Origin: Candidatus Bathyarchaeota archaeon
GTDB taxonomy: Archaea; Thermoproteota; Bathyarchaeia; Bathyarchaeales; Bathycorpusculaceae
Direction of reading: 5' to 3'
Length of the DNA stretch: 64,000 nt
NCBI GenBank assembly: GCA_963782525.1
Contig: CAWAKC010000005.1
Coordinates: forward strand, 57,385-121,384
Shown: piece by piece, positions 1-64,000 of the stretch
Position numbering within the stretch: the stretch's first letter is position 1
How the letters are laid out: each line of letters begins with the position of its first letter
Position numbers and translations under genes: made by a program
The notes under the pieces: model-generated
Seen by the model: the letters and a program-made list of their open reading frames with translations, nothing else
Database searches by the model: none
What the model was told of the DNA's origin: nothing

Positions 1-6
1 CAGAGT

Positions 7-3000
7 TTGCCAACAAATTATTCTCCGCTTGTGCTTGAAGTTGAAATGCGTGAATTCTGGATAAAAAACGACATCCGCAATAAATTGGAGCTTCTTGAAA
101 AAGACGCTAAGGGTTTGTTGGGCTATGTGGAAGGTCCACCCACACTTAATGGCATCCCGCATATTGGGCATGCACGCGGCAGAATAATGAAGGATATTCG
201 TTACCGCTGGAAAACTATGGAAGGCTATTACATGCCGTTTTGGGCAGGATGGGATTGCCAAGGCTTACCTGTGGAACTCGAGGTTGAAAAACTCCTCGGA
301 GTCCGCAACAAACGCGAATCCATCGAGAAATTCGGCATGGAACGCTTCATTGAGGAATGCAAGAAAGCCATCATGCGTTATCACCAGATGTGGCTTGAAG
401 CTGACAGCCGATTGGGCATATCGATTAATCAGGATAAGGCATATTGGACCTACAAGGACAGTTACATTGAACGGGAATGGTTTTATCTTAAGCGAGCTTG
501 GGAACAAAACCTCCTCGAAGAAGGCCACTATGTGGTTGCTTATTGTCCGGGATGCCAAACCAGCTTGAGCAGCGCCGAAGTTGGGTACGAAGGCAGCTAC
601 AAAGAAGTAGAAGACCCATCAGTTTACTTCAAATTCAAGGTCACAGGAACACAAAACGAGTATTTTCTAGTTTGGACCACCATGCCCTTTACAATCATAA
701 CTGACACGATGCTGGCGGTTCAGCCAAAAGCCGAGTATGTGAAAGTGAAAGTTGGCGAAGAAGTTTGGGTAATGATGCGGCAACGAGTCGAACCAGTCAT
801 GGCAGAACTAGAAATCACCAACTACCAAATTACCGGATCCATGACAGGCAAAAGCTTGGAAGGAACAGCCTACGATTATCCACTCAAAGATATCATTCCT
901 AAGCAGGCGGAACTTGAAACCAAACATCCCTTAGTCCATAAAGTCGTAGCGGAAGACTTCGTTGACGTCGAAACCGCAACGGGTGTGGTACATCTTTCTC
1001 CTGGTAACGGTGAAGACGATTTTTGGGCAGCAAACCGCAGGGGCGTTCCAATCTTTGTTCCCCTCGATGACGAAGTGAAGTTTACAAACGACGCAGGTAT
1101 CTTCACAGGTGTGTTTGCTCGCGACGCAGACATGTTAGTGGTCGAGGAACTCCGCAATCACAATGCTTTCGTCAAAGTAAAAAAAATCAAACATGAGTAC
1201 CCAACCTGCTGGCGTAGTCACCATAAACTGGTTTGGCTGGCACGGAAAGAGTACTTTCTGCGAACCGATAAAATAAACAGCAAAGTATTGGAAGCAGCTG
1301 GAAAAATTGATTATTTCTTTGATGAACCCAAAAACCGTTTCTTGGGCTTCCTAAAAGAGGGTAAGCCATGGTGTATCAGCCGCGAACGCATCTGGGGCAC
1401 ACCTTTGCCGATGTGGACCTGCGAGAAATGCGGCAATAAACGCTTAATCGCAAGCAAAAAAGAACTCTTCCAAAATGCCCAAGAACCTATTCCAGAAAAC
1501 TTTGAGTTGCATAAGCCATGGGTTGACCGAATCACACTCAAATGCGATAAATGCGGCGGCAATATGCGGCGGGAAGACTTCGTTTTAGATACTTGGCACA
1601 ACAGCGGAGCTTCGCCATACGCACGTTTCACTGATGAGGAGTTTGAGAAGTTTGTTCCGACCGCCTTTTTGACTGAAGGTATCGATCAAACTCGTGGTTG
1701 GGCAAATTCATTGCTCCTAGAATATGTTATTTTGACGGGGAAACCTGTTGCTCCGTACAAGGCTTTTCTATTTCAAGGTTTAACGCAGGATGCGAAGGGC
1801 AGAAAAATGAGCAAAAGCCTCGGCAACGTCATCGAAACTAATAAACTCCTCGAAAAGAACAGCGCAGACCTTTGCCGGTTTTACATGACACGCAAATGCA
1901 GCCCAGTTGACTTCATGAGCTTTGACATGCAGGAACTAACACGCAGACCCTACCAGGTACTCTCAACACTCTACCACCTAAGCCGCTTTTTCTTGCAGAA
2001 TGCAACTTTTGACGAGTTTAACCCTGAAAAATACAGTTTGGATTGGGCTTTTAAGGGAGGTAAACTTCAAGCTGCCGACCTATGGCTGCTGTCTAAGTTG
2101 CAGCAGAAAATCGAGGAATACACCCAAAAACTCGAAGCATGCGAATTCAACGTTGCATTAGCGGTTTTGGAGGATTTCGTGATTGAAACCCTAAGCAGAC
2201 TCTATGTTCCGATGATTCGCAAGGAACTTTGGACTGATGAACCTGAAACGTTTGAGCGACGGCAAACCATCTACGCACTACTGCACCACACCTTAAAGAC
2301 TGTCACGTTGCTGTTCAACCCAATTACACCATTCCTCAGTGAAGCACTCTACCAAAAAATCTATCGCCCATTGGAAACAGACTTGCCTGAATCCGTCAAT
2401 TTTGCAGCTTGGCCAACTCCGAACGAAAAAATGCGCAACAAACCGCTGGAAGAAGATTTCGATATGCTTCTTAAAGTTGTTTCAATCTCATATGCTGCAA
2501 GAGGACAGGGAAAACTCAAGCGTCGCTGGCCACTAGCCAAAACAATCGTAATTGCACCAGAAAAAACTCTGCAAGCCCTCAAAAGCCTCGAAGCACTGCT
2601 TCTGGAACAAACCAACGTTAAATCTGTCGAATATGCAACGGTGGTTCCTGAATATGTTGGGGGCGAAAATTGGGTTTTCAGCCAACAAGACGAAGTCACC
2701 GTGTTCCTCAGTGGACAACGTGACGACAAACTGCTGGGCGAAGGCATTATGCGGGACTTGGCAAGGCGTGTGCAAGCCTTGCGTAAGGAGATGGGGTTTG
2801 TGCCGACGGAAACCTTGGAGTCTGTTCATATTGCTGATTTAGACAACGAAAGCATGGGGCTTTTGGAGCCGTATTTGGAGGAGATGGCAGGGTTAGTTCG
2901 AACACGGAAAGTCTATTTACACAGCAGCTGCCGCGAAGTTGAAGCACAATGGAATGAATCCGAATTAGACGGCAAAAAAATCAACATAAACATCCACTGA
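7..3000 (+). CDS. ileS: Isoleucyl-tRNA synthetase
   Basis: 997 aa; class I motifs PHIGH and KMSKS, GWDCQGLP, WTT editing motif, WCISRERIWG, EGIDQTRGW. Confidence 0.97.
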   Translation: MPTNYSPLVLEVEMREFWIKNDIRNKLELLEKDAKGLLGYVEGPPTLNGIPHIGHARGRIMKDIRYRWKTMEGYYMPFWAGWDCQGLPVELEVEKLLGVRNKRESIEKFGMERFIEECKKAIMRYHQMWLEADSRLGISINQDKAYWTYKDSYIEREWFYLKRAWEQNLLEEGHYVVAYCPGCQTSLSSAEVGYEGSYKEVEDPSVYFKFKVTGTQNEYFLVWTTMPFTIITDTMLAVQPKAEYVKVKVGEEVWVMMRQRVEPVMAELEITNYQITGSMTGKSLEGTAYDYPLKDIIPKQAELETKHPLVHKVVAEDFVDVETATGVVHLSPGNGEDDFWAANRRGVPIFVPLDDEVKFTNDAGIFTGVFARDADMLVVEELRNHNAFVKVKKIKHEYPTCWRSHHKLVWLARKEYFLRTDKINSKVLEAAGKIDYFFDEPKNRFLGFLKEGKPWCISRERIWGTPLPMWTCEKCGNKRLIASKKELFQNAQEPIPENFELHKPWVDRITLKCDKCGGNMRREDFVLDTWHNSGASPYARFTDEEFEKFVPTAFLTEGIDQTRGWANSLLLEYVILTGKPVAPYKAFLFQGLTQDAKGRKMSKSLGNVIETNKLLEKNSADLCRFYMTRKCSPVDFMSFDMQELTRRPYQVLSTLYHLSRFFLQNATFDEFNPEKYSLDWAFKGGKLQAADLWLLSKLQQKIEEYTQKLEACEFNVALAVLEDFVIETLSRLYVPMIRKELWTDEPETFERRQTIYALLHHTLKTVTLLFNPITPFLSEALYQKIYRPLETDLPESVNFAAWPTPNEKMRNKPLEEDFDMLLKVVSISYAARGQGKLKRRWPLAKTIVIAPEKTLQALKSLEALLLEQTNVKSVEYATVVPEYVGGENWVFSQQDEVTVFLSGQRDDKLLGEGIMRDLARRVQALRKEMGFVPTETLESVHIADLDNESMGLLEPYLEEMAGLVRTRKVYLHSSCREVEAQWNESELDGKKININIH

Positions 3001-3009
3001 GGCAAGCAG

Positions 3010-3189
3010 ATGACGACCCAAGAAACCAACCAAAACAAACACTACAAATGCCCAAACTGCGCCTGCATCTTTCTAACCCAAGCAGACCTTCAAAAACACA
3101 TGACCATCTTCGGCACCTCAAAAGAACAACATGAATTCGCCTACAAAAAAACTCATGGCCGAATGGAACATGGATACGGCGAAGAATAA
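3010..3189 (+). CDS. Small C2H2-like zinc-finger protein (59 aa), not in ORF track
   Basis: Manual translation MTTQETNQNKHYKCPNCACIFLTQADLQKHM...GYGEE; ATG 9 nt after ileS stop; YxCxxC-x3-F-x5-L-x2-H pattern. Confidence 0.65.
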   Translation: MTTQETNQNKHYKCPNCACIFLTQADLQKHMTIFGTSKEQHEFAYKKTHGRMEHGYGEE

Positions 3190-3307
3190 TCCTTCCTAAA
3201 ACAGTTATTTTATTTTACGGCTGCTTTTGGGGGCGGTCATTTTAATTATAAAAGATAGCCCTTATATGCAAACCATTTTACATAGTTAAAAGTGAAAGGT
3301 ACAAAAA

Positions 3308-4498
3308 ATGGGGAAATTCCATTTAGCCGTCTTTAACACGCAACCGCCTTACCTGTACTTTGGGGGAGTTGAACGGCGCATAATGGAAACGACAAAGCGG
3401 CTGCAAACCGAAGCAGATATAACAGTTTACAGTGGAACCAAAGCAGGCTTCAAAGAACCCACAGCCATAGATGGCGTAAACTTTGTTCCCTGCTACTCAA
3501 CAGACAGGCTCTTTCCATTGGATAATTGGTTTTTTAATCGAAGCCTTACCAGAAAAGCAAGCGAGGTCTACGCCGAAGTCTACGAAGCCCATGCGGTAAG
3601 CGGGTATGGTTTTCCAAAAGCGCTCAAAAAACGCGGAATACAAAAACCTTTCATACACACCATACACGGCGTCTTAGCCGATGAGTATGAGCAAGCAAAG
3701 AAAAGCGGATATGAATCGTTTAGGGGCAGAATAGCAAATAGTTTCATGTATAGACTTGCCAAATTGGAAAAGCAAATGGCCCATGACGCAACATTAATTG
3801 TGACGATAAGCAACTATTCGGTCGAAAAAATCCAAAGACATTACGGTATCGAGCCACAAAAAATAAGGATTGTTCCAAACGGCGTGGATGTAGAAAAATT
3901 CAAACCAATCCAGAACTCCAATGAACTCAGGCACCAATTCGGATTGGGCAACGGTCCCGTTGTGCTTTTTGTAGGCAGTTTGATTCCCCGAAAAGGGTTA
4001 CCTTATCTGGTTGAAGCAGCCAAAAAAATAGTCAAAGAACAACCAGACATCACTTTTTTGATTGTTGGGGAAGGACCACTAAAACAACAAACAACTGCCT
4101 CCATAGAAGCTGCAAATCTTTCAGTCAACTTCAAATTTTTGGGCACTCTCAAAGACGAGACCCTTAATGCAGTCTATAATTGTACTGACATGTTTGTTTT
4201 ACCGTCCATTCAAGAGGGACAAGGCATTGTACTGCTTGAAGCGCAAGCGTCAGGTAAGCCGATTGTGGCTTTTGACATCGGCGGAGCAAACGAAGCAGTT
4301 CGCAACAATGAAACAGGCTTGCTGGTTAAGCGGGGCAACACGGATGAACTGGCGGATGCCTTACTTCGATTTCTTTCTGATGACGCTTTGAGGGAGAAAA
4401 TGGGAGCTAATGGCCGCAAGTTTGTTAGTGAAAACTTTACTTGGGATATATGCGCTCAAAAAATGCTTAAAGTCTATCATGAAGCGTTAGGCAACTGA
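3308..4498 (+). CDS. Glycosyltransferase family 4 (GT-B)
   Basis: GGVERR, HTIHG, VPNGVD, KGLPYL, EGQGIVLLEAQASGKP (Ex7E). Confidence 0.93.
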   Translation: MGKFHLAVFNTQPPYLYFGGVERRIMETTKRLQTEADITVYSGTKAGFKEPTAIDGVNFVPCYSTDRLFPLDNWFFNRSLTRKASEVYAEVYEAHAVSGYGFPKALKKRGIQKPFIHTIHGVLADEYEQAKKSGYESFRGRIANSFMYRLAKLEKQMAHDATLIVTISNYSVEKIQRHYGIEPQKIRIVPNGVDVEKFKPIQNSNELRHQFGLGNGPVVLFVGSLIPRKGLPYLVEAAKKIVKEQPDITFLIVGEGPLKQQTTASIEAANLSVNFKFLGTLKDETLNAVYNCTDMFVLPSIQEGQGIVLLEAQASGKPIVAFDIGGANEAVRNNETGLLVKRGNTDELADALLRFLSDDALREKMGANGRKFVSENFTWDICAQKMLKVYHEALGN

Positions 4499-5014
4499 GA
4501 CGTTAACTGACTTGGCCAACCGCTTAAAGTCATCTTCGCCCATCCACTCTGTCCAAAGGTAACAGCGAATTCGCTCCTCACTTAAACCCAGTCGCCTAGC
4601 TTCTTTAATGCAGTAACGGTATGCTTCAATCTCTGTGGGGCGGTCAACATAGTCGTAACGGGGGTCGAAGAGTTCTTTCCCTTCCATGAACTGTTTAACA
4701 TGGCAAAGCTCGTGGATAATGTCCAGGTAAATGTCGGTTTTGTCGCCGTTGTTGAGGTAGCCTTTACTTATCACAAGGTGCCCATCTGAGCCGTCAACGT
4801 ACATGTAACCCATAACCCAGCTAATCTCCACAGTAAGATTACTCAGAATTTCAGCGGTCTTTTCACCAAAAATACCTTTTACAGCATCAACTTTTTCGAA
4901 GCCTTTGAAAAACTCGGTGAAAATAACCTTCTTGTTTCCAACACCAAGAATGTTGACTGGGAGTTTCCTAAATAAACGCAAGATTCTAAACAGGGTGAAT
5001 TCTATAGCCGTCAA
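4487..5014 (-). CDS. Hypothetical protein with zincin-like HExxH motif
   Basis: IIHELCHVKQ plus downstream PTEIEAY. Confidence 0.65.
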   Translation of the reverse strand: MTAIEFTLFRILRLFRKLPVNILGVGNKKVIFTEFFKGFEKVDAVKGIFGEKTAEILSNLTVEISWVMGYMYVDGSDGHLVISKGYLNNGDKTDIYLDIIHELCHVKQFMEGKELFDPRYDYVDRPTEIEAYRYCIKEARRLGLSEERIRCYLWTEWMGEDDFKRLAKSVNVSVA

Positions 5015-5029
5015 ATCGCAAGCCTGCTA

Positions 5030-6391
5030 TTACTTGAAAGTTGGAAGGTACTCAAGCCTCATACCTCGATGTGCCAAGTCAGGTAGGTCTTCTACGCTGC
5101 CGATGCTAGCGTCGATGTTGCGGTGGATTGGGTGGCTCCATATACCTTCGGGCGCCAGGTTAAACTGCAGGGGGACATCCACTTTTATGTTGTATTTTTC
5201 GCTTAAATTCTTAATTAATCTTCCCTCTTTGCAGGCTATTCGGCCAGAACGGTAGCTCTGGAGCAGTTGTGGTGCCGCGAAAGCTCCTATTCCATGCCAA
5301 AGCGTTGCGTCTTCGGGGGACCCAATCGAGTACAAGAAAAATTGGGGTGAAGATGGCGTTTCTGCGTAACTGTAGTCGGAGAGTTTCTCGCCGGGAACAG
5401 TAAAGTCATCTTCGCATACCGCGACTGCTATGTCTTCAGGGTCCATGGCGTTGGGGTAGAGTGGCGTGGTCTTGTATTTGACGACGGCGTCGAGTAGTTT
5501 GCCGTCTTCAAAGTGCAGTTTACCTCGCGCGGCACGTTTAGAGCCAAAGCCCTTTTTGGAATGGGGTATCGTCAAGAGTGTTGTGCGGTTTTTCATACTG
5601 CGTCCCATGCAGGTGTACGCCTCTTCGACAGATGCATAGTCGCGGTTGCTCTCTTGAATAATGTAATGTAGCAAGTCATCTTTATTCTCGGTTTTCAAAG
5701 TTGAAAGCGGCATACGCAGCGTATATAGCGAAAGATCCATCCCAAAGAACGCCGACAACTCCACCAACTGCACATACTTGATGGAATCGACCAAATCAAG
5801 GTATGAACCATTGTTGGTTTGCAAGCTTTCTGTAATAAGTTCGGTTTCTTTTTTAGAAATCATACTGCCATCGTATTTTTTGCAGTACGCGTCATCGATT
5901 TTAAGCCCCTCGGTTTTGACGTTGGCTGCTGGAAAAGCGCTTTGCCCACTGTCAACAATGGACTGTTTTAGGGGGTTCATAGAGTAGCGGTCTGCTTCAA
6001 CATCGTCGGTGTTTAGAAGAAAGGGAACGATGTAACCTTGCGTGGGTTTCTTAAGTAACTCTGCCAGTGTAGCAACATCGCCGTCGTCTGGCTGGCGTAA
6101 GCCATGTTCGTAGAAGTAGTTAGCGCAGGTTTCAAGCAGTCGTGTGCCGAGGATGCCTTGGATTTCTTCAACGGTTAATTGCGGATTAGTGTATTCAACT
6201 GAGCCGCGGAGGTAAAATCGTTCATCTATGAAGGGGAATGATACTTTTTTGCCGTTTACATAACGGAACAGGGCAACCTTGCGATTGCTGTTTTGACCCT
6301 TCGAAGCCGTGGCTCCTTCAACTAGGACCTTCACGGTTGAAAAAGAGGTCTTTAAAAAATCCACGAGCAAAAGTCTGCAATAATCTTCCAT
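5030..6391 (-). CDS. Uncharacterised soluble protein (453 aa)
   Basis: Long intact ORF tightly packed between neighbours; no family recognised. Confidence 0.75.
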   Translation of the reverse strand: MEDYCRLLLVDFLKTSFSTVKVLVEGATASKGQNSNRKVALFRYVNGKKVSFPFIDERFYLRGSVEYTNPQLTVEEIQGILGTRLLETCANYFYEHGLRQPDDGDVATLAELLKKPTQGYIVPFLLNTDDVEADRYSMNPLKQSIVDSGQSAFPAANVKTEGLKIDDAYCKKYDGSMISKKETELITESLQTNNGSYLDLVDSIKYVQLVELSAFFGMDLSLYTLRMPLSTLKTENKDDLLHYIIQESNRDYASVEEAYTCMGRSMKNRTTLLTIPHSKKGFGSKRAARGKLHFEDGKLLDAVVKYKTTPLYPNAMDPEDIAVAVCEDDFTVPGEKLSDYSYAETPSSPQFFLYSIGSPEDATLWHGIGAFAAPQLLQSYRSGRIACKEGRLIKNLSEKYNIKVDVPLQFNLAPEGIWSHPIHRNIDASIGSVEDLPDLAHRGMRLEYLPTFK

Positions 6392-6394
6392 AAA

Positions 6395-7234
6395 CTATCC
6401 TCTTTCTAGAGATTCAGCCAAGTATATACAATTTCTTGCAGTACTTGGACCAAAATACATTCTTACTACAGAGAAATCCTCTTTAAACCCCGCCTTAAGG
6501 AGCGTTGCAATTAGCGTGGTTTCTTTTTTCGGCAGCGCTGCGAAGGCTGTCTTGCCTGATAATTCCCCAAGAACACATTTAAGCAATTTGACCGCTTCGT
6601 CACCATTGGTTTCTTTGCACATTAGGGGTCCAACCCACGCCATTGTTTCGTAGACTGTTGCCGCCACGTAACCAACAAACTCATTGCCTCTGGATATGTA
6701 GTAGGCTAAGTTGCTTTCTTCAAGGATGATGGATTCAAGTAGTTTTGTCCGGTCGCCGCCAAAACATTCCCTATCAAACTTAACTGTGGCTTGAAAGAGG
6801 TTTTTCTCAATTTTCTGCAGCTTTTCTTCAAGTAAAGGCTTGACATTTTTGGCTTGGAAGACAGCTACTTCCTCATCCGCTTTAAATCCCAAATCTCCAT
6901 AATATTTTTGCAGGTTTGGGTACGCATAGAGCCCAATCGTTTCAACACCTTTACCCCGCAAATAGTCGATTGCATGCTTTACCAGCAAGCTTCCTACCCC
7001 TCTATGTCGGGCTTCTTTTTTCACAATAAGGTTGCCAAACCACCCTACTTTACCATAGCTTATGCAGGTAGCAATACCCAGCGGCTTTGAGTCGTCAAAA
7101 AGAATCAAACAACCTTCTGGTTCAAGCATTGCGTTGAACTGGAAATCTTCAGCTGCCATGTTCCAATCCATTGTGTTGGCTAATTCAGTCGCAAACAAGA
7201 AATCTTTAGGTTGCATCGGTTTTACTTTGAACAT
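6395..7234 (-). CDS. GNAT N-acetyltransferase (two-domain)
   Basis: Acetyl-CoA motif ARHRGVGSLL; LYAY...YGDLGF; second GNAT-like domain. Confidence 0.85.
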   Translation of the reverse strand: MFKVKPMQPKDFLFATELANTMDWNMAAEDFQFNAMLEPEGCLILFDDSKPLGIATCISYGKVGWFGNLIVKKEARHRGVGSLLVKHAIDYLRGKGVETIGLYAYPNLQKYYGDLGFKADEEVAVFQAKNVKPLLEEKLQKIEKNLFQATVKFDRECFGGDRTKLLESIILEESNLAYYISRGNEFVGYVAATVYETMAWVGPLMCKETNGDEAVKLLKCVLGELSGKTAFAALPKKETTLIATLLKAGFKEDFSVVRMYFGPSTARNCIYLAESLERG

Positions 7235-7308
7235 TACTGAATTTAGAGTATGCGCTGCAATTAAGCTTGTACTTTGAAAATATTTTTGGTGGAAACAAAA
7301 AAGTGAGT

Positions 7309-7839
7309 TTATTGGCCAGTAGACATGGCCGCTGATAGTGCCTCGGAGCTTTTCTGTAGTTCTTTTGTTATGCTTGAGAGCAGTTTGATGCGGTTTTCGA
7401 GTTTGTGTTTTTGCTGGCTGGTTAAGTTTTTAAATTTTGGGACGACATCGCTGACGACTGCCATCATGAGGTCTCGGTTTTTTTCTTCACTTAAATCTTC
7501 CAGTTCAACATGGTCATCTTCAAACTGCAGAACCAAGTGCCCTGTTGGGTCGATGTGGGCTTGTACGACGTCGCCGACTTGGGCAGGGAGTGCCAGATGG
7601 TTTACGGCGATGGATGGGGCTAAAGGCTGCATAAGCTTAAACAATGAGATGAAGAATTGTGAAACGAGGATTTTTTCTTCGGAGCTAAGTTCGCTGATTT
7701 GTCCGATGTCGTCTGCTGTGCTTTTGAGGGATTCTACGAGTTCTTGGATGGAAACCTGCTTTTTTCTTTCTGCCTGTTTTAGTGTTTGTGAAGCAGAGAG
7801 TTCTGAGGTTTCAGGTTTGATTACGGCTTCTTGAGTCAA
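7309..7839 (-). CDS. Hypothetical protein with coiled-coil termini
   Basis: 176 aa helical/charged ORF; the opposite-strand ORF is its shadow. Confidence 0.65.
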   Translation of the reverse strand: MTQEAVIKPETSELSASQTLKQAERKKQVSIQELVESLKSTADDIGQISELSSEEKILVSQFFISLFKLMQPLAPSIAVNHLALPAQVGDVVQAHIDPTGHLVLQFEDDHVELEDLSEEKNRDLMMAVVSDVVPKFKNLTSQQKHKLENRIKLLSSITKELQKSSEALSAAMSTGQ

Positions 7840-8034
7840 TTTGCATCAAGGGGTAATGGGGTCTTAGTTGAAAAAATGCTTGTGTGTCTCAAAAATCATG
7901 CACAAAACTCAGCTTCCAGCAATTCTGTTCCGCCAACAGTTGATACTGCTTTGCGTGATTGTTTAAAAAAATGATTCCGCTTATCAACTGTTTACACCCG
8001 ATTTAACTCTTTAGTTTAGAAGATGTTTATTGTT

Positions 8035-8192
8035 GATGGAAAAGGTTCGCATGGAAAGGCTGAAATGAATGCATCGGTGAGCTTACCCCCCACTAAGCCC
8101 GGCTTCAACAGCTAATTTGCCGCTGAATCCAACACTCTTCTTTTGCTCACAACTGCTTCCACTCTGCCATATCCATTTGAACCTCTTCCATC
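8035..8192 (-). ncRNA. Candidate structured non-coding RNA (long closing stem, central bubble, terminal hairpin)
   Basis: Nested complementarity across 158 nt; several mismatches on + become G.U pairs on -; no ORF; TATA-like AT tracts upstream. Confidence 0.55.
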
Positions 8193-8509
8193 GATTGTGG
8201 ATATGTGTGTATTTCTTTTATTCTTGTTATATTAAATCGTACGATAACAATATAAAAGCATTGTGAACACGTGTTAAGTAGTGCTGTACACTATTTTGAA
8301 GCGTTAAAAACGCAGATTTTTACTCATTTGATTAACACATCGACAAGTTTTCAATCATGTGTTATTTTTGCAGTTATTTGTGTAACGTTATTGTTTGGTT
8401 TTGGGTTTATTTTATGTTGAAGTTAATGTGGATTTTGTATATGGAGTAGTACTCAATAATACTTATTTATTCAGTCCAAGCACTTAAACGCCTAAGAGGA
8501 GGCGCCAAA

Positions 8510-9535
8510 ATGAGCTACGGACACCAAGGTCTAAAAGAAAAAGAAGCCGCCAGCAGAATCCAAGAGGTATCCTCGCTCAAACAAGACAAATTCAAAGTCA
8601 CCGTCTCCCTCGACAAAGAACGCCCCATGTCCACCTCACCCCTCTACAACAAATACAACATACAACGCTTCGACCTTCACCCAAACTTCAACTTCGGTCA
8701 CCTAGACAGCATGATACCCAAGGGCACACCCGAATACCTCGACCACGGATTAAACTATGTCGAACGCATCGTCCGAGCGCTTTATTATTTTAAACAGTGC
8801 AGTTTGATTGGTCCTTCGGGCACGGGTAAAACCCACATCGTCTACCTCGTCGCCGAATTAACCGGGTTGCCAATTTGGGAAGTCAACTGCGGATTATCCA
8901 CCTCGTCCTTCGACTTAATCGGTCGATTCATCGGCTTAGGCAAAGAAAACTGGGTCGACGGCTTGTTAACGCAGTGGCTACGCAAAGGCGGCATAATGTA
9001 CCTTGACGAAGCCAACATGATGAAACAAGACGTTGCCACACGACTCAACCCCGTCCTCGACACAAGAGGACACCTTGTCCTAAACGAAAAAGACAGCGAA
9101 GTCATAGAACGCCACAAATACGGGTACATGATAATCAGCATGAACCCCGCCACCGCCGAATTCTCAGGCACCAAACCCCTCAACGCAGCCATGAGACGAC
9201 GCATGGCCGTCTGGATCAACTTTGACTTCCTCAGTGTAGGCGAAAAAATCTCACCCGACGAAGTAGAAATGCTCCGAAAAAGAACAAAAATCGACCAAGA
9301 TACCGCTTATAAGATTATTCAGGCAGGCGCCGAGTTGCGAAGACAATACAAAGCCGGCGACTTGCCTTATGGTCCTTCGTTAGGAGACCTCATCAACTGG
9401 GCAACATTGGTTAAAGATGGAAACACACCGATGGATGCCGCCGAAGAAACCCTTATCGGATTAACCAGCGACAACATCGAAGTCCAATCAGATGTACGGA
9501 GAATTCTCGAAGCTGTCTTCAACAAATCGCAATAA
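8510..9535 (+). CDS. MoxR-type AAA+ ATPase (CbbQ/NirQ/NorQ-like)
   Basis: Walker A GPSGTGKT, Walker B YLDEAN, SMNP sensor, LNAAMRRR; SD GAGGAGG upstream. Confidence 0.9.
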   Translation: MSYGHQGLKEKEAASRIQEVSSLKQDKFKVTVSLDKERPMSTSPLYNKYNIQRFDLHPNFNFGHLDSMIPKGTPEYLDHGLNYVERIVRALYYFKQCSLIGPSGTGKTHIVYLVAELTGLPIWEVNCGLSTSSFDLIGRFIGLGKENWVDGLLTQWLRKGGIMYLDEANMMKQDVATRLNPVLDTRGHLVLNEKDSEVIERHKYGYMIISMNPATAEFSGTKPLNAAMRRRMAVWINFDFLSVGEKISPDEVEMLRKRTKIDQDTAYKIIQAGAELRRQYKAGDLPYGPSLGDLINWATLVKDGNTPMDAAEETLIGLTSDNIEVQSDVRRILEAVFNKSQ

Positions 9536-9549
9536 GGGAGCAAATTGCT

Positions 9550-11262
9550 TTGGGGTTTATTGATTATGCTTGGGCGGTTTCTCTACAGAAAGATGAAACC
9601 AAAGTCAAGATACTCCAAGATCCTGCCTTAACGCAGCCTCTATTGCAGCAAGACAACTTTGGATTCACAATCAGGTTTCCAACCGTTCGCATGCTGGAAA
9701 ACGGCGGTATTTCTTTTCTCGGCCACAAATTCCCCGGAAATGCCACAGGAAAAGCAAAGATTGGACGATTGTTTAGAGCTTCTGTTATGCACCTGACAAC
9801 TCACACGTTGGCGCCGTTTTCAAAAGAAAAAATCGTTCCCCACGAAAAAGACTCAATCGTGGAAGCCTATGCCAAAGCATTAATCAATGATACCTATGTT
9901 AACGCGTACATCCAAAACTGGTACCCTGATAGGATAGTTGACCTAGCCTACGCAAACGCTTTAGCTTACCAAAAAATAAAGTCCTCCAATAGAATTTTTA
10001 CAACTTCCACAAAACTCATGGCCGCACTATTGACCAAACTTAACGTTGGATTAATTAAGAATTCTCCAGGCTTAAATGAAGAACAAACTGTTGACTTGTT
10101 GTATAACGATCTGAAGACACTCAAAGAAACTTTCATAGTTGCTATGCCTGATGAAAAAAGCAATTTTGACGGATTATTCGATGAAAAATTAAACTTTATA
10201 ACCGATTTACTTGAGCCGTATGGGCCATTTTTGGAAGCACCTTCTTTTAGGCATACTGAGAGCATTGGGCGTTGCAGCGTTTACAGTGAAGTTGAAACAT
10301 CAGGCGAGGGATTTGAAGGTTTGTTTAGGCAATCGATGAATTCTTTAAGCGGCACGTATCCAACAGAAAACATGGAAGAGTGTTGGCGACCTGAACAAGA
10401 AGCAGAAGCGCAACAAGCATTCAACTCTGATCAATACCAAAAACAAAGAGAAGAAAAAATAATCACAAAAATAACGCCATATATCGCCTTAACCAGCTTC
10501 AAATCAGTTTCAATTCCAGAAGAAGATTATACACAATATCTTAGGGCAAGGAATTTGGCGCAGGGCGCAAGCCGCCGTCTACTCGATATTTTGCGGTCAG
10601 CATTCAACTATCTTGATGAAGATCCCCGCCAAGAGATGGGACAACTGGATTTGTCTGCTGTCATCCAATCTTTAGCCAGCAATAAACCTGCAACAGACGT
10701 GTTTGTCCTTGATGAGTACCTTAAGCCAAGTTTTGCTTGGTCAATAATTTTTGATGTTAGCAGTAGCATGCAGGTGAAAGGTGAGTATGGCAGAGCGTTG
10801 GCGATTGCGGTGGCGGAGGCAGCAAAAGAGTTGATGACAGATCCAACCTCTTGGACGTTTTTTGCTTTCAGCGACAGATTCTATGTATTAAAGGATAGCA
10901 ATGAATCCTATTCGAAGAGGGTTAGGGCAAGGATTGGAGGATTAAAATTTGATGGACTCACCTACATCCCAGACGCTATTACGATGGCTGGTAAAATGCT
11001 GGCTAAACGATTCGAGGAACAACGCTGTTTAATCGTTATTTCGGATGGTTGGCCATACGGTTATCCTGACATGCCTGAAGCGTTGAAGAAGGTTGTGGAA
11101 GATTTGATAAGAAAAAACGTTCTGGTTCTCGGCGTCGGCGTCGAAACAGACAGGATGAATAAATTCTTCCATTTGCATGCTTCAGTTTTCTCTCAGAAAG
11201 ATTTGATTAAAAAATTCGGCAACGTGTACTCTGAGGCTTCAGCAAAAGCGCTGGAAACATAA
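9550..11262 (+). CDS. VWA-domain protein (NorD/CbbO-like partner of the MoxR ATPase)
   Basis: C-terminal MIDAS DVSSSM...GLTYIP...ISDGWP; GQLDL motif; 14 nt after the AAA gene. Confidence 0.85.
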   Translation: MGFIDYAWAVSLQKDETKVKILQDPALTQPLLQQDNFGFTIRFPTVRMLENGGISFLGHKFPGNATGKAKIGRLFRASVMHLTTHTLAPFSKEKIVPHEKDSIVEAYAKALINDTYVNAYIQNWYPDRIVDLAYANALAYQKIKSSNRIFTTSTKLMAALLTKLNVGLIKNSPGLNEEQTVDLLYNDLKTLKETFIVAMPDEKSNFDGLFDEKLNFITDLLEPYGPFLEAPSFRHTESIGRCSVYSEVETSGEGFEGLFRQSMNSLSGTYPTENMEECWRPEQEAEAQQAFNSDQYQKQREEKIITKITPYIALTSFKSVSIPEEDYTQYLRARNLAQGASRRLLDILRSAFNYLDEDPRQEMGQLDLSAVIQSLASNKPATDVFVLDEYLKPSFAWSIIFDVSSSMQVKGEYGRALAIAVAEAAKELMTDPTSWTFFAFSDRFYVLKDSNESYSKRVRARIGGLKFDGLTYIPDAITMAGKMLAKRFEEQRCLIVISDGWPYGYPDMPEALKKVVEDLIRKNVLVLGVGVETDRMNKFFHLHASVFSQKDLIKKFGNVYSEASAKALET

Positions 11263-11359
11263 TTACAGTAAATCTCGAGAGCACAAATAGCGACCTGCTC
11301 CGTATTAGGGTTCTGCAATGAATTATTTTTAGGATCCAAATATGCTGTTCTGGACTCGT

Positions 11360-11920
11360 TTAAATTGTATTCAGAGCTTTTCTAATTAATTGGTCAGCAA
11401 GTTTTTCCCTATTAGAGAAAGTTACGTTAAATATCTCTGCGTCAACTCTCCGCTTCACCTGTGTTACTATCGGGTCTTTGGCTTTTCCATGCACAACCGC
11501 CACTACCAGCTTTTTGCTCTCCAACGCCTTTGCTACGGCTTGCTTGAATTTTTGCGAGTAAAGTTCCATAGGGCCAATTTCGTCGATGGCGATGACGCCG
11601 CATTTTTCAACGGCTTGCGTGATGGCTGCGGTCCCGAAGTAATCGAGGTCGTTGAGGTTAACATGGTACTTTCCTACCTGTGGACCAAGCCCATTTACGT
11701 GAGCCAGCCACCCATGTTTGCTGTTGGTTAAATCCACAATTTCAAAGCCCACCCGTACCTTGTTTTCGCGTACTTCGCGGCTAATCATGCCACCGACACT
11801 CGCACCCTTCGCTTTTAAGGCATCCACCGTTTTAGTAAGCACCGTGGTTTTTCCAACTCCCGGTGCTCCCGTTAAAATTAAAACCCTCGTCGTTGCCATC
11901 TTTTTCATCAACCATACCAT
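11360..11920 (-). CDS. Nucleoside-triphosphatase (THEP1/NTPase_1 family)
   Basis: LTGAPGVGKTT, RVGF, VGKYHV, IDEIGPMEL. Confidence 0.92.
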   Translation of the reverse strand: MVWLMKKMATTRVLILTGAPGVGKTTVLTKTVDALKAKGASVGGMISREVRENKVRVGFEIVDLTNSKHGWLAHVNGLGPQVGKYHVNLNDLDYFGTAAITQAVEKCGVIAIDEIGPMELYSQKFKQAVAKALESKKLVVAVVHGKAKDPIVTQVKRRVDAEIFNVTFSNREKLADQLIRKALNTI

Positions 11921-11975
11921 AAGTCTATTATGCCGATTAAATTCTTTTCATACAAATACCTCTGGAGCAGACCCA

Positions 11976-13196
11976 ATGGCAGATAAAGAAGGCTACGTTG
12001 CTGATTTTCCGAGCGAAATAATCAAGGAAGGCAAAGTCCAGGTCTTAGTTCCAAAACTGGCGGCGTACGGCGTAGTGCCATCGGATTATGCGCCTTCTAA
12101 AGCTCCAGTCTTCTACAACCCCGTCATGGAGTTCAACCGTGACCTGACCGTTTTAGCGTTCAAAGCATACCAGCACACAGTAAGCCATGAAATTAGCATC
12201 TGCGAACCCTTTACAAGCCAAGGCATTCGCGGAATCCGTTTTGCAGCTGAAGTTGAGGGAGTAACGCGGGTGTTGCTAAGCGACATCAACGCTTCCGCCT
12301 TCGAGTTGGCAAAACACAACATTCAATTAAACAATGTTCAAAACAAAATCACAATTGAAAACAAAGATGCCAACTGCGTCTTAAGCTGCAATGCCTCACC
12401 CAAAAAACGCTTCGACATAGTAGACATCGACCCCTTCGGCACCCCCGTGCCCTACTTGGATTCAGCCGTTCGCGCATTAAAGAACAAGGGATTGATGTCG
12501 GCTACTGCCACAGATTTAGCGCCACTCTGCGGGGTTCATGCGAAGGCATGTGTGCGAAAATACGGGGGTAGGCCGTTGCGAACGGAGTATTGTCATGAGT
12601 TGGCAGTTAGGCTTTTAGCTGGCTACATGGGCTCAACAGCAGCGAAACAAGATATCGGAGTTCGCATTCTCTTTAGCCACAGCAGCAACCACTACATCCG
12701 CGTCTACGCTCAGATCGGCTATGGCTGCCAAAAAGCTGACGAAAGCCTCAAACAAATCGGCTACATCCTGCATTGCTTTAATTGTATGCATCGCGAAGCA
12801 GCAATCAAGATTTTTGGAAAGAGTGATGAATGCCCTGAGTGCGGCAGCAAAATGGATTATTCAGGACCCTTGTGGATAGGAGCTATTTCTGACCTATCTT
12901 TCATTGAACAAATCCAAAAGGAAAACCAGAATACAGCATTCAAAAACAGCGCAAAAATAACCAAAATCCTGAACCTAACAAAAAACGAAGCCATCGCACC
13001 CGCTACCTATTACGTGATTGACAAATTAAGCGGGAAACTCAACTTGCCCGCGCCTTCCAACGAAAGCTTCTTATCGGCTCTCCAACGCAACGGTTTCCAA
13101 GCCGTGCCCGTCCATTTTAACCCTCGCGGCATAAAAACTGATGCCCCAGCATTAACCATGCACAAACTGCTCAGAGAAATTCTGGCAACCAGATAG
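11976..13196 (+). CDS. trm1: tRNA (guanine26-N2)-dimethyltransferase
   Basis: VFYNPVMEFNRD, GIRGIR, DIDPFGTP, TATD, Zn ribbon CxxC..CxxC, GPLWIG; start moved to ATG 11976. Confidence 0.95.
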   Translation: MADKEGYVADFPSEIIKEGKVQVLVPKLAAYGVVPSDYAPSKAPVFYNPVMEFNRDLTVLAFKAYQHTVSHEISICEPFTSQGIRGIRFAAEVEGVTRVLLSDINASAFELAKHNIQLNNVQNKITIENKDANCVLSCNASPKKRFDIVDIDPFGTPVPYLDSAVRALKNKGLMSATATDLAPLCGVHAKACVRKYGGRPLRTEYCHELAVRLLAGYMGSTAAKQDIGVRILFSHSSNHYIRVYAQIGYGCQKADESLKQIGYILHCFNCMHREAAIKIFGKSDECPECGSKMDYSGPLWIGAISDLSFIEQIQKENQNTAFKNSAKITKILNLTKNEAIAPATYYVIDKLSGKLNLPAPSNESFLSALQRNGFQAVPVHFNPRGIKTDAPALTMHKLLREILATR

Positions 13197-13265
13197 AATA
13201 GGGCTTTTTTGGCGACAAAAGTTTTAAAGGCAAAACCAATGTTTCTATCAGGTAAGTGAGCACCC

Positions 13266-14072
13266 ATGAATGATAGAATCACAGTTATAGGCGCAGGCAT
13301 GATGGGAAGCGCCATAATCAAAAGCCTCATCAAAGGCAAGTACGCGGGGAAAATAACCGCTGTCGATATTGCACCTGAAAAACTGGGTGATTTGGAAAAG
13401 TTAGGGGTCAAGGTTTCATTGGATATCTACAAATCTGCTGCCGAGGCAGACATCGTTTTCATAATTGTTAAGCCCGGCGACGTCGAGAAAGTTCTCAAAG
13501 AAATCAACGAAGAAATCAAAAGCAAGCTGCTCATCTCCGTTGCTGCTACGGTACCCATTGCGTTTTTGCGGAAAAATGCTCCAAACGCGAAGATTGTTCG
13601 GATTATGCCTAACTTGGGTGCTTTGGTGCAGGCGGCTTACACGGCTTACTGCTGCGAACCAAACGTGACTGCTGAAGACAAAGAAAAAGTCAAGGCTCTC
13701 TTGAATACGTTTGGCGTTTGTGATGAGATGGATGAGAAGTATATGGATGCAATCACCGCGGTCAGCGGTAGCGGACCTGGCTACTTGTCTATCATAATTG
13801 AAGCCTTAACTTATGCAGGGTTAAAAGTTGGCTTGCCGCGCAACATAGCTCTAAAAGCAGCTGCCCAAACTGTCATGGGTACCGGCAAACTTATAATTGA
13901 CCTCAACGAGGACCCAGCAAAAATAAAAGACATGACCACGACGCCGGGCGGAACAACAATAGAAGCCATCTATCAAATAGAGCAATCACAAATCCGCGCA
14001 GCCATGATACGGGCCATTGAAGAAGCCACCAAAAAAAGCCAAGCAATCCGCGAAAAACTAAACCTCACTTAG
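13266..14072 (+). CDS. proC: Pyrroline-5-carboxylate reductase
   Basis: IGAGMMG, RIMPN, SGSGPGY, TTPGGTT. Confidence 0.95.
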   Translation: MNDRITVIGAGMMGSAIIKSLIKGKYAGKITAVDIAPEKLGDLEKLGVKVSLDIYKSAAEADIVFIIVKPGDVEKVLKEINEEIKSKLLISVAATVPIAFLRKNAPNAKIVRIMPNLGALVQAAYTAYCCEPNVTAEDKEKVKALLNTFGVCDEMDEKYMDAITAVSGSGPGYLSIIIEALTYAGLKVGLPRNIALKAAAQTVMGTGKLIIDLNEDPAKIKDMTTTPGGTTIEAIYQIEQSQIRAAMIRAIEEATKKSQAIREKLNLT

Positions 14073-14081
14073 AGTCTTGTA

Positions 14082-14738
14082 ATGTTTGAAGCAGTCATCT
14101 TCGACTGGGACGGAACCCTCGCCGATACCCGAAAAGCCATTGTTATTTCTTTCCAAAAAGCACTAAAAGAAATCAACCTCGAAGTCCCCGCGCACTACAT
14201 TGAACGTAGAATGGGCATCGGCGCATCCGAGACCTTCCGCGAAATACTCGCCGCGGCGAACAGGCGGGTTGACGAGAAAGTTGTGAAGAAGTTGGTTGAG
14301 CGGAAGAGTCAAGTGCAAATCCAATTAGCCGATAAAGTGGTGTTGTTTGAGGGTGCACGGGAGCTTTTGGAAGCGTTGCGGGGTAAGGTGAATGTGGGTT
14401 TGGCGTCGATGAATAACCGCTCCGTCGTCATGGATTTGCTTCAAATCAACGATTTAATGGGTTGTTTTGACTCTGTTTTAACGGTTGAGGCGGTTTCCCA
14501 ATCGAAGCCTGACCCTGAAATTTTTTTAAAAACTGCTGCTCAGCTGAAAGCCCTCCCTGAGAAATGCGTGGTTTTGGAGGATTCTCTTTTCGGAGTGAAA
14601 GCCGCTAAAGCAGCAAAAATGGGCTGTATCGCTGTTACAACAGGTGTCTATACTGAGCAAGAGCTTGAAGTTGAAAGGCCTGATTTAATCGTTAAATCTC
14701 TAAAAGATTCTCAAATTCTCCGTTTTATTCTCCGGTAA
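14082..14738 (+). CDS. HAD-superfamily phosphatase
   Basis: FDWDGTLAD, SKPDPEIF, EDSLFGVKAA. Confidence 0.92.
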   Translation: MFEAVIFDWDGTLADTRKAIVISFQKALKEINLEVPAHYIERRMGIGASETFREILAAANRRVDEKVVKKLVERKSQVQIQLADKVVLFEGARELLEALRGKVNVGLASMNNRSVVMDLLQINDLMGCFDSVLTVEAVSQSKPDPEIFLKTAAQLKALPEKCVVLEDSLFGVKAAKAAKMGCIAVTTGVYTEQELEVERPDLIVKSLKDSQILRFILR

Positions 14739-14831
14739 TAAGAACTTGTTGTTGTGCAACAACAGTCACATAGCTTTAAACATTTTTCGAAGAGATATAC
14801 AGTTACTCTCAACTGAAAGGAAGATGTATCC

Positions 14832-15098
14832 ATGACTGCGATGCTCAAGAAAAAGTCTAAGCCATCGGTTTTTCAAGTGTTACTGCTTGATAACGATGCC
14901 AGCGAAGACGTCGAGGTTCAGGAATCCAAACAAGTAGATTTCTGCCAAGTTAAAGCACACCTCAAAAACGGCGGCTCCGTCTTCATAACAAGCAAAGGCT
15001 CACAAAAACTCAGCCACCCCAAAGCCAAAGCCCAACAAAACTACAGCCGCTCCAGACGAACCTGTGGTTTTCTCTTCCGTCAGCACCTGAGAAGCTAA
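14832..15098 (+). CDS. Small hypothetical protein
   Basis: 88 aa ORF with upstream TTTAAA box and purine-rich leader. Confidence 0.6.
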   Translation: MTAMLKKKSKPSVFQVLLLDNDASEDVEVQESKQVDFCQVKAHLKNGGSVFITSKGSQKLSHPKAKAQQNYSRSRRTCGFLFRQHLRS

Positions 15099-15609
15099 AC
15101 TGTGTGACGTGCATCCAAAGTTTTTCTTCACCCCTTCTCTCTTCCACATGTTTTTGCGGTGCACGCCACTCCCAATAACGCTAATTTTTTTGTGCTGAGT
15201 GATTGCGATTAATCTGAGGCCTGAGGATTGAGAGTTTATACATTTTGTATATACAGTTTGTTTATATAATCGTCTGCTTTTGGATGAATATTAAGTCGGT
15301 TTTTTTATTTCTAAGAAATAAATGGGAAGAAGCCACATCTTGGGTTCAGAGCCGAATATGTCGCCCGTATAGAAAAGTACTGCGGTATTTGCTCCCAAGT
15401 AGATTTATTTACGATATTTTTGTACTTGGGATATCAATAAACATTTTTAACTAATTATTCCTTTTTTGGTATTTTCTCCGAATCGGTAAATTGTGCAATA
15501 AAACATTTGAGGTTTTAATCCGCTCAAATTCAAAAATCCTTAAATTCAAAATACTCAATATCACCGCTTGGATAGCAAAAGAAAAACATGTGGTAGGTTG
15601 GGTGTTTTC

Positions 15610-16581
15610 ATGTATAAGATTGAACTGGTAGGTCTATTTGCTGTAGTCCTAATAGTATTCAGTTGCAGTTCTCTTGCAGGTTCCTCTCCACTCCCTTTGA
15701 CATCTGATGGGGATCTCACCTACCGTCAACTAGCCAATGGAATGCCATTCGTTTTCCCAACTCCAACAGCTACACCATCGCTTACACCTGAACCAACCGT
15801 TACTCCAGTTCCAACGCCTCGACCGGAACCTACAGCTAGACCTACAATAGAGCTAGACTGTAAAAGCACCGCCGCCGCTGGCAACCTCAAAGTTCAAGTA
15901 ACGGGTACCTTAACCTACAACAAAACGGGCATACCTGGTGCAGCCATATACGTCGGATACAGCGCTGACTGCGGAAACAAATGGGAGAACTTCTCGTTGG
16001 TTCAAACTCATGATGACGGTGGTTTTGAAACGCTTTGGACTCCCAATGCAACCGGCTACTACTTGATTACTGCCCAATGGGAAGGAAACTTGACGCTACA
16101 CTGGGTAAACGCTACCGCAAACCTAGCGTTAACACCTGATTCAGCAGGCAACGAATTCTCAGTCGCCTCGAACTCAACCATATCTAATCTTACCTATAAT
16201 TCAGTAGCACAAGAACTCAGCTTCAACACTAATGGAACCTTAAGCACAACTGGATATGCCTACGTTTGTCTTCCAAAAACTCTCGTAAGCGATATCCAAA
16301 CGGTAGAAGTAAAGATAGATGGAAAACCAGCTACTTCTACAAGCGAAGCCCAAAACGACGTTTGGGTCATCTCTTGTGTGTATACTCAGAGCCAACACTT
16401 CTTAAGCATAAAACTACCTCTCATGCAGGCGCTAAGTTCTGCTACGGCACCGTGGATAACCATCGTTGTGATCCTCTCTATATTGATAGCTCTTGTAGCT
16501 ATAGCGGTGGTTATTAGACGTAGGCGCAGAACCGCTGCAACTGTTGCAGCCATACTCAAACAGAATCGTCCAGTAAACTAA
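15610..16581 (+). CDS. Secreted, C-terminally membrane-anchored surface protein with Pro/Thr linker
   Basis: Signal peptide, PTPTATPS linker, many N-x-S/T sequons, C-terminal TM followed by RRRRR. Confidence 0.8.
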   Translation: MYKIELVGLFAVVLIVFSCSSLAGSSPLPLTSDGDLTYRQLANGMPFVFPTPTATPSLTPEPTVTPVPTPRPEPTARPTIELDCKSTAAAGNLKVQVTGTLTYNKTGIPGAAIYVGYSADCGNKWENFSLVQTHDDGGFETLWTPNATGYYLITAQWEGNLTLHWVNATANLALTPDSAGNEFSVASNSTISNLTYNSVAQELSFNTNGTLSTTGYAYVCLPKTLVSDIQTVEVKIDGKPATSTSEAQNDVWVISCVYTQSQHFLSIKLPLMQALSSATAPWITIVVILSILIALVAIAVVIRRRRRTAATVAAILKQNRPVN

Positions 16582-16736
16582 GATAATATTGACTAAAGAA
16601 GCCGCTATTCGATAGTCTCTCAGTATTTTCTAATCCTTTCAGTTCCCCCGGAACCTAAGTTCCCATTAAGAAAAATCGGTTGCTTGACATCTATCAAAGA
16701 GCTAAACCGTCAATGGTCACAAAAAAGCTTTGCTAT

Positions 16737-17810
16737 TTAATGTGGCTTCATATTTCTAAGAGCCATTGGAATGTAGGCACATCTTAGATCGGAACCCAAA
16801 ATGTCCCCTGTATAGAACAGCGCTGCTGATCGGCAGCCGCCGCAGAGTTCTTTGTATTCACAGACGCCGCATTTCCCCTTGATGTTTCGTTTGTCTTTGA
16901 CTTTGTTGAAGAACTCGCTGCTCTGCATTTCAGCCCAAATCTGCTTGATTGGTTTGTTTTTGATGTTTCCGACTCGGTAGGTATCGTTGTAACTGCAGGG
17001 GATGGCGTCGCCGTTTTCCGCGATGCTCATGAATTTGCCGAAGAAGCATCTGCCCAAGAAGAAGTTGTTGTACCATTGCTCGAAGTTGGGCATGCCGCGT
17101 TGTTTGGCGACTCGGGCATAGAAGGGTATGTAGACGTTGATGGCTGGTTTTCCATTGTACTCGGGGGTGAGGTCGTAGAGTTTGTTGCATACCCACTCGT
17201 ATTGGGCTGGGGTTAAGTCGGCTTTAAGGCTGGTTTTATCGCTGCTGTAGGGTATCATGCCATGGAAGACTACCCAACGTGCATCGTACTTTTTGGCTAA
17301 ATCCAACACGTGACGAATGTCGGCTTCGTTGGCATTGGTGACTTCGCCTGCATTTGCAAAGGTGTAGACTAGGCAGTTGAGGAGTTTTTCTTTAGCGAAC
17401 TGCTCGATAGCTGAGACTGCTGCTTTATAAGCGCCTCTGCCGCGGATGGCATCGTCGGTTTTTTCTGCGCCATCGATACTTACGGAAATTTTGGTTTGGT
17501 TCTTAACTATTTTTTTGAAGGCTTCCTCATCGAGGAGTCGCCCATCTGTTATGATGCTGGTGCACAGCCCTTTTTCTGTGGCGTAATCTAGCACTTCGAA
17601 CAGGTCTTTGCGGAGAAACGGCTGCCCACCTGTTATGCCAAAGAAGGTTGCACCGAAATCGGCTGCTTGATCAACGATTTTTTTTGCGTCATCTGTGCCT
17701 ATCTCGTCTGGGACGGCCTTTTTTCCTGCTGAAATGCAGTGAACGCATTGGCTGTCACAGGCGTAAGTGCATCGCCAAGGAACAATGAAAACTGGACCTT
17801 TCACCGTCAA
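16737..17810 (-). CDS. Radical SAM protein with SPASM domain
   Basis: CDSQCVHC (CxxxCxxC), TGGQP, C-terminal C...GDAIPC...CGVCEYKELCGGCR. Confidence 0.92.
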   Translation of the reverse strand: MTVKGPVFIVPWRCTYACDSQCVHCISAGKKAVPDEIGTDDAKKIVDQAADFGATFFGITGGQPFLRKDLFEVLDYATEKGLCTSIITDGRLLDEEAFKKIVKNQTKISVSIDGAEKTDDAIRGRGAYKAAVSAIEQFAKEKLLNCLVYTFANAGEVTNANEADIRHVLDLAKKYDARWVVFHGMIPYSSDKTSLKADLTPAQYEWVCNKLYDLTPEYNGKPAINVYIPFYARVAKQRGMPNFEQWYNNFFLGRCFFGKFMSIAENGDAIPCSYNDTYRVGNIKNKPIKQIWAEMQSSEFFNKVKDKRNIKGKCGVCEYKELCGGCRSAALFYTGDILGSDLRCAYIPMALRNMKPH

Positions 17811-17955
17811 GCCTTAATTTCTCCAAGAGGTTTGTGTATTTCAAACGGGCTTTTTGGTATTTAATGCTTCACTTTAAAACAATGGATTCGAATGATGATG
17901 CTGGGCAACAGAATTCTTGAATTGACAGTGTCATAATTCTTTATCAGTGAATTTT

Positions 17956-18372
17956 ATGGCTAAATTAGAAGGAAACGCAAAACTTCTAGAAAACGTTCGT
18001 TTTGAAACCGACAATGGAAGGGGACACAAAGTAATATGTGATTTATCTGAAGCGGCAGGTGGAACAAACGCTGGACCAACCCCATTAGAACTGGCAGTTA
18101 TGGCGCTGGCCGGCTGTGGAGTCATAATCTACGCTGACGTCTGCAAGAACAGCAAAATCGAACCGGGAAAAATTGAGATTAACGTTGAAGCAGAAAAAAC
18201 AGCCAGTTCCTCAACACTAAGTGGTGTAACGATGAAGGTAAACATTGATTCGCCCACTCGAAAAGGGTTGGTGGAAGCGGTTTGGCGTCGAACAGAAGCA
18301 AACTGCCCAGTAATGTTTGTATACAAAGAACAGGTGCCTGTCAAAGTTGAAGCAAACATAAAAGGGATATAG
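17956..18372 (+). CDS. OsmC-family protein
   Basis: GGTNAGPTPLEL...LAGC...NCPV. Confidence 0.88.
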   Translation: MAKLEGNAKLLENVRFETDNGRGHKVICDLSEAAGGTNAGPTPLELAVMALAGCGVIIYADVCKNSKIEPGKIEINVEAEKTASSSTLSGVTMKVNIDSPTRKGLVEAVWRRTEANCPVMFVYKEQVPVKVEANIKGI

Positions 18373-18456
18373 CAATCACCCTTCCTGTATTGCTCTTCCA
18401 TATTCGAAAATTTTTTTAAGCAACCATTTTTTTAACTGTTAACGAGGAGAAGGTGA

Positions 18457-18624
18457 ATGGAAGAAGACATACTGTTTACTATGCGCCAGCTAAATTGCAA
18501 TCATCATGAGGAACTGTACACTCAAAGACGCTTCGACATACTCAAGGGCTTCGAATTTAATTTGACCCGTTGCCTTAACTGCCACAAAATCGTGGAGTTA
18601 GATGCAAAAAAGTTCTCTAAATAA
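18457..18624 (+). CDS. Small putative zinc-binding protein (55 aa), not in ORF track
   Basis: MEEDILFTMRQLNCNHHEEL...TRCLNCHKIVELDAKKFSK; GAGGAG/AGGTGA upstream. Confidence 0.6.
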   Translation: MEEDILFTMRQLNCNHHEELYTQRRFDILKGFEFNLTRCLNCHKIVELDAKKFSK

Positions 18625-18627
18625 TCC

Positions 18628-19038
18628 CTACCTGTCTTTTGAGGTCAGATAGAGATGTCCCTGTTTTAGCTGGTCTAAAGCATTCTGTGTTTCCAGGGAT
18701 GTTAGCTTGCAGGTCTTGAGGTCTTTTAGGAATGCAAGTTTTTCTGGGGCATCTTGAAGCAAATGCAAGTCTTCCCATGTTACTTTGAGGTCCTCGGAGG
18801 GTATGTGTTCATCAACATCCATGGCCCAGGCGCCCGCGTCCAACTCGTCGCCTTCAGCTAACGCTGTGAAGGGACCAAGCAAGCTTTTATCGTCCAGGTT
18901 AAACAAGAAAATTATCGAGCCTACCTTGATTTCTTCTTCTTTGGGTCTGGTTTTTTCGTCAGCGCATGTGTAGCGTTTGTTACTTAAACACTGTTGCTGG
19001 GATTCTTTTGTACAGTAAAATACGTATCCGTCATACAT
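18628..19038 (-). CDS. DCD (development and cell death)-like domain protein
   Basis: GYVFYC...C...IKVGSIIFLFN...LLGPFTA...G...AW resembles the DCD consensus. Confidence 0.6.
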   Translation of the reverse strand: MYDGYVFYCTKESQQQCLSNKRYTCADEKTRPKEEEIKVGSIIFLFNLDDKSLLGPFTALAEGDELDAGAWAMDVDEHIPSEDLKVTWEDLHLLQDAPEKLAFLKDLKTCKLTSLETQNALDQLKQGHLYLTSKDR

Positions 19039-19176
19039 AAGTCAATAAAACCTTCTTGCATAGTTTGAAGCGTGTCGGCGTTTATTTCCTTTTCTTTTTT
19101 TAGATTGGTCTGTTGTTTCATTTATGAACCTTAGAAAATTTTATTAAACCAGCCCGTATGTTGCTAATTCGGATAG

Positions 19177-20601
19177 GTGGAATGCGCTTTCAAGACTGTT
19201 TCAGTTGCAAAATTCGGCGGTAGCCTCCTTGACGTGGAAGGCAAGGGAATCCCCAATATCGTTAAGCGAATCAAAGAAACCCAGGAGAAAGATGGCTGCG
19301 GACCAGTCGCCGTTTTCTCCGCACCCATGGGCGTCACTGATGCGCTCATAAAGATAGGGGAATCCTACGCGCAAGAATGCCGGTTGTCTCTTGAGCCAGT
19401 TTTTGAAGTTTACGAGCATATAGCAAAACACTATGTTAAAGGCAAATGGCTAAAACAAGCCCAAACCGAAATAGCCAACTACAAAAAAATAACCCAAACA
19501 ACCCTCAACTCCGTGAACAAACGTTTCAGCGGGCACATCAAAGCCAAAACCCTCACCTTAGGCGGCGAACTCGCTATGTCCACGCTCATGGATTACATCC
19601 TAAAAAGCAATGATGTAGACTCCTGCACGCTATCCATGAATGAGTGGCCAATCGTCACCGACGACAACTTCGAAGACGCCTTACCCAACTACGAACAAAG
19701 CAAAAAACGACTTCACACCCTAATCGAACCCCTTGAAGAAGGCAAAGTCGTTTCTATGGCGGGCTTCTTGGGTGTCACGGCCGACGGACTCGAGACCATT
19801 CTCGGCAGAGGCGGCTCAGACTTAACAGCCGTTTTAGCCTCCTGCCTCCTAAAAGATGTTTACTCCACACAAACGCTGCTCTACAAGGACGTTCCAGTGC
19901 AAAGTGCAGATCCCAAAGTTGTGAAGGGACAGAAAACCGAACATGTAAACGCCTTAACCTACAACGAAGCACACAAAGCTTCAATGATGGGCATGAAAAT
20001 CGTTCAGAGTCCTGCAATAGCGACGGCAAGACGTTTTGGTCAACCGCTAATGGTGGTGCCCATCGATGAGCCCAAAATGTTCTCCGTTATTGAAGCAGAA
20101 GTAAGCGGCGGCGAAGTCGTTAAATGCTTAACGGGCAAAAAAGGCTGCGCTATACTGTCCATGAATGACGAAAAAAGTCGTTCACTCGAAGATTCTCTGC
20201 GTATATGGGAACGCAGAAACGACTTCATAGATCTTGGAGCAGAAACCATGGAGACAGGCGAGCGGATTCGCGATTTTCTATTCTTGGACGCAGATTTCCT
20301 AAAGAAGAATGAGGAAAAACTCAAAGGCTTCGACGAAGACCTAAAAATTGATTATGGTTTAGGTGTGGTGACGCTCATCGGTGACCGAATGAAGGATTCC
20401 CCAGGGGTCGCATCGCTCGCAATTGGTGCCATCTCGGGCATAAACATTAAACGCGGCATATTTGCACCCCACACTTCACAAATCATCCTCGTCGTCGAGG
20501 AAAAAAACATAAACGCAACTGTCGCAGCCATCCACCAGAAAAAACAAGACCTAAACAAAACCCCGCCAGATTGGCCCATGGGATTCCAACCAACAGCTTA
20601 A
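19177..20601 (+). CDS. Aspartate kinase (amino-acid kinase + ACT domain)
   Basis: VAKFGGS, VFSAPMGVTD, LGRGGSDLTA, SADPKVV, C-terminal VTLIGDRMKDSPGVA. Confidence 0.88.
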   Translation: MECAFKTVSVAKFGGSLLDVEGKGIPNIVKRIKETQEKDGCGPVAVFSAPMGVTDALIKIGESYAQECRLSLEPVFEVYEHIAKHYVKGKWLKQAQTEIANYKKITQTTLNSVNKRFSGHIKAKTLTLGGELAMSTLMDYILKSNDVDSCTLSMNEWPIVTDDNFEDALPNYEQSKKRLHTLIEPLEEGKVVSMAGFLGVTADGLETILGRGGSDLTAVLASCLLKDVYSTQTLLYKDVPVQSADPKVVKGQKTEHVNALTYNEAHKASMMGMKIVQSPAIATARRFGQPLMVVPIDEPKMFSVIEAEVSGGEVVKCLTGKKGCAILSMNDEKSRSLEDSLRIWERRNDFIDLGAETMETGERIRDFLFLDADFLKKNEEKLKGFDEDLKIDYGLGVVTLIGDRMKDSPGVASLAIGAISGINIKRGIFAPHTSQIILVVEEKNINATVAAIHQKKQDLNKTPPDWPMGFQPTA

Positions 20602-20838
20602 ACACTATTTTTCGGCATGCCCAAGCAGCCAAAGAATACTCCGTTGGGAACCGTTTTTTAGCTCTCAAAAGATACAATAACCCTAGATCAAAGATAATTG
20701 ATGCACGTTGAAAATATTATTTTTAACCGCAAAACTGCGGCAGCGGTTATTTGCTAATTTTAACCAAGCGGTGGAACAAAACATATAACCTTTGAATTAA
20801 TAGTAAAAAATACTCGAATTTGTTTAGCGTGAACCATT

Positions 20839-21981
20839 TTGTCTTCAGTTTCCAAGTATCTCTCGGTAAGACGGTCTATTCTATTCATGATTGCTGGCTT
20901 AGTAGTCTTCATCATATACTTGTACTTCTACATCGGCATACCCCAAATTCTAGAGGTCATAAGCGGCATAAACTCCACTCAATACGCATTCTACTACACG
21001 CTTGCACTTTTGGCAGTGATAGCTTCAGTGTTTTGTTGGGCGTGCGCCTGGAACATCATCCTTCGATCGTTAAACGTTAAAATCTCTTACCGAAGAGCCT
21101 ACCTCTATTATTGGGTCGGATACTTTAGCGATTTAGTCTTACCCTGCCTAACAATATGCGGCGAAATAACCAGACTCTATCTTGTGCAGAAAGAAACTGG
21201 AGAAAGCTACGGCGTCCTTGCGGCTTCAGCCATAACTAACCGATTAGTCGCCTACACCATAGTTGTTGTCGGATTATACAGTGGAGCCATCTTAGTCTTC
21301 CTAAAACCTGGCATTTCACCCGTCATATCGAACATTTTTATTCTTTTCCTAATAGGAGTAACAGTTTATCTGGCAGTCCTAATTTACTTAGCTTTTGTTA
21401 AACAAGCTGCAAAAAATATTGAAAGAATTTACGTAAAAATCTTAAACGTAATAAGACCCAAATATGTTCACCCTTGGAAGGACGCCCAAAGAGAACAATC
21501 ACTCGCTAGCTATTACACGGGTTTTAAAAAATTCCGCGAAAATCCGCGGCTTCTAATAACACCACTCATTATCCATACAATCTCGTATTTGCTTGGATTG
21601 TCCGTCTACATTCTGGTTTTTTATGCGCTGGGCATTCCTTCAACCCTCGAATTTTACATTGTGGTCTACTTCATTGCAACAGCTGTTCAAGATGCTGCGG
21701 CAAGCTTCTCTGTGGGTTCGCTGGATATTATTTTGGCAAGTATCTTCATTCTTTATGGGTTAAATCCTGGTATCAGCGGAATAACAGCCCTTTTAGTTCG
21801 TAGTGTAGGGTTCTGGTTCCCCTTGTTTGTGGGCTTTTTGGCAGTTCAATACTTGGGAACTAAAAACCTTGTGTCTCAAACCCCCTCTTTGCAAAGGATA
21901 GTGCGGAAAAAAGATAATGATTCTCAGTCGGAGGAATCAATGAATTCCGTCAAAACCAATTTTGATAAACACTTTCAGTGA
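20839..21981 (+). CDS. Lysylphosphatidylglycerol-synthase TM / UPF0104 flippase-like membrane protein
   Basis: About 8 TM helices; LP..TICGEITR; LLVR..GFWFP. Confidence 0.8.
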   Translation: MSSVSKYLSVRRSILFMIAGLVVFIIYLYFYIGIPQILEVISGINSTQYAFYYTLALLAVIASVFCWACAWNIILRSLNVKISYRRAYLYYWVGYFSDLVLPCLTICGEITRLYLVQKETGESYGVLAASAITNRLVAYTIVVVGLYSGAILVFLKPGISPVISNIFILFLIGVTVYLAVLIYLAFVKQAAKNIERIYVKILNVIRPKYVHPWKDAQREQSLASYYTGFKKFRENPRLLITPLIIHTISYLLGLSVYILVFYALGIPSTLEFYIVVYFIATAVQDAAASFSVGSLDIILASIFILYGLNPGISGITALLVRSVGFWFPLFVGFLAVQYLGTKNLVSQTPSLQRIVRKKDNDSQSEESMNSVKTNFDKHFQ

Positions 21982-22061
21982 CCTCTCCACGGTTCAGCTG
22001 TGTCGCCTCTGCACCCGCCTTTTAAGCATTATCCACAATATCGGTGGCATCGTGGAAAACC

Positions 22062-22316
22062 ATGACTCAAACTGAAACAGCAACCGAAAAAGACCTCCTC
22101 ATATCCCTAACACTGCACAACTTCTCCGCTGAAATGCTAAAAGAATTCGCCCAAACAATCGTTAAACCCTACTTTGGCGGCAACCTAAACCAAGCCATAA
22201 GAAGCCTGATGGAAAAAGCCATAGCTGAAGAAGCAATGGTCACCCAATCTCTAAAGCGAAAGAGCAAGTTGGAGTCAGGAAGATTCTCAGGTGGGTTTGA
22301 AGTAGCTTCACCATAG
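22062..22316 (+). CDS. Small ribbon-helix-helix-like protein
   Basis: ISLTL-helix-GGNLNQAIRSLMEKAI pattern; TTTAAG box upstream. Confidence 0.5.
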   Translation: MTQTETATEKDLLISLTLHNFSAEMLKEFAQTIVKPYFGGNLNQAIRSLMEKAIAEEAMVTQSLKRKSKLESGRFSGGFEVASP

Positions 22317-22816
22317 TCATTGGAAACCCGATTTCTATCTTTTCGATATCTCAAGAGAACAATCAAAATAACTCCTACAATGACAATAAGCAAGATTGCC
22401 AGCCAGTAGGTAAGAGGTATTCCAGTGGAATTGTCGTTTGAGGTAATGTCTGGATTTGTAGTGTAGGAGAAAGTTACTTGAACGGGGTTGGCGTATGGTA
22501 GGTCATTCTCAAAGTTCATCGTGTAGTTCCCGTCTTCTTGCGCTACAAAACTGAACACCTCGGATTGGTCGACTAACCCCAGGTTAAGGATTTGGTAACC
22601 GCTTGGAGCATTTACCCAGAATCTCAAAGAGCTAGAGACAGAGATTGAGCCGTTAAACGTGGTACCAGCCGGCAGCAGAAACTGTATTTGAGAGGACTGA
22701 GAAACGGTTAAGGTTGAAACGGTAGTAGCGGACGCCGAAAAAACCGTAAAAGACAGCAACAAAAGCAGCACCAATACGGCATACAACGAGAGTTTATTTT
22801 TTTGCATTTTATCCAC
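22169..22816 (-). CDS. Single-pass membrane protein with extracellular beta-sandwich (GOLD-like)
   Basis: Signal peptide, FSFVAQEDGNYTMNFEN, TM helix followed by RYRK. Confidence 0.7.
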   Translation of the reverse strand: MDKMQKNKLSLYAVLVLLLLLSFTVFSASATTVSTLTVSQSSQIQFLLPAGTTFNGSISVSSSLRFWVNAPSGYQILNLGLVDQSEVFSFVAQEDGNYTMNFENDLPYANPVQVTFSYTTNPDITSNDNSTGIPLTYWLAILLIVIVGVILIVLLRYRKDRNRVSNDYGEATSNPPENLPDSNLLFRFRDWVTIASSAMAFSIRLLMAWFRLPPK

Positions 22817-23002
22817 TTCGAATACGTTATGAGAAATGCTGATTCGCCCTATTAATAATCATGCAAAAAAAGAAAAATTGCTTTGATAAAAAACGAATTT
22901 AGCTGGCATCTTATGTATTCATTTTTGAAGTGTCAAGGATGAGTGAATCCAAAAAATATGAGACTACCACCGCAATAAAACAACCGAATGAACCAAATGG
23001 AA

Positions 23003-23019
23003 GTGGACCGGGCGGGATT
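23003..23019 (-). repeat. att-like copy of tRNA-Ala 3' end
   Basis: GTGGACCGGGCGGGATT identical to 42962..42978, same orientation. Confidence 0.8.
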
Positions 23020-23122
23020 ATTATTTTCAAGCGTTAATGTGCTAAACAGACATAGTCCAGCAGAACAGATAGTTGGGCGGGTCTGGCTGCCAAAATCAGG
23101 TAAGACATAACAACCCCCTTCT

Positions 23123-23157
23123 CGTCTTATCAGATGTTGGCGTAAGGCTAAATCCAC
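23123..23157. repeat. Dispersed repeat, copy A (partner at 38172..38206)
   Basis: 30/35 identical, plus a 12/15 block about 45 nt upstream in both copies. Confidence 0.7.
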
Positions 23158-23234
23158 CCAATCATCAATTTCCTCCCCTTAAAAAAAACTCACGTGTTTA
23201 TTCTGTTGCAGAATTATTTTCTATGGTTTGAAAA

Positions 23235-23420
23235 TCAGAAAATGTTTTCGTTCTTTATCTCTTTAATCGTTAAACCGTGTTTTTTTGCATATTCTTCGAT
23301 TCCTACTCTGTTATAATAAGACTTTATTTGAACCTGGTAATCGTTAGGCTTCCTTTCGCTAATGGACACGTAAGACGGCTCAACTAAATTATTAGCAATT
23401 AAGTCTTTCAAAATAGCCAT
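23235..23420 (-). CDS. Small hypothetical protein (possibly truncated)
   Basis: 61 aa ORF with protein-like composition. Confidence 0.4.
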   Translation of the reverse strand: MAILKDLIANNLVEPSYVSISERKPNDYQVQIKSYYNRVGIEEYAKKHGLTIKEIKNENIF

Positions 23421-23893
23421 GGCTTCGAGTCAATTTAATTGTGTTCAAAAAATAAAAGAAAAAGCCAAAGATGTGACCTCAATGTCGCATGTATCAGTGG
23501 AAACAAGAAAAAATAGCCGCGCAAGAGCAGCTGCGTTGTATTCTTCTTCCCCAAAAATCCCTAACCCCATAAAAACAAAGACGCAAAAAAATGAAATGTC
23601 TGAAGTTAATCGCATAATACAAAATACACCAAACAAGAACGAAAAATATTAGCGTTGGAAAAAATCTTAATTCTAAGTATTTTTGTTTCTTAACTTTTCT
23701 TGATTCCGCTTCTATACCCTTGCAAGAAAATAGCTACGCTAATAAAATTAGAATAACTACAACATACGTGATCCAATAGCAAGGTCGGAGCCCAGTGAGT
23801 TGAAAACGGTTTCCTCAAATTTGACTTCTAGCTATAATTTTGAACCGTTCAAAAGATTCTTATTCTTCGCGAACTAAAAGGATATGATGTTTT

Positions 23894-24895
23894 TTGAAGA
23901 GAATAAATGTCACTGTAACTACAGACCAGTCTGAAGATGTTCGTGAAATCTTTGAAAAACTTAAGCTTCCCGTTGTTGCTTCAGCGGGAACCCAAGATGA
24001 CATAACTGTTAGCAATTTTTCAGCGCTTATTCCTGATGAACTTGTAGATAATTCTATCGAAGAATTAACGAAAAAAATAGACCTGCGAATAAAAGAAAAT
24101 GTAATCAGCGTTTACGACGTAGAATCCTTTGTCTCCACTGCACTTGACAAAATTAACGAAAAAGCCGCTAAGGAGAAATCCAAAAAGAACCCATTGGAAA
24201 GACTGATTAGCCAGACAGACAAGCACGTGCGGCTAAACAAAGATACGTTAGCTATGGCTTTGTTTGCGACTCTTGTTGCTTTCGCCGGTCTTGTTTTAGA
24301 TAATGTTGCTATTGTAATTGGAGCTATGCTCCTTTCGCCTCTTCTAGGTCCATTAAACGCCTTTGCGGTCAATACGAATTTGGGAAGACTGCGAAAAGTC
24401 GCAGTTAGTCAGTTGTCGATTCTAGGTCTTTTAGGTGCCATAATTACTTTGTCGGCGGTCACAACCTTTTTGGTTTCACAATTTGTTAGTGTGCCTTTGA
24501 CTTCGGGTCAAATAATTTTGCGTATGCATGCTTCTTTTCCCGACATTGGGATAGCATTGGTTATCGGGCTTGCAGGTGGATTGGCTTTGTTTGTTGCTCT
24601 TCCTGAATTGCTGGTTGGTGTTGCTATTGCCGTCGCTCTTGTTCCACCTGCTACTGTAGCTGGGATAGGGTTAGCTTTGGAAGATTTTGGTCTTTTCGCA
24701 GGAGCTCTGACGCTGACGTTTGTATACTTGATTGGATTGGAGCTGGGTTCTAGTGTTATGCTTAGAATTAGAGGGGTTACGCCTAGACATTATTATAAGA
24801 AAGGCGAAGTTAGAACGAAATTCATGTATTCTGTCGCAATTCTTGCTGTATTATTCGGCATTTTGGCTGCTATAGTTTTTTTCCTGAACATTTAA
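23894..24895 (+). CDS. DUF389 / TIGR00341-family membrane protein
   Basis: VIGAMLLSPLLGP, LVGVAIAVALVPPA. Confidence 0.9.
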   Translation: MKRINVTVTTDQSEDVREIFEKLKLPVVASAGTQDDITVSNFSALIPDELVDNSIEELTKKIDLRIKENVISVYDVESFVSTALDKINEKAAKEKSKKNPLERLISQTDKHVRLNKDTLAMALFATLVAFAGLVLDNVAIVIGAMLLSPLLGPLNAFAVNTNLGRLRKVAVSQLSILGLLGAIITLSAVTTFLVSQFVSVPLTSGQIILRMHASFPDIGIALVIGLAGGLALFVALPELLVGVAIAVALVPPATVAGIGLALEDFGLFAGALTLTFVYLIGLELGSSVMLRIRGVTPRHYYKKGEVRTKFMYSVAILAVLFGILAAIVFFLNI

Positions 24896-25013
24896 CCAGA
24901 GGCTTTTGCGTAAACTACATACCGCTCTGTTTCTTCTTAGCAAACGAAAAATAATGTAGAGAAAGAGTTTGAATTCCTCTAAAGACCATTGCAGCGAGTA
25001 TAGCTAACCTATT

Positions 25014-25961
25014 CTATTCATTTTGGGCTTCTTGATCGCTTGTTGGTTTTTCTATCTTTATCTCTGGCTCTGTTGAGTGACTTCGATGCGCTGTATTTGA
25101 TTCTATTCTTACTTTGATATCTATAACGCTTTCAAATTCTTTCTTTATTTTTTCTTCTACTGCGGTGGCTATTTTATCGGCTTCTTTAACAAGCATGTCA
25201 TCGTCTACAACTATGTGCATATCACCTGTCATGTATGGTCCAAGCCTTCTAATGCGGATGGTGTGAACTTCTCTAACTCCCTTAATGTTTTTGGCTATAT
25301 CTGAAATGGCGTTTACAACATCGCCGCATTTGCATGCGTCAACAAGAACAAGAGAGGCTCCCTTAAAAATTAAGTAAGCACCGACGAAAATCGCCACCGC
25401 AATTAAGATTCCGGTGATTGAATCTGCATGAAGAATTCCAAAGTAGGCGCTCAGGGTTACGCTGATTGCAACCCCAACTGAGGAAAGCACATCGATGGTT
25501 CCAGTAAGTCCTCCTGCTCCTAAGGCGCTTGAATTGTATTCTTTTGATGCTTTTTCAACCCGCCAAGAAACAATACCGGTTATTACGGCGGCGGCTAAAG
25601 CGACTATGATAGCAGCTTCTGGGTGAACAATTGCTCTTTGTGCTAACCATGCATCGTAGGCTTCAAATAAAATTAATCCCCCAAACGCCGCTAAAGTAAA
25701 GGCTGCAATTAGGCTTCCTAGCGCTTCTATTCGGTAGTAGCCAAAATGGAATGTGCCGTCAGGTGATCTTCTTGAAAGGTGCAGACCAATCCAAACGACG
25801 AGAAAAATTACCGCCGTTGAAATGGAGTGAATTCCATCAGCTAATAGCGAAACAGTCATTGCGAGAGAACCAGCAACGATTTCTGTTAAGCCGACTACTA
25901 GCATGATCAAAAAAGCCTTTTGCGCGATTGCGCTGGCTTGTTTCAAGTCGGTCGAAGACAA
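25014..25961 (-). CDS. Cation diffusion facilitator (CDF) metal transporter
   Basis: SLLADGIHS, FHFGYYRIEAL, C-terminal dimerisation domain IRIRRLG..DMHIVV. Confidence 0.9.
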   Translation of the reverse strand: MSSTDLKQASAIAQKAFLIMLVVGLTEIVAGSLAMTVSLLADGIHSISTAVIFLVVWIGLHLSRRSPDGTFHFGYYRIEALGSLIAAFTLAAFGGLILFEAYDAWLAQRAIVHPEAAIIVALAAAVITGIVSWRVEKASKEYNSSALGAGGLTGTIDVLSSVGVAISVTLSAYFGILHADSITGILIAVAIFVGAYLIFKGASLVLVDACKCGDVVNAISDIAKNIKGVREVHTIRIRRLGPYMTGDMHIVVDDDMLVKEADKIATAVEEKIKKEFESVIDIKVRIESNTAHRSHSTEPEIKIEKPTSDQEAQNE

Positions 25962-26367
25962 GAATTCACCTTAGCAAGTTGATCCCTAGAAAAGTTCGTG
26001 TATTTTAAGGTGTTCTGTAACTCTTTATCACATATTAAAAATATCACTGAAACCAATGAAGTTCGAAATGCCTTAAAATACCAAGTAATTAATTGGACTT
26101 AGCCCAACAGCGATTATTTTAAAAAGCTTTTACTTCTCAATAACCCTCTAACTTGAAATGAAAACTTCTTTAATCGTCTCCAGCTCTCCGTTTGCCAAGC
26201 TCACCAAACCCTTAGAACATATTTGCTTCAGTGAAGAACTTAAAACTGCTCTATCGTCGTAACCTATGATTACTAACGCTTAAAAAAACCGTCTGGAGGT
26301 TACTAATGCCAAGAAAAGGCATAAGAAGATTGAACGATAGCCTAAACCAGCGTTCCTTTTACTACGC

Positions 26368-26664
26368 CTAGGTTGGTCTTAAGTAGAGGGATAGTTGGTC
26401 TTTTGTTACCTTAAGGTTTACTCCGTTTTCGGTGCAGCATAAAGTGCCTTTTTCTAATGCGGAAATTGCTACTGTGTTTCTGGGAAGGTCAAACAACGCG
26501 GGTTTTACGCCATGGATTTGTTCGCTAGCTTCCTTGGTTAATTCGATTTCTAGGTGAGTTATTTTCCATTCTTCGGGACCTATAACGATGTCTTTTACTT
26601 TGCCTACGACAAAACCGTTTGCGCCAGTCACAAGTAGGTTAACTAATTGATTAAATTTCATCAA
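26368..26664 (-). CDS. PRC-barrel domain protein
   Basis: VTGANGFVVGKVKDIVI..EEWKITHLEI. Confidence 0.75.
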   Translation of the reverse strand: MMKFNQLVNLLVTGANGFVVGKVKDIVIGPEEWKITHLEIELTKEASEQIHGVKPALFDLPRNTVAISALEKGTLCCTENGVNLKVTKDQLSLYLRPT

Positions 26665-26990
26665 AATCTACTCCAACAAAGTAACTATTGTATTTTTATA
26701 AAGCATATCGGTTGGCGCCCGCGAACTCCGTCTTGAAAAATTCCAATCCTATTAGGAAAGAATTGTTCGGCATCGCTAATTTTTTTAAAATCGTGCAAAA
26801 GCACATTTAACACAGCTCAACATGAACTTCCTCTTCCTCTTTATTTGCAATCAATTATAGATCCTAAAGCAGGGCTAAAAATAATATTAAAAAGTTGTCT
26901 TAAAGAGTGCATCACTTGCGGGACACGTGAAGGTGCAGCGCTCGATGAAAATGCATAAATTCGTATTCTCTTTTGATATTTTAGGAGTGA

Positions 26991-27392
26991 TTGTTTTTGA
27001 AGAAAATTGGAGAATTATTTCAAGAAGCCGATTGGAAGATGGAGAAGCATGTGCCTGTTATTGAATGTGCGGACTCGGTGAAGGCTGATGAGCTTTTCGA
27101 AGTTAAAGTTACCGTTGGCAGAGAAGTTGCTCACCCGAATACTACAGCGCATCATATCAGTTGGATAACGCTATTCTTCCTGCCTGAAGGCGAAAAGTTC
27201 CCATATCAGGTTGCACGCTATGAGTTCGGAGCCCATGGCGCTTCAGCACAGGGACCAAACACAAGTACGGTGTATACACATCATGCAGCGACTGGTTGGA
27301 TCAAAACAGGCAAGGCAGGAACGTTCATATCGGTTTCACTCTGTAACATCCATGGGTTATGGCAGTCTTCTAAAGAAGTTAAGCTCGAATAG
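26991..27392 (+). CDS. sor: Superoxide reductase (neelaredoxin, 1Fe-SOR)
   Basis: EKHVP, HPNTTAHHISW, CNIHGLW iron ligands. Confidence 0.92.
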   Translation: MFLKKIGELFQEADWKMEKHVPVIECADSVKADELFEVKVTVGREVAHPNTTAHHISWITLFFLPEGEKFPYQVARYEFGAHGASAQGPNTSTVYTHHAATGWIKTGKAGTFISVSLCNIHGLWQSSKEVKLE

Positions 27393-27749
27393 ACTCGATC
27401 TTGGCGCAGCACTTAATCGCACTTTCTTTTTTTGTTTGATTAGGTTAGAGCATACTTAGCTATCTGCCTTAGCACCTTAGATATTACAAAATGTTTCTAC
27501 ATTTCTTTTCTACACTCTATTAACGTTGACTTCTTAAGAACCGCTAGTGCGGATATTTTTTTAGTTTCGGAAAAAGCGGGGGACAGTTGTTTATTTTACT
27601 GTGACTTTTAGTTTTTGTTTTGGTGTTTTCTTGTTTTCGCTCATAAAATTCGCTATGTTACGGCAGCTGCCGGAATTATTTAATTATTTATAGTTGTCAG
27701 CATGTAGCCACATTGTCCGCGGGCTAAACTATGGTGATTTTGTGCTGAA

Positions 27750-28312
27750 CAATTTTGTTGAATGGCAAAAGCCAATGCTAGCCGAGCCGCAGGACATGCC
27801 TATGTATGCGCCTAAAGTGCGCGTTTGGGATTTCGCAACCGCAGCTGAAGGGGAAACTGCCAACCTGACTACACGAACTGTTTGCTCGCTACGCTAGTTA
27901 GTGGTCAGATGTTTATTTTGGATGTAGGCGTTTTCAGGGTTCGCCAAAGCAGATCGAGGATAGCGTTAAGATGTGTGATAAGCTGAACGGTAGAGCGGAT
28001 TCTGTCCACATTGAGCAAGACAAAGGTTCAGCGGGCAAAAACCTGGTGGATCAGTATAGCCGCAATGTTCTGTTAGGTAGTGTTGTTGTCGCGGAGTCTC
28101 CCACTGGCAACAAGGAGGTTAGAGATGCGCCATTGGCTAACGCTCTGCGGAACGAGGCAACGTCAATTCGTCAGGGGCGTTTGGTACACGGCTTTTCTGG
28201 AAGCGGTGGAGGCTTTCCCGTTGGTACTCATAAAGATTAGATGGACTGTGCGGCTTATGCCTACAATGTTTTGCACAGAGGGGCTAGACCGCCAAGAGTG
28301 AGGCACGCATGA
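27750..28312 (+). pseudogene. Phage terminase large subunit, C-terminal nuclease domain remnant
   Basis: Across frameshifts: VRVWDFA..PDYT..MFILDV..RFQGSP..IEQDKGSAGKNLVD..SPTGNKEVR..PLA..GVW..FLEAVEAFP..THKD*MDCAAYAYNVL; 5' boundary approximate. Confidence 0.8.
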
Positions 28313-28527
28313 ATCGACCCAAAATCTGGAAGATCCAGAAGGATCCGTTGAAGCATCCTTGGGATAAGCTGCGCTAGAAGCCCGGGATCACGATTAAGGC
28401 AACGGCAAGGAACAGCTGAATTGAAGCGGAGGTTTCTACCGCAAACTAATCTAAGACTGAGAAGTTGAAAATAAATAAGTCACCGATAACCGCGCGGGTT
28501 GTTTTGAGCAACATTTTTCTTCGTTGT

Positions 28528-28941
28528 CTACTCCGGCTTTGGTGGCGGCGTGTCTGGCTGTAACAGCCCAAAGGCGTTGCCTTCAGGATCTGCAACAATT
28601 GCAAACCATCCAACTGTGGGTATAACGTTTTTTGGCACCAGGATTTTTCCGCCTTCTTTGATTACCATGGCCGTGTATTTGTCGATATTTTCTATGCTTA
28701 TGTAGTTGACTTGTGGTGCGCTTTGCATTCCGGGTGTGCGCGGATATAGCCCGCCGTTTACTCCTGGACGCTGAGTCGTTCCCTTCTCGTCAACGGGAAC
28801 CGTAGTTATATTGTAGTATTCTACATTTGGCATAGGGGCTTTCGTGATTTTCCATCCTAGTACATTTTCATAGAATTTTTGGAGTTTCTTAAAATTGTTT
28901 GCAGGAATTTCAAAATGAACAACTGTGTGATCCAATTTCAT
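28528..28941 (-). CDS. VOC / glyoxalase-family protein
   Basis: VVHFEIPA..FYENVLGW, GVNGG, ADPEGNAFGL. Confidence 0.92.
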   Translation of the reverse strand: MKLDHTVVHFEIPANNFKKLQKFYENVLGWKITKAPMPNVEYYNITTVPVDEKGTTQRPGVNGGLYPRTPGMQSAPQVNYISIENIDKYTAMVIKEGGKILVPKNVIPTVGWFAIVADPEGNAFGLLQPDTPPPKPE

Positions 28942-29160
28942 ACAACTCTTTTGTTTAGGATTTCAAACTCAGCTGTTAAGTTAAGTATATGTGTTTGTTC
29001 TATGCCTACCACATGCGGTTAAGCCCTTAAACATATAGAACCAAGAAAAGAAAATATGAAACAAGCAAAAGAGTCTTGCAGATAATAGTTCGGATGCTAA
29101 ATGCCCTTAGGAATTAGCTATGAGTTTTAACATAGTCTGAAACGGGTTCAGACCACATTA

Positions 29161-29183
29161 TGGACTGGGCGGGATTTGAACCC
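29161..29183 (-). repeat. Second att-like copy of tRNA-Ala 3' end
   Basis: TGGACTGGGCGGGATTTGAACCC, 22/23 identical to 42963..42985. Confidence 0.8.
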
Positions 29184-29387
29184 AATTGGGTTCAAACCAC
29201 AATAACAAGTGGAGCAGAAAATTACTAAAATGATCAATCGGGAACACTGTAAATTGATATTGGTGCCAAACTAAGCCGTACCGGACTTAACCCCTACACA
29301 GACTGTGTAAAAACCTGGAGTCAAAACCAAAGAGCGCTTGGCATTCATACCTGTTCTAAGGCATAGTCAATAGTTGCCTTGGCTTTT

Positions 29388-30857
29388 TTACGCCCTCAAA
29401 AAAGAAATCAACATACCAACTCCGAGTATATTGATGGCCCTTCTAATGTTATAGGCCAACATTGTAAACCCGACTTCTCCTTTAACCTTCCGAAGTCCCT
29501 TTAAAAGCAAATATCCCTGATTGAAAGCCCGTTTAATTGTTCCAAACGGGTGTTCCGCCAACATACGCCTCAAACACACCTTCTCTTTTCCCTCAAAACT
29601 CTTCAACCTAAGCCTAAGACGATCAACGGCACCATCATACTCTCCTCTGAACATGTACCTTCCACGCTTATTCCTCGTACACTTACCTCTCTCCAAACAA
29701 GAAGCACAACACATCGACCGGTACAACCTACCCTCAAAACCCTTGCCACGATTACTATGCTTCCAAAAAGGCATATCGTTTCCCGCGGGACAAACATAGA
29801 CGTCTCTGGCAGCATCATAGACAAAACGGTCAGAATAAAACTCAGGTACAGGAACACCTACACGCTTATACGGATTCATAGCCTCAGGTATCGGCATAAA
29901 CACAGTTACACCGTTGTTCTCGCAGTCAAAAACGTCCTTCTCAACATAGAACCCCTTACCACTCACAACATCCAGCCTGTCAACACATAGGATCTGTTTT
30001 GCTGCTTCTGCATCCTTGGCAAGTTGATGATGGTCAGTTGAATTGTTTATCACGTCATAATCCACAATGAGGTGCCTTTTGGCATCCACGGACGTTTGGA
30101 TGTTGTAGCTGACCTCGAGTCTTTGGCTGTCAACGCGCATCAAACGGCTATCTGGATCCACCAGCGAAACCTCCTTCTGGCCTGTCGCCTTCATTTGGTT
30201 TTGAACTTGCTCGTATCGTTGCTTTTCTTCTTCAAGCTTGCCTATCTTGTCATTGAGACCATCAACCTTGAGGCACTCATCTTCATCTGAATCTGCCGCT
30301 GCCGTGTCGTTTTGGTCCATTTCTTTGAGGTACTCTGCTATCTTTTCTTCTGTTTTTTTGAGTCTCAAAGCGACTGTTTTGTCGTTGAGGTTATTGCTTC
30401 TTGAGTTCACGGCTTTGAATTTGGTGCCATCAATGGCAACGAGTTGAGCACCATACAAATCGAGGTTTCTGCAGAGGTAAACGAATTCTTTGAATACCGG
30501 TTTGATGCAGTCTACGTTGTCTTTGCGAAAGTCAGCTATGGTTTTATGGTCTGGAGCAAGTTTTTTCATAAGCCAAATGACTTCGAGGTTTCGGTGGCAT
30601 TCTCGCTCAAGTTTCCTGCTGGACCGAACCTGGTTGAGGTAGCCATACACGTAGAGCTTGAGCAGATCTGAAGGATCATATGATGGTCTTCCCGTCTCAC
30701 TTGGGGTGGAATGTTTGAAGCCGAGCTTCTCTATTTTGAGGCTTTCAACAAAGGCGTCTATGAACCTTACAGGGTTTTCTTTGTCGACGTAATCGTCGAG
30801 CATGTCTGGGAAAAGCACTGCTTGCTTTCTGTGGTTACCAGTTACGTGCTCACTCAT
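29388..30857 (-). CDS. IS1182-family DDE transposase
   Basis: GRPSYDP, SSRKLERECH, PDHKTIADFRK, IDGTK, YNIQ, YVCPAG, EHPFGTIK. Confidence 0.95.
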   Translation of the reverse strand: MSEHVTGNHRKQAVLFPDMLDDYVDKENPVRFIDAFVESLKIEKLGFKHSTPSETGRPSYDPSDLLKLYVYGYLNQVRSSRKLERECHRNLEVIWLMKKLAPDHKTIADFRKDNVDCIKPVFKEFVYLCRNLDLYGAQLVAIDGTKFKAVNSRSNNLNDKTVALRLKKTEEKIAEYLKEMDQNDTAAADSDEDECLKVDGLNDKIGKLEEEKQRYEQVQNQMKATGQKEVSLVDPDSRLMRVDSQRLEVSYNIQTSVDAKRHLIVDYDVINNSTDHHQLAKDAEAAKQILCVDRLDVVSGKGFYVEKDVFDCENNGVTVFMPIPEAMNPYKRVGVPVPEFYSDRFVYDAARDVYVCPAGNDMPFWKHSNRGKGFEGRLYRSMCCASCLERGKCTRNKRGRYMFRGEYDGAVDRLRLRLKSFEGKEKVCLRRMLAEHPFGTIKRAFNQGYLLLKGLRKVKGEVGFTMLAYNIRRAINILGVGMLISFLRA

Positions 30858-31039
30858 GGCTGTTCGCTTCCTTCTGCAGGTTCATCCACTATGACTAGGT
30901 AGACTGTTTTGCCCATGTACTCTTTTGGGCAGGTGACTTTGGCGCCTGTTCCGTAGGCAGTGACTTTTCTTTTTAAGAAGCCGACTATTCCTGTGACTTT
31001 GATTTCTGTTGCTGGCTCAAAAACTATTTTCTTAGGCAT
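30854..31039 (-). CDS. DUF2080-family transposon-associated small protein (AbrB-like)
   Basis: KRKVTAYGTGAKVTCPKEYMGKTVYLVI; inside the TIRs; ATGA overlap with transposase. Confidence 0.8.
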   Translation of the reverse strand: MPKKIVFEPATEIKVTGIVGFLKRKVTAYGTGAKVTCPKEYMGKTVYLVIVDEPAEGSEQP

Positions 31040-31309
31040 ATATAGCTGATATTAATCAATTATACATATAAAACTATCATTCCCTCGAAAACCTAACATA
31101 GTTTTCACACACTCTGTACACGGTATGAGTCCCTACACCAAAATTATTGAATAAGACTAATCTTTGCAAATTTTGACCAAGTTTGAAGGTGCCCGTCTCC
31201 ATACCCAAAAAGATTCAAAACTTTTCTTAACACTTGACTTCTGATTTTTTTCTCAAAGCGCTGGGTGGGGGATTCTAGACCCAATTTACCAGTAAAAGAC
31301 TCAAATTGA

Positions 31310-31420
31310 GTAGGACTGGACTTACCCCAAAATGGCATGAGTTTCTACATCATGGTTGCAATAATGGCTGCAGTTGCTTTGAGTCTCGCGTTGGTTTCCA
31401 AAAGAAGAGGCTGGATATAA
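31310..31420 (+). pseudogene. Orphan C-terminal TM fragment, CorA-like end
   Basis: ...LPQNGMSFYIMVAIMAAVALSLALVSKRRGWI* with no upstream body. Confidence 0.35.
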
Positions 31421-31494
31421 AGGAAAACGCTGGTTTATGTGAGCAATATTAAAATATTAGTTAGAAAAGCTAATTGTTAGAAGATGCAATTAAT

Positions 31495-31968
31495 ATGACT
31501 TTGTCCCCAGAAGAAGCCGCACGCCAATTACTTGAAGTAATTCCAGTCGTCATGAAAGAGATACGTTCGGAAATGCGTAGTCGAAGATCACCAGACTTAA
31601 CAGTTCCTCAGTTTCGCGCCCTTTCTTTCATAAGCCGAAACGTCGGTTCCTCGCTTTTGGATGTGGCAAATCATCTCGGTTTGACTCCACCCTCAACATC
31701 TAGGCTAGTGGACGGGTTAATTTATCGTAACATGATGACAAGGGAAGATCATCCAGACGATAGGCGACGGGTAAAATTAACTGTAACTCATGTTGGAGAA
31801 CAGATCTTGGAAGCCTCGCGTCAAGAGGCATTAACCTATTTGTCCACAAAATTAAGCAATATTAACGCTGACGACAGAGAAGCCATCGTTAAAGCCATGA
31901 ACGTTTTGCAGCCAATCTTCACAAGTGCTGCAAAAACCAGAAGGGGTTGTAATAAATGTTTATTTTAA
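31495..31968 (+). CDS. MarR-family transcriptional regulator
   Basis: LTVPQFRAL, VANHLGLTPPSTSRLVDGL, DDRRRVKLTVT. Confidence 0.92.
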   Translation: MTLSPEEAARQLLEVIPVVMKEIRSEMRSRRSPDLTVPQFRALSFISRNVGSSLLDVANHLGLTPPSTSRLVDGLIYRNMMTREDHPDDRRRVKLTVTHVGEQILEASRQEALTYLSTKLSNINADDREAIVKAMNVLQPIFTSAAKTRRGCNKCLF

Positions 31969-32753
31969 CAACGGAGCATCTTACCCGCCGCTTTGGAGAC
32001 CTGACTGCGGTTGATGACCTGACCATATCAGTTGAGGAAGGGGAAATCTTCGGTCTCCTCGGTCCTAACGGCGCTGGCAAATCGACCGCAATCAAGATGA
32101 TTACCACCCTTTTGCCTCCGACCTCTGGATGTGTTAGTGTCGGCGGTTTTGACTTGGCGCATGGCGCAAACAAGATCAGAAGATTGATTGGCTACGTGCC
32201 CCAAATCCTCTCAGCTGATGGAACACTCACAGCCAGCGAAAACCTCACTGTCTTCGCAAGCCTATATGACATTCCAAGAAAGGAACGTTCCAAAAGAATT
32301 GACGAGTCGTTGGCATTAATGGAACTCACGGAAGCCTCGGATAAACTTGTGAAAAATTATTCGGGCGGCATGATTAGACGTTTAGAGATAGCACAATCAA
32401 TGCTTCATCGACCTAAAGTTCTGTTCTTGGATGAACCAACTATAGGTCTTGATCCTGTTGGGTGCAAAGCAGTTTGGGACCACATCCAAAAACTACGCGA
32501 TAACTTTGGTACAACCATTTTTCTTACAACACATTACATGGAAGAGGCAGACAAATTGTGTTCCAGAGTGGCTATTATGCATTTAGGAAAATTAGCTGTT
32601 GTCGGTGTACCAGCCGATTTGAAGATGTCTCTATATTTAGACAATGCGACACTTGAAGATGTGTTTACGCATTACACTGGAGGAGCACTCGACAGGGGAG
32701 ACAGTTACCGAGAAGCAAGAATGACAAGACGAACAGCGAAGAGGCTCGGTTAA
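31956..32753 (+). CDS. ABC exporter ATP-binding protein (DrrA-like)
   Basis: GPNGAGKS, YSGGM, FLDEPT, TTHYMEEA. Confidence 0.95.
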   Translation: MFILTTEHLTRRFGDLTAVDDLTISVEEGEIFGLLGPNGAGKSTAIKMITTLLPPTSGCVSVGGFDLAHGANKIRRLIGYVPQILSADGTLTASENLTVFASLYDIPRKERSKRIDESLALMELTEASDKLVKNYSGGMIRRLEIAQSMLHRPKVLFLDEPTIGLDPVGCKAVWDHIQKLRDNFGTTIFLTTHYMEEADKLCSRVAIMHLGKLAVVGVPADLKMSLYLDNATLEDVFTHYTGGALDRGDSYREARMTRRTAKRLG

Positions 32754-32754
32754 A

Positions 32755-33561
32755 ATGGCCACAGTTAAATTGAAGACCGCCTACAACTCAGTCAGTTGTT
32801 TCTTTAGTAAAACTTTGAGTATAGCCGCAATGGATGTTCGGAAACTTCGTCATGACCCAACTGAATTGATTACTCGTGCAGTGCAGCCAGCGCTTTGGCT
32901 GCTGGTCTTCGGAGAAGTTTTCACAAGAGTGCATATCATACCGACGGGTAATCTGTCTTACTTATCTTTCATGGCGCCGGGGATTTTGGCTCAAAGCGTA
33001 CTTTTCATAGCTATATTTTTCGGCATAACTGTTATTTGGGAACGAGACCTAGGTATTATCCATAAGTTTTTGGTCAGCCCTACTCCTCGTGAAGCATTGG
33101 TTCTTGGAAAAGCCTTGTCCGCAGGAGTCCGTGCTCTTTCTCAGGTGGTTATCATTTATGTGTTGGCTATGTTGATTGGTGTTGGAATAAATTGGAATCC
33201 CATAAATCTAACATTGGTCGCAGTCGTCGCAGTATTGGCTTCAGCAGTGTTCTCCACATTTTCGCTCATCATAGCTTCGGTCGTGAAGACAAGGGAACGT
33301 TTCATGGGTATAGGTCAAATCTTAACCATGCCCCTGTTTTTTGCAAGCAACGCAATTTACCCCTTGTCCATGATGCCGAGTTGGCTGCAAGCGGTGGCAC
33401 AGGTTAACCCACTAACATATACAGTTGATGCTTTGCGAGGGCTTATGATCGTCGGAGGAACCAGCGTGTATGGTGTTGGTTTGGACATGCTTGTACTTTT
33501 AGTAAGCATGATAGCCTTGATAATAATCGGCGCTAAGCTCTATCCGAAAGTGATCGTTTGA
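32755..33561 (+). CDS. ABC-2 type exporter permease
   Basis: 6 TM; FMAPGI, NPLTYTVDALR. Confidence 0.92.
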   Translation: MATVKLKTAYNSVSCFFSKTLSIAAMDVRKLRHDPTELITRAVQPALWLLVFGEVFTRVHIIPTGNLSYLSFMAPGILAQSVLFIAIFFGITVIWERDLGIIHKFLVSPTPREALVLGKALSAGVRALSQVVIIYVLAMLIGVGINWNPINLTLVAVVAVLASAVFSTFSLIIASVVKTRERFMGIGQILTMPLFFASNAIYPLSMMPSWLQAVAQVNPLTYTVDALRGLMIVGGTSVYGVGLDMLVLLVSMIALIIIGAKLYPKVIV

Positions 33562-33682
33562 GACTCTTTCTTGCTAAGGATAAGCTATCGTTAAAAAATA
33601 AATTCTTGAAGCATTCAACAAAAGTAGAAGCATCTCCGCTAGAATTTGAAGCAATCCCTTAAGCAGCATTTTTACCGGTAAA

Positions 33683-33711
33683 CGGGGGTTCAAATCTCTT
33701 CCCCGGCGCCA
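33683..33711 (+). repeat. tRNA 3'-end remnant (tRNA-Ser-like), att scar
   Basis: CGGGGGTTCAAATCTCTTCCCCGGCGCCA: T-arm, acceptor strand, G discriminator and CCA with no 5' half. Confidence 0.65.
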
Positions 33712-33879
33712 TTTTTTAGAGCTAATTTCAAGGCTATTTTTTAGAATAGAGTATAATTTAACCATATCTAGCATTTCTTTCAAAACAGTCAAAATTTGAG
33801 AAGGATTTCTTACTAGTACACCAGATGCAGAAGAATTAAATTCCTTTATGGCTTAACGAATAAAGAAGTGAACAATTAA

Positions 33880-34200
33880 ATGAAAGTTACACAAGTATGT
33901 GAGACTAGTTGTTTCCAGAATGCGCATGGAGTAGATGCTAAAGAAATCTACGACTCAGAAAATGCTCAAGTCATTCACATGGCACTATCAAAGGATCAGT
34001 CATTAAAGAAACATGTAACTCCTGTTGATGTTTTCTTTTATATCCTTGAAGGCAAAGGAATTGTGGAAATTGGAGAAGAAACACAAGAGGTAGAAAAAGA
34101 TACAATAATTGATAGTCCTAAAGGCATCCCACATTTACTCCGTAACAATGGAGACGGCATCTTTCGATTTCTTGTAATAAAACTGCAAAAGTCAAAATAG
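33880..34200 (+). CDS. Cupin-domain protein
   Basis: LKKHVTPVDVFFYILEGKG...SPKGIPHLLRN. Confidence 0.9.
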   Translation: MKVTQVCETSCFQNAHGVDAKEIYDSENAQVIHMALSKDQSLKKHVTPVDVFFYILEGKGIVEIGEETQEVEKDTIIDSPKGIPHLLRNNGDGIFRFLVIKLQKSK

Positions 34201-34217
34201 CCCAACAAGGTGTCTGT

Positions 34218-34748
34218 ATGTCGTTACCTGTTGATATGTTGATAAATGAACACAAACTAATAATCCAAGCAGTCGATGCAATCAAAAAAAGAATAGCCAT
34301 AATCAAAACAAGCCAAACTATTGAGCCAAATAACATAACGGTTATGGTTGATTTTTTCAGGGTATATGCTGACAGGTTTCATCACGGAAAGGAAGAAGGC
34401 ATACTGTTTCGGGCACTGTACCAAAAGAAGATGAAAGAAAATGATAATAAAATTATGAAAGACCTAATGCAAGAACATGCTTTTGTACGAAAAACCGTGG
34501 CTTCCTTAGAAAAAGCTAATCAAAGCTATGCTTCAGGTAAAAAAGAGGCGCTCAAAGAAATATTGGAAATGTTATCCACATTGTCAACATTCTATCCTAA
34601 GCACATCGAAAAAGAAGATAAACAATTCTTCTATCCTTGCATGGAGTATGTTTCTCCAGAAGAAAGAGAACAGATGATGAGCCAATTCCAACAGTTCAAT
34701 TTTAGTTTTACCGATAACAGGTACACGCAAGTGATAAAATCATTATAG
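34218..34748 (+). CDS. Hemerythrin-like (HHE) domain protein
   Basis: LINEH, HHGKEEGILF, QEH, HIEKEDKQFF. Confidence 0.9.
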   Translation: MSLPVDMLINEHKLIIQAVDAIKKRIAIIKTSQTIEPNNITVMVDFFRVYADRFHHGKEEGILFRALYQKKMKENDNKIMKDLMQEHAFVRKTVASLEKANQSYASGKKEALKEILEMLSTLSTFYPKHIEKEDKQFFYPCMEYVSPEEREQMMSQFQQFNFSFTDNRYTQVIKSL

Positions 34749-34866
34749 CAACAAATTCTTCTGATACACAAGCTCACAATCTATGAGAAACAACAGTTTA
34801 AACTCACATTTTCTTAGTAAAAAGTGTAGAAGAACATAATTACGCTATAGGACATTACGCTTACTC

Positions 34867-35463
34867 ATGAGATTGCTAAACGAAACTCTATCCGACCTCA
34901 AAGTCTACGCAAGAAAGAAATATTCCTTGACTAAAAACGCTCCAGTCCTTGTTATCCTAGTGACCGAACAGGAGCATAAGATTCTAACAGAAACCTACAC
35001 TAAACTAATGCAAGATTATGAAAAGAGCACAACCGCAAGTGATGGGTCTGACGAAGAGCATTCGCCAATTACCTCTGAGGAGTTCTTCCCAAATGTCGCT
35101 AGTATTTTCGAACTTGCACATAATTATTCTAAAGAAACAACGCCTATTGTCACGCCAATGCTGAGAGATGCGTTTGACATTCCCCATTTTGAAAAATACA
35201 AGTATGCTATCTTAATTCGAGAAGAGAAACTGCTTGAATGGGGTAGTCAAATGGATATTCAGGTGGATGGTGCGCAAGCTACGGGTAAGAAACGGAAACT
35301 TGTTATCTTTTACAGGATACTTGCACAAGAGTTTCTTCACGTGGTGGAATGCGAAAAAGGTATTCAAATATTCGGAAACAATGACAGTGCAGATTCTGAG
35401 ATAGTGCAACGAGCGTTGAAGGCAGTTAAGGTATTTCGTGATATCGATATCTTTTCTGAATAG
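34867..35463 (+). CDS. Hypothetical protein
   Basis: 198 aa intact ORF; QEFLH may be a degenerate HExxH. Confidence 0.6.
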   Translation: MRLLNETLSDLKVYARKKYSLTKNAPVLVILVTEQEHKILTETYTKLMQDYEKSTTASDGSDEEHSPITSEEFFPNVASIFELAHNYSKETTPIVTPMLRDAFDIPHFEKYKYAILIREEKLLEWGSQMDIQVDGAQATGKKRKLVIFYRILAQEFLHVVECEKGIQIFGNNDSADSEIVQRALKAVKVFRDIDIFSE

Positions 35464-35507
35464 CGGTTAGTTTATTTGAAACTCTTAAAACTCGGATAAA
35501 TGCAGAG

Positions 35508-35768
35508 TCATGGAATTTGTGTCATATTGTCACGCAGAGCCAACCAACGTTTAAACTCTAGTCCTGTGCACTTGCCTTTCCCTATGCAGTTGTTACCGTA
35601 CTTCTTTCTCAGCTTCTCGTTGTAGGAGTCAAAAGTTTCTGATTCACTTACTTCTATGCTATCTTTCTTCTTCACTAATTTATAACTCCAATTTGATTCT
35701 TGTGCATATCTCTTCTTAAAGTTACGTCTAACTGTTAACATTGAAAAGCAGAAGTCAGTTACTTCCAA
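35508..35768 (-). CDS. Hypothetical protein or gene fragment
   Basis: Lys-rich 86 aa ORF in a decayed region. Confidence 0.3.
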   Translation of the reverse strand: MEVTDFCFSMLTVRRNFKKRYAQESNWSYKLVKKKDSIEVSESETFDSYNEKLRKKYGNNCIGKGKCTGLEFKRWLALRDNMTQIP

Positions 35769-36262
35769 ACAAGCATGCTAAACCTTGCAACATATCACAT
35801 TCAGATTTTTTCCGATAGACCGCACATCGATTATTTTCAAGGAACATGCCACAAGCCACCATGCCTAAACTGCAAAAATTCCATTCTTTCAAGTAATCTT
35901 ACTTGTAATTTGGGTACTTCTCATAGACCTGGGGCTGCATAGTTCGCAACCGCATGTCGGCTTTTCTTACAGAGGCCTTTTCACTATTCTCAGTCAGCAC
36001 CATTCTATCCAACCTGAAACACTCTTTTCTAACCTATACAACTTAGCCCCTGGAACACTCTTTAATGGAGAAGAGCGAATGCAAATACCTAATTTTGTGA
36101 ATTTAACCAGAGCCCACTCAGCCCTCGTCTTGTTCTCCAATGTTTTTTTAGAAAAGCATATAGACTGGGAAAAAACCGTCAGCTCCAGTCATAGTATTAC
36201 GAATAGCACACGCTGATTTTGGCTAAACTATATTTGGGAGCTTAAAAAAAGAAGAGATTGCA

Positions 36263-36691
36263 CTATAATATGTAAATTCCCAGCTCTATTAATTTTGGAA
36301 GACTGTTAATTTCTATAGCTTTTGTTCCAGTCACTAAACGCGAAATCCCTGCACTAGCTTGGGCTCCTGCTGTAGCTACGAGGTCGGCTTTATACGAAAG
36401 TGTTATTGTTATTCCTGCTTGTTTTAACTCGTTTGCAGTATCAATTAGCGTTTCGCGCATGCTCATGGCGGTTTTGACCATTTGGGGGCTTTCTTTGGCG
36501 GTTTCGGTTGTGCTGATGTTTTTGCTATCTTTGCGTACGCTTGCGATTAAGTCTTTTATGAACTCCTTATCTTTTAAGTTAACATCGATTCTTTTGTTTA
36601 CTGCTACAACTTCAAGGTTTTCTTTGTTATTTGTTGATAGCGTTACTTTCCCTGATTCAAGCATTTGCCCCATCATCGTTACTATTTGCAT
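36263..36691 (-). CDS. Hypothetical protein
   Basis: 142 aa; co-oriented with the upstream ORF. Confidence 0.7.
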   Translation of the reverse strand: MQIVTMMGQMLESGKVTLSTNNKENLEVVAVNKRIDVNLKDKEFIKDLIASVRKDSKNISTTETAKESPQMVKTAMSMRETLIDTANELKQAGITITLSYKADLVATAGAQASAGISRLVTGTKAIEINSLPKLIELGIYIL

Positions 36692-36722
36692 GTTTTGCCC
36701 GCCATAGACATGGATTACGGCG

Positions 36723-36986
36723 CTACTTTATTTTACTTGATTTGCTCGGAGAATCAGTTTCAGCTTCTTTTGCATAAACAACGTCTAAGATTATTGCACC
36801 GTTTAGCTTTGCCTTCATCAACCCAACGTCAAGAGTAAGGTCTTCGAAACTGAGTTTCAAGTCCGATTCTTTACCTGCAAGTTTGTCAATGATTGCTAGG
36901 AGGGTATTTGCCATTGTTTCAGCAGTTTTTTCCATACCGTGAGCAGTCTTTTCTGATATGCTAGAATTTTTTTCCATTAAAATCAC
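36723..36986 (-). CDS. Hypothetical protein
   Basis: 87 aa; TTTATA box upstream on - strand. Confidence 0.65.
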   Translation of the reverse strand: MILMEKNSSISEKTAHGMEKTAETMANTLLAIIDKLAGKESDLKLSFEDLTLDVGLMKAKLNGAIILDVVYAKEAETDSPSKSSKIK

Positions 36987-37423
36987 ACACTTTAAAAGTG
37001 ACTTTCAGTGATATAAACTTTTTAAAAAACCAAAAATTGTTATTCACTGTTCATAACATTTTGCTCCATTTCAAATCACCTCTCTTAGCTGCGAGTGCAT
37101 TTTCTTAGGCGTGTCAGAGGTTTTAGCGGCTGGGTACTTGTTTTTTTGGCTGCAATCTCAGATGCCCCTGTGCTGTTGGTTTATGTTTATCAGAAGTCTC
37201 CAAGGAATAACTTGCCTGTTTAACCGAAAACGGATAACCATTTCACTGCAATATGTTCCAGAAAAAAGTCAGCATCCGTTAAAAGAACCATCGGCAACGG
37301 TGCATAACTCAAGCATAGGCGTTTATGGGGTTGAATAACTTTTCCATGGGGCATTTTATTTGTCCGTTCATTGTTGCAGTCTATTCAGTAACTGAACAAG
37401 CCAACTCTTTTTCTTTCTTATTT

Positions 37424-37786
37424 TCAACATGAGATTAGTGGGGCTGATTGTATTCGGATGCTGTCGGTTCCCATATTTTTACAGATGATGTTGAGTGAGT
37501 TTTCGGTGAAATTTAGTAGTGCTTTGCCGTCGTTTGTGAGTTGGTACACTTTTCTGGGACGTTCTGTATCCACGTTCCAGTTGCTCTTTACGTAGCCTTT
37601 TTTCTCCAGTAGTCCTAGTAGGGGGTAGACGGTGCTGGGTCCGAAGTAGACGCCGAAGCCTTTGCGGATTGTAGTTATGAGTTGGTATCCGTGCATGGAT
37701 TTTTGGTCTAGATATTGAAGGATAATCATGTCTAAGAGGCCTTTGGTAAGTTTGGTTTGGACTTCTTTTTGATATTTGTTATTCAT
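37424..37786 (-). CDS. PadR-family transcriptional regulator
   Basis: KGLLDMIIL, MHGYQL, GPSTVYPLL, RPRKVYQLT..G; start set at MNNKY. Confidence 0.92.
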   Translation of the reverse strand: MNNKYQKEVQTKLTKGLLDMIILQYLDQKSMHGYQLITTIRKGFGVYFGPSTVYPLLGLLEKKGYVKSNWNVDTERPRKVYQLTNDGKALLNFTENSLNIICKNMGTDSIRIQSAPLISC

Positions 37787-38171
37787 TCTTTTTTTTCTCC
37801 TGTTGCTGTGATGTACGTGTGAACAATATGTCTTTTTAAGACACATCTCTTACGTCTTCATAATGTCCCAACAGCCAAATAAACCCTCGGACATAACGTA
37901 AGCATATCAAAACCCTTCAGACTACCTGATTGTTGAACACAAGAACAGATCAATACATGAAATACAGCCCAAAAATCAATATTTCAATTCAGCAAGGAAA
38001 CTGTACAACAGAAAGACAAAAAACCCGTCAAATAATTAGCGGTTGACTTGTTGTTGATTGCGAGCCAACATTATTTTATATTTTTTTAAAATGCATTTGG
38101 CAACAGCCAACAAACTTGCTAAGTGGGTTCGGCTGCTAACGCTTGATCCGGCAAATCCCCCTCTATTTCTA

Positions 38172-38206
38172 CGTCTAATCAGATGTTAGCACATGGCTAA
38201 ATCCAC
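38172..38206. repeat. Dispersed repeat, copy B (partner at 23123..23157)
   Basis: 30/35 identity. Confidence 0.7.
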
Positions 38207-38719
38207 TTAACGCAAAATATTTTGCCCCTATTACTCGAGAGTCAGAATCCTTTTTTAATATAGAAATATCGCCCGATTTTTAACTCTGCGAATCTAACGC
38301 TTAACAGTTTAACAGAATCAGCAAAGCAATCTTAATCTATTTCCACATGTATTTTGGGTGGAAAAGGTTGAGGGGTAGCTTTTAGGAGAAAAGTGGGGTA
38401 AATGTCTGAGTAAACCCAACTGCCCAACCCCTCAGCCCTAACGAGTTATTCAACTGATTTAGGTTAAATAATTTTGGATAATCCAAAAAATAGATGTGTT
38501 TGTTGCATCAATTTTTCTCGTTTTTTCTGGGCAATTACATTTAGCTCAATTGCGTAAATCTCCTTATGTTGAAGAATAGCGAAGGCAGTTTTGAGTTTTT
38601 AACTAGCATCTCCAAAAGACTTTAGTGCACAGTAGGGTCAGGGCTAAAAGTAATGCGCGATTCAAGAAAAATCATTAAGTGTTCTTCAAAAACAAAAAAC
38701 TAAAAGAAGATGTAATTTT

Positions 38720-38788
38720 TTACCATTCTTCCTCTTCCCATTCCTCATCTTCAGTTTCTTCCCATTCCTCTTCCTCTATGAATATCAT
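38720..38788 (-). CDS. 22-aa acidic Trp-repeat micropeptide
   Basis: MIFIEEEEWEETEDEEWEEEEW*; SD GAGGTGA 9 nt upstream. Confidence 0.5.
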   Translation of the reverse strand: MIFIEEEEWEETEDEEWEEEEW

Positions 38789-39096
38789 GTGCTTATTTCA
38801 CCTCACACTGTGCCTAAAAAGCTATCGTACCTTCGAAAGCCTTAAGCATTTACATTCGTCAAATGACGTTAAAAATCGTCAATGTAAACAAGTTAATCAT
38901 GCCTCAAGCAAGAAAGAGCGTTTTTTTAATTATCCTGGACCATCATCATCGTAAGTGAACTAGTTACGCGTGCGATGGGTTTTATTCGTGATTTAGTTAT
39001 TTCTCTTAGATTTTGGTTTACGAAACAACTTAAAATCATCCATCATTCACGTAACGAATAAAAATAGTGGGCAGGCTCTTAGATAAGTAACTCTAA

Positions 39097-39270
39097 CTAT
39101 TCAAGTTCTTCACTTGAAACAAGAAACACTGGGTACTCTTGTGAACCTGCTGCTTTGTTACCGGTGTTTGTGTGGCCTTTCATACATCTCATTCCGTATC
39201 TTGTTTTAGTTTCATTTTCCCAAACCTTTTCCGTTGATCCACCACATATTGGACACCTAAAATCTTTCAT
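39097..39270 (-). CDS. Small zinc-ribbon protein (57 aa), not in ORF track
   Basis: MKDFRCPICGG...RYGMRCMKGH...; SD AGGTGA upstream. Confidence 0.65.
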   Translation of the reverse strand: MKDFRCPICGGSTEKVWENETKTRYGMRCMKGHTNTGNKAAGSQEYPVFLVSSEELE

Positions 39271-39576
39271 ATATTTTCACCTAAAACCAAAGCTTCTCTG
39301 AAAAAGTCAAAAGTAAATAAGTTGTCGCTGTGTTTTTTCATATTTCTTTGTTCCTTTAGTTTTATATTGACTTGTTTTTGTTAAGCCTTCCTATTGTTTA
39401 AGCCTTCAAAAAATCTAAATACCCAAAATAGAAAATAAAAAATGGAGAATCAAAATGAGTGACATAGTTATTCTTGAAAACAAGAAGGGTAGCAGACTAT
39501 TCAAAGACCGCTTTATTCACGAAGATCAATGCTAACTTATCGCAGACATGCAATATTACTATGATAAAAAAAGAAG

Positions 39577-39816
39577 TTAAGGCTTAACGACTTCTGTGCT
39601 GGGTGGTTTTGTTTTATCGAGCCATTTCTTTCGCCACGCTTGAAGATCATCAATAAATAAGTCGTATTTGAGCCGATAATAGTCTTGGTCATAACGATCT
39701 TTGTATTTTATAGCGTTTTCATCAGGGAAATCTGCGTTTGCCTCATCTAAAACCTCTTTAATGTATGCATCTAATTTATCACGGATTTCAGTGTAGAGTT
39801 TGCCTTGTGTTATCAT
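39577..39816 (-). CDS. Small hypothetical protein
   Basis: 79 aa helical ORF with purine-rich upstream. Confidence 0.55.
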   Translation of the reverse strand: MITQGKLYTEIRDKLDAYIKEVLDEANADFPDENAIKYKDRYDQDYYRLKYDLFIDDLQAWRKKWLDKTKPPSTEVVKP

Positions 39817-40163
39817 GTTTCTTCAACTCTTCCTTAGCTTTATCTAGCAATCTATTTATTTAGTTGCCACTTCTGGAGCGCATTATTCATGCTTTAAACT
39901 TACTGTTTAACATAAACAGCTCTGGTATTTTATAAGGCGGGTCCCTTGCTGCAAAAAATGCAAGATTTACTTCTGTTTCTACTGCTCTCTCCAACTTCCA
40001 ACAATTCAAAATACAATAAAGAGAGAATGCCCTATGTGCGGTGGAAAATTCGAGTCGATCTCTTTCTTAAGATTTTTTGGGTCCTGTTTCATTGATTGTT
40101 TCAGTTTTGTTTCAGCCAACTACCATAAGCCCCCATGCACATATCATTATATGATGATGAACC

Positions 40164-40468
40164 ATGAGTAAAACAAAAATCGTAATAGCCTTGGTCGCAG
40201 TTGCGGCGTTGACCTTGGTCGCTGTTGGGTTGGCTTCTGCTCAAATAGCAGCCAACCAAACCTACACCGGCACACTCCCCAACACGGCAGCACCCAACAA
40301 CGGATTCTTTGGCTGGATGGGCAACTGCTTTGGATTCAGAAACAGCCAAAACCCAGCAGCAACCAGAACGTAGCCCCACAAGTGCCGCCTACAGCCAGTT
40401 CAGTTTCGGCACCCAACCAAGACAGCTATGGGTACGGATACGGCTATGGACCCTGCATGAGAAGATAA
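40164..40468 (+). pseudogene. Small secreted Gly/Tyr-tail protein, frameshifted
   Basis: Signal peptide; continues in another frame as NQNVAPQ...SYGYGYGYGPCMRR*; span 305 nt. Confidence 0.55.
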
Positions 40469-40521
40469 TACGTCTTTAAAACTCATTCCAGAAACCTTTT
40501 CTTAATTCTTTCTTGGAGTGT

Positions 40522-41544
40522 TTATCTTTTTTGTTTTGGGCATTCGTTGCCTAGACACCAACCATACTTTTGGATGGTTCTGCAGCTGTAGGGTCTAACT
40601 TCGTTTTTTTCTACTTTGTTGGAAAAAAACCAGTTCACTTGATAGCTTGTTATGGATTCGTCAAAATCGTTAAGGCACCGGAAAAGGTCAATTATGCTCT
40701 CAGGGCTATGAAACCCAAGAGAATACGCTTCCTGCAAGAGGGCTAATCGTTGCTGATGACACATCTCACCCGAGTTCAGGGCTTTAACAAAACAGGGTCT
40801 AATTCCATCAGAGTTCTCAAAGATCAAATTTCTTGCAACATAATTGACTCTTTTTTCATTGAGTGCTTTTCTAAATTCTCTTGCTTTATCCATCGCTGAC
40901 ATAATGTCTTTTTGCTTGAGTCCATAGAGCTTGAAATATTCAACACTTCGAACTTTATCCTGTTCTAGTTGGCTATCAACTACGAGGCATTCTTCACCCG
41001 ATTTCTCATGAACAGAAAATGGAATACGGCACATCCGATTAATGTCGCCAACAACCGCGTAGTCAATAAATCGATAATCGTGATCTTGCAAAAGTTCAAG
41101 CTGAAGCTGCCTGTAAACCTGCTTCCAAAACTCAAGTTCCCGATTTATTTCGTAAATAGAGTCAAAGAAAACATGCACATGAAAACCCCGCCGAGTCCTT
41201 ACAACAAGTGGTTTAATGTTTAGTGTACCGAGGTGTTTTAGAAAATATTTCACTTCATCCCGCAGCTCTGACTTTCGTTTTTGGGTTTCTGCTTCGGCAA
41301 TTGAATCGCTTTTTTTGCAGTAGTCAAAGTCGAAAAATATCTTCTCTATGCCTAAGGGTTGTGCTTTGTCTTTCTCTGGTTGAACGCTTATGAACGCTGG
41401 TGCCTTGTTTTCGGCGCATTCCTCAATAAACGGAAAAATATCGTTAGGGTTGTCGGTGAACCATCTTTCTGGGATTCCCAAATCTCGTCCGAAAGATCCG
41501 AAAAACTCCGAAAGAAATTGTTCTTTTGTTACATGGTTCTCCAT
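40522..41544 (-). CDS. Fused archaeo-eukaryotic primase (PriS catalytic + PriL-like Fe-S C-terminal domain)
   Basis: FFDFD, RGFHVH, GDINRMCRIP; C-terminal RPC...YSCRTIQKYGWCLGNECP. Confidence 0.82.
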   Translation of the reverse strand: MENHVTKEQFLSEFFGSFGRDLGIPERWFTDNPNDIFPFIEECAENKAPAFISVQPEKDKAQPLGIEKIFFDFDYCKKSDSIAEAETQKRKSELRDEVKYFLKHLGTLNIKPLVVRTRRGFHVHVFFDSIYEINRELEFWKQVYRQLQLELLQDHDYRFIDYAVVGDINRMCRIPFSVHEKSGEECLVVDSQLEQDKVRSVEYFKLYGLKQKDIMSAMDKAREFRKALNEKRVNYVARNLIFENSDGIRPCFVKALNSGEMCHQQRLALLQEAYSLGFHSPESIIDLFRCLNDFDESITSYQVNWFFSNKVEKNEVRPYSCRTIQKYGWCLGNECPKQKR

Positions 41545-41574
41545 TGCGGTTCCCTATATTCGTCTTAGGGTTAC

Positions 41575-42192
41575 TTACCAGTCGTCTCTTTTGCTTATTT
41601 CTTCTTGTTTTTGGTCTTGTTCTATTTCACGATAAATATTTTTTGCGGAAGATGTAACAACCGTTAGATCTGTACCTGCAACACTTTTCACGGTTGGAAT
41701 TTTCACCAATCTTTCTTCTCTAGTTTTTTGTACATATTGAACAGCCATTTCTTTAGAGGTGAAATTTAGCTTTTCACCAGAAGACCACATCTCATACATT
41801 TCCACCCTAAACAAGTATTCCTCTGCACCAATTCCCTTCATATCCACGATTAAAAGAAACTCAAAAGTGTCATTTAGTAGAGTACTTTGAGGTATGCTAA
41901 TTGTTGTTGAATTGAGCAGGTGCTCTTGAAAATATAGATCTAAGTTAACTTTTGAAAAAGATGCTTTTGAAGGCAATAGGCTAAAGTCAACTTTAAAGGC
42001 TAACTCGTCTTCTTTGGTTGTCTCGGAGACGCTGTTGATCACTATTTCTTTTGTTGACTTAATTGGCTCTTTATTTCTGTTAATGTTGAATTGAAAAGAG
42101 AGGTCTTCAAGCGTTGATTGCTTTTTCTGCTTAACATTAACTGATATTATCTCTCTTTTTTGCTGATTCTTAGATAATCTAACCATTCTCAA
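41575..42192 (-). CDS. Hypothetical protein (beta-rich core)
   Basis: 205 aa; 30 nt upstream of the primase, same strand. Confidence 0.7.
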   Translation of the reverse strand: MRMVRLSKNQQKREIISVNVKQKKQSTLEDLSFQFNINRNKEPIKSTKEIVINSVSETTKEDELAFKVDFSLLPSKASFSKVNLDLYFQEHLLNSTTISIPQSTLLNDTFEFLLIVDMKGIGAEEYLFRVEMYEMWSSGEKLNFTSKEMAVQYVQKTREERLVKIPTVKSVAGTDLTVVTSSAKNIYREIEQDQKQEEISKRDDW

Positions 42193-42348
42193 ATCAACTA
42201 TTCATTTCAACTGGATAATATATTAGGCAATGTTTAATGATGTATTCTCTGTCCAATCTTTGCATAATAACTTTGCCTGGTACTAACGAAAGGTTAAATC
42301 CAAAATCAATCATAATAACGCATTGAATAGACAACCGGAAATGAAATT

Positions 42349-42666
42349 ATGAACTTAGCGGTCGAGCTTAAAAAACTTCAGGGCAAGCGTTTGACAACTC
42401 TTTACCAAAACAAACCTTTTGAAATCAATCAAGTTTCAAATGACCAAATAATTCTCAAAACGACCAAAGAATCACGTCACCCTATAACCATGAAAGAAAT
42501 AAGACTTGCCTGGAACCATTTAGAAAAATGTAAAAAATTAACACGATCAGAAGCGCGAGATTTGGGGGATTCTGAAATTAACCCTACTTATGTAATGGCT
42601 ATACTTGCAAGCTTGCCCGGAGTTACTCACAGTCTTGGGCCAATCATACTAAGGCTCCCTGAATAG
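42349..42666 (+). CDS. Hypothetical protein
   Basis: 105 aa intact ORF near the island end. Confidence 0.65.
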   Translation: MNLAVELKKLQGKRLTTLYQNKPFEINQVSNDQIILKTTKESRHPITMKEIRLAWNHLEKCKKLTRSEARDLGDSEINPTYVMAILASLPGVTHSLGPIILRLPE

Positions 42667-42959
42667 TATGCTTGTGATTGTTGGCCTCATTTTTAGAAAA
42701 CAAATTTGCCTGTTCCAAGTTTCCGCTGCCAACCTCATTCCGTGCAATGAGAGTTGCTGGCAAGAACTAAATGAAAAATCAACACAACTTGACCCTATCG
42801 CGCTATAGCTAGAAAATACTCGGCGTAAGCGGTTAAATCAAAATGTTTGAGCGAAAAGAAAAACCATAGTTATTTGCGAAAGCCTCAAAACTGATACTTT
42901 TGCGGTATAAAACTTGCCAGCTGTCTTTCAACTGAATAAACAAAATAAATACTGCGATT

Positions 42960-43037
42960 TGGTGGACCGGGCGGGATTTGAACCCGCGGCTTCCGCGTTG
43001 CGAACGCGGCGATCATACCGAACTGATCTACCGGCCC
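42960..43037 (-). tRNA. tRNA-Ala(CGC), intronless, CCA encoded
   Basis: GGGCCGG...CCGCG-TT-CGC-AA-CGCGG...GGTTCAAATCC...CCGGTCC-A-CCA; G3.U70 Ala identity pair. Confidence 0.97.
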
Positions 43038-43196
43038 TTTTTCTGGAAAAACACGGTTAATAGGGCATTTAGAGGTTTCGGTGGGTTTGGCACTGGATTG
43101 TTTGGGCATATTTGGCTTATAACATCCAATCATTGAAGAAAACGGCAGTGAGGTAGTTATTCACTAAGGATAGATAATGATTATCGCTTTGAGCAC

Positions 43197-44099
43197 CTAT
43201 TTCTTATGTGCTATCGTTATTTGGTATAGCTTTGGCCAGTCTTTGCCGGTGACGAATAATCTGTTGGTTTGTGCGTCGTATGCTATGCCGTTTAGGACAT
43301 TGTCTGGAACGTTCGATGGGTTGTTGGTTTGGTACAAATCTGACAAATCAATCCAGCCCTTAACTTGCCCAGTTTGTGGGTTAATTATGGCGATTTTCTG
43401 TTGCATCCAAATGTTAGCGTAAACGTCTCCGTTAACATATTCTAACTCGTTGATGTTCGTGACTGAAGTGTTTCCATCGTGAACGCTTACTTGGCCAATC
43501 CGCTGGAATGTTGTTGGATCAAGGAAATAGAGGTTTGAGGTGCCATCGCTCATGATTAAGTAGTTGCCATCGTAAGTTAAGCCCCAACCCTCCGTGGAAT
43601 AACTAAAGTTGCCAATCAAACTGAGCGTTGCTTTATCTACGATAAAGCCGATGTGATTTTGCCACGTTAACTGAATCAGCGTGTCGTTGACAATTGTCAA
43701 GCCTTCGCCGAAGTATTCCACTGGCAAATTGACTTCTTTCAGTACGTTGCCGCTTGTAAGGTCCACACGACGCAGAGAACTGGCTTCTCCTGTACTTTCA
43801 TACAGATACCCATTGTCGAAAACTAAGCCTTCTGTGAAGGCGTTGATGTCGTGTGGGTATGTTTGGACTATATTGTATGTGTAGAGTGTTGGACTATTAG
43901 ACGGCGTTTGCGTAGGCGCTGGTGCTGGTGTTGAATTAGGTGATTGCGTACGTGAAGCGGTTGGGAAAGGTGTTGGGGTTGGTGATTGAGTTGGAGATGC
44001 ACCGTTAGATGAAGCTAACCCGGATAAAGAAACCGCTAAAGCGCCGATAACCAACACTGCTAAAACAAAAACGGCGACTGTAACATACTGCTTTTTCAT
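43197..44099 (-). CDS. Glutaminyl-peptide cyclotransferase (beta-propeller type), membrane-anchored
   Basis: YPHD..AFTEGL, LYESTG, FGEGLT, EGWGLT, MSDGT, NELE, VLNGIAYD, TGKDWP. Confidence 0.93.
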   Translation of the reverse strand: MKKQYVTVAVFVLAVLVIGALAVSLSGLASSNGASPTQSPTPTPFPTASRTQSPNSTPAPAPTQTPSNSPTLYTYNIVQTYPHDINAFTEGLVFDNGYLYESTGEASSLRRVDLTSGNVLKEVNLPVEYFGEGLTIVNDTLIQLTWQNHIGFIVDKATLSLIGNFSYSTEGWGLTYDGNYLIMSDGTSNLYFLDPTTFQRIGQVSVHDGNTSVTNINELEYVNGDVYANIWMQQKIAIINPQTGQVKGWIDLSDLYQTNNPSNVPDNVLNGIAYDAQTNRLFVTGKDWPKLYQITIAHKK

Positions 44100-44227
44100 G
44101 TTGAAACATCAATGCAACATCAACTTTATATGCTGAACGCATAAACTCAGCAAAAGTGTCCTAAGCGAAACACTTAAGTGCAGAGAAATCTAAGTTGTGT
44201 CTCAGACTATAAAATAGGTGAAATCAA

Positions 44228-44803
44228 TTGGCTGTTGAAGGTTTTTTCGAAAACAAAAAGGAACCTGTAGAAGCAAAAGTCGGCGACTTAACCCCACAAT
44301 CAAAAGCGGTTAACGTTACGGCCAAAGTAGTATCCAAAACAGAAGTACGTGAAATTCCAATGGGCAGAGATGGCTCTGCACACAAGGTATCTGACGCACT
44401 CATTGGCGACGAAACTGGCGTAGTGTATCTAACCCTATGGGATGATAACATAGAGAAAGTCAACGAAGCAGACACAGTGCGCATTGAAAACGGGTATGTA
44501 ACACTCTTCAAAGGAAACATACGCCTAAACATAGGCAAATACGGCAAACTTGAACCGGCAAAAGAGCCACTCGCAGTGGAAGTTAACACAGAAAACAATG
44601 TTTCAAGCAAAACATACGAGCAAGAACGCAGACCATTTAGAGGCGGCGGACGAGGATTCGGTGGCGGCGGCGGATACGGTGGAGGACGAGACAGACGCGG
44701 TGGCGGAGGATACGGCGGTGGCGGCGGTTACGGTGGCGATCGACGCGGTGGCGGAGATCGACGCGGTGGCGGCGGCAGCGGCGGTTACAGACCAAGATAC
44801 TAA
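44228..44803 (+). CDS. ssb: Single OB-fold ssDNA-binding protein with RGG-rich tail
   Basis: IGDETGVVYLTLWD, IENGYVTLFKG..RLNIGKYG; Gly/Arg/Tyr tail. Confidence 0.88.
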   Translation: MAVEGFFENKKEPVEAKVGDLTPQSKAVNVTAKVVSKTEVREIPMGRDGSAHKVSDALIGDETGVVYLTLWDDNIEKVNEADTVRIENGYVTLFKGNIRLNIGKYGKLEPAKEPLAVEVNTENNVSSKTYEQERRPFRGGGRGFGGGGGYGGGRDRRGGGGYGGGGGYGGDRRGGGDRRGGGGSGGYRPRY

Positions 44804-44891
44804 AACTTCCAACCTTTAAGTTAGAAGAAATTTTTTCTTTTTTTGATTTTTTGTTTTTAGAATCCAGACCTATTTGTTTATGTTAATTTGG

Positions 44892-46043
44892 TTAAGGTAA
44901 AGTTTGGTTCCAGTAGAAGACCTTGCTGTAGTCTTTCAGTATTGGCTCAATTACTTGTGGTTCATTGTAGAGAATGTCAAAGCGTGCTCCGTAAGTGGGA
45001 ATCAAAGTGTTATTGACGTCATCATAAATTTTTGTTGATAATGTATCCGAAGGGAATAGTCCCCATATGTGGTCGTTTTTGTTGCGGAATCCAAACCCGT
45101 AATTCTCAGGGACAATGTATGCGGCTTGGGCTTTGTTTGAACCAAAACTACTTGGGTTACTGTGGAGGGTGTCCCAAAATTGCTTTAGAGCTTCAAAGTG
45201 CCCTTGCTCATCGCTTAAAGTGCCGTATTCACCGATTTTGGGGTAACTGAAAACAAATGCGTATTTGGCTCCTGAACTGTAAGCTAAAGAAAGGTCATTG
45301 TACAATTCGGTACCATTCTCAAGGTACAATCCCTGATTGTATTTCCAGTTAATTATCACACCCCAATCCCTGTGGAATGCGTTGGCAGCTCCTCTGTCGA
45401 GGGCAATGATGCGTTGTCTACTTTCATTGCCAACGAACTCAGCAAAAACTGCTGTATAGTTTCCTTTGTAATCAAACCAGTTGAGTGCATAGTCAGCAGT
45501 GAATATGCTGGGGGTATAAGGGTGATAGAGGTTTATCATGGCTGAAAGGTTTCCCACGTAGTTCTGCGCGGTTTGGCTGTAGGTTGAGGTGTCATTTATG
45601 ATTTGGGATGGTCCGTCGTCAAGTTGATTTCCGCCCGGTTCATCAATCTTGTAGATGCCGAGGAATTGGCTACCGTACTTTTGTTGAGCGTCCAGCATCC
45701 AGTTTGCGATGTTGTAGCCGTTTGAGTAATTATACATGTTAAAGCCTGTGAAGAGCACGATGAAGTTTAATCCCGAAGCGTAAATGTAGTCGCAGGATTC
45801 ATTCAAAGCTGTCCTGTTAAAAGTTAATTCGACTGAGCCGATGACGAAAAGGTTCGTGTAATCCTTGACCTTATCTACCAGCGCCTTAACTTCGCTGGTT
45901 TGGTTGCCGTAAGCGTACTCTACGCCCAAATAGAATTGTCTAGGTGCAGTTTGGCTGCTGAACCAGTTGAGTGCCAAAAAAAGCGACAGCACAATTACTG
46001 CAATAAGTAGGATTGCATTTGAGATGGCGAGTTTGCGATTCAA
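44892..46043 (-). CDS. Secreted or membrane-anchored hypothetical protein (possible glycoside-hydrolase-like barrel)
   Basis: N-terminal TM; GIYKIDEPGG; many sequons. Confidence 0.7.
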   Translation of the reverse strand: MNRKLAISNAILLIAVIVLSLFLALNWFSSQTAPRQFYLGVEYAYGNQTSEVKALVDKVKDYTNLFVIGSVELTFNRTALNESCDYIYASGLNFIVLFTGFNMYNYSNGYNIANWMLDAQQKYGSQFLGIYKIDEPGGNQLDDGPSQIINDTSTYSQTAQNYVGNLSAMINLYHPYTPSIFTADYALNWFDYKGNYTAVFAEFVGNESRQRIIALDRGAANAFHRDWGVIINWKYNQGLYLENGTELYNDLSLAYSSGAKYAFVFSYPKIGEYGTLSDEQGHFEALKQFWDTLHSNPSSFGSNKAQAAYIVPENYGFGFRNKNDHIWGLFPSDTLSTKIYDDVNNTLIPTYGARFDILYNEPQVIEPILKDYSKVFYWNQTLP

Positions 46044-46144
46044 GTTTTCTCTACCAATGGTAAAAGTGATTGGTTGAAAAAGTATTTAACTTTTGAATAA
46101 ACATGGCTAAGCTAAAGAAAAATTAGAATTAAGAAGGTGAGATT

Positions 46145-46597
46145 TTATCTTTTGTAGAGCCCTATCAACTCGCCCTTAGCAAGAATATGATTTTCCATTG
46201 CTTTTTCGAGGTCTCGTTTAGTGGTTTTGGCACCCAACTTTAACTCTTTGTCGAGGGCATAAACCTTAAAGAAATATCTGTGCGTACCAGACGGCGGGCA
46301 TGGACCCATAAACCCTTTTTGCCGTGCACCATTCAACCCCTCAGTTCCCGGAACTGAGCGCTCAACTATTTTGGTTGTGGATGGCGGAATGTCCCAGACG
46401 ACCCAGTGGTCAAAAGTTCCATGAGGAGCGTCAGGGTCATCAACAATCAGGGCGAGGCTTTTGGATTCTTTTGGAACACCTTCAATGGTAATTGGAGGAT
46501 TCATTTCTTCTCCATCGCAACTATATTTCTTTGGGATTGGGCTGTTAGGTTGGAAGGCTGGGCTTTTGATTATTAATTCTTTCATTAAAATCCTCAA
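46145..46597 (-). CDS. YbhB/YbcL PEBP-family protein
   Basis: DDPDAP..TFDHWVVW, GPCPPSGTHRYFFKVYALD. Confidence 0.95.
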   Translation of the reverse strand: MRILMKELIIKSPAFQPNSPIPKKYSCDGEEMNPPITIEGVPKESKSLALIVDDPDAPHGTFDHWVVWDIPPSTTKIVERSVPGTEGLNGARQKGFMGPCPPSGTHRYFFKVYALDKELKLGAKTTKRDLEKAMENHILAKGELIGLYKR

Positions 46598-46725
46598 AAA
46601 ACAATGGTTTAGGTACTAGTTAAAGTTGGCGAATAATTCTTGAAGGGAGAAAGTTGGAGCAGGTTTGGGGCGAATATCTTCAATCCATGAGACAAACATA
46701 AGGCTTAGTTTAAGCTAAAGAAGGT

Positions 46726-46920
46726 TTAAGTTTGTTCTTCTGTCCATTTTTCAACAATTAGTTTTCCGTCTTTGGCGTTGAAGTGGACTTTAACGGGCAT
46801 TGAGCCTTCGCATTTGAGTGGAAACATGCTATCGTCTACAAGGCGAACGGGCAAGTACAGTAGGTACCTGTTGTCTTTTCGTCTAAAGATTGTTCCTTTT
46901 CCCTCATTACCCAAGGCCAT
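46726..46920 (-). CDS. Small AbrB/SpoVT-like protein
   Basis: RYLLYLP...V.V....GKLIVEK swapped-hairpin pattern. Confidence 0.6.
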   Translation of the reverse strand: MALGNEGKGTIFRRKDNRYLLYLPVRLVDDSMFPLKCEGSMPVKVHFNAKDGKLIVEKWTEEQT

Positions 46921-47004
46921 TCACAAGTAAGTTAACGATGTTTCGTTGTTTGCTTTTAAAGTTGACTGTTCAGTAAGTAGGAAGTTGTCACGGTTTGGTT
47001 GCAC

Positions 47005-48711
47005 TTAGGTTTCAGCTTTTCTTAGAAGTTCCCGGGCGCTGCCAAGGTTGATTTTGTAGAAGACTACCGTGAACACAGATGCAATGACTCCGCTGATTAC
47101 TAATGCAATAGCGAGTTCGACTGGTCCCATGGATGGAAGCGGCAAAAAAGACGAGGCAAACCGCACAATAATATATGGCGCCAGAGGAGCCAGTATAGCT
47201 AATCCTGCAAGGGTACAAGCAACGAAGCTTGCCAGCGACCACTCTTGGCGAATCATCCTCGCCCTTCGAGTTGCAGAGAAATCCGCTCCTCTAAAACCAA
47301 AATGCAATCCCATTGAGCCTAAAGAGAAAGTCAAGAACAAACTTTCCAAAAAAGCGATAATTGTTGTGCTGATTGAGGGTCGGAAAAAGACCACGCCTAT
47401 AGTTCCTGTTATAATCAAGACAATTATTGCAAAGAACGTTAAAAATGCAAATTTGCTTTTAACCAAGTTTTTGGGTGAGATAGGTGAGGCATAGATGCGC
47501 CAAACCGCTTGTCCTTCTTCTCCAATCAGCATGTTTCCCAGAGTCATAGCAATGATGCTTGAGGGAAAGAGGAAAATCATTGCTTCAAAAAACAAATTAA
47601 TCCCTGAAGGCGCACCCTGATTTGAGACGTTTATCGAGTTAAAGATGGGTACGATGATGAATACGATGGGTATGATGAATATTCCGATTAGTTCTCGGCG
47701 CCGGGTGAATGCTCGGGCATCTTTGCGAATTATGGCTGCTTCCACAGTGGAGAATCCGAGTTTTCCGAGTATTCCAGCTTTTGGTGCGTAGATGCCGCTT
47801 GTTTGAACTTTAATTGCTGGGGGCTCGTAGAGTCCAAACCGTTGATTTAGAAAAACAGCAAGGTAGTATAGACCTGCAATGAACAATGCTGACGCGGCTA
47901 CAAATACTACACCTATCAAGAAAGAGCTGTTGAGTATTAGGTAGTAGAGCGTTATGCCGAGCCAAACGTAGGGAATAAACCAGATAGAGCTCTGGAATTT
48001 AGCGATGCTTTGAATGAACGTTATGGATCCTGAGCCCGTGAAGATTGCGAAATAAATTAAGTATAGAATTAAGAAAAATAATAACGACCCGATTAATCTA
48101 ACCCAGATGGCTGCTCGTCCGCTTGATTTGTAAACTGCGCCGGTAAAGCGTACTTGAATAATTCTGAGGATTTCCGTTGTGGCGCTACCCATGAAGGCGG
48201 CACCAAACAACGCCACCGTTGTTATTAGTGCTGCAACGATTAAACCATTGAAAATAGCAAAAACAATAAGGCCAAACGCGAACCCGGTGGCTAGAGCAAG
48301 CGGAAGCCCAAACAAGTTAGCTAAGATAGATGCTAAGGTATGTTCTCGCCATGTAACAGGTAGCCAGTACATGACTTGCGAGCTTTTTTTGATACCTGCA
48401 AGTTGGATTTGCTGGAACATCGTGAAAACCAAGCTGAGAAGTAATATCAAAGTTGGCATGGATACGAAAAAGCCCAATGCAGAATCTTTTAAAGGCGGTA
48501 ATCCGCCGGAAACTGATGTTGGATCCGCATACACTATTGTTGTGAGGTAGTTAGCTAGTAAACCGCCTAATATGCCGAGGATTGCGGCGAGCCAGTAAGG
48601 CCAATAGGCAAGAAGGCTGTGTTCGCGGTACCGAGTTGATTTTATGCCTCTAATCAACCTGCCCGACTTGCGTTCGACACGCAAAAGGAAGAGGACGTTC
48701 TTCCAATTCAT
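47005..48711 (-). CDS. ABC transporter permease (about 12 TM)
   Basis: Polytopic; ATGA overlap with the ATPase gene. Confidence 0.8.
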   Translation of the reverse strand: MNWKNVLFLLRVERKSGRLIRGIKSTRYREHSLLAYWPYWLAAILGILGGLLANYLTTIVYADPTSVSGGLPPLKDSALGFFVSMPTLILLLSLVFTMFQQIQLAGIKKSSQVMYWLPVTWREHTLASILANLFGLPLALATGFAFGLIVFAIFNGLIVAALITTVALFGAAFMGSATTEILRIIQVRFTGAVYKSSGRAAIWVRLIGSLLFFLILYLIYFAIFTGSGSITFIQSIAKFQSSIWFIPYVWLGITLYYLILNSSFLIGVVFVAASALFIAGLYYLAVFLNQRFGLYEPPAIKVQTSGIYAPKAGILGKLGFSTVEAAIIRKDARAFTRRRELIGIFIIPIVFIIVPIFNSINVSNQGAPSGINLFFEAMIFLFPSSIIAMTLGNMLIGEEGQAVWRIYASPISPKNLVKSKFAFLTFFAIIVLIITGTIGVVFFRPSISTTIIAFLESLFLTFSLGSMGLHFGFRGADFSATRRARMIRQEWSLASFVACTLAGLAILAPLAPYIIVRFASSFLPLPSMGPVELAIALVISGVIASVFTVVFYKINLGSARELLRKAET

Positions 48712-49481
48712 CGGAGTAGTTCCTCAACGACAGCTTTCAAATCGTCTGTTCCAGTTAACTTGAGGAAGATATCTTCTAAGCCTGAGTTGGGCAAGCTTGC
48801 TCTCTGTCTTAACTCGTTCATGTTGCCCAAGGCTAAGATGTTGCCTTGGTACATGATGCCGATGCGGTCGCACACTGCCTCAGCGATTTCTAGAACGTGT
48901 GTTGACAGAATGGTTGTTATGCCCTGCATTTTTAGCTCATGCAGGAAGTCTTTGACGATTCTTGCGCTTCTAGGGTCCAATGTGTTCAGAGGTTCGTCGA
49001 GGATTAAGAGTTTTGGTTTGTGGAGAAACGCTGAGATTAAACTGATTTTCTTTTTCATGCCGTCCGAGTAGCTGTTTATCATATCGCCTTCTCTTCCCTC
49101 AAGCTGAAGCGCTTTGAGGTACTCGGTTATGCGCTGTTGCTTCTCAATATTTGGCATACCATAAATGTCGCCGATGAAGTCGAGATATTCAATCCCAGTT
49201 AAAAACTCGTATATTTCAGGCGACTCGGGAACGTAGCCAACCTGTTGCTTAACTGCAATGGGGTCTTTTTGAACATCAATCCCCAAAACGCTGATGGAGC
49301 CTGCAGTAGGCTGAACTAATCCTAACAACATTTTTAGGGTTGTGGATTTTCCTGAACCGTTAGGTCCTAACAAAGCGAAGATTTCGCCTGTGTTCAGGGT
49401 TAGGTTCATGTTGTTTACGGCTACTATTTCGTTGTAGCGTTTTGTTACGTTGTGAAGTTCAACTGCGTATGGACTGCTCAT
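48708..49481 (-). CDS. ABC transporter ATP-binding protein
   Basis: GPNGSGKS, YSDGM, ILDEP, STH; start set at MSSPY. Confidence 0.95.
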   Translation of the reverse strand: MSSPYAVELHNVTKRYNEIVAVNNMNLTLNTGEIFALLGPNGSGKSTTLKMLLGLVQPTAGSISVLGIDVQKDPIAVKQQVGYVPESPEIYEFLTGIEYLDFIGDIYGMPNIEKQQRITEYLKALQLEGREGDMINSYSDGMKKKISLISAFLHKPKLLILDEPLNTLDPRSARIVKDFLHELKMQGITTILSTHVLEIAEAVCDRIGIMYQGNILALGNMNELRQRASLPNSGLEDIFLKLTGTDDLKAVVEELLR

Positions 49482-49610
49482 CTGGTTGCTCCCCCGCTTG
49501 CAAATAGAAAGCATCGATATTTAAGGCTAATGCGCATTTTCAGAAGTCTCTCAATTGTTGATTACAAAAAAATAGATGTTAAAAAGAAAAAACAAAATTT
49601 TTCTTTGCCC

Positions 49611-50048
49611 TTATTTGAAGTTCAGTTCAAAGCTTATGGGAACTGCTTCGCCCCAAGACTGCCGAATTGGGCAAATCTTCTGCGCCATTCCGTAGACTGT
49701 GGTGGCTTTCTTGCGTTCGCGTTCGTTATCGTTTTCTAAGGCAACGTTCATGTTGAAGTGTACGTTTGTGAAAATCAGTTTTTCCATGCCTTCCACGTTC
49801 ATCTTTACGTTTGCGATGGTTTCCAAGTTTTTGAGTCCTAACTGGCTATTCTTAGCAATCAAGAGAAACAGCGTATTGATGCATGAAGCTAAAGCCGCAG
49901 CGAATATGTCTTCTGGTACGCAGTAGCCTTCTTTTCCTCCAAACGATGGGGGTGGACTGACCGTTACTATTTTTTTGCCTTTGATTGATAATTCGCATTC
50001 GGTTGATCCTTTCCATGTAGCGGTTCCTTCAAAATTCATTTCTGGCAT
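49611..50048 (-). CDS. OsmC-family protein
   Basis: PPPSFGG...PEDIFAAALASC...CPI. Confidence 0.9.
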   Translation of the reverse strand: MPEMNFEGTATWKGSTECELSIKGKKIVTVSPPPSFGGKEGYCVPEDIFAAALASCINTLFLLIAKNSQLGLKNLETIANVKMNVEGMEKLIFTNVHFNMNVALENDNERERKKATTVYGMAQKICPIRQSWGEAVPISFELNFK

Positions 50049-50215
50049 TAAAAATCTCCATAATTGTATAGTGGGGGTGCAAATTTAATGTTGTGGAATT
50101 TCTTTTCAAGATGCTAAGTTAGCCAAGACGGCACCTTCACAGTTGAACTCCCAAGTTAATTTTTGTCAAATAATCCTTAAATCTGCGTTATCTTTCATTG
50201 CTAAAGAGAAATCTC

Positions 50216-51205
50216 ATGCCCGCCGTAATTGAAACCCGCCAACTAACAAAATCTTACGGTCAACTAAAAGCAGTGGACGAATTAACCTTAACAGTTGAAT
50301 CTAAAGAGGTGTTTGGGCTTCTGGGTCCAAACGGCGCAGGCAAAACAACCGCCATATCCATGCTCTGCACTATTCTTCCGCCAACATCTGGCTCTGCAAC
50401 AGTTAACGGCTTTGACATCGTTCGGGAAGCCAACAAAGTCAGAAAATCCATAGGCATAGTCTTCCAAGACCCAAGCATAGATGACCGCTTAACGGGGCGG
50501 GAAAACCTCTACATGCACGCTAACCTCTACGGTGTTCCAGCGTCAGAGCAGAAAGAACGTATAAACCGAATCTTAAAACTGGTGGAGCTGGAGGATAGAG
50601 CGGATGATTTGCTTCGAACCTACTCAGGCGGCATGCGTCGCAGGCTGGAGCTTGGTCGAGGTTTAATCCATTACCCTAAAGTATTGTTTTTAGATGAGCC
50701 AACGGTGGGTTTGGACCCGCAAACCAGAGATCATATCTGGAAATATATTAAGGAACTCAAAGAAACCCACGACATCACGGTGGTTTTAACTACTCATTAC
50801 ATGGATGAAGCCGACAGGCTCTCCGACCGCATAGGCATTATTGACCATGGGAAAATGGTTATTTTAGATACGCCCTCCAAACTTAAGGATACGCTTGAAG
50901 GAGACGTCGTGGTAGTTAGAGCAAATGACCTCGATGGCCTATCGGGGTTTGTGGCTAAATGGTTAGGGTTTTCCAATACAACGATTGTTGATGGTGCATT
51001 AGAAATAACGGTTCGCAACGGACGAGCAGTCCTGCCCCGCATCATGGAGCTAGCCACTCAAAATAACATCTACGTGGAATCAATACTTCTGCGTGAACCT
51101 AACCTTGAAGACGTCTTCCTTCATTATACTGGACGAAACATTCGCGAAGACACAAGTAAAGAACTACATGGAGCATCTGCTGCTCGAAGGAGGGCAATAA
51201 GATGA
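50216..51205 (+). CDS. ABC exporter ATP-binding protein (DrrA-like)
   Basis: GPNGAGKT, YSGGMRRRLE, LDEPT, PNLEDVFLHYTG. Confidence 0.95.
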   Translation: MPAVIETRQLTKSYGQLKAVDELTLTVESKEVFGLLGPNGAGKTTAISMLCTILPPTSGSATVNGFDIVREANKVRKSIGIVFQDPSIDDRLTGRENLYMHANLYGVPASEQKERINRILKLVELEDRADDLLRTYSGGMRRRLELGRGLIHYPKVLFLDEPTVGLDPQTRDHIWKYIKELKETHDITVVLTTHYMDEADRLSDRIGIIDHGKMVILDTPSKLKDTLEGDVVVVRANDLDGLSGFVAKWLGFSNTTIVDGALEITVRNGRAVLPRIMELATQNNIYVESILLREPNLEDVFLHYTGRNIREDTSKELHGASAARRRAIR

Positions 51206-51972
51206 GTGAAATCCGCGGATTCTACACGTTGTGGCTTAGGGAAATTAAGCGGTTCTACCGTGATCGAACCCGTCTGGTAACCAGTTTCATTCAACCCCTG
51301 TTGTGGCTTGTCATTTTCGCCGCTGCCTTCAGTACACGCTTCCTCTTGCCTGCGAACCTAAATTATCAACAAGTCATTTTACCAGGCATAATCGGCCAGA
51401 CCCTGCTTTTCACTGCTATGTTCATGGGCATAAACGTTATTTGGGACAAAGAATTCGGCTTCATGAAAGAAATCTTAGTTTCACCTGTTTCACGCTTCAC
51501 TATTTTCCTAGGAAAAATGGTTGGCGACAGTACAGATGCTCTTTTGCAGGGAATCGTAGTTTTCGTCATAGGCTTAGCATTAGGCATCCCGATTAATCCC
51601 ATTACTTTTTTTTACGCGCTACCCATTATGTTGCTCATCACTTTTGGTTTAGTTAGCATCGGATTAATAATCGCAAGTTTCATGGGCAACCTTGAAGGTT
51701 TTGGCGCCATTCAAACATTCGTAAATTTACCCTTGTTCTTTTTGAGCGGTGCATTGTTTCCCCTTAAAGGCGGTAACCTTCCAAGCTGGCTAGTAGATAT
51801 AGCAGCGTGGAACCCATTAACTTATGGTGTGGACGCTTTGAGAAATGTTACGTTGGGTGCAGCTTGGGCGCCTCTTCAGATCCAGCCTTTGTGGGTTGAC
51901 CTAGGCGTTGTTGCTCTCTTTGACGTCCTCATGATTGTCGTTGGCACTTGGGCGTTTACGAGAATGAAATAA
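51202..51972 (+). CDS. ABC-2 type exporter permease
   Basis: WDKEFGFMKEILVSP, NPLTYGVDALR. Confidence 0.93.
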   Translation: MSEIRGFYTLWLREIKRFYRDRTRLVTSFIQPLLWLVIFAAAFSTRFLLPANLNYQQVILPGIIGQTLLFTAMFMGINVIWDKEFGFMKEILVSPVSRFTIFLGKMVGDSTDALLQGIVVFVIGLALGIPINPITFFYALPIMLLITFGLVSIGLIIASFMGNLEGFGAIQTFVNLPLFFLSGALFPLKGGNLPSWLVDIAAWNPLTYGVDALRNVTLGAAWAPLQIQPLWVDLGVVALFDVLMIVVGTWAFTRMK

Positions 51973-52021
51973 ACTGCCCAAAAGTTTCAAATTTTCGGTT
52001 GGCTTAAGTGAAAAAGGAAGT

Positions 52022-52306
52022 TTATTTGTTCGTCATTTCGTTGATTTGTTGCTCCATAGCGTGTCCACGACAGAAAACGACGGCTTTCTTCACGCCTGGA
52101 ACTGACTTCGCCGCATCCCTTATGTCCGCTGAGAGCTTGAAGGCAATTGGGCAGAATGGACTTGTGGGAACAAATTCAACGGTAACTTCGCCCGGGGCAG
52201 TTTCTTTTACGCTTTGGATCATCTGCATTTCTTCAAAGCTCTGACCGGTTTCGGGATCCTGGACTTTTCCAACTTCTACACGTACTTTATCTTCAAGTTC
52301 AGTCAT
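52022..52306 (-). CDS. DUF59 / Fe-S cluster assembly (SufT-like) protein
   Basis: VQDPE...PTSPFCP. Confidence 0.88.
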   Translation of the reverse strand: MTELEDKVRVEVGKVQDPETGQSFEEMQMIQSVKETAPGEVTVEFVPTSPFCPIAFKLSADIRDAAKSVPGVKKAVVFCRGHAMEQQINEMTNK

Positions 52307-52393
52307 AAATTAAACCTCAATTTGCTCAAAGAATATGAAGCTGAAATGCCATATAAACTGATTGATAAAGTTAAAGTGCCCTTGGTGTCTGAT

Positions 52394-52813
52394 TTGACGT
52401 TTGATGAATTCTGCATATTCTGCAAAATCGTTCGTAAACAAGCGCCATCAAGCGTAATCTATGAAGACAACACAATCTTAGTTTTCCTCGACATTCGACC
52501 ACTAAACATGGGGCACACGCTAGTGATTCCGAAAGCGCACTACGTTGACATCTTTGACATCCCTGAAAAAGAGCTAAGCCAAATGTACAAAGTCGCTAAA
52601 CAGGTATCGTTTGCTGTCAAAAAAGCCACCAACGCTGATGGCATAAGTATAATCCAGCAGAACGGCAAAGCTGCAGGGCAAGACATATTTCACATACATG
52701 TTCACGTGGTCCCAAGGTTTGAGGGGCAAAAACTGCCTCCTTTCAGCGAGCTCAAAGAAGTTGAAAGAGCTAAATTGGATGCGCTGGCAAGTAAGATAAA
52801 ACAACAACTGTAA
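52394..52813 (+). CDS. HIT-family nucleotide hydrolase
   Basis: CIFCKIV, GHTLVIPK, AGQDIFHIHVHVVPR; start set at TTG 52394. Confidence 0.95.
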   Translation: MTFDEFCIFCKIVRKQAPSSVIYEDNTILVFLDIRPLNMGHTLVIPKAHYVDIFDIPEKELSQMYKVAKQVSFAVKKATNADGISIIQQNGKAAGQDIFHIHVHVVPRFEGQKLPPFSELKEVERAKLDALASKIKQQL

Positions 52814-52856
52814 ATTGGATTAAAAAGTGTGGGGCCTGAGTAATTATCAGGTTATT

Positions 52857-53293
52857 TTACATTGGTTTTTCCAGGGTAACCATCTTTGGCATCAACACTC
52901 TATCTATGGCATGGCAAACTCCGTTGTCCACAACTTGGTCGGCTTTGATGATGTTTGCATCGTTAACCTTTATGTTTCTATGTAGGTGCCAGCTTTTAGC
53001 GTCAATTCTAAGTTCTCCGCCATTAAGCGCCTGCAAATACTCATGCTCTTTTAAGTCTGCAGCCATCATTTTTCCTTCCACAACGTGGAAAGTCAAAACG
53101 TCTTTCAATTTCATTGGGTCTTTCATTAGCATGTCCATGTCTGCTTTAGGTATCTTGTTGAATGCTTCATCTGTGGGTGCAAAAACTGTGAATGGACCTG
53201 ACCTTTCAATGTGTCAACGAGTCCTGCGGCTTTTAAGGCGTCCGCAAGTTTATTCATACCTGATGCCATTGCGGCGTCAACAATATCCGGCAA
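52857..53293 (-). pseudogene. Fasciclin (FAS1) domain protein with a 1-nt frameshift
   Basis: MPDIVDAA..LKAAGLVDTLKG / GPFTVFAPTDEAF..FHVV..NGVCHAIDRVL; span 437 nt; SD GGAGGTGA. Confidence 0.85.
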
Positions 53294-53418
53294 AAATTTC
53301 ACCTCCCCTACAGTTGGGTTCTAAAAATCGCTACATGTACAATGGACGAAATACACTATAAACCTTGCTCATCAGGGTGTTACTCGGAAAATTATAGTCC
53401 TCTTACATAAGAGCTAAC

Positions 53419-54504
53419 TTACGAGTGAACCATTAATTGACTTATCCGCAGAATCAAGAATTCGGCTGGTTTAATGGGTGCCGCACCCACGAGAATTAGT
53501 AATCGTCCGCTGTCGATGTCATTTTGGGTCATCGTGATATTTCGATCACAGTTGACAAAATAGGCTTCCTGCGGTTTGACGCCCATTAACATGCCATTCT
53601 TCCATGTTTGCGTCAAGAAGGACTCGACTGAAGCCTTAATTTTAGCCCAAGTTGACTCATTGTTGGGTTCAAAAACTGCCCACGCTGTTCCCTTCTTGAT
53701 TGACTGTTCAAGATAAATCAGCAGCCTACAAACGCTAACATATTTTCTCTCAGCGTCGCTTGAAAGGGTTCTGGCGCCCCACACAAGTATGCCTTTGCCT
53801 GCAAAGTTGCGGATACAATTTATGCCTTGTAGGTTGAGGCTGTCTTGCTGATATGATTCCATTGTTAATTCCAAATCAACTGCACCCTTAACCAGTTGAT
53901 TTGCTGGCGCCTTATTGACTCCCATTTCAATATCTGTATGGGCATAAATTCCTGCGACGTGACCACCTGGCGGAACCAAACGCAATGGGCCTATATCAGC
54001 TTCTCTAACGTAAATCCATGGATAATACAACGTGGCAAACGAAGAATCGGCTGGTTTGCTTACGCTGGATGGGTCTTGTCCCTTGATTGAATCTAAAATA
54101 GCAAATCTGTTCCTTAACCGCTCACAATGGCTGATCAACGCAGCGGCTAATCCTGGTGTGGCTTGAGCGTTTGGAGTGTAAACGATTGAAACTTCCTCAA
54201 GCTTTTCCAGTAGGGTAAGAGCAGCCGCGTAATCAGAATTGGTTACCTTACACACGTAACATCGTTTTCCACCGTTGAGAAAAAAGCCTTCAACAGTATA
54301 AGGCATGAATTTGTCGGATCCAAAATAACTGCCGAAAATCTGTTGATATTGCTTCCAACTTGTGATTAACGTGAGTGCGTTTGGTCCAATCTGGGTTTCT
54401 CCCAAAAAAGCCGTCGTACTTGTGCTTACTCCCTCGATTGATTGAGGCTGAAGATTAATGTTTTGAACATAAACTCCAGGCGATTTTATGGTAAAGCGAC
54501 TCAT
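53419..54504 (-). CDS. Contractile tail sheath protein (phage/eCIS family)
   Basis: SPGVYV, TAFLG, GFFLNGG, YYPW, VPPGGHVAG, KAPAN, GINCIR, VWGARTL, AVFEPN, KPAEF. Confidence 0.93.
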   Translation of the reverse strand: MSRFTIKSPGVYVQNINLQPQSIEGVSTSTTAFLGETQIGPNALTLITSWKQYQQIFGSYFGSDKFMPYTVEGFFLNGGKRCYVCKVTNSDYAAALTLLEKLEEVSIVYTPNAQATPGLAAALISHCERLRNRFAILDSIKGQDPSSVSKPADSSFATLYYPWIYVREADIGPLRLVPPGGHVAGIYAHTDIEMGVNKAPANQLVKGAVDLELTMESYQQDSLNLQGINCIRNFAGKGILVWGARTLSSDAERKYVSVCRLLIYLEQSIKKGTAWAVFEPNNESTWAKIKASVESFLTQTWKNGMLMGVKPQEAYFVNCDRNITMTQNDIDSGRLLILVGAAPIKPAEFLILRISQLMVHS

Positions 54505-54957
54505 GTCTAGCTTTAAGAGGTCGGCGGTTTTTGAGGATATTGGTACCTATACTGATTGTCGTTTTTTTCCAACTTTGTTTTGGACTAATTCTGACGCAAA
54601 AATAAAACAGATTATTTTTGTTTATCTTTAAGATGATGGGTTTTTAATATTTTGGGCAAACCGAGTTTAAGAACGATTGCTTAGTAGATTTTGCAACGCC
54701 ATCTTGTTTCTTGTATAGTTCGATTGCTAAAATGCCTATTTTGCTTTTTTAAAAATTGTCAGACAGCATGTTGATGTGCAGATTTTGGGGATGGTTTTGT
54801 TTTGAAATATGCAACAGTCAATGTGCAAAATTGTGTTTGCAGCAGCATCAGCAGCAACTTCAACTTCTCCCGGTCCCTCGTAACCATCCAGGAAAAGCCA
54901 TGACTGCCCTGAGTAGCTCCCTACTTATAGGGTTGAATACATATATCTAAAATTTTC

Positions 54958-55365
54958 TCAGGTTGGCGGTCTTTTTTGTGCATATTGGTATCGGCGTGGT
55001 TTACCTATGCGAGTTAGTATGTTGTCTTTGACCAAGTCTACGAGTGCGTGGGCGACTGCGGTGCGGTCGTAATGGAAGCCTTTGCGTGCGAGTTCGGTGT
55101 GGACGTCGTCTAAGCCTCTTGGCTCCGTGAACCAGTTGTCTTCCCAAAGTTTCTGGATTACTCCTCGGCAGGTTTCGGCTCTGGGTAGGGATGCTGGTCG
55201 CTCGTTGGCTTGTGTGATGTTTAGGTTTTTTGAGTGTTCGGTGACGGTGGTGAGGATTTGGTTGACTGCGGTTTGGATTTGGTCGGGTTGTGCGTCTATT
55301 TCGAACTCAATTTCCCCTATTTTCATCTTTACGTGTATTGGTGGGTTTTGCGGTTTTTCTGTCAA
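54958..55365 (-). CDS. Hypothetical protein with probable C-terminal winged helix
   Basis: VKMKIGEIEFE N-domain; LDDVHTEL..YDRTAVAHALVDLVKDNILTRIG..RRYQY; start set at TTG 55365. Confidence 0.7.
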   Translation of the reverse strand: MTEKPQNPPIHVKMKIGEIEFEIDAQPDQIQTAVNQILTTVTEHSKNLNITQANERPASLPRAETCRGVIQKLWEDNWFTEPRGLDDVHTELARKGFHYDRTAVAHALVDLVKDNILTRIGKPRRYQYAQKRPPT

Positions 55366-55458
55366 GTTCTCACTTGTTGTATATTGAATTGTGCAAGATG
55401 TACATGCACAATACTTAAATATTTCACCAATAAAGATATTGAATATTGGTGAATTCAC

Positions 55459-56529
55459 TTGATTGAACAATATACAACCACTAACAAATATAACTTTCCA
55501 CAACCAACCATCGACTCAATCCTTCCCCAACGGTTTTTCGAACAAAGCATCAACACTCTAAAACAAGTTCGATATTCTCCTGTGCAACTTGGCCAGCAAA
55601 TCCAACGATTCAGCCCAACCGAACAATATCCCCACAACATACAATTAAAACCAACCCCCATCCCCCTAAAACCCAACCACCAAGAAACCCTAGTCGCCGC
55701 CATCGACACCTCAACCATAAAAATAGGCGAAACCACCACAGGCATAATAGTTGCAATCCGGGGAGCAACAACTTGGAAACAAAACGGCGGCTACAAATAC
55801 ACTCGATTAGGACCATTTATCTTCCACATTACCGAAGATAACAAAAACCAACTATACAACACGCTCGAACGCGCTTATTTTAGCACCACTTACGGGACTT
55901 GTCACCAAGCATCTCCAAATATCCTGCAGATGCCAACACGACTCGCCAGCTTACTGGAACGTTGGCTGCAAACTATGCTTGCCAAAACCGTACAGAATGG
56001 CGTCTTACTCTTCGACGGCTCACTCACCGCAGGAACCCCTGAAACCCCAACCCAACGCCTCAGAGAAATCCTCAGCTATGCAAGGAGAAACCAGAGCACT
56101 GTTTTGGCATTTTCAAAAGCAACCACTTTGAGGGCTAATGGTTTGCTGATAACTGAACAGTTGCCCAATCGTGACCCGCCATACTTGCTGGAAACCGCGG
56201 GGATGCATTCTAGGCCACCTATGATGCTTCTGGGGGATGTTTACGTGGCACGATTAAACAAGGCAAATTTAGCGTTTAGACTGGATGTTGATAGGGATCT
56301 ACCATTTGAGCAAAGAATGGATGCCATCCAAAAACTGTTGGGCAACGACCTCTACACGCAAAGCTACCCAGAAACCCTCAGACTCTCCCATATCCTCTGC
56401 ACATTCACCGCCAACGAGGTCTACGCAATCAAACACTTTATCACCCGTAAACACGGCATTCAAATCGTCAACCGACCCGACATGCACAAAATCCTCTTCG
56501 GCTCCTACGGATTCAAAGGAGAAAATTAG
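55459..56529 (+). CDS. NurA-family nuclease
   Basis: VAAIDTS, LLFDGSL, AFSKAT, RLD, YPETLRLSH. Confidence 0.8.
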   Translation: MIEQYTTTNKYNFPQPTIDSILPQRFFEQSINTLKQVRYSPVQLGQQIQRFSPTEQYPHNIQLKPTPIPLKPNHQETLVAAIDTSTIKIGETTTGIIVAIRGATTWKQNGGYKYTRLGPFIFHITEDNKNQLYNTLERAYFSTTYGTCHQASPNILQMPTRLASLLERWLQTMLAKTVQNGVLLFDGSLTAGTPETPTQRLREILSYARRNQSTVLAFSKATTLRANGLLITEQLPNRDPPYLLETAGMHSRPPMMLLGDVYVARLNKANLAFRLDVDRDLPFEQRMDAIQKLLGNDLYTQSYPETLRLSHILCTFTANEVYAIKHFITRKHGIQIVNRPDMHKILFGSYGFKGEN

Positions 56530-56531
56530 CC

Positions 56532-57992
56532 ATGAAGCTCTACAAGAAAGAGGGAAATATTCTGGAGGTCATCAGTTTCCCTACGGAGAGCGCAGAAAAA
56601 GGCGATTACCTGCTTGTCGAGGATGCAGATGCCGCCAAAGCCTTAATTGCACAAGTAATCGACGTACAATTCGCTGCGGTGCCAGGCGTTTTGGAGGAGC
56701 TTTTGCGGACGCTACCTGACGGTGGTGAACCGTTGCAGGGCGAAGACATCGACCCTATGGAAATCGCTCCTCATATCACCTACATTCAAGATGCAAGCCT
56801 GCTAATCTGCAAGATCAGGGCAACATTGGAAAACGAAATGCTTAGTCCAAGCAGCAGCTGGCTACCTTCCCGCTCACAATCCACAATCAAGAAACTCTCT
56901 ATACCCGTGCTTTTGAAACTTGCAAAGGTTGACGGAAAACTGCCTATAACGTTAGGCGGAACCAAAGACTCATCACTCCTCACCATCGACGCCTCATCAA
57001 TCGATGGCACCCTAAACATCATCACTGGCAAAAAGGGCTGCGGGAAATCACACCTCAGCAAACTCCTAATGGTCAACCTCGTCGGTTACAAAGCAACCGT
57101 CGTCATTTTTGACTTAAACGGCGAGTACAGCAGCCTCGGCATGACCAACGACGGCAAAAGAAACATGTATTATAATAAAATCCACACCCTAACGCCGTCA
57201 CAGAACTTCAAAGTGGCGCTCGAGCAATTGCCCCTAAACACAGTTATGGGAATTTTAGTTAACGCATTGCATTTGCCGGGAACATCAGCCCGCGAATTTA
57301 GGCGTCTTTGGAAAATGCTCAAAGAGCAAGGCAAGTTAAATATGCAGAATTTGGGAGAGGCGATCCGCGACCTGAACTGTAACCAGCATGTGCGAGATGC
57401 GTTGGCGTCGCGTTTTCATTCGTTTGCTAACTCAGGGTTCTTCACTGATTGTTTGGGTGAATCGACTTTGCTTGATGAGAGCATTTTGATATCTAAAGAT
57501 AGCGGTGGCGCTATCGTCGTCAACCTCAAGAATACTTCCAACATTGACCGCCAAATCGTGGTTGAGTACGTTCTAGGTAAACTCGTTGATTCGCTATCCA
57601 ACTGGAAACTCAAAGCCGTCTTCCTATTCGCCGAAGAAGCCCATCTGTACCTACGGGAAACCTACTGGGATGACATCGTCACACGCATGCGCCACTACGG
57701 CATCTTCACTACATTCATCACCAACCAGCCAGATACTATCCAAGAAACCATCTACCGCCAAGCTGACAACATCTTCCTTTTCAACTTCACAAACGAACAT
57801 GACCTTGACGTGGTTTCGAGAGCAGCACGCGTAGATGCAGAAACAGTTCGGGCAATCGCACGCGATTTACCGCCCCACCATTGCTTAACTTTAGGTAAGG
57901 TTGTTCGAGATTTTCCCATTGTAGCCCGAGTGAGAGCCTTGGACATTAAAACGCTGGGTGAAACACGCCTGTTCTTTACTGATAAGAATTAG
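56532..57992 (+). CDS. HerA-family (DUF87) ATPase/helicase
   Basis: HAS-barrel-like N-terminus; GKKGCGKS; FDLNGEY; AEEAH; RMRHYG; ITNQP. Confidence 0.88.
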   Translation: MKLYKKEGNILEVISFPTESAEKGDYLLVEDADAAKALIAQVIDVQFAAVPGVLEELLRTLPDGGEPLQGEDIDPMEIAPHITYIQDASLLICKIRATLENEMLSPSSSWLPSRSQSTIKKLSIPVLLKLAKVDGKLPITLGGTKDSSLLTIDASSIDGTLNIITGKKGCGKSHLSKLLMVNLVGYKATVVIFDLNGEYSSLGMTNDGKRNMYYNKIHTLTPSQNFKVALEQLPLNTVMGILVNALHLPGTSAREFRRLWKMLKEQGKLNMQNLGEAIRDLNCNQHVRDALASRFHSFANSGFFTDCLGESTLLDESILISKDSGGAIVVNLKNTSNIDRQIVVEYVLGKLVDSLSNWKLKAVFLFAEEAHLYLRETYWDDIVTRMRHYGIFTTFITNQPDTIQETIYRQADNIFLFNFTNEHDLDVVSRAARVDAETVRAIARDLPPHHCLTLGKVVRDFPIVARVRALDIKTLGETRLFFTDKN

Positions 57993-58413
57993 CTTTCTCA
58001 AGTTTTTCCCTATTTTCCCTAAAGAAAACACGAAAAGAAGCAGTCAAATTATAATTTTCTACCTCATCAAATGGCACCCAACGCAACTCCTCAGCATCAC
58101 TTGCAGCTTGGATGTTGCCTGCTTTGACGTGGACGAGGTAGTCGATGATGATGTAGTGGTATTTTACTTTTCCATGCTCATCCAAATCCACGTTATCAAC
58201 CACATCGATTAGTTGAGGGTTTTCGACGTCGAGGAGGGTTTCTTCTTCGGTTTCACGGATAACAGCAGTTTCGAGGTTTTCTCCGAGTTCTACTAAGCCG
58301 CCTGGAATGGTCCATTTTCCTTTGCTGGGTTCGTTGCCCCGTTTTATCAGTGCGATTTTGCCGTCTTGGATTATGACTGCGCCGATGCCTACGACTGGTT
58401 GGTCTGGGTACAA
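57976..58413 (-). CDS. NUDIX hydrolase
   Basis: GGLVELGENLETAVIRETEEETLL Nudix box. Confidence 0.93.
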   Translation of the reverse strand: MYPDQPVVGIGAVIIQDGKIALIKRGNEPSKGKWTIPGGLVELGENLETAVIRETEEETLLDVENPQLIDVVDNVDLDEHGKVKYHYIIIDYLVHVKAGNIQAASDAEELRWVPFDEVENYNLTASFRVFFRENREKLEKANSYQ

Positions 58414-58519
58414 ACGTTTTACTATTGAAAAGCCTCAGGATAACGATATGTTGGTCTTGCTTAAAACTGATGTGGGTTAATAAAAAAATAAAAAAGGAAA
58501 AGTTGGGGGTGTAGAGCGC

Positions 58520-59872
58520 CTATTCGTATCGGAGGGCTTCTACTGGCTTGAGTTTAGACGCGCGCCATGCTGGGTAGAGTGCGAATATTACACTGACTCC
58601 GACACCGAACGCTAAAGCACCCACCAGCACCTCGGGAGTTAATAGAGGCGTTATTCTAAATCCGCCGCCACTACCGAAAACTCCTGAACCTAATACTTGA
58701 GCAGTAATGTTTGCTAAGATCCAACCAAGTATTATACCGACAACTGCGCCGATTAAGCCGATTATTACTGATTCGCCAAGAAAGATAGTCAACACTGTTC
58801 TGCTTTTCATGCCCAAGGCTTTGAGTATGCCGATTTCACGAGTACGCTCAATTAATGAGACAATCATGATGTTCATTATCCCGATCCCTGCAACCAACAG
58901 GGAGATTGCTGCGATGCCGCCCAGGAATAATTGTAGCAGACTGAAGATGCTTGTAAGCAAACCCAGAACTGCCGTCGAGGATATAACGGACACTTGGTTG
59001 CTAAAATGGTCCGTTATAACTTTGGTAACATTAGTTATCGTTGCGTTGTCGCTGTTCTTTAAAGTGACTATTATCATGTCGCATTGGTCGGTTCCGAAGA
59101 AGCTTTCAGCCTTGTCCAATGGAATGTAAACACCCGTGTCTGATGGTCCACCGATACCGAAACCGCCGATTCTGGGAAGAACACCTGAAACGTCTGCTGT
59201 GTAAGTTTCGTTGACTGGAGGCAACACAGTTGCGTTTGTCCAAGTTAGGTTGATTGTGTCGCCTGCGCCGAAGAATATTGTGCCGTTTTGTCCTGGCTGA
59301 TTTATGCGAGTTCCGACAACGACTTGATTATCTGAGGGATTTGTAGGTATAGTTCCGCTTGCAGCTACAAAAGTAGTGGTATAGACTTTTGAGTAATTGT
59401 TGAAATCTACGCCGTAGATGTTTACGGTGCGGTTCAAGTTGTTAGTTTGTACATATCCTGATCGGCTTATGATTGCGATTGAACTTACAATATCATTTGA
59501 TAATGCATCAATATCGCTTGTGTAGTTGACGTAGAGTTTGAAACCTGAGTTATCTGTGGTTCCACCTCCAAAGCCTCCGCCTCCAGCACCTCCTCCGCCC
59601 CCGCCGCCGAAGCCGCCTCCACCGTTGCCTGCCCCGCCTCCGCCTGTTGCTCCACCAAGAAAGCCGCCGCTGCCCGGCGTCACAATTAAAGTGTTAGCAG
59701 ATAAGCCTTGGTTGAGTTGGTGGGTTATAGTTGCTTGCAAGCCCTGAGTAATCGACAGCAAAGCTACTATTGCCGCAATACCTATGATAACTCCTAATGT
59801 GGTCAATGCAGCACGGAGTTTGCGAAGTTTGATAGCGCTAAACGAGTAACCGAAAATATCTACAATCTTCAT
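58520..59872 (-). CDS. MacB/FtsX-type ABC permease
   Basis: LTTLGVIIGIAA, GIMNIM..ERTREIGILKALG, YPAWRASKLKPVEALRYE. Confidence 0.95.
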   Translation of the reverse strand: MKIVDIFGYSFSAIKLRKLRAALTTLGVIIGIAAIVALLSITQGLQATITHQLNQGLSANTLIVTPGSGGFLGGATGGGGAGNGGGGFGGGGGGGAGGGGFGGGTTDNSGFKLYVNYTSDIDALSNDIVSSIAIISRSGYVQTNNLNRTVNIYGVDFNNYSKVYTTTFVAASGTIPTNPSDNQVVVGTRINQPGQNGTIFFGAGDTINLTWTNATVLPPVNETYTADVSGVLPRIGGFGIGGPSDTGVYIPLDKAESFFGTDQCDMIIVTLKNSDNATITNVTKVITDHFSNQVSVISSTAVLGLLTSIFSLLQLFLGGIAAISLLVAGIGIMNIMIVSLIERTREIGILKALGMKSRTVLTIFLGESVIIGLIGAVVGIILGWILANITAQVLGSGVFGSGGGFRITPLLTPEVLVGALAFGVGVSVIFALYPAWRASKLKPVEALRYE

Positions 59873-60567
59873 TCTTTATTCACCACTTCAGATGTTATTT
59901 CACCATCAAACATTTGTACGGTCTTAGATGCTTCCCGAGCTAAATGTTGATCATGAGTAACCATAATTATGCTAACTTTGTTTTCCACATTGAGTTTCTT
60001 AATTAACGACAAAACTTCGTTAGCCGTTTTGGAATCCACGTTTCCTGTGGGTTCATCGAGCAAAAGGAACTTAGGGTTGTTAGCGAGCGCACGTGCAATG
60101 GCGACACGTTGCTGTTGTCCTCCACTGAGTTCAGCGGGTTTGTGGTTGACGCGATCTTTCAAGCCGACTGTTTCCAGAAGCTCAATTGCTCGATTCTTTC
60201 TTTCAGCTTTGCTCATGTTAGCTATCGACATGGATAATTCCACATTATCTTTTGCCGTTAACCTCGGTATCAGGTTAAAGAATTGGAAAACAAACCCGAT
60301 TTTAAGTCTTAACTCTGCAAGCTGGTTATCGTTCAGTTTGCCGATGTCTACTCCGTCAATTAGAAGTGTACCTGAAGTTGGTTTATCTAAAGCGCCAATC
60401 AAGTTCAGCATGGTAGATTTGCCGCTCCCTGACGGACCAAGGATAGCAAGGAAATCACCTGTTTCAACTTTGAGGTTTACTCCTCGAAGTGCTTCCACCG
60501 GGACTTTTCCTAGCATGTAAGTTTTTGTGACGTTGGTTGCTTCAACGACTGGAATTGTTTTTGACAT
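59869..60567 (-). CDS. MacB/LolD-type ABC ATP-binding protein
   Basis: GPSGSGKS, LSGGQQQRVAIARAL, DEPTGNVD. Confidence 0.95.
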   Translation of the reverse strand: MSKTIPVVEATNVTKTYMLGKVPVEALRGVNLKVETGDFLAILGPSGSGKSTMLNLIGALDKPTSGTLLIDGVDIGKLNDNQLAELRLKIGFVFQFFNLIPRLTAKDNVELSMSIANMSKAERKNRAIELLETVGLKDRVNHKPAELSGGQQQRVAIARALANNPKFLLLDEPTGNVDSKTANEVLSLIKKLNVENKVSIIMVTHDQHLAREASKTVQMFDGEITSEVVNKE

Positions 60568-60667
60568 TTTGTTTCACTTCTTTATTGAATATTTGATTTA
60601 ACAGGAAAATAGCGCCTTCTTATAAATGATAGCTAAATTGTAAAAAAGAAAAAGGGTGTTTTTGCCC

Positions 60668-61513
60668 TTACTTGTTGAGGTATCTCCAGGACAGGATAAT
60701 GCATATAGCTGTGACAACGGCTGCGAAGATACCTACAACCGCAAAGTCAAGTGGTAGAGGTCCGAAGCCGTCACTGAATACCATGAGTCTTCGTACTGCA
60801 TCGATTGTATAGGATATGGGGTTGACGCTTGCGATTGTTTGAAGCCAACTGGGCATTTGGGCAATGGGGAAGTAGGCGCTGCTTGCAAACATGAGTGGTA
60901 GCGTTATGAGTTGAAAGATTGCTTGCGGCATCTCCATTCTTGTTGCTCGCAATGTTAATGCCGTGAAGAACGATGATAAGCCAACGCTGATTAGGAATAC
61001 TATGGCGAATACTCCAAAGAGGCTTAATGCGCTAAAGTTACTTCCTGTGGTTATTCCTAAGGCAAATGCTACGACCATAACGATGGCTGCTTGGAATAGT
61101 GCTCGAATGCTTGCAGCGAATACTTTGGATAGGATTATAGCTGACCTTGATACTGGCGTGCTTAACACTTTGTTCATGAATCCTAAGCGTTTATCCCAAA
61201 CCACCGACATACCGACGAATGCCGTAGTGAAAACTACTGTGAATGCAACCATGCTCATGGACATAAATGAGAAGTAATCTGGCGTCCCAAACGTATGCAT
61301 CATAACTACTTTGGGATCTATTCCTGGAATGCCTGTTACGATGTTGCCTATGTTCATCGCTTTTCCTAGTAAAGCTAACCATAGAATTGGCTGCAGAATT
61401 CCCATAGCCAAAACGAAGGGTTGTTGATACCATTTTTTGAGCTCACGATTAGTCAGTGCCCAGAGTCCATGGAGTTTGCTCTTTGAGTACTGTACTTCTT
61501 CTTGGTTGCTCAT
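60668..61513 (-). CDS. ABC-2 type exporter permease
   Basis: WDKRLGFM, NPISYTIDAVR. Confidence 0.92.
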   Translation of the reverse strand: MSNQEEVQYSKSKLHGLWALTNRELKKWYQQPFVLAMGILQPILWLALLGKAMNIGNIVTGIPGIDPKVVMMHTFGTPDYFSFMSMSMVAFTVVFTTAFVGMSVVWDKRLGFMNKVLSTPVSRSAIILSKVFAASIRALFQAAIVMVVAFALGITTGSNFSALSLFGVFAIVFLISVGLSSFFTALTLRATRMEMPQAIFQLITLPLMFASSAYFPIAQMPSWLQTIASVNPISYTIDAVRRLMVFSDGFGPLPLDFAVVGIFAAVVTAICIILSWRYLNK

Positions 61514-62529
61514 TGTCTTGCTCTCCTCATTGCCATTCTCTGCGCCATAACCCCTTCACGTGACTCTTCCGCATCCCGCATGGATTTACCGGTGTATTGT
61601 AGGTAAACTTCGTTTAGGGTTGGTTTTGTCATGGAAAGTTTGGTTACGATGTGGTTGTTGTTTCGTAGAGCTTCTATGATCAGGGGTGCAGCTAATTCTC
61701 CGTTGGCAGCTTTAATAATGTAGGAACCGTTTTGTTTTTTGACTTCTTTGACATGTTCGATTTTGCCGATTAACCCTGTGATGTCTTCGTCTTTTTGGAT
61801 TGACAAAGTTATGATGTCGCCGCCTAAGCTGTCTTTTAGTTCTGTTGGGCTGCCGATTACGACGATTTTGCCGTGGTCGATAATGGCGATGCGGTCGCAA
61901 AGTGCATCTGCTTCTTCAAGGTAATGGGTTGTCAGGAAAAGGGTCATGCCAAATTGCTGTTTAAGCATCTTCACATAGTTCCATGTTGCTGCACGGGTTT
62001 GTACGTCTAAGCCTAACGTTGGTTCATCGAGGAACAGCACTTTGGGGCGGTTGATTAAGCCACATGCTAACTCGAGTCTTCTACGCATTCCACCTGAAAA
62101 GGTTTGGACCCGCTTATCTTTGAACGCTGTTAACTCGACGAGGTTCAGCAGGTCTGAGGCTCGTTTTTTGGAAACGGAACGTGGAATGCCATAAAGGTCA
62201 GCGCATAATAGGATGTTTTCGATGCCTGTTAAGTCTTCATCTGCGGTATATTCTTGGGGAACAACGCCGATTGACCCTCGAACATCCATGGTTTGGTTTG
62301 TGATGTCGCCCCCCAGAATGGTGGCTTTTCCTTCGGTTGGCCGCGTAATTGTTATGAGCATTTTGATGGTTGTGGTTTTTCCTGCGCCGTTGGGGCCTAG
62401 GAATCCGAAGATTTCGCCGCGTTTGACAGTGAAGTTTATGTGGTCCACGGCGGTTAGGCTGTGGTTGAAGACTTTGGTTAAGCCTTCTACTTTTATGATG
62501 TCTTCATTTTCCCTCATGCTTGCTTTCAC
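61510..62529 (-). CDS. ABC exporter ATP-binding protein (DrrA-like)
   Basis: GPNGAGKT, FSGGMRRRLE, LDEPT, THYLEEAD. Confidence 0.95.
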   Translation of the reverse strand: MKASMRENEDIIKVEGLTKVFNHSLTAVDHINFTVKRGEIFGFLGPNGAGKTTTIKMLITITRPTEGKATILGGDITNQTMDVRGSIGVVPQEYTADEDLTGIENILLCADLYGIPRSVSKKRASDLLNLVELTAFKDKRVQTFSGGMRRRLELACGLINRPKVLFLDEPTLGLDVQTRAATWNYVKMLKQQFGMTLFLTTHYLEEADALCDRIAIIDHGKIVVIGSPTELKDSLGGDIITLSIQKDEDITGLIGKIEHVKEVKKQNGSYIIKAANGELAAPLIIEALRNNNHIVTKLSMTKPTLNEVYLQYTGKSMRDAEESREGVMAQRMAMRRARQ

Positions 62530-63127
62530 TTTTCAGTTTGTTGTTTATTTCATCAATTTTCTGTGCAGCTTCGTTGAGAATTTTTAATGCTTCGTCGAGG
62601 TCTTTTTCAGAATAGTTTTCCCTCAAAGTTTTACCGAGCTTTATTGACGAAAACAAAAGTCCCTTCATAGAGGCTCGGATTTGATTTGTTTTTTCCTCCG
62701 GTATTTTGCTAAAGAACCTGTCAAAGAAGGGGTTCGTCATAAATCCCATGTCAGTTCTGAATTTTTCTCGGATTTTTGTCTGCTCTTCAAGGAGGTCTTT
62801 GCCGCTTTGGGTTAATTCGTAGCGTTTGAACCCATTTTCGATGGGCAACTCTTTCACGTAAGCGTTGTCTTGGAGCCATGCGAGGAGTGGATAGATGGAG
62901 CCTGGGCTGGGTTTCCAGTTGCCGCCTGTGTGTTTTTGGATTTCATCCATGAGTTCGGACCCAGACATTGATTTTTGGTTTAGGGCTTCTAGGACGTGGT
63001 AGCGTAGGAAGCCTTTGGGGACCATGGCGTTGTGGCGTAGCCAGTTTCGCCTGTGGAACATCATGTGCTTCTCTTCGCGCATATCATGTTTCATGTTTTT
63101 GTAATCTTCTTTTTCTTGGTCATTCAT
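62504..63127 (-). CDS. PadR-family transcriptional regulator
   Basis: PKGFLRY.VL, WKPSPGSIYPLL, KRYELTQSG; start set at MNDQE. Confidence 0.92.
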   Translation of the reverse strand: MNDQEKEDYKNMKHDMREEKHMMFHRRNWLRHNAMVPKGFLRYHVLEALNQKSMSGSELMDEIQKHTGGNWKPSPGSIYPLLAWLQDNAYVKELPIENGFKRYELTQSGKDLLEEQTKIREKFRTDMGFMTNPFFDRFFSKIPEEKTNQIRASMKGLLFSSIKLGKTLRENYSEKDLDEALKILNEAAQKIDEINNKLKSESKHEGK

Positions 63128-63131
63128 TTCA

Positions 63132-63184
63132 ATATCACTATCGATATCGCTATTGATTATCGCCATCGATATCACAAGTGATAT
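63132..63184. promoter_or_regulatory. Tandem operator array upstream of padR
   Basis: ATATCACTATCG-ATATCGCTATTG-ATTATCGCCATCG-ATATCACAAGTG-ATAT abutting ATTTAAAT. Confidence 0.7.
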
Positions 63185-63277
63185 TTAAATTTGTTCCCAA
63201 ATCTTCCCAAATATGGAAGTAAAACACACCAAATCCCGAAAAACATGACAAACCAAAAAAAACAAACAGAACAAAAA

Positions 63278-63961
63278 TTAAGTTATAACTGTTCCAACAT
63301 TTTCGCCCTTAATAGCCGCCAACATATTCTCAGGCACAAACCCATTCACAACGATAATTTTCAACCGTTTTCGCATCAAAACCTTAATGGCTTCAGGGTC
63401 AATAATCTGGTGAATTCCAGCTTTGTGCTCGTTGTGCTCGAAGACTTTAGCTAAATCTTCAATTGATAAACGGTCAAGTTTTACGGCGTTTGAGTGTTTT
63501 CTGGGGTCTTTGTCGTAGACTCCGTTTTGATCTGTGCCCTTCACTAGCAACTCTGCATTAACGCGCTCTGCAACTAGTGCTGCAACTGTGTCAGTGGTGA
63601 TTCCAGGCTTCAAACCGCCCATAACAACAACCTTACCTTCGCATAGGCATTGAGCTGCATCGTCAAGTGTTAAAGCAACTTTACTGCAGGCAACATCGCC
63701 TAGTTTTTTGAGGAACAACTGCGCAAAGAGGCGTGAACAGGAAATGGCGATCTCATCTTGCCCATTCATATCCAATCCCAAGTTTTTGGCTATGCCGATA
63801 AATTCACGTGCTAAAGCGCCGCCACCTAAAACTACAGCAACTTCGTGTCCTTGCTGTTTTACGGCTTTGATTATGTCAGCGTATTTGCTCATTAAGTCCG
63901 TGTTGATTGGGTTAGCAACGACTGAACCGCCTATTCGTACAACGATGCGCATGATTTTCAC
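63278..63961 (-). CDS. pyrH: Uridylate kinase (archaeal)
   Basis: RIGGSV, GGGALAREFI, PGITTDTVAA, GVYDKDP, IDP. Confidence 0.93.
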   Translation of the reverse strand: MKIMRIVVRIGGSVVANPINTDLMSKYADIIKAVKQQGHEVAVVLGGGALAREFIGIAKNLGLDMNGQDEIAISCSRLFAQLFLKKLGDVACSKVALTLDDAAQCLCEGKVVVMGGLKPGITTDTVAALVAERVNAELLVKGTDQNGVYDKDPRKHSNAVKLDRLSIEDLAKVFEHNEHKAGIHQIIDPEAIKVLMRKRLKIIVVNGFVPENMLAAIKGENVGTVIT

Positions 63962-64000
63962 TCTTATTGGCTAACAATGCGTTTTGAAGTTAAAAATCTT

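Follow-up and report, generated by a model that had tools for sequence, protein, structure and literature searches.

The stabilising hairpins inside bacterial operons and the REP-type elements are short, intergenic structures, and in mammals Xist, a eukaryotic lncRNA, is an RNA gene derived from the dead protein gene Lnx3. Among bacterial structured RNAs, 6S RNA (RF00013) forms a rod of imperfect helices. Sense-overlapping non-coding RNAs have been reported from archaea, at the 3' end of IS1341-type tnpB genes (PMC4615843); they are reported to serve the protein encoded adjacent to them and to travel with a mobile element.

Here we describe an element on the minus strand of the window (the whole 64,000-nt stretch of Candidatus Bathyarchaeota DNA that was analysed), which is a single-copy non-coding descendant of an internal segment, about 180 nt long, of the gene cheD. 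Like stabilising hairpins and REP-type elements, it is, in its cheD setting, a stable stem-loop in a polycistronic mRNA after a gene that possibly needs higher expression (cheY), but it measures 180 nt, overlaps a catalytic core, constrains codons and amino acids, and survives without the operon. With Xist it shares a non-coding RNA gene built from the debris and promoter of a coding gene, although the scale is very different. In size (about 160-185 nt) and in forming a rod of imperfect helices it resembles 6S RNA, but it has several small asymmetric loops and a conserved inner helix of 5-6 bp with a G-run. As with the tnpB RNAs (PMC4615843), a functional RNA module shares sequence with a same-strand coding region; the rod, however, is an immobile single-copy element that persists after the loss of its host gene. 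At the level of titles and abstracts, the literature yielded no prokaryotic RNA gene born from a dead protein gene, no description of a rod-like element of this kind and no described regulatory RNA for Bathyarchaeia.

A single-copy rod on the minus strand

Positions 8035-8192, read on the minus strand, fold with RNAfold into a single unbranched rod of 158 nt at -68.2 kcal/mol, with three stem segments in addition to the terminal helix, the inner helix and the apical hairpin. The original prediction had proposed a rod-shaped structured RNA at this place, and every pairing that it listed was found: the minimum free energy fold contains the 14-bp terminal helix (8192-8179 with 8048-8035), the ATGGA/TCCAT stem, the middle stem, the inner GTGAGC/GCTCAC helix and the apical hairpin (8099-8132), which is shorter and better paired than its cheD counterpart. 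The inner helix, nearly invariant among relatives and with its 5' half at 8145-8150, is flanked by a purine-rich loop and a run of six G residues; this run and the 3' half of the helix occupy 8077-8091 and make up the most conserved internal motif, which derives from the Cys-Gly-Gly-Leu-Ala-His codons of cheD. Loops of 2x2 and 3x2 lie near the base of the rod, and no bulge-helix-bulge (two 3-nt bulges on opposite strands with a 4-bp helix between them) was seen when the window fold was read by eye. Comparison with dinucleotide shuffles bore out the structure on both strands, with a z-score of -6.71 on the minus strand, for which none of 200 shuffles was as stable, and a weaker fold on the plus strand (-49.1 kcal/mol, z -5.16). 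The excess of positions that are G.U on the minus strand and A.C on the plus strand, proposed earlier as a sign of selection on RNA, is real in the window copy, at nine against one in a fold-back alignment, and at six G.U-type mismatches against none of A.C type in a model-based alignment. The window rod is most likely an RNA transcribed from the minus strand.

The element was rightly set apart from the known RNA families, as neither Rfam nor ARAGORN gave a match over it. No Rfam family reached its gathering score in the window, one tRNA elsewhere excepted; the three best matches of a permissive scan of 7800-8520 had E-values of 0.41-1 and were positioned at or beyond the rod edges, no 6S model matched in that interval up to E = 10, and ARAGORN found no tRNA at the rod. 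An Rfam search of six stand-alone loci from relatives likewise gave no match.

By blastn and a covariance model, which matches it at 98.7 bits, the rod is single-copy in the 2.87-Mb, 12-contig window genome, so that a MITE, named earlier as an outcome that would count against a new RNA, does not apply. The element does share with MITEs terminal inverted repeats, in the form of the 14-bp terminal helix, and a hairpin-like fold, but it is present as one copy per genome, at a few syntenic former che loci, and no genome of the genus has more than three rod loci, cheD included. Its flanks continue the homology to cheD and no duplicated target is apparent in flank comparisons. The exact arm pattern is absent from viral contigs, and 20 of its 23 matches in genome contigs are in Bathyarchaeia, the other three being close to a rough estimate of chance expectation; a mobile or viral origin was dropped on these grounds.

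Two further readings of the window sequence were set aside. An alternative pairing of GGGCTTA with TAAGCTC, suggested as a possible switch, can be drawn in the window copy and in its 95% identical twin, but the 5' partner is lost in the next relatives, so a conserved riboswitch-like pairing is not supported. An ORF starting at an ATG in the 5' arm was dropped as a small protein since its frames and stops vary between close relatives; the ATG is explained by the improvement of a G.U to an A-U pair in the helix.

Origin within the catalytic core of cheD

Searches of related genomes with blastn recovered the 95% twin (G010), a full-length copy of 74% identity (G023), the downstream flanks of which no longer align with those of the window, and a partial match (G035) that lies within the intact cheD of a cheY-cheD-cheC-cheR-cheA-x114-cheW-cheB-MCP operon. 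Full-length alignment with the cheD genes of the genus established that the rod is homologous to the internal cheD segment, of some 180 nt, that encodes the GSC...GGLAH catalytic core. Similarity begins at the (V)EEV codons, after an N-terminal extension of CheD of about 58 residues, and runs through the GSC and GGLAH codons to those for EPLPS. The cheD genes of the genus carry the same two arms, as inverted repeats of 11-14 bp, and in the window the 5' arm of the terminal helix (8179-8192) corresponds to the codons for (V)EEV and the 3' arm (8035-8048) to those for EPLPS. The rod thus aligns base for base with this part of cheD (PF03975) and holds its syntenic place, but it differs from the gene in that its sense frames are closed and in that selection acts on base pairing rather than on codons.

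In the window copy, stops interrupt all three sense frames and the apex is 21 nt shorter than in cheD; less diverged stand-alone copies in other genomes still match CheD by tblastn. A leader remnant at 8193-8210 (minus strand), recognised by flank comparison, is homologous to the last codons of the N-terminal extension. What the locus has retained is the che promoter, a small part of the leader and the rod itself; cheY and all that lay beyond the rod are gone. Pfam searches of the window genome, which is 95.8% complete, found no CheD (PF03975), CheW or MCP, and a match to archaellin was below the family cut-off. The earlier proposal of a new archaeal small RNA stands insofar as the element is real, strongly structured and without an Rfam match; it missed the derivation from cheD, the homology that is the most informative fact about the element.

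The rod within intact cheD genes

PF03975 is present in 29 of the 120 genomes of the genus, and a covariance model built from the segment matches all 29. At the level of the order the model matches 23 of 151 genomes. All 16 matches retrieved from outside the genus lie inside cheD genes; arms together with a rod fold occur in only four of these segments, which belong to the sister genera g26 and g33. The 31 cheD segments of g1, g26 and g33 have a median folding energy of -74.5 kcal/mol and a median z of -6.2, with 29 below -3; for 12 segments from other genera or families the median z is -0.6 and a single one falls below -3.

Synonymous codon entropy, measured over 26 distinct cheD genes from within the genus, falls from 1.40 in the rest of cheD to 0.93 in the rod interior and to 0.59 and 0.39 in the arms. 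Several four-fold codons are fixed, namely Val as GTT (26/26), Leu as CTT (26/26) and Pro as CCT (20/20), and the Gly-Gly codons read GGG GGG, each in 24 of the 26 genes.

Pairs were counted in a gap-free alignment of 31 intact genes, with the rod structure taken from the fold of one member. In this alignment 79.6% of cells are paired and the covariation score is 0.167. Slid partners give 33-45% paired cells and scores of 0.07-0.08, and shuffling gives a score of 0.138; two-sided changes occur in 48 cells against a shuffled value of 21.9, with none of 500 shuffles as high on either measure. Some of the compensatory changes alter the protein. For example, GAG>GAA is paired with CCT>CTT, which replaces Pro by Leu (GC in 21 cases, AU in six), while in g26 GTT>ATT accompanies CCT>TCT, exchanging Val for Ile together with Pro for Ser; the first arm codon also co-varies with a Ser/Gly codon at the far end. 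In the intact cheD genes of three related Bathyarchaeia genera, this segment already folds as a rod under nucleotide-level constraint.

Freed rods diverge in sequence and retain their fold

With stricter filters, under which weak copies may be missed, the covariance model found the rod in 59 of the 120 genomes of the genus and in none of the other 61, and the rod is not indispensable in the genus. The stand-alone set comprises 31 copies including that of the window, all from MAGs, and leaves out two matches of about 20 bits (G122 and G135). Genomes without PF03975 account for 27 of these copies, and the other four are found beside cheD (G109, G118, G014 and G130). Stops in all sense frames were observed in 24 of the 31. 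On the sense strand 27 of the 31 have a z-score below -3; the weak copies are G118c (-1.6), G077 (-1.4), G009 (-2.2) and G128, of which G009 and G077 are short.

Alignment of the stand-alone rods with MAFFT and RNAalifold yielded no more than the outer helix and some small pieces. As this method misaligns the interior, we instead used a covariance model from the gap-free cheD alignment, that is, one built only from intact cheD, to align 24 free rods and one antisense row. In the resulting alignment 82.7% of cells are paired against 35-43% when slid, two-sided changes affect 45 of 63 pairs against a shuffled mean of 28.8 (0/500 as high) and 10-23 slid, and the covariation score is 0.270 against 0.04-0.07 slid; these counts are inflated to some degree, since the alignment was fitted to the structure and the cheD structure came from one member, both of which lean towards structure, and the size of the margins and the alignment-free tests agree with them. 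Covariation, which had been put forward as a test of the element, is present in both the cheD and the stand-alone sets under shuffle and slide controls.

The helices differ in how they are maintained. In the outer helix, of 17 pairs, 93.8% of cells are paired; the inner helix 6 is paired in 86% of cells with almost no variation, and the apical helix 8 has two-sided changes in 15 of its 18 pairs. The highest conservation in the interior, at the GAGCU/AGCUC helix and the adjacent G-run, is invariance of sequence and not co-variation. Overall, the freed rods have diverged in sequence yet kept or improved their fold.

Operon decay and repeated retention

The settings of the stand-alone rods follow the former positions of the che operon. 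In G035 the gene order is OYE-MCP-cheB-cheW-x114-cheA-cheR-cheC-cheD-cheY, divergent from MoxR, and G083, with OYE, rod and MoxR, has this layout minus the whole operon save the rod. Eleven free rods are divergent from MoxR, the place that the che operon takes in the sister genera and in G035. Another 14 free rods form a second group, flanked by a gene for an M50-CBS peptidase and by X190, for which Pfam gave no function.

Decay of the operon is common in the genus, with stops in G139 and fragments in G064, G108 and G116, and MAG contigs hold intermediates whose cheD breaks off a short way past the rod, where it adjoins X190, x114 or ORF176. In G108 cheD is fused at about codon 135 to an MCP fragment, and in other intermediates ORF176-cheY-rod is retained and the following genes are lost.

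A quick IQ-TREE phylogeny of MoxR (64 rows) was used to trace these losses. Seven MoxR genes, from genomes with only a stand-alone rod at MoxR, interleave with those of cheD-bearing genomes and require six changes, at least five of them forced by well-supported branches; the 11 rod-adjacent MoxR genes require at least six changes, all such counts coming from one neighbour-gene tree in which kin share labels. Constraining the 11 rod-adjacent genes to one clade cost 317.6 log-likelihood units (p-AU 2.4e-34), in an AU test of a clade chosen after the tree had been viewed. The MoxR of G096 is sister to that of cheD-bearing G007, which by sequence also has the cheD rod nearest to that of G096, and the MoxR clade of the window groups with cheD-bearing G101. 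Retention of the rod after decay of the che operon happened several times.

Candidate promoter and terminator signals

Upstream of the window rod, positions 8227-8257 (minus strand) hold a predicted promoter of class 1, which homology and a layout shared with cheY promoters identify as one retained from the che operon. It consists of a TATA box (8257-8250), a perfect 10-bp palindrome (8245-8236) and a second TATA-like box (8236-8227). A stretch of 41 nt in this upstream region matches the sequence that precedes cheY in G035 with 83% identity, and the TATA-plus-palindrome layout is common to the window and to the cheY promoters of cheD-bearing genomes. Rods of the X190 group carry the other che promoter class, found before cheY in G067, G073, G008, G140, G081 and G098, and the two classes precede different rod groups.

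On the other side, a T7 run at 7965-7971 (minus strand), 64 nt past the rod, is a candidate archaeal terminator. By analogy with the cheY promoters the window transcript would start near 8225, and it would end at 7971-7965, with a length of roughly 235-260 nt. Motif reading found a run of five or more T within 110 nt downstream of 12 of the 31 stand-alone rods, and on the upstream side of one of the 31.

Proposed role of the rod RNA

These results suggest an undescribed structured non-coding RNA under selection, without a counterpart in Rfam. That the element derives from cheD and that its fold is under selection we regard as very probable. The whole account, in which a cheD-derived rod is retained after loss of the operon and acts as a structured RNA independent of CheD, we consider on balance the likely one. 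Decay of the che operon removed cheY, cheC-cheB-MCP and the remainder of cheD but spared the rod together with a che-type promoter. The rod RNA would be transcribed from the cheD-sense strand under the old che promoter as a stable structured molecule that functions without need for CheD. The G.U excess, the location of the rod within an mRNA and the sense-oriented promoters all point to the sense RNA as the selected molecule.

This RNA would most likely be regulatory or protein-binding, with a protein or another nucleic acid as its partner. Its recognition site would be the invariant GAGCU/AGCUC helix with the adjacent G6 loop, displayed by the long imperfect duplex, and in cheD-bearing cells the same module would be part of the cheY-cheD mRNA or be released from it by processing. 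We favour a stable RNA acting through its motif on the grounds of the survival of the rod after loss of its che neighbours, the variety of genes downstream and the invariant helix and G-run. As to a trans-acting mechanism, we put it forward tentatively and lean somewhat against it; complements of the G-run motif in the own genome number eight sites with up to two mismatches against five for a reversed control, which is chance level. The broadest form of the proposal we would rate almost as probable as its negation: here the catalytic core of cheD doubles as an RNA module that is itself a unit of selection and that, independently in several lineages, would have outlived the operon as a free RNA gene with a regulated promoter, wired to the old chemotaxis regulator through the palindromic operator and with a function unrelated to CheD.

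If correct, this account would add an undescribed structured RNA family to Bathyarchaeia, an abundant uncultured archaeal group, and would be a clear example, in a prokaryote, of a protein-coding gene giving rise from within to a non-coding RNA gene, with living intermediates at every stage from the intact gene with its embedded rod, through truncated genes and decaying operons, to the free rod behind a promoter. It would also mean that RNA structure overrides protein sequence in the core of an enzyme through compensatory amino-acid changes. Such natural intermediates make the role of the rod testable by comparing genomes with cheD, with both forms and with the rod alone. For annotation, the lesson is that small remnants of genes which persist once an operon has been lost may be RNA genes under maintenance.

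Alternative explanations

The rod could instead be a cis-acting mRNA element, an intra-operon structure setting the processing, stability or polarity of the cheY-cheD transcript that, once the operon was lost, came to serve as a 5' leader, 3' stabiliser or read-through barrier for the gene beside the retained che promoter; this is the main rival reading, and we consider it unlikely. Its place within a polycistronic mRNA directly after cheY fits this role, as do the intermediates that retain ORF176-cheY-rod, but in the window type cheY is also gone, which leaves nothing upstream to stabilise. The window rod lies upstream of, and is co-oriented with, ORF176 (7309-7839, minus strand), a hypothetical protein restricted to Bathyarchaeota that in relatives has a constant place beside MoxR or the che operon and for which neither Pfam nor the protein atlas gave a function. 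Across the stand-alone rods, however, the downstream gene varies by group (ORF176, GNAT, OYE, X190) and no single family is constant. A T5+ run separates the rod from the next gene in 10 of the 17 non-X190 copies, while only 2 of the 14 X190-type rods, which stand 150-170 nt upstream of a conserved same-strand gene, have one. The X190-type copies may be 5' leaders of the next gene, and a cis role fits them better. A sequence-invariant inner helix with a G-run also exceeds what a generic stabilising hairpin needs.

Selection on the DNA itself, either as a double-stranded or cruciform palindrome (for example a protein site) or through template switching that keeps the arms symmetric, is in our view quite improbable. 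Conservation of the arms throughout the genus as inverted repeats of 11-14 bp would be expected of such an element, and both strands do fold far better than shuffles, with median z-scores of -7.0 (sense) and -5.9 (antisense) in the stand-alone set, so that the strand preference is moderate and the antisense strand is the more stable in 3 of the 31 copies. A symmetric constraint, however, predicts a G.U to A.C ratio of 1:1, whereas the sense strand gives 212:65 (3.3:1) in the gap-free alignment of cheD rods, 109:48 (2.3:1) in stand-alone rods and 9:1 in the window, and it is this asymmetry between the strands that disfavours the DNA-level reading. Furthermore, the rods are imperfect, with 50-60 matched positions and many loops, which speaks against frequent arm-to-arm correction, and the element is located in a transcribed gene and behind sense-oriented promoters.

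A neutral relic, that is, an undeleted fragment of a cheD pseudogene with an inherited fold and no present use, we hold to be highly improbable, although the element is unquestionably a cheD fragment in a genome where searches recovered no che genes, the operon has often decayed in the genus, certain copies are short or fold poorly and many genomes of the genus have no rod. Drift to the observed divergence should erase the fold. To simulate this, we took the nearest cheD rod for each of 28 copies and generated 60 mutated derivatives of it that matched the copy in degree of divergence; no derivative was as stable as the actual rod for 17 of the 28, and at most three of the 60 were so for 25 of the 28, the exceptions being G127, G085 and G118c. 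In G116, where recognisable wrecks of cheY, cheD and cheC surround the rod, no other part of the decaying locus is as well conserved as the rod, which has 88.8% identity to intact G101 against 71% and 70% for the flanking cheD remnants, 73% for cheC, 80% for cheY and 83% for the live MoxR gene. Old copies from lineages that differ in their flanks show homology as far as the rod edges and no further. Changes in the rods are compensatory. The rods of the window and G023 remain 74% identical when their downstream flanks can no longer be aligned. The simulation and the conservation tests thus disfavour a relic.

A 6S-like open-promoter mimic co-regulated with MoxR/VWA, as the original prediction suggested, would fit the comparable size, the overall rod shape and the divergent position beside MoxR that recurs in relatives, but has a negligible probability, given that no 6S model matches, that a small invariant helix and G-run stand in place of a conserved large central bubble, that archaea are to our knowledge without a sigma-70 holoenzyme, and that rods without MoxR and MoxR genes without a rod both exist.

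The MoxR/VWA neighbourhood

The divergent MoxR-type AAA+ gene (8510-9535) and VWA gene (9550-11262) of the window together span 8510-11262 on the plus strand. Their adjacency to the rod is best attributed to shared ancestry, as the che operon is divergent from MoxR in relatives, and the functional tie that had been envisaged is not upheld: G023 and G104 keep the rod although MoxR-VWA and ORF176 are lost, and 12 genomes with MoxR, in which no rod was found within 2 kb upstream (best score 11 bits), speak against dependence on MoxR. Across the 120 genomes, rod and MoxR occur together in 51, the rod only in 8, MoxR only in 12 and neither in 49, and their co-occurrence tracks one subclade that also shares ORF176.

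Promoters and coding context of the rod

Two promoter classes were distinguished among the che operons of the host genus, from the regions upstream of cheY (L036-L065) and the che-type promoter retained upstream of the window rod (window 8227-8257 (-)). In class one the palindromic operator, of the type TATCGTAA...TTACGATA, comes after the TATA box; in class two the palindrome is GTATT...AATAC and precedes the TATA box. The palindromes of both classes look like candidate regulator binding sites, and both are found, as retained che promoter elements, ahead of free rods, the stand-alone copies of this 158-nt cheD-derived structured element (window 8035-8192 (-)) that lie outside an intact cheD. 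The cheD genes of the genus themselves are lengthened at the N-terminus by a conserved stretch of ~58 residues, which overlaps the end of cheY (L004 1072-1722 (-) and other cheD loci). Across these loci the codon at which the rod begins may be GTG, TTG, CTG, ATG or TTA, and it is therefore not the cheD start codon.

Decay and probable duplication of MoxR and che loci

Stops or splits were identified in the MoxR gene, the AAA+ partner of VWA in the pair divergent from the rod, in three genomes of the genus (G099:C15:91981-92712; G139:C2:81266-82291; G123:C6), indicating that the MoxR module is also decaying in places. At a further locus (G118:C10, L088), an intact che operon has a MoxR gene lacking VWA directly upstream of cheY, and the free rod divergent from this MoxR folds poorly (z -1.6). 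A second cheD is present in the same genome on a different contig, and the overall arrangement points to a duplication of the locus with one copy decaying.

Neighbours of the rod

ORF176, a hypothetical protein encoded beside the window rod (window 7309-7839 (-)), matched no Pfam family, and its clusters contain members from Bathyarchaeota only. Of 120 genomes of the genus, 65 carry it, usually in divergent orientation to MoxR or as the first gene ahead of cheY. A related domain also occurs as the N-terminal part of proteins of 530-620 residues. Where free rods lie between the M50-CBS peptidase gene and gene X190, a block of ~50 nt between rod and X190 shows almost no variation in 13 of the 14 genomes (L068-L089, 45-100 nt downstream of the rod); it could represent an X190 promoter or leader, or part of a longer RNA. 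Downstream of the rod in G023, the gene for the GNAT acetyltransferase is broken across three overlapping frames and the gene that follows across two (L095 4840-5660), which suggests either frameshifts or assembly errors.

Elsewhere in the window, the ORFs listed for a THEP1-type NTPase (11360-11920 (-)) and the Trm1 tRNA methyltransferase (11718-13196 (+)) overlap by ~200 nt at their 5' ends, and the true start of Trm1 is probably downstream of the listed TTG. The sole Rfam match within the window is a tRNA at 42963-43037 (-), scoring 64.9 bits.

Follow-up and report, generated by a model that had tools for sequence, protein, structure and literature searches.

The window, by which we mean the whole stretch of 64,000 nucleotides of Bathyarchaeia DNA that was analysed, carries a 340-aa primase gene that lies 30 nt from a co-oriented gene of 205 aa; a 105-aa gene diverges from the latter, and a tRNA-Ala gene stands 294 nt past it (Table 1). 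The preliminary description had placed the primase near the tRNA end of an island and had paired it with the 205-aa gene and not with the usual helicase. Both statements hold, since copies of the 3' end of this tRNA bound the island and family scans of the island found no helicase or other replication gene. These copies start at 42963, 29161, and 23004, with a chance expectation of 0. The distance from the tRNA-Ala to the homologue of the 215-aa flank gene is 1.1 kb in genome G187, about 2.6 kb in genome G038, and 20 kb in the window. The locus is a tRNA-bounded composite island of about 20 kb, the empty site of which is seen in relatives.

Table 1. Features of the island and of the primase gene (positions in the window)
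Feature	Position	Strand	Basis
Single-chain primase gene, 340 aa, AEP domain plus PriL-CTD-like domain, intact	40522..41544	-	ORF, ATG start
AEP catalytic domain, residues 1-233 (motif I D72/D74, II G120/H122, III D167, IV R173-I174)	40846..41544	-	Pfam, phmmer, Foldseek, VIA, conservation
PriL-CTD-like domain, residues 244-340; predicted cluster ligands C251, C321, C330, C335; invariant R249, H263, R266, D293	40525..40815	-	hhalign, A1 profile, VIA
205-aa gene (probably 203 aa, ATG at 42186), predicted beta-sandwich core, directly upstream of primase	41575..42192	-	ORF
105-aa gene, divergent from 205-aa gene, part of common module	42349..42666	+	No family match; beside module in L005, L011; host C3 copy 91 % DNA identity
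tRNA-Ala(CGC), integration target; 3' end 42963-42985 is the proximal att copy	42960..43037	-	ARAGORN; orthologous tRNA in G038, G187
Internal tRNA 3' end copy, 22/23 nt, divides island into two segments	29161..29183	.	Repeat search; 0 matches expected, 100 shuffles
Distal tRNA 3' end copy, 16/16 nt, far island border, 188 nt from conserved 215-aa flank gene	23004..23019	.	Repeat search; empty-site comparison with G187, G038
IS transposase (DUF772 + DDE), adjoins internal att copy	29388..30857	-	Pfam
57-aa Zn-ribbon gene, same repeated module	39097..39270	-	ORF; DNA 96 % identical in host C3 copy
69-aa ORF, hydrophobic N-terminus, common to some relatives' modules	40164..40373	+	tblastn to L007, L008; DNA similarity

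No integrase was found in the island: the window part of contig C5 gave no PF00589 match, and tblastn with the integrases of relatives gave none below E 0.1. Because the island has no integrase, the element in the window is a remnant from which this gene has been lost; the primase gene itself is intact. Relatives do have integrases or their remnants, as does a second copy of the module on contig C3 of the host. This second copy has kept the 205-aa and 105-aa genes and has no primase, which implies that the primase is dispensable for keeping the module. Near the module, a search for an origin or for iterons returned only short two-copy repeats, none of them convincing. In an RNA-library run (X16), contigs from relatives (90-97 % alike) cover the 205-aa gene, the 105-aa gene, and, in the primase, 144 nt of the C-terminal domain region; such coverage is not proof of transcription, and parts without coverage carry no weight either way.

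The 205-aa protein has 451 homologues, nearly all of which measure 203 aa, and its gene shows dN/dS values of 0.12-0.24. It matches no Pfam or PHROG family. The AF2 model (pLDDT 58) has strands in residues 50-152, and the matches from a fold search with this low-confidence model were all of a generic Ig/FN3 beta-sandwich kind (Z 9.2-11.5, with 174 chains at Z>=8). By its predicted fold, the protein would be a clade-specific beta-sandwich protein. Its gene adjoins the primase in six loci (L005, L006, L007, L010, L018, and L019). The HMM of the family found nine matches, all in the close clade, and none in the loci of other clades or in viral loci; the gene also occurs without a primase. The linkage of the two genes raised in the preliminary description thus stands within the close clade and falls outside it.

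The 340-aa translation contains the AEP motifs I-III, namely, D72-F73-D74 (DFD, in the context IFFDFD), G120-F121-H122 (GFH), and G166-D167..R170..R173-I-P175 (GD..R..R.P), as well as a motif IV (Rh) in R173-I174. According to the excerpted text of PMC5862659, motifs I to III are defined as hhhDhD/E, sxH, and hD/E. The protein has 159 homologues. In a set of 26 homologues that are 42-84 % identical to the window primase, D74, G120, H122, R173, P175, H179, R249, C251, H263, R266, C321, and C330 are invariant, and D72, D167, and C335 are shared by 90 % or more of the sequences. The motifs are likewise conserved in a wider set of 20 sequences, which reaches down to 28 % identity and includes viral copies. 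Values of dN/dS among 21 pairs of intact copies (0.06-0.12) point to purifying selection.

Recognition of the AEP part by Pfam is marginal: PF01896 scores 26.9 bits on the window primase against a cut-off of 26.8, and 14.1-26.0 bits, all under the cut-off, on eight scanned homologues, while 23 of the 26 family members match at E<=0.05. With phmmer, the AEP part matches the CAPP Prim-Pol 7nqd (E 1.9e-5). The AF2 model (mean pLDDT 89.2) was matched by Foldseek to 7p9j_B (E 2.4e-7) and, with probability 1.0, to CAPP, RepB', S-2L PrimPol, and PriS structures. Superposition of the AEP domain by VIA gave 7nqd_A at Z 13.8 (rmsd 3.8, 187 aligned) and 1zt2_A at Z 11.4, with Z 13.8-10.4 to 13 AEP chains. 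The protein belongs to the AEP superfamily by motifs I-III and by its catalytic fold, and the three motifs listed in the preliminary description are borne out by translation, conservation, Pfam, Foldseek, and VIA. In PriS structures, motifs I and II are separated by an insert that binds Zn. In the window primase, a PriS-type four-ligand Zn site is absent from this interval, where residues 75-119 form one helix with a single Cys; in this respect the AEP part is a minimal core. In the AF2 model, a long helix (residues 211-233) and then a flexible, low-confidence linker (residues 235-240) join the AEP and C-terminal domains.

The four cysteines of the C-terminal domain, which had been likened to those of the PriL Fe-S domain (RPC...SC-x8-C-x4-C), are placed exactly as described (R249-P250-C251 ... 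S320-C321-x8-C330-x4-C335). Their spacing, C-x69-C-x8-C-x4-C, is close to the C-x72-C-x8-C-x6-C of the invariant C231, C304, C313, and C320 in PriL of the class Bathyarchaeia. Comparison with PriL-CTD also confirmed the likeness: hhalign of the C-terminal domain against 24 Bathyarchaeia PriL sequences gave a probability of 97.6 % (E 2.7e-12) over 89 columns, corresponding to PriL residues 228-316, against 0.2 % for reversed PriL, 0.1 % for an unrelated family, and 0.2 % for the AEP part alone. In this alignment, C321 pairs with C304 and C330 with C313; the first Cys is off by four residues, and the alignment ends ahead of the fourth. Conversely, a profile of the primase family (A1) matches the canonical PriL genes of other genomes at positions ~220-350 with E ~1e-11, at places that coincide with those of PF04104 in the six genomes compared. 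With HMMER, this profile has matches at E<=1e-3 in 123 of 151 genomes of the phylum. PF04104 itself (PriL) scores 18.5 bits on the window primase, under its cut-off of 22.4 and over profile positions 121-204 of 266 only, and reaches E<=0.05 in only 3 of the 26 family members.

Structural comparison of residues 236-340 by VIA placed the Fe-S photolyase PhrB first (4dja_A, Z 7.6, rmsd 3.1, 96 aligned), followed by PriX (5of3_C, Z 6.1), the yeast PriL Fe-S domain (6di2_A, Z 5.9), and human PRIM2 (8d0k_E, Z 4.8); according to VIA, Z scores of this size (4.8-7.6) are common among helical domains. Searching the PDB sequences with the primase family profile gave AEP chains and no PriL chain; we suspect that the archaeal PriL chains of the listed entries lack the C-terminal domain. 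The N-terminal helical domain of PriL, which docks on PriS, is absent from the window primase, since only some 100 residues follow the AEP domain and the hhalign and Pfam matches cover the C-terminal domain only. Given the hhalign result, the A1 profile that finds PriL through the C-terminal domain alone, the Cys spacing, and the predicted fold, the C-terminal domain and the C-terminal Fe-S domain of PriL are genuinely homologous. Recent capture of the domain from the host PriL was considered and rejected (host PriL, 28 bits; other-class PriL, up to 44).

To judge from sequence, the four Cys most likely hold a 4Fe-4S cluster. All four are kept in 18 of the 20 diverse members of the wider set, and in L028 all four are gone together while the open frame is kept, as expected for one ligand set. 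The domain might instead be a Zn-binding or purely structural helix bundle of the PriCT/PriX kind that serves in DNA binding only, a possibility that we rate as quite improbable. It would accord with the score of PriX, which has no cluster, relative to that of yeast PriL (6.1 versus 5.9), with the open frame of L028, with the resemblance of C-x8-C-x4-C to a zinc knuckle (a RanBP-type Zn finger matches marginally, at E 4.6), and with the relatedness of PriCT-1, PriCT-2, PriX, and PriL-CTD reported in the excerpted text of PMC5862659. However, the four Cys agree in number and nearly in spacing with the PriL ligands of the class, two of them align directly with PriL, and they are kept across the diverse members; moreover, no Pfam PriCT family matches at E<=1, and the best fold match, PhrB, itself bears an Fe-S cluster. 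We therefore retain the cluster-bearing PriL-type domain as the preferred reading.

The separate priS and priL genes presupposed for the host were both found on contig C7 (PriS, 73 bits, open frame of 413 aa; PriL, 107 bits). The single-chain family is patchy: the 201 genomes of the class hold eight full-length copies and two fragments, the 11 same-genus genomes hold none, and of the 25 genome loci no fewer than 8 carry a broken or truncated gene. Besides Bathyarchaeia, its hosts include at least one further family of Thermoproteota. Tyrosine integrases (422-426 aa) are encoded immediately downstream of the primase in L025, L027, L028, and L029, and in L017 and L020 they are found within ~4 kb of it. 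Remnants of integrases accompany the module in L006, L012, L015, and L019, in two of which (L006 and L019) tRNA genes adjoin. Five IMG/VR contigs carry relatives of the primase, four of 59-112 kb and one of 9.8 kb, and all four that were annotated have capsid or tail genes and represent tailed-virus contigs. In the tree, the clade of the window lies inside a 100/100 group that also holds four viral rows. The flanking genes of the primase differ in every close relative.

Some further features of the family may be recorded here. In the integrase-linked clade, Zn-ribbon proteins of 633-802 aa are encoded upstream of the primase; a Walker-A-like string occurs in three of nine, and they have no informative Pfam, PHROG, or PDB-sequence match. 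Some N-extended homologues of the primase show weak wHTH matches.

In all likelihood, the primase belongs to mobile elements or viruses and not to the replication machinery of the host, given that the host has separate priS and priL and that the family is patchy, often broken, and found in the context of integrases, tRNA genes, and viruses. The preliminary description had left the choice between a replication protein of the element and a second primase that had become domesticated; remnants of integrases and the copies on viral contigs favour the former, and the lack of same-genus copies speaks against the latter. Domestication, in which the host would have kept the gene after the death of the element, for example for repriming or repair, is very unlikely. 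In its favour, an intact gene under purifying selection stands in an island without integrase, and archaeal primases have been reported in double-strand break repair (excerpted text of PMC12019639). Yet selection was measured between copies of different genomes and so reflects the history of a mobile lineage, and a gene kept by the host is hard to square with the sparse distribution, the broken loci, and the ever-changing flanks. That the protein is instead an AEP of a conflict system, acting in defence or counter-defence in the manner of TOTE or CRISPR-associated Prim-Pols, is extremely improbable: the best match among solved structures is indeed the CRISPR-associated Prim-Pol of Marinitoga, 9 of 26 members give weak Pfam AEP-TOTE matches (best E 2.5e-4), and a type I restriction-modification system adjoins the module in L005, but the TOTE matches shown are all under the cut-off (best 21.2 versus 27 bits), Pfam-type family scans of the neighbourhood turned up no partner gene of the CRISPR-associated or TOTE kind, a PriL-type domain suggests a role in starting primers, and in other clades it is integrases and virion genes that are conserved as partners.

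We thus consider it probable, with good confidence, that the product of the 340-aa gene is a self-contained DNA primase from a mobile-element and virus lineage of Bathyarchaeia; its primase activity, its Fe-S binding, the roles of individual residues, and any current activity in the host are what we infer. By analogy with PriS/PriL, D72, D74, and D167 would bind two catalytic metals, and the incoming nucleotide would be held by H122 and R173. The PriL-like domain on its tether may provide the initiation site, holding the template and the 5' initiating nucleotide, with the invariant R249, H263, and R266 as candidate contacts. In this way, one chain of 340 aa would do the job of the PriS and PriL pair of the host and could prime the replication of integrating elements and tailed viruses.

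How does this protein compare with known primases? It shares with the archaeal PriS/PriL heterodimer, which in Sulfolobus is joined by PriX, the catalytic motifs, among them a 'RIPxSxHxKSG' stretch alignable with PriS of Sulfolobus, and the type of Cys-bearing helical domain found in PriL, whereas it has neither the PriL N-terminal domain nor the Zn site, and its AEP part spans ~230 aa versus the 413-aa frame of the host PriS. The nearest solved AEP core is that of CAPP (Z 13.8). In pRN1 ORF904 and CAPP, by the same logic as is proposed here, a catalytic core is combined with a tethered helical domain that aids initiation, and such a role of the tethered domain in Prim-Pols is described in the excerpted text of PMC5862659. 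In contrast to these, the helical domain here bears the four-Cys signature of PriL and not PriCT-1, and the pRN1 matches by VIA are weak (6gt7, Z 4.0; 3m1m, Z 4.6; 1ro2, Z 4.3).

Closer parallels are the fused primases. PolpTN2 of the Thermococcus plasmid pTN2 is likewise an AEP of a mobile element with a PriS-like domain and a PriL-like domain for which a 4Fe-4S cluster is predicted (excerpted texts of PMC3973330 and PMC5862659). However, PolpTN2 is described as having PriCT-1 and winged-helix domains in addition, and a 'large' C-terminal region; the window primase, at 340 aa, has no PriCT or WH Pfam match at E<=1 and does have motif IV (Rh), and the host lineages differ (Thermococcus versus Bathyarchaeia and one other Thermoproteota family). 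Fused PriS-PriL primases are also known from the DPANN cluster 2 archaea, including Nanoarchaeota, and from Undinarchaeota (PMC3914693 and PMC7414124, in excerpt). Compared by description only, these resemble the window primase in that a short single chain combines the catalytic domain of PriS with the Fe-S domain of PriL and lacks the N-terminal PriL domain. Whereas the DPANN protein is the only primase of the cell, replicates the chromosome, and is a synapomorphy of its lineage, the host of the window keeps separate priS and priL, and the Bathyarchaeia family is patchy, often broken, and tied to integrases and viruses. The fused architecture is thus already known from the DPANN primases and PolpTN2, and the Bathyarchaeia family is a new one of a known kind. 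In the literature that was searched, we found no description of a primase of this type from a Bathyarchaeia element or virus, and the word 'primase' is absent from the main text of PMC10848311; supplements, such as virus gene tables or the domain tables of PMC5862659, might list some.

It is conceivable, though we think it unlikely, that the ~340-aa mobilome lineage shares a single fusion origin with the single-chain replicative primase of DPANN. If true, DPANN cells would have swapped PriS/PriL for the primase of a mobile element. Raymann et al. raised such an origin and left it unsupported because PolpTN2 is unrelated, and they put forward the idea that integrative elements may often carry fused primases (PMC3914693, in excerpt). 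For the latter idea, the Bathyarchaeia family provides concrete material and a candidate source or sister of the DPANN fused primase. A milder corollary is that PriL-type domains with four Cys, and not PriCT alone, would be common in primases of archaeal mobile elements. The published rule, as worded in the excerpted text of PMC5862659, assigns PriL domains to chromosomal primases and PriCT domains to mobile elements, and the Bathyarchaeia primase would be an exception to it. Furthermore, a naturally minimal primase of 340 aa with a PriL-type cluster domain may offer a tractable model for the start of primer synthesis and for the purpose of the cluster, and the gene marks poorly described mobile elements of Bathyarchaeia.

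The product of the primase gene carries the motifs DFD (residues 72-74), GFH (120-122) and GD..R..R.P (166-175), followed by RPC (249-251) and by SC (320-321), eight residues, C330, four residues and C335, identical to the reading in the preliminary description. Its N-terminal domain is an AEP core. This part matches PF01896 with 26.9 bits against a Pfam cut-off of 26.8, phmmer links the protein to the Prim-Pol domain of the Marinitoga CRISPR-associated Prim-Pol (7nqd; E 1.9e-5), and Foldseek pairs its AlphaFold model (mean pLDDT 89.2; input alignment of 26 sequences) at probability 1.0 with CAPP, RepB', the cyanophage S-2L PrimPol, and archaeal and eukaryotic PriS. VIA-align scores of the core were Z 13.8 for 7nqd_A, 13.2 for 3h20_A, 11.9 and 11.8 for yeast and human Pri1, and 11.4 for Sulfolobus and Pyrococcus PriS, a spread too narrow for assignment to a single AEP clade. 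Across 26 homologues, D74, G120, H122, R173, P175 and H179 never vary and at least 90 % keep D72 and D167; motif conservation persists to 28 % identity. R173-I174 represents the "Rh" of AEP motif IV as defined in the excerpted text of PMC5862659. The surrounding region aligns with "DVKRLIRIPNSLHGKSG" of Sulfolobus PriS. PriS has a zinc site between motifs I and II; in the window's protein this interval holds one helix and a single cysteine, and hence a PriS-type zinc site is absent. Among the matches listed, 7 of 120 homologues (P0013, P0033, P0035, P0036, P0037, P0039, and P0040) are 486 to 507 aa long; they carry about 150 additional N-terminal residues, which show weak winged-helix matches and are absent from the window copy.

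Sequence comparison identifies the C-terminal domain as homologous to PriL-CTD. PF04104 scores 18.5 bits against the primase (E 1.4e-3), below the Pfam cut-off of 22.4, and reaches E<=0.05 in only 3 of 26 members of the fused family. In PriL of the host and 23 further genomes of the class, the invariant cysteines C231, C304, C313, and C320 (host numbering) are spaced C-x72-C-x8-C-x6-C, compared with C-x69-C-x8-C-x4-C in the fused protein. When residues 236-340 of the fused family were aligned to class PriL, the 89-column hhalign match (fused residues 244-333, PriL 228-316) had a probability of 97.6 % (E 2.7e-12), as opposed to 0.2 % for reversed PriL, 0.1 % for an unrelated family, and 0.2 % for the AEP part by itself. 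C321 is paired with C304 and C330 with C313, H263 lies opposite a histidine, R266 opposite an arginine, and "DFDE..T.YQV" opposite "DFdER.TRYQVEH" of PriL; the first cysteine is off by four residues in this register, and the alignment stops short of the fourth. The hhalign match and the cysteine spacing bear out the PriL Fe-S-type domain proposed earlier, with the cluster itself predicted. Independently of this, a whole-family HMMER profile matches canonical PriL in class genomes via profile positions of about 220 to 350 (E about 1e-11), at the same places as PF04104 in all six genomes compared, and at E<=1e-3 it matches in 123 of 151 genomes of the phylum. The host's own PriL scores 28 bits with this profile and some PriL of other classes up to 44, which argues for an old homology and rules out a recent capture of the domain from host PriL.

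Structural comparison of residues 236-340 by VIA-align retrieved the Fe-S (6-4) photolyase PhrB (4dja_A; Z 7.6, rmsd 3.1, 96 aligned), with further photolyases as well as cryptochromes at Z about 6. PriX (5of3_C) scored Z 6.1, the Fe-S domain of yeast PriL (6di2_A) 5.9, and human PRIM2 (8d0k_E) 4.8; values of this size are common among helical domains. Photolyases are related to PriL-CTD. The relatedness of PriX, PriCT, and PriL is covered in the excerpted text of PMC5862659, and these matches are the set expected of the PriL-CTD neighbourhood. All four cysteines are retained in 18 of 20 diverse family members; L026 has lost the last two and L028 all four at once. The L028 copy still has an open frame and sits on a long branch of the tree; it may represent a naturally cluster-free form.

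Separate genes for PriS and PriL, whose presence in the host had been left to be confirmed, both lie on contig C7 of its genome (2.87 Mb, 12 contigs) and score 73 and 107 bits, respectively. The host has a third AEP-like ORF (263 aa), which matches PF01896 with 27.9 bits over profile positions 11-76 only; it neighbours oxidative stress genes (Fe/Mn superoxide dismutase, an ODP/flavodoxin protein, a pyridine-nucleotide disulfide oxidoreductase, and glutaredoxin), and no mobile-element genes were seen in its neighbourhood.

Coordinates of features in the window (plain numbers) and in other loci
Feature	Location	Strand	Remark
215-aa gene	22169-22816		adjoins aspartokinase
Island	23004-42985		
Copy of last 16 nt of tRNA-Ala	23004-23019		exact
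Copy of last 23 nt of tRNA-Ala	29161-29183		22/23
35-nt direct repeat	23123-23157, 38172-38206		86 %
Primase ORF, 340 aa	40522-41544	-	ATG start
205-aa ORF	41575-42192	-	co-oriented, 30 nt upstream of primase
tRNA-Ala(CGC)	42960-43037	-	
SSB-like protein	44228-44803		
N-extended primase	L005:7554-9023		
Primase without the four Cys	L028:7977-8942		
263-aa AEP-like ORF	L062:8361-9152		G000:C1:522361-523152
Second module copy	L061:9096-12435		host contig C3
Oxidase genes	L061:12710-17966		host contig C3
633-802-aa proteins	L017:5794-7992, L021:5719-7764, L022:373-2367, L023:1992-3983, L024:6041-7942, L026:5977-7974, L027:5738-7942, L028:5593-8001, L029:5966-7945		
Rad51/RadA-like ATPase	L013:5602-6555, L016:377-1354, L054:7579-8559		

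The primase does lie near the tRNA end of the island, as first described. Two copies of the tRNA-Ala 3' end recur in the window, where none is expected by chance. The tRNA lies 20 kb from the 215-aa gene, compared with 1.1 kb from its homologue in G187, a genome of the same genus, and about 2.6 kb in G038, where the interval is occupied by a different, distantly related ABC-transporter operon (protein identity 47 % and 30 %; flanking genes, 82 % and 62 %). From the 3'-end copies and these short intervals we delimit an island of at least two segments. It carries an IS transposase, a MarR-ABC operon, cupin, hemerythrin, PadR, a cation-efflux gene, and superoxide reductase, and G+C falls to 0.36-0.41 at 33-44 kb of the window. 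No integrase was found in the island with the family profile or relatives' integrases. Close relatives share DNA only at 40527-42279, sometimes with 42284-42668 or pieces of 38532-40449. The 35-nt repeat may be an element-end sequence; its copies lie within the primase-proximal segment and, at the far border, about 100 nt into the island. Just beyond the island, past a glutamine cyclotransferase gene, lies a gene for an SSB-like protein with an OB fold and a long tail rich in Gly and Arg.

Relatives provide the link to integrases and viruses. In a distant clade (28-36 % identity) the gene order is MazE-like, 158-aa, 633-802-aa Zn-ribbon protein, primase, small ORFs, and a 422-426-aa tyrosine integrase, directly followed by host housekeeping genes (eIF5A, SRP54, and Pus10) in L029 and partly in L025. 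In the close clade, integrase remnants flank the module in L006, L012, L015, and L019, adjoining tRNA-Val and tRNA-His in L006 and L019. IMG/VR holds relatives (34-44 % identity) on five contigs, four of 59-112 kb and one of 9.8 kb, and capsid or tail genes occur on all four that are annotated. The fused family is thus part of the mobilome. The 633-802-aa proteins, with an N-terminal Zn ribbon and often overlapping the primase gene directly downstream, gave no informative match in Pfam, PHROG, or PDB sequences; three of nine have a Walker-A-like string, and a role as helicase or initiator of these elements is possible. Three genes upstream of the primase, members of the virus-like clade encode a Rad51/RadA-like ATPase (PF08423, 126-130 bits in L013 and L054; L016 assigned via clustering only), and a small downstream ORF in L013 resembles a dATP/dGTP diphosphohydrolase N-terminal domain below threshold (24 versus 27 bits).

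The distribution is patchy. The fused family has 159 matches in a 90 %-clustered collection; a 50 %-clustered library contains 955 representatives with E<=0.001, of which 92 reach E<=1e-30. By title, the 25 reference-genome loci comprise 22 Bathyarchaeota/Bathyarchaeia/Bathyarchaeales, two "uncultured archaeon", and one "Crenarchaeota archaeon". Full-length copies occur in 8 of 201 class genomes (one with an in-frame TAG; fragments in two more) and in two genomes from another family of the phylum; the 11 further genomes of the host's genus have none. Frameshifts, splits, or truncations affect at least eight of the 25 loci (L010, L011, L014, L015, L018, L019, L020, and L029), and selection on intact copies is strongly purifying (dN/dS 0.058-0.122; 21 pairs, dS near 1). 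A maximum-likelihood tree of 42 sequences, midpoint-rooted as a drawing aid only, places integrase-linked copies in one group (100/100) and the window's clade with all four viral sequences in the other (100/100). This patchiness and the integrase and virus linkage favour the option, raised in the preliminary description, that the enzyme would be a replication protein of an integrated element. DNA near-identical or related to 40400-42700 occurs in public soil and peat metagenome contigs (X1, X2, and X3), and contigs of metatranscriptome run X16 are 90-97 % alike across the 205-aa and 105-aa genes.

The co-oriented 205-aa gene is present as reported. Its product has 451 homologues, nearly all of 203 aa, so translation probably begins at the ATG of codon 3, and its dN/dS is 0.12-0.24. 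Its suspected linkage to the primase is real within one clade, where it lies directly upstream in six loci, with remnants in two others and a displaced copy in L011, but does not extend further: searches did not find the family in other clades or in viral loci of the primase, and it occurs without primase as a second copy in L018 and on host contigs C3 and C8. The model, of low confidence overall (pLDDT 58), is better in a seven-strand beta-sandwich at residues 50-152, which matches hundreds of Ig/FN3-like domains and is uninformative on function. The module copy on C3 (DNA identity: Zn-ribbon gene, 96 %; 205-aa gene, 98 %; 105-aa gene, 91 %) has no primase and adjoins tyrosine integrase fragments; further remnants lie at C3:330-336 kb and on C8. 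The C3 copy is neighboured by a cytochrome c assembly gene, a gene for subunit I of a heme-copper oxidase (PF00115, 269 bits), and a FixO/cytochrome c gene, which are unexpected because the lineage is usually described as anaerobic.

Short single-chain primases joining a PriS catalytic and a PriL Fe-S domain are described, in the excerpted texts of PMC3914693 and PMC7414124, as cellular enzymes of Nanoarchaeota, other DPANN cluster 2 lineages, and Undinarchaeota, and a larger fusion is described on plasmid pTN2 (excerpts of PMC3973330 and PMC5862659). The former resemble the window's protein, by published description only, in being short single chains but are cellular primases, whereas the pTN2 fusion is larger than the compact form found here. 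According to the excerpted text of Kazlauskas et al. (PMC5862659), PriL is found almost only in chromosomal primases and PriCT almost only in those of mobile elements. In the passages covered, our literature search found no description of a compact primase of Bathyarchaeia elements or viruses.

In conclusion, the initial observation and its main interpretation stand: the AEP and PriL-CTD chain belongs to a mobile-element family. From sequence, this appears to be a compact primase form borne by mobile elements and viruses whose hosts retain PriS and PriL, and its PriL-type domain is a genuine four-Cys one. The single-chain architecture itself was already known; the compact fused family, a small single-chain enzyme, is new.
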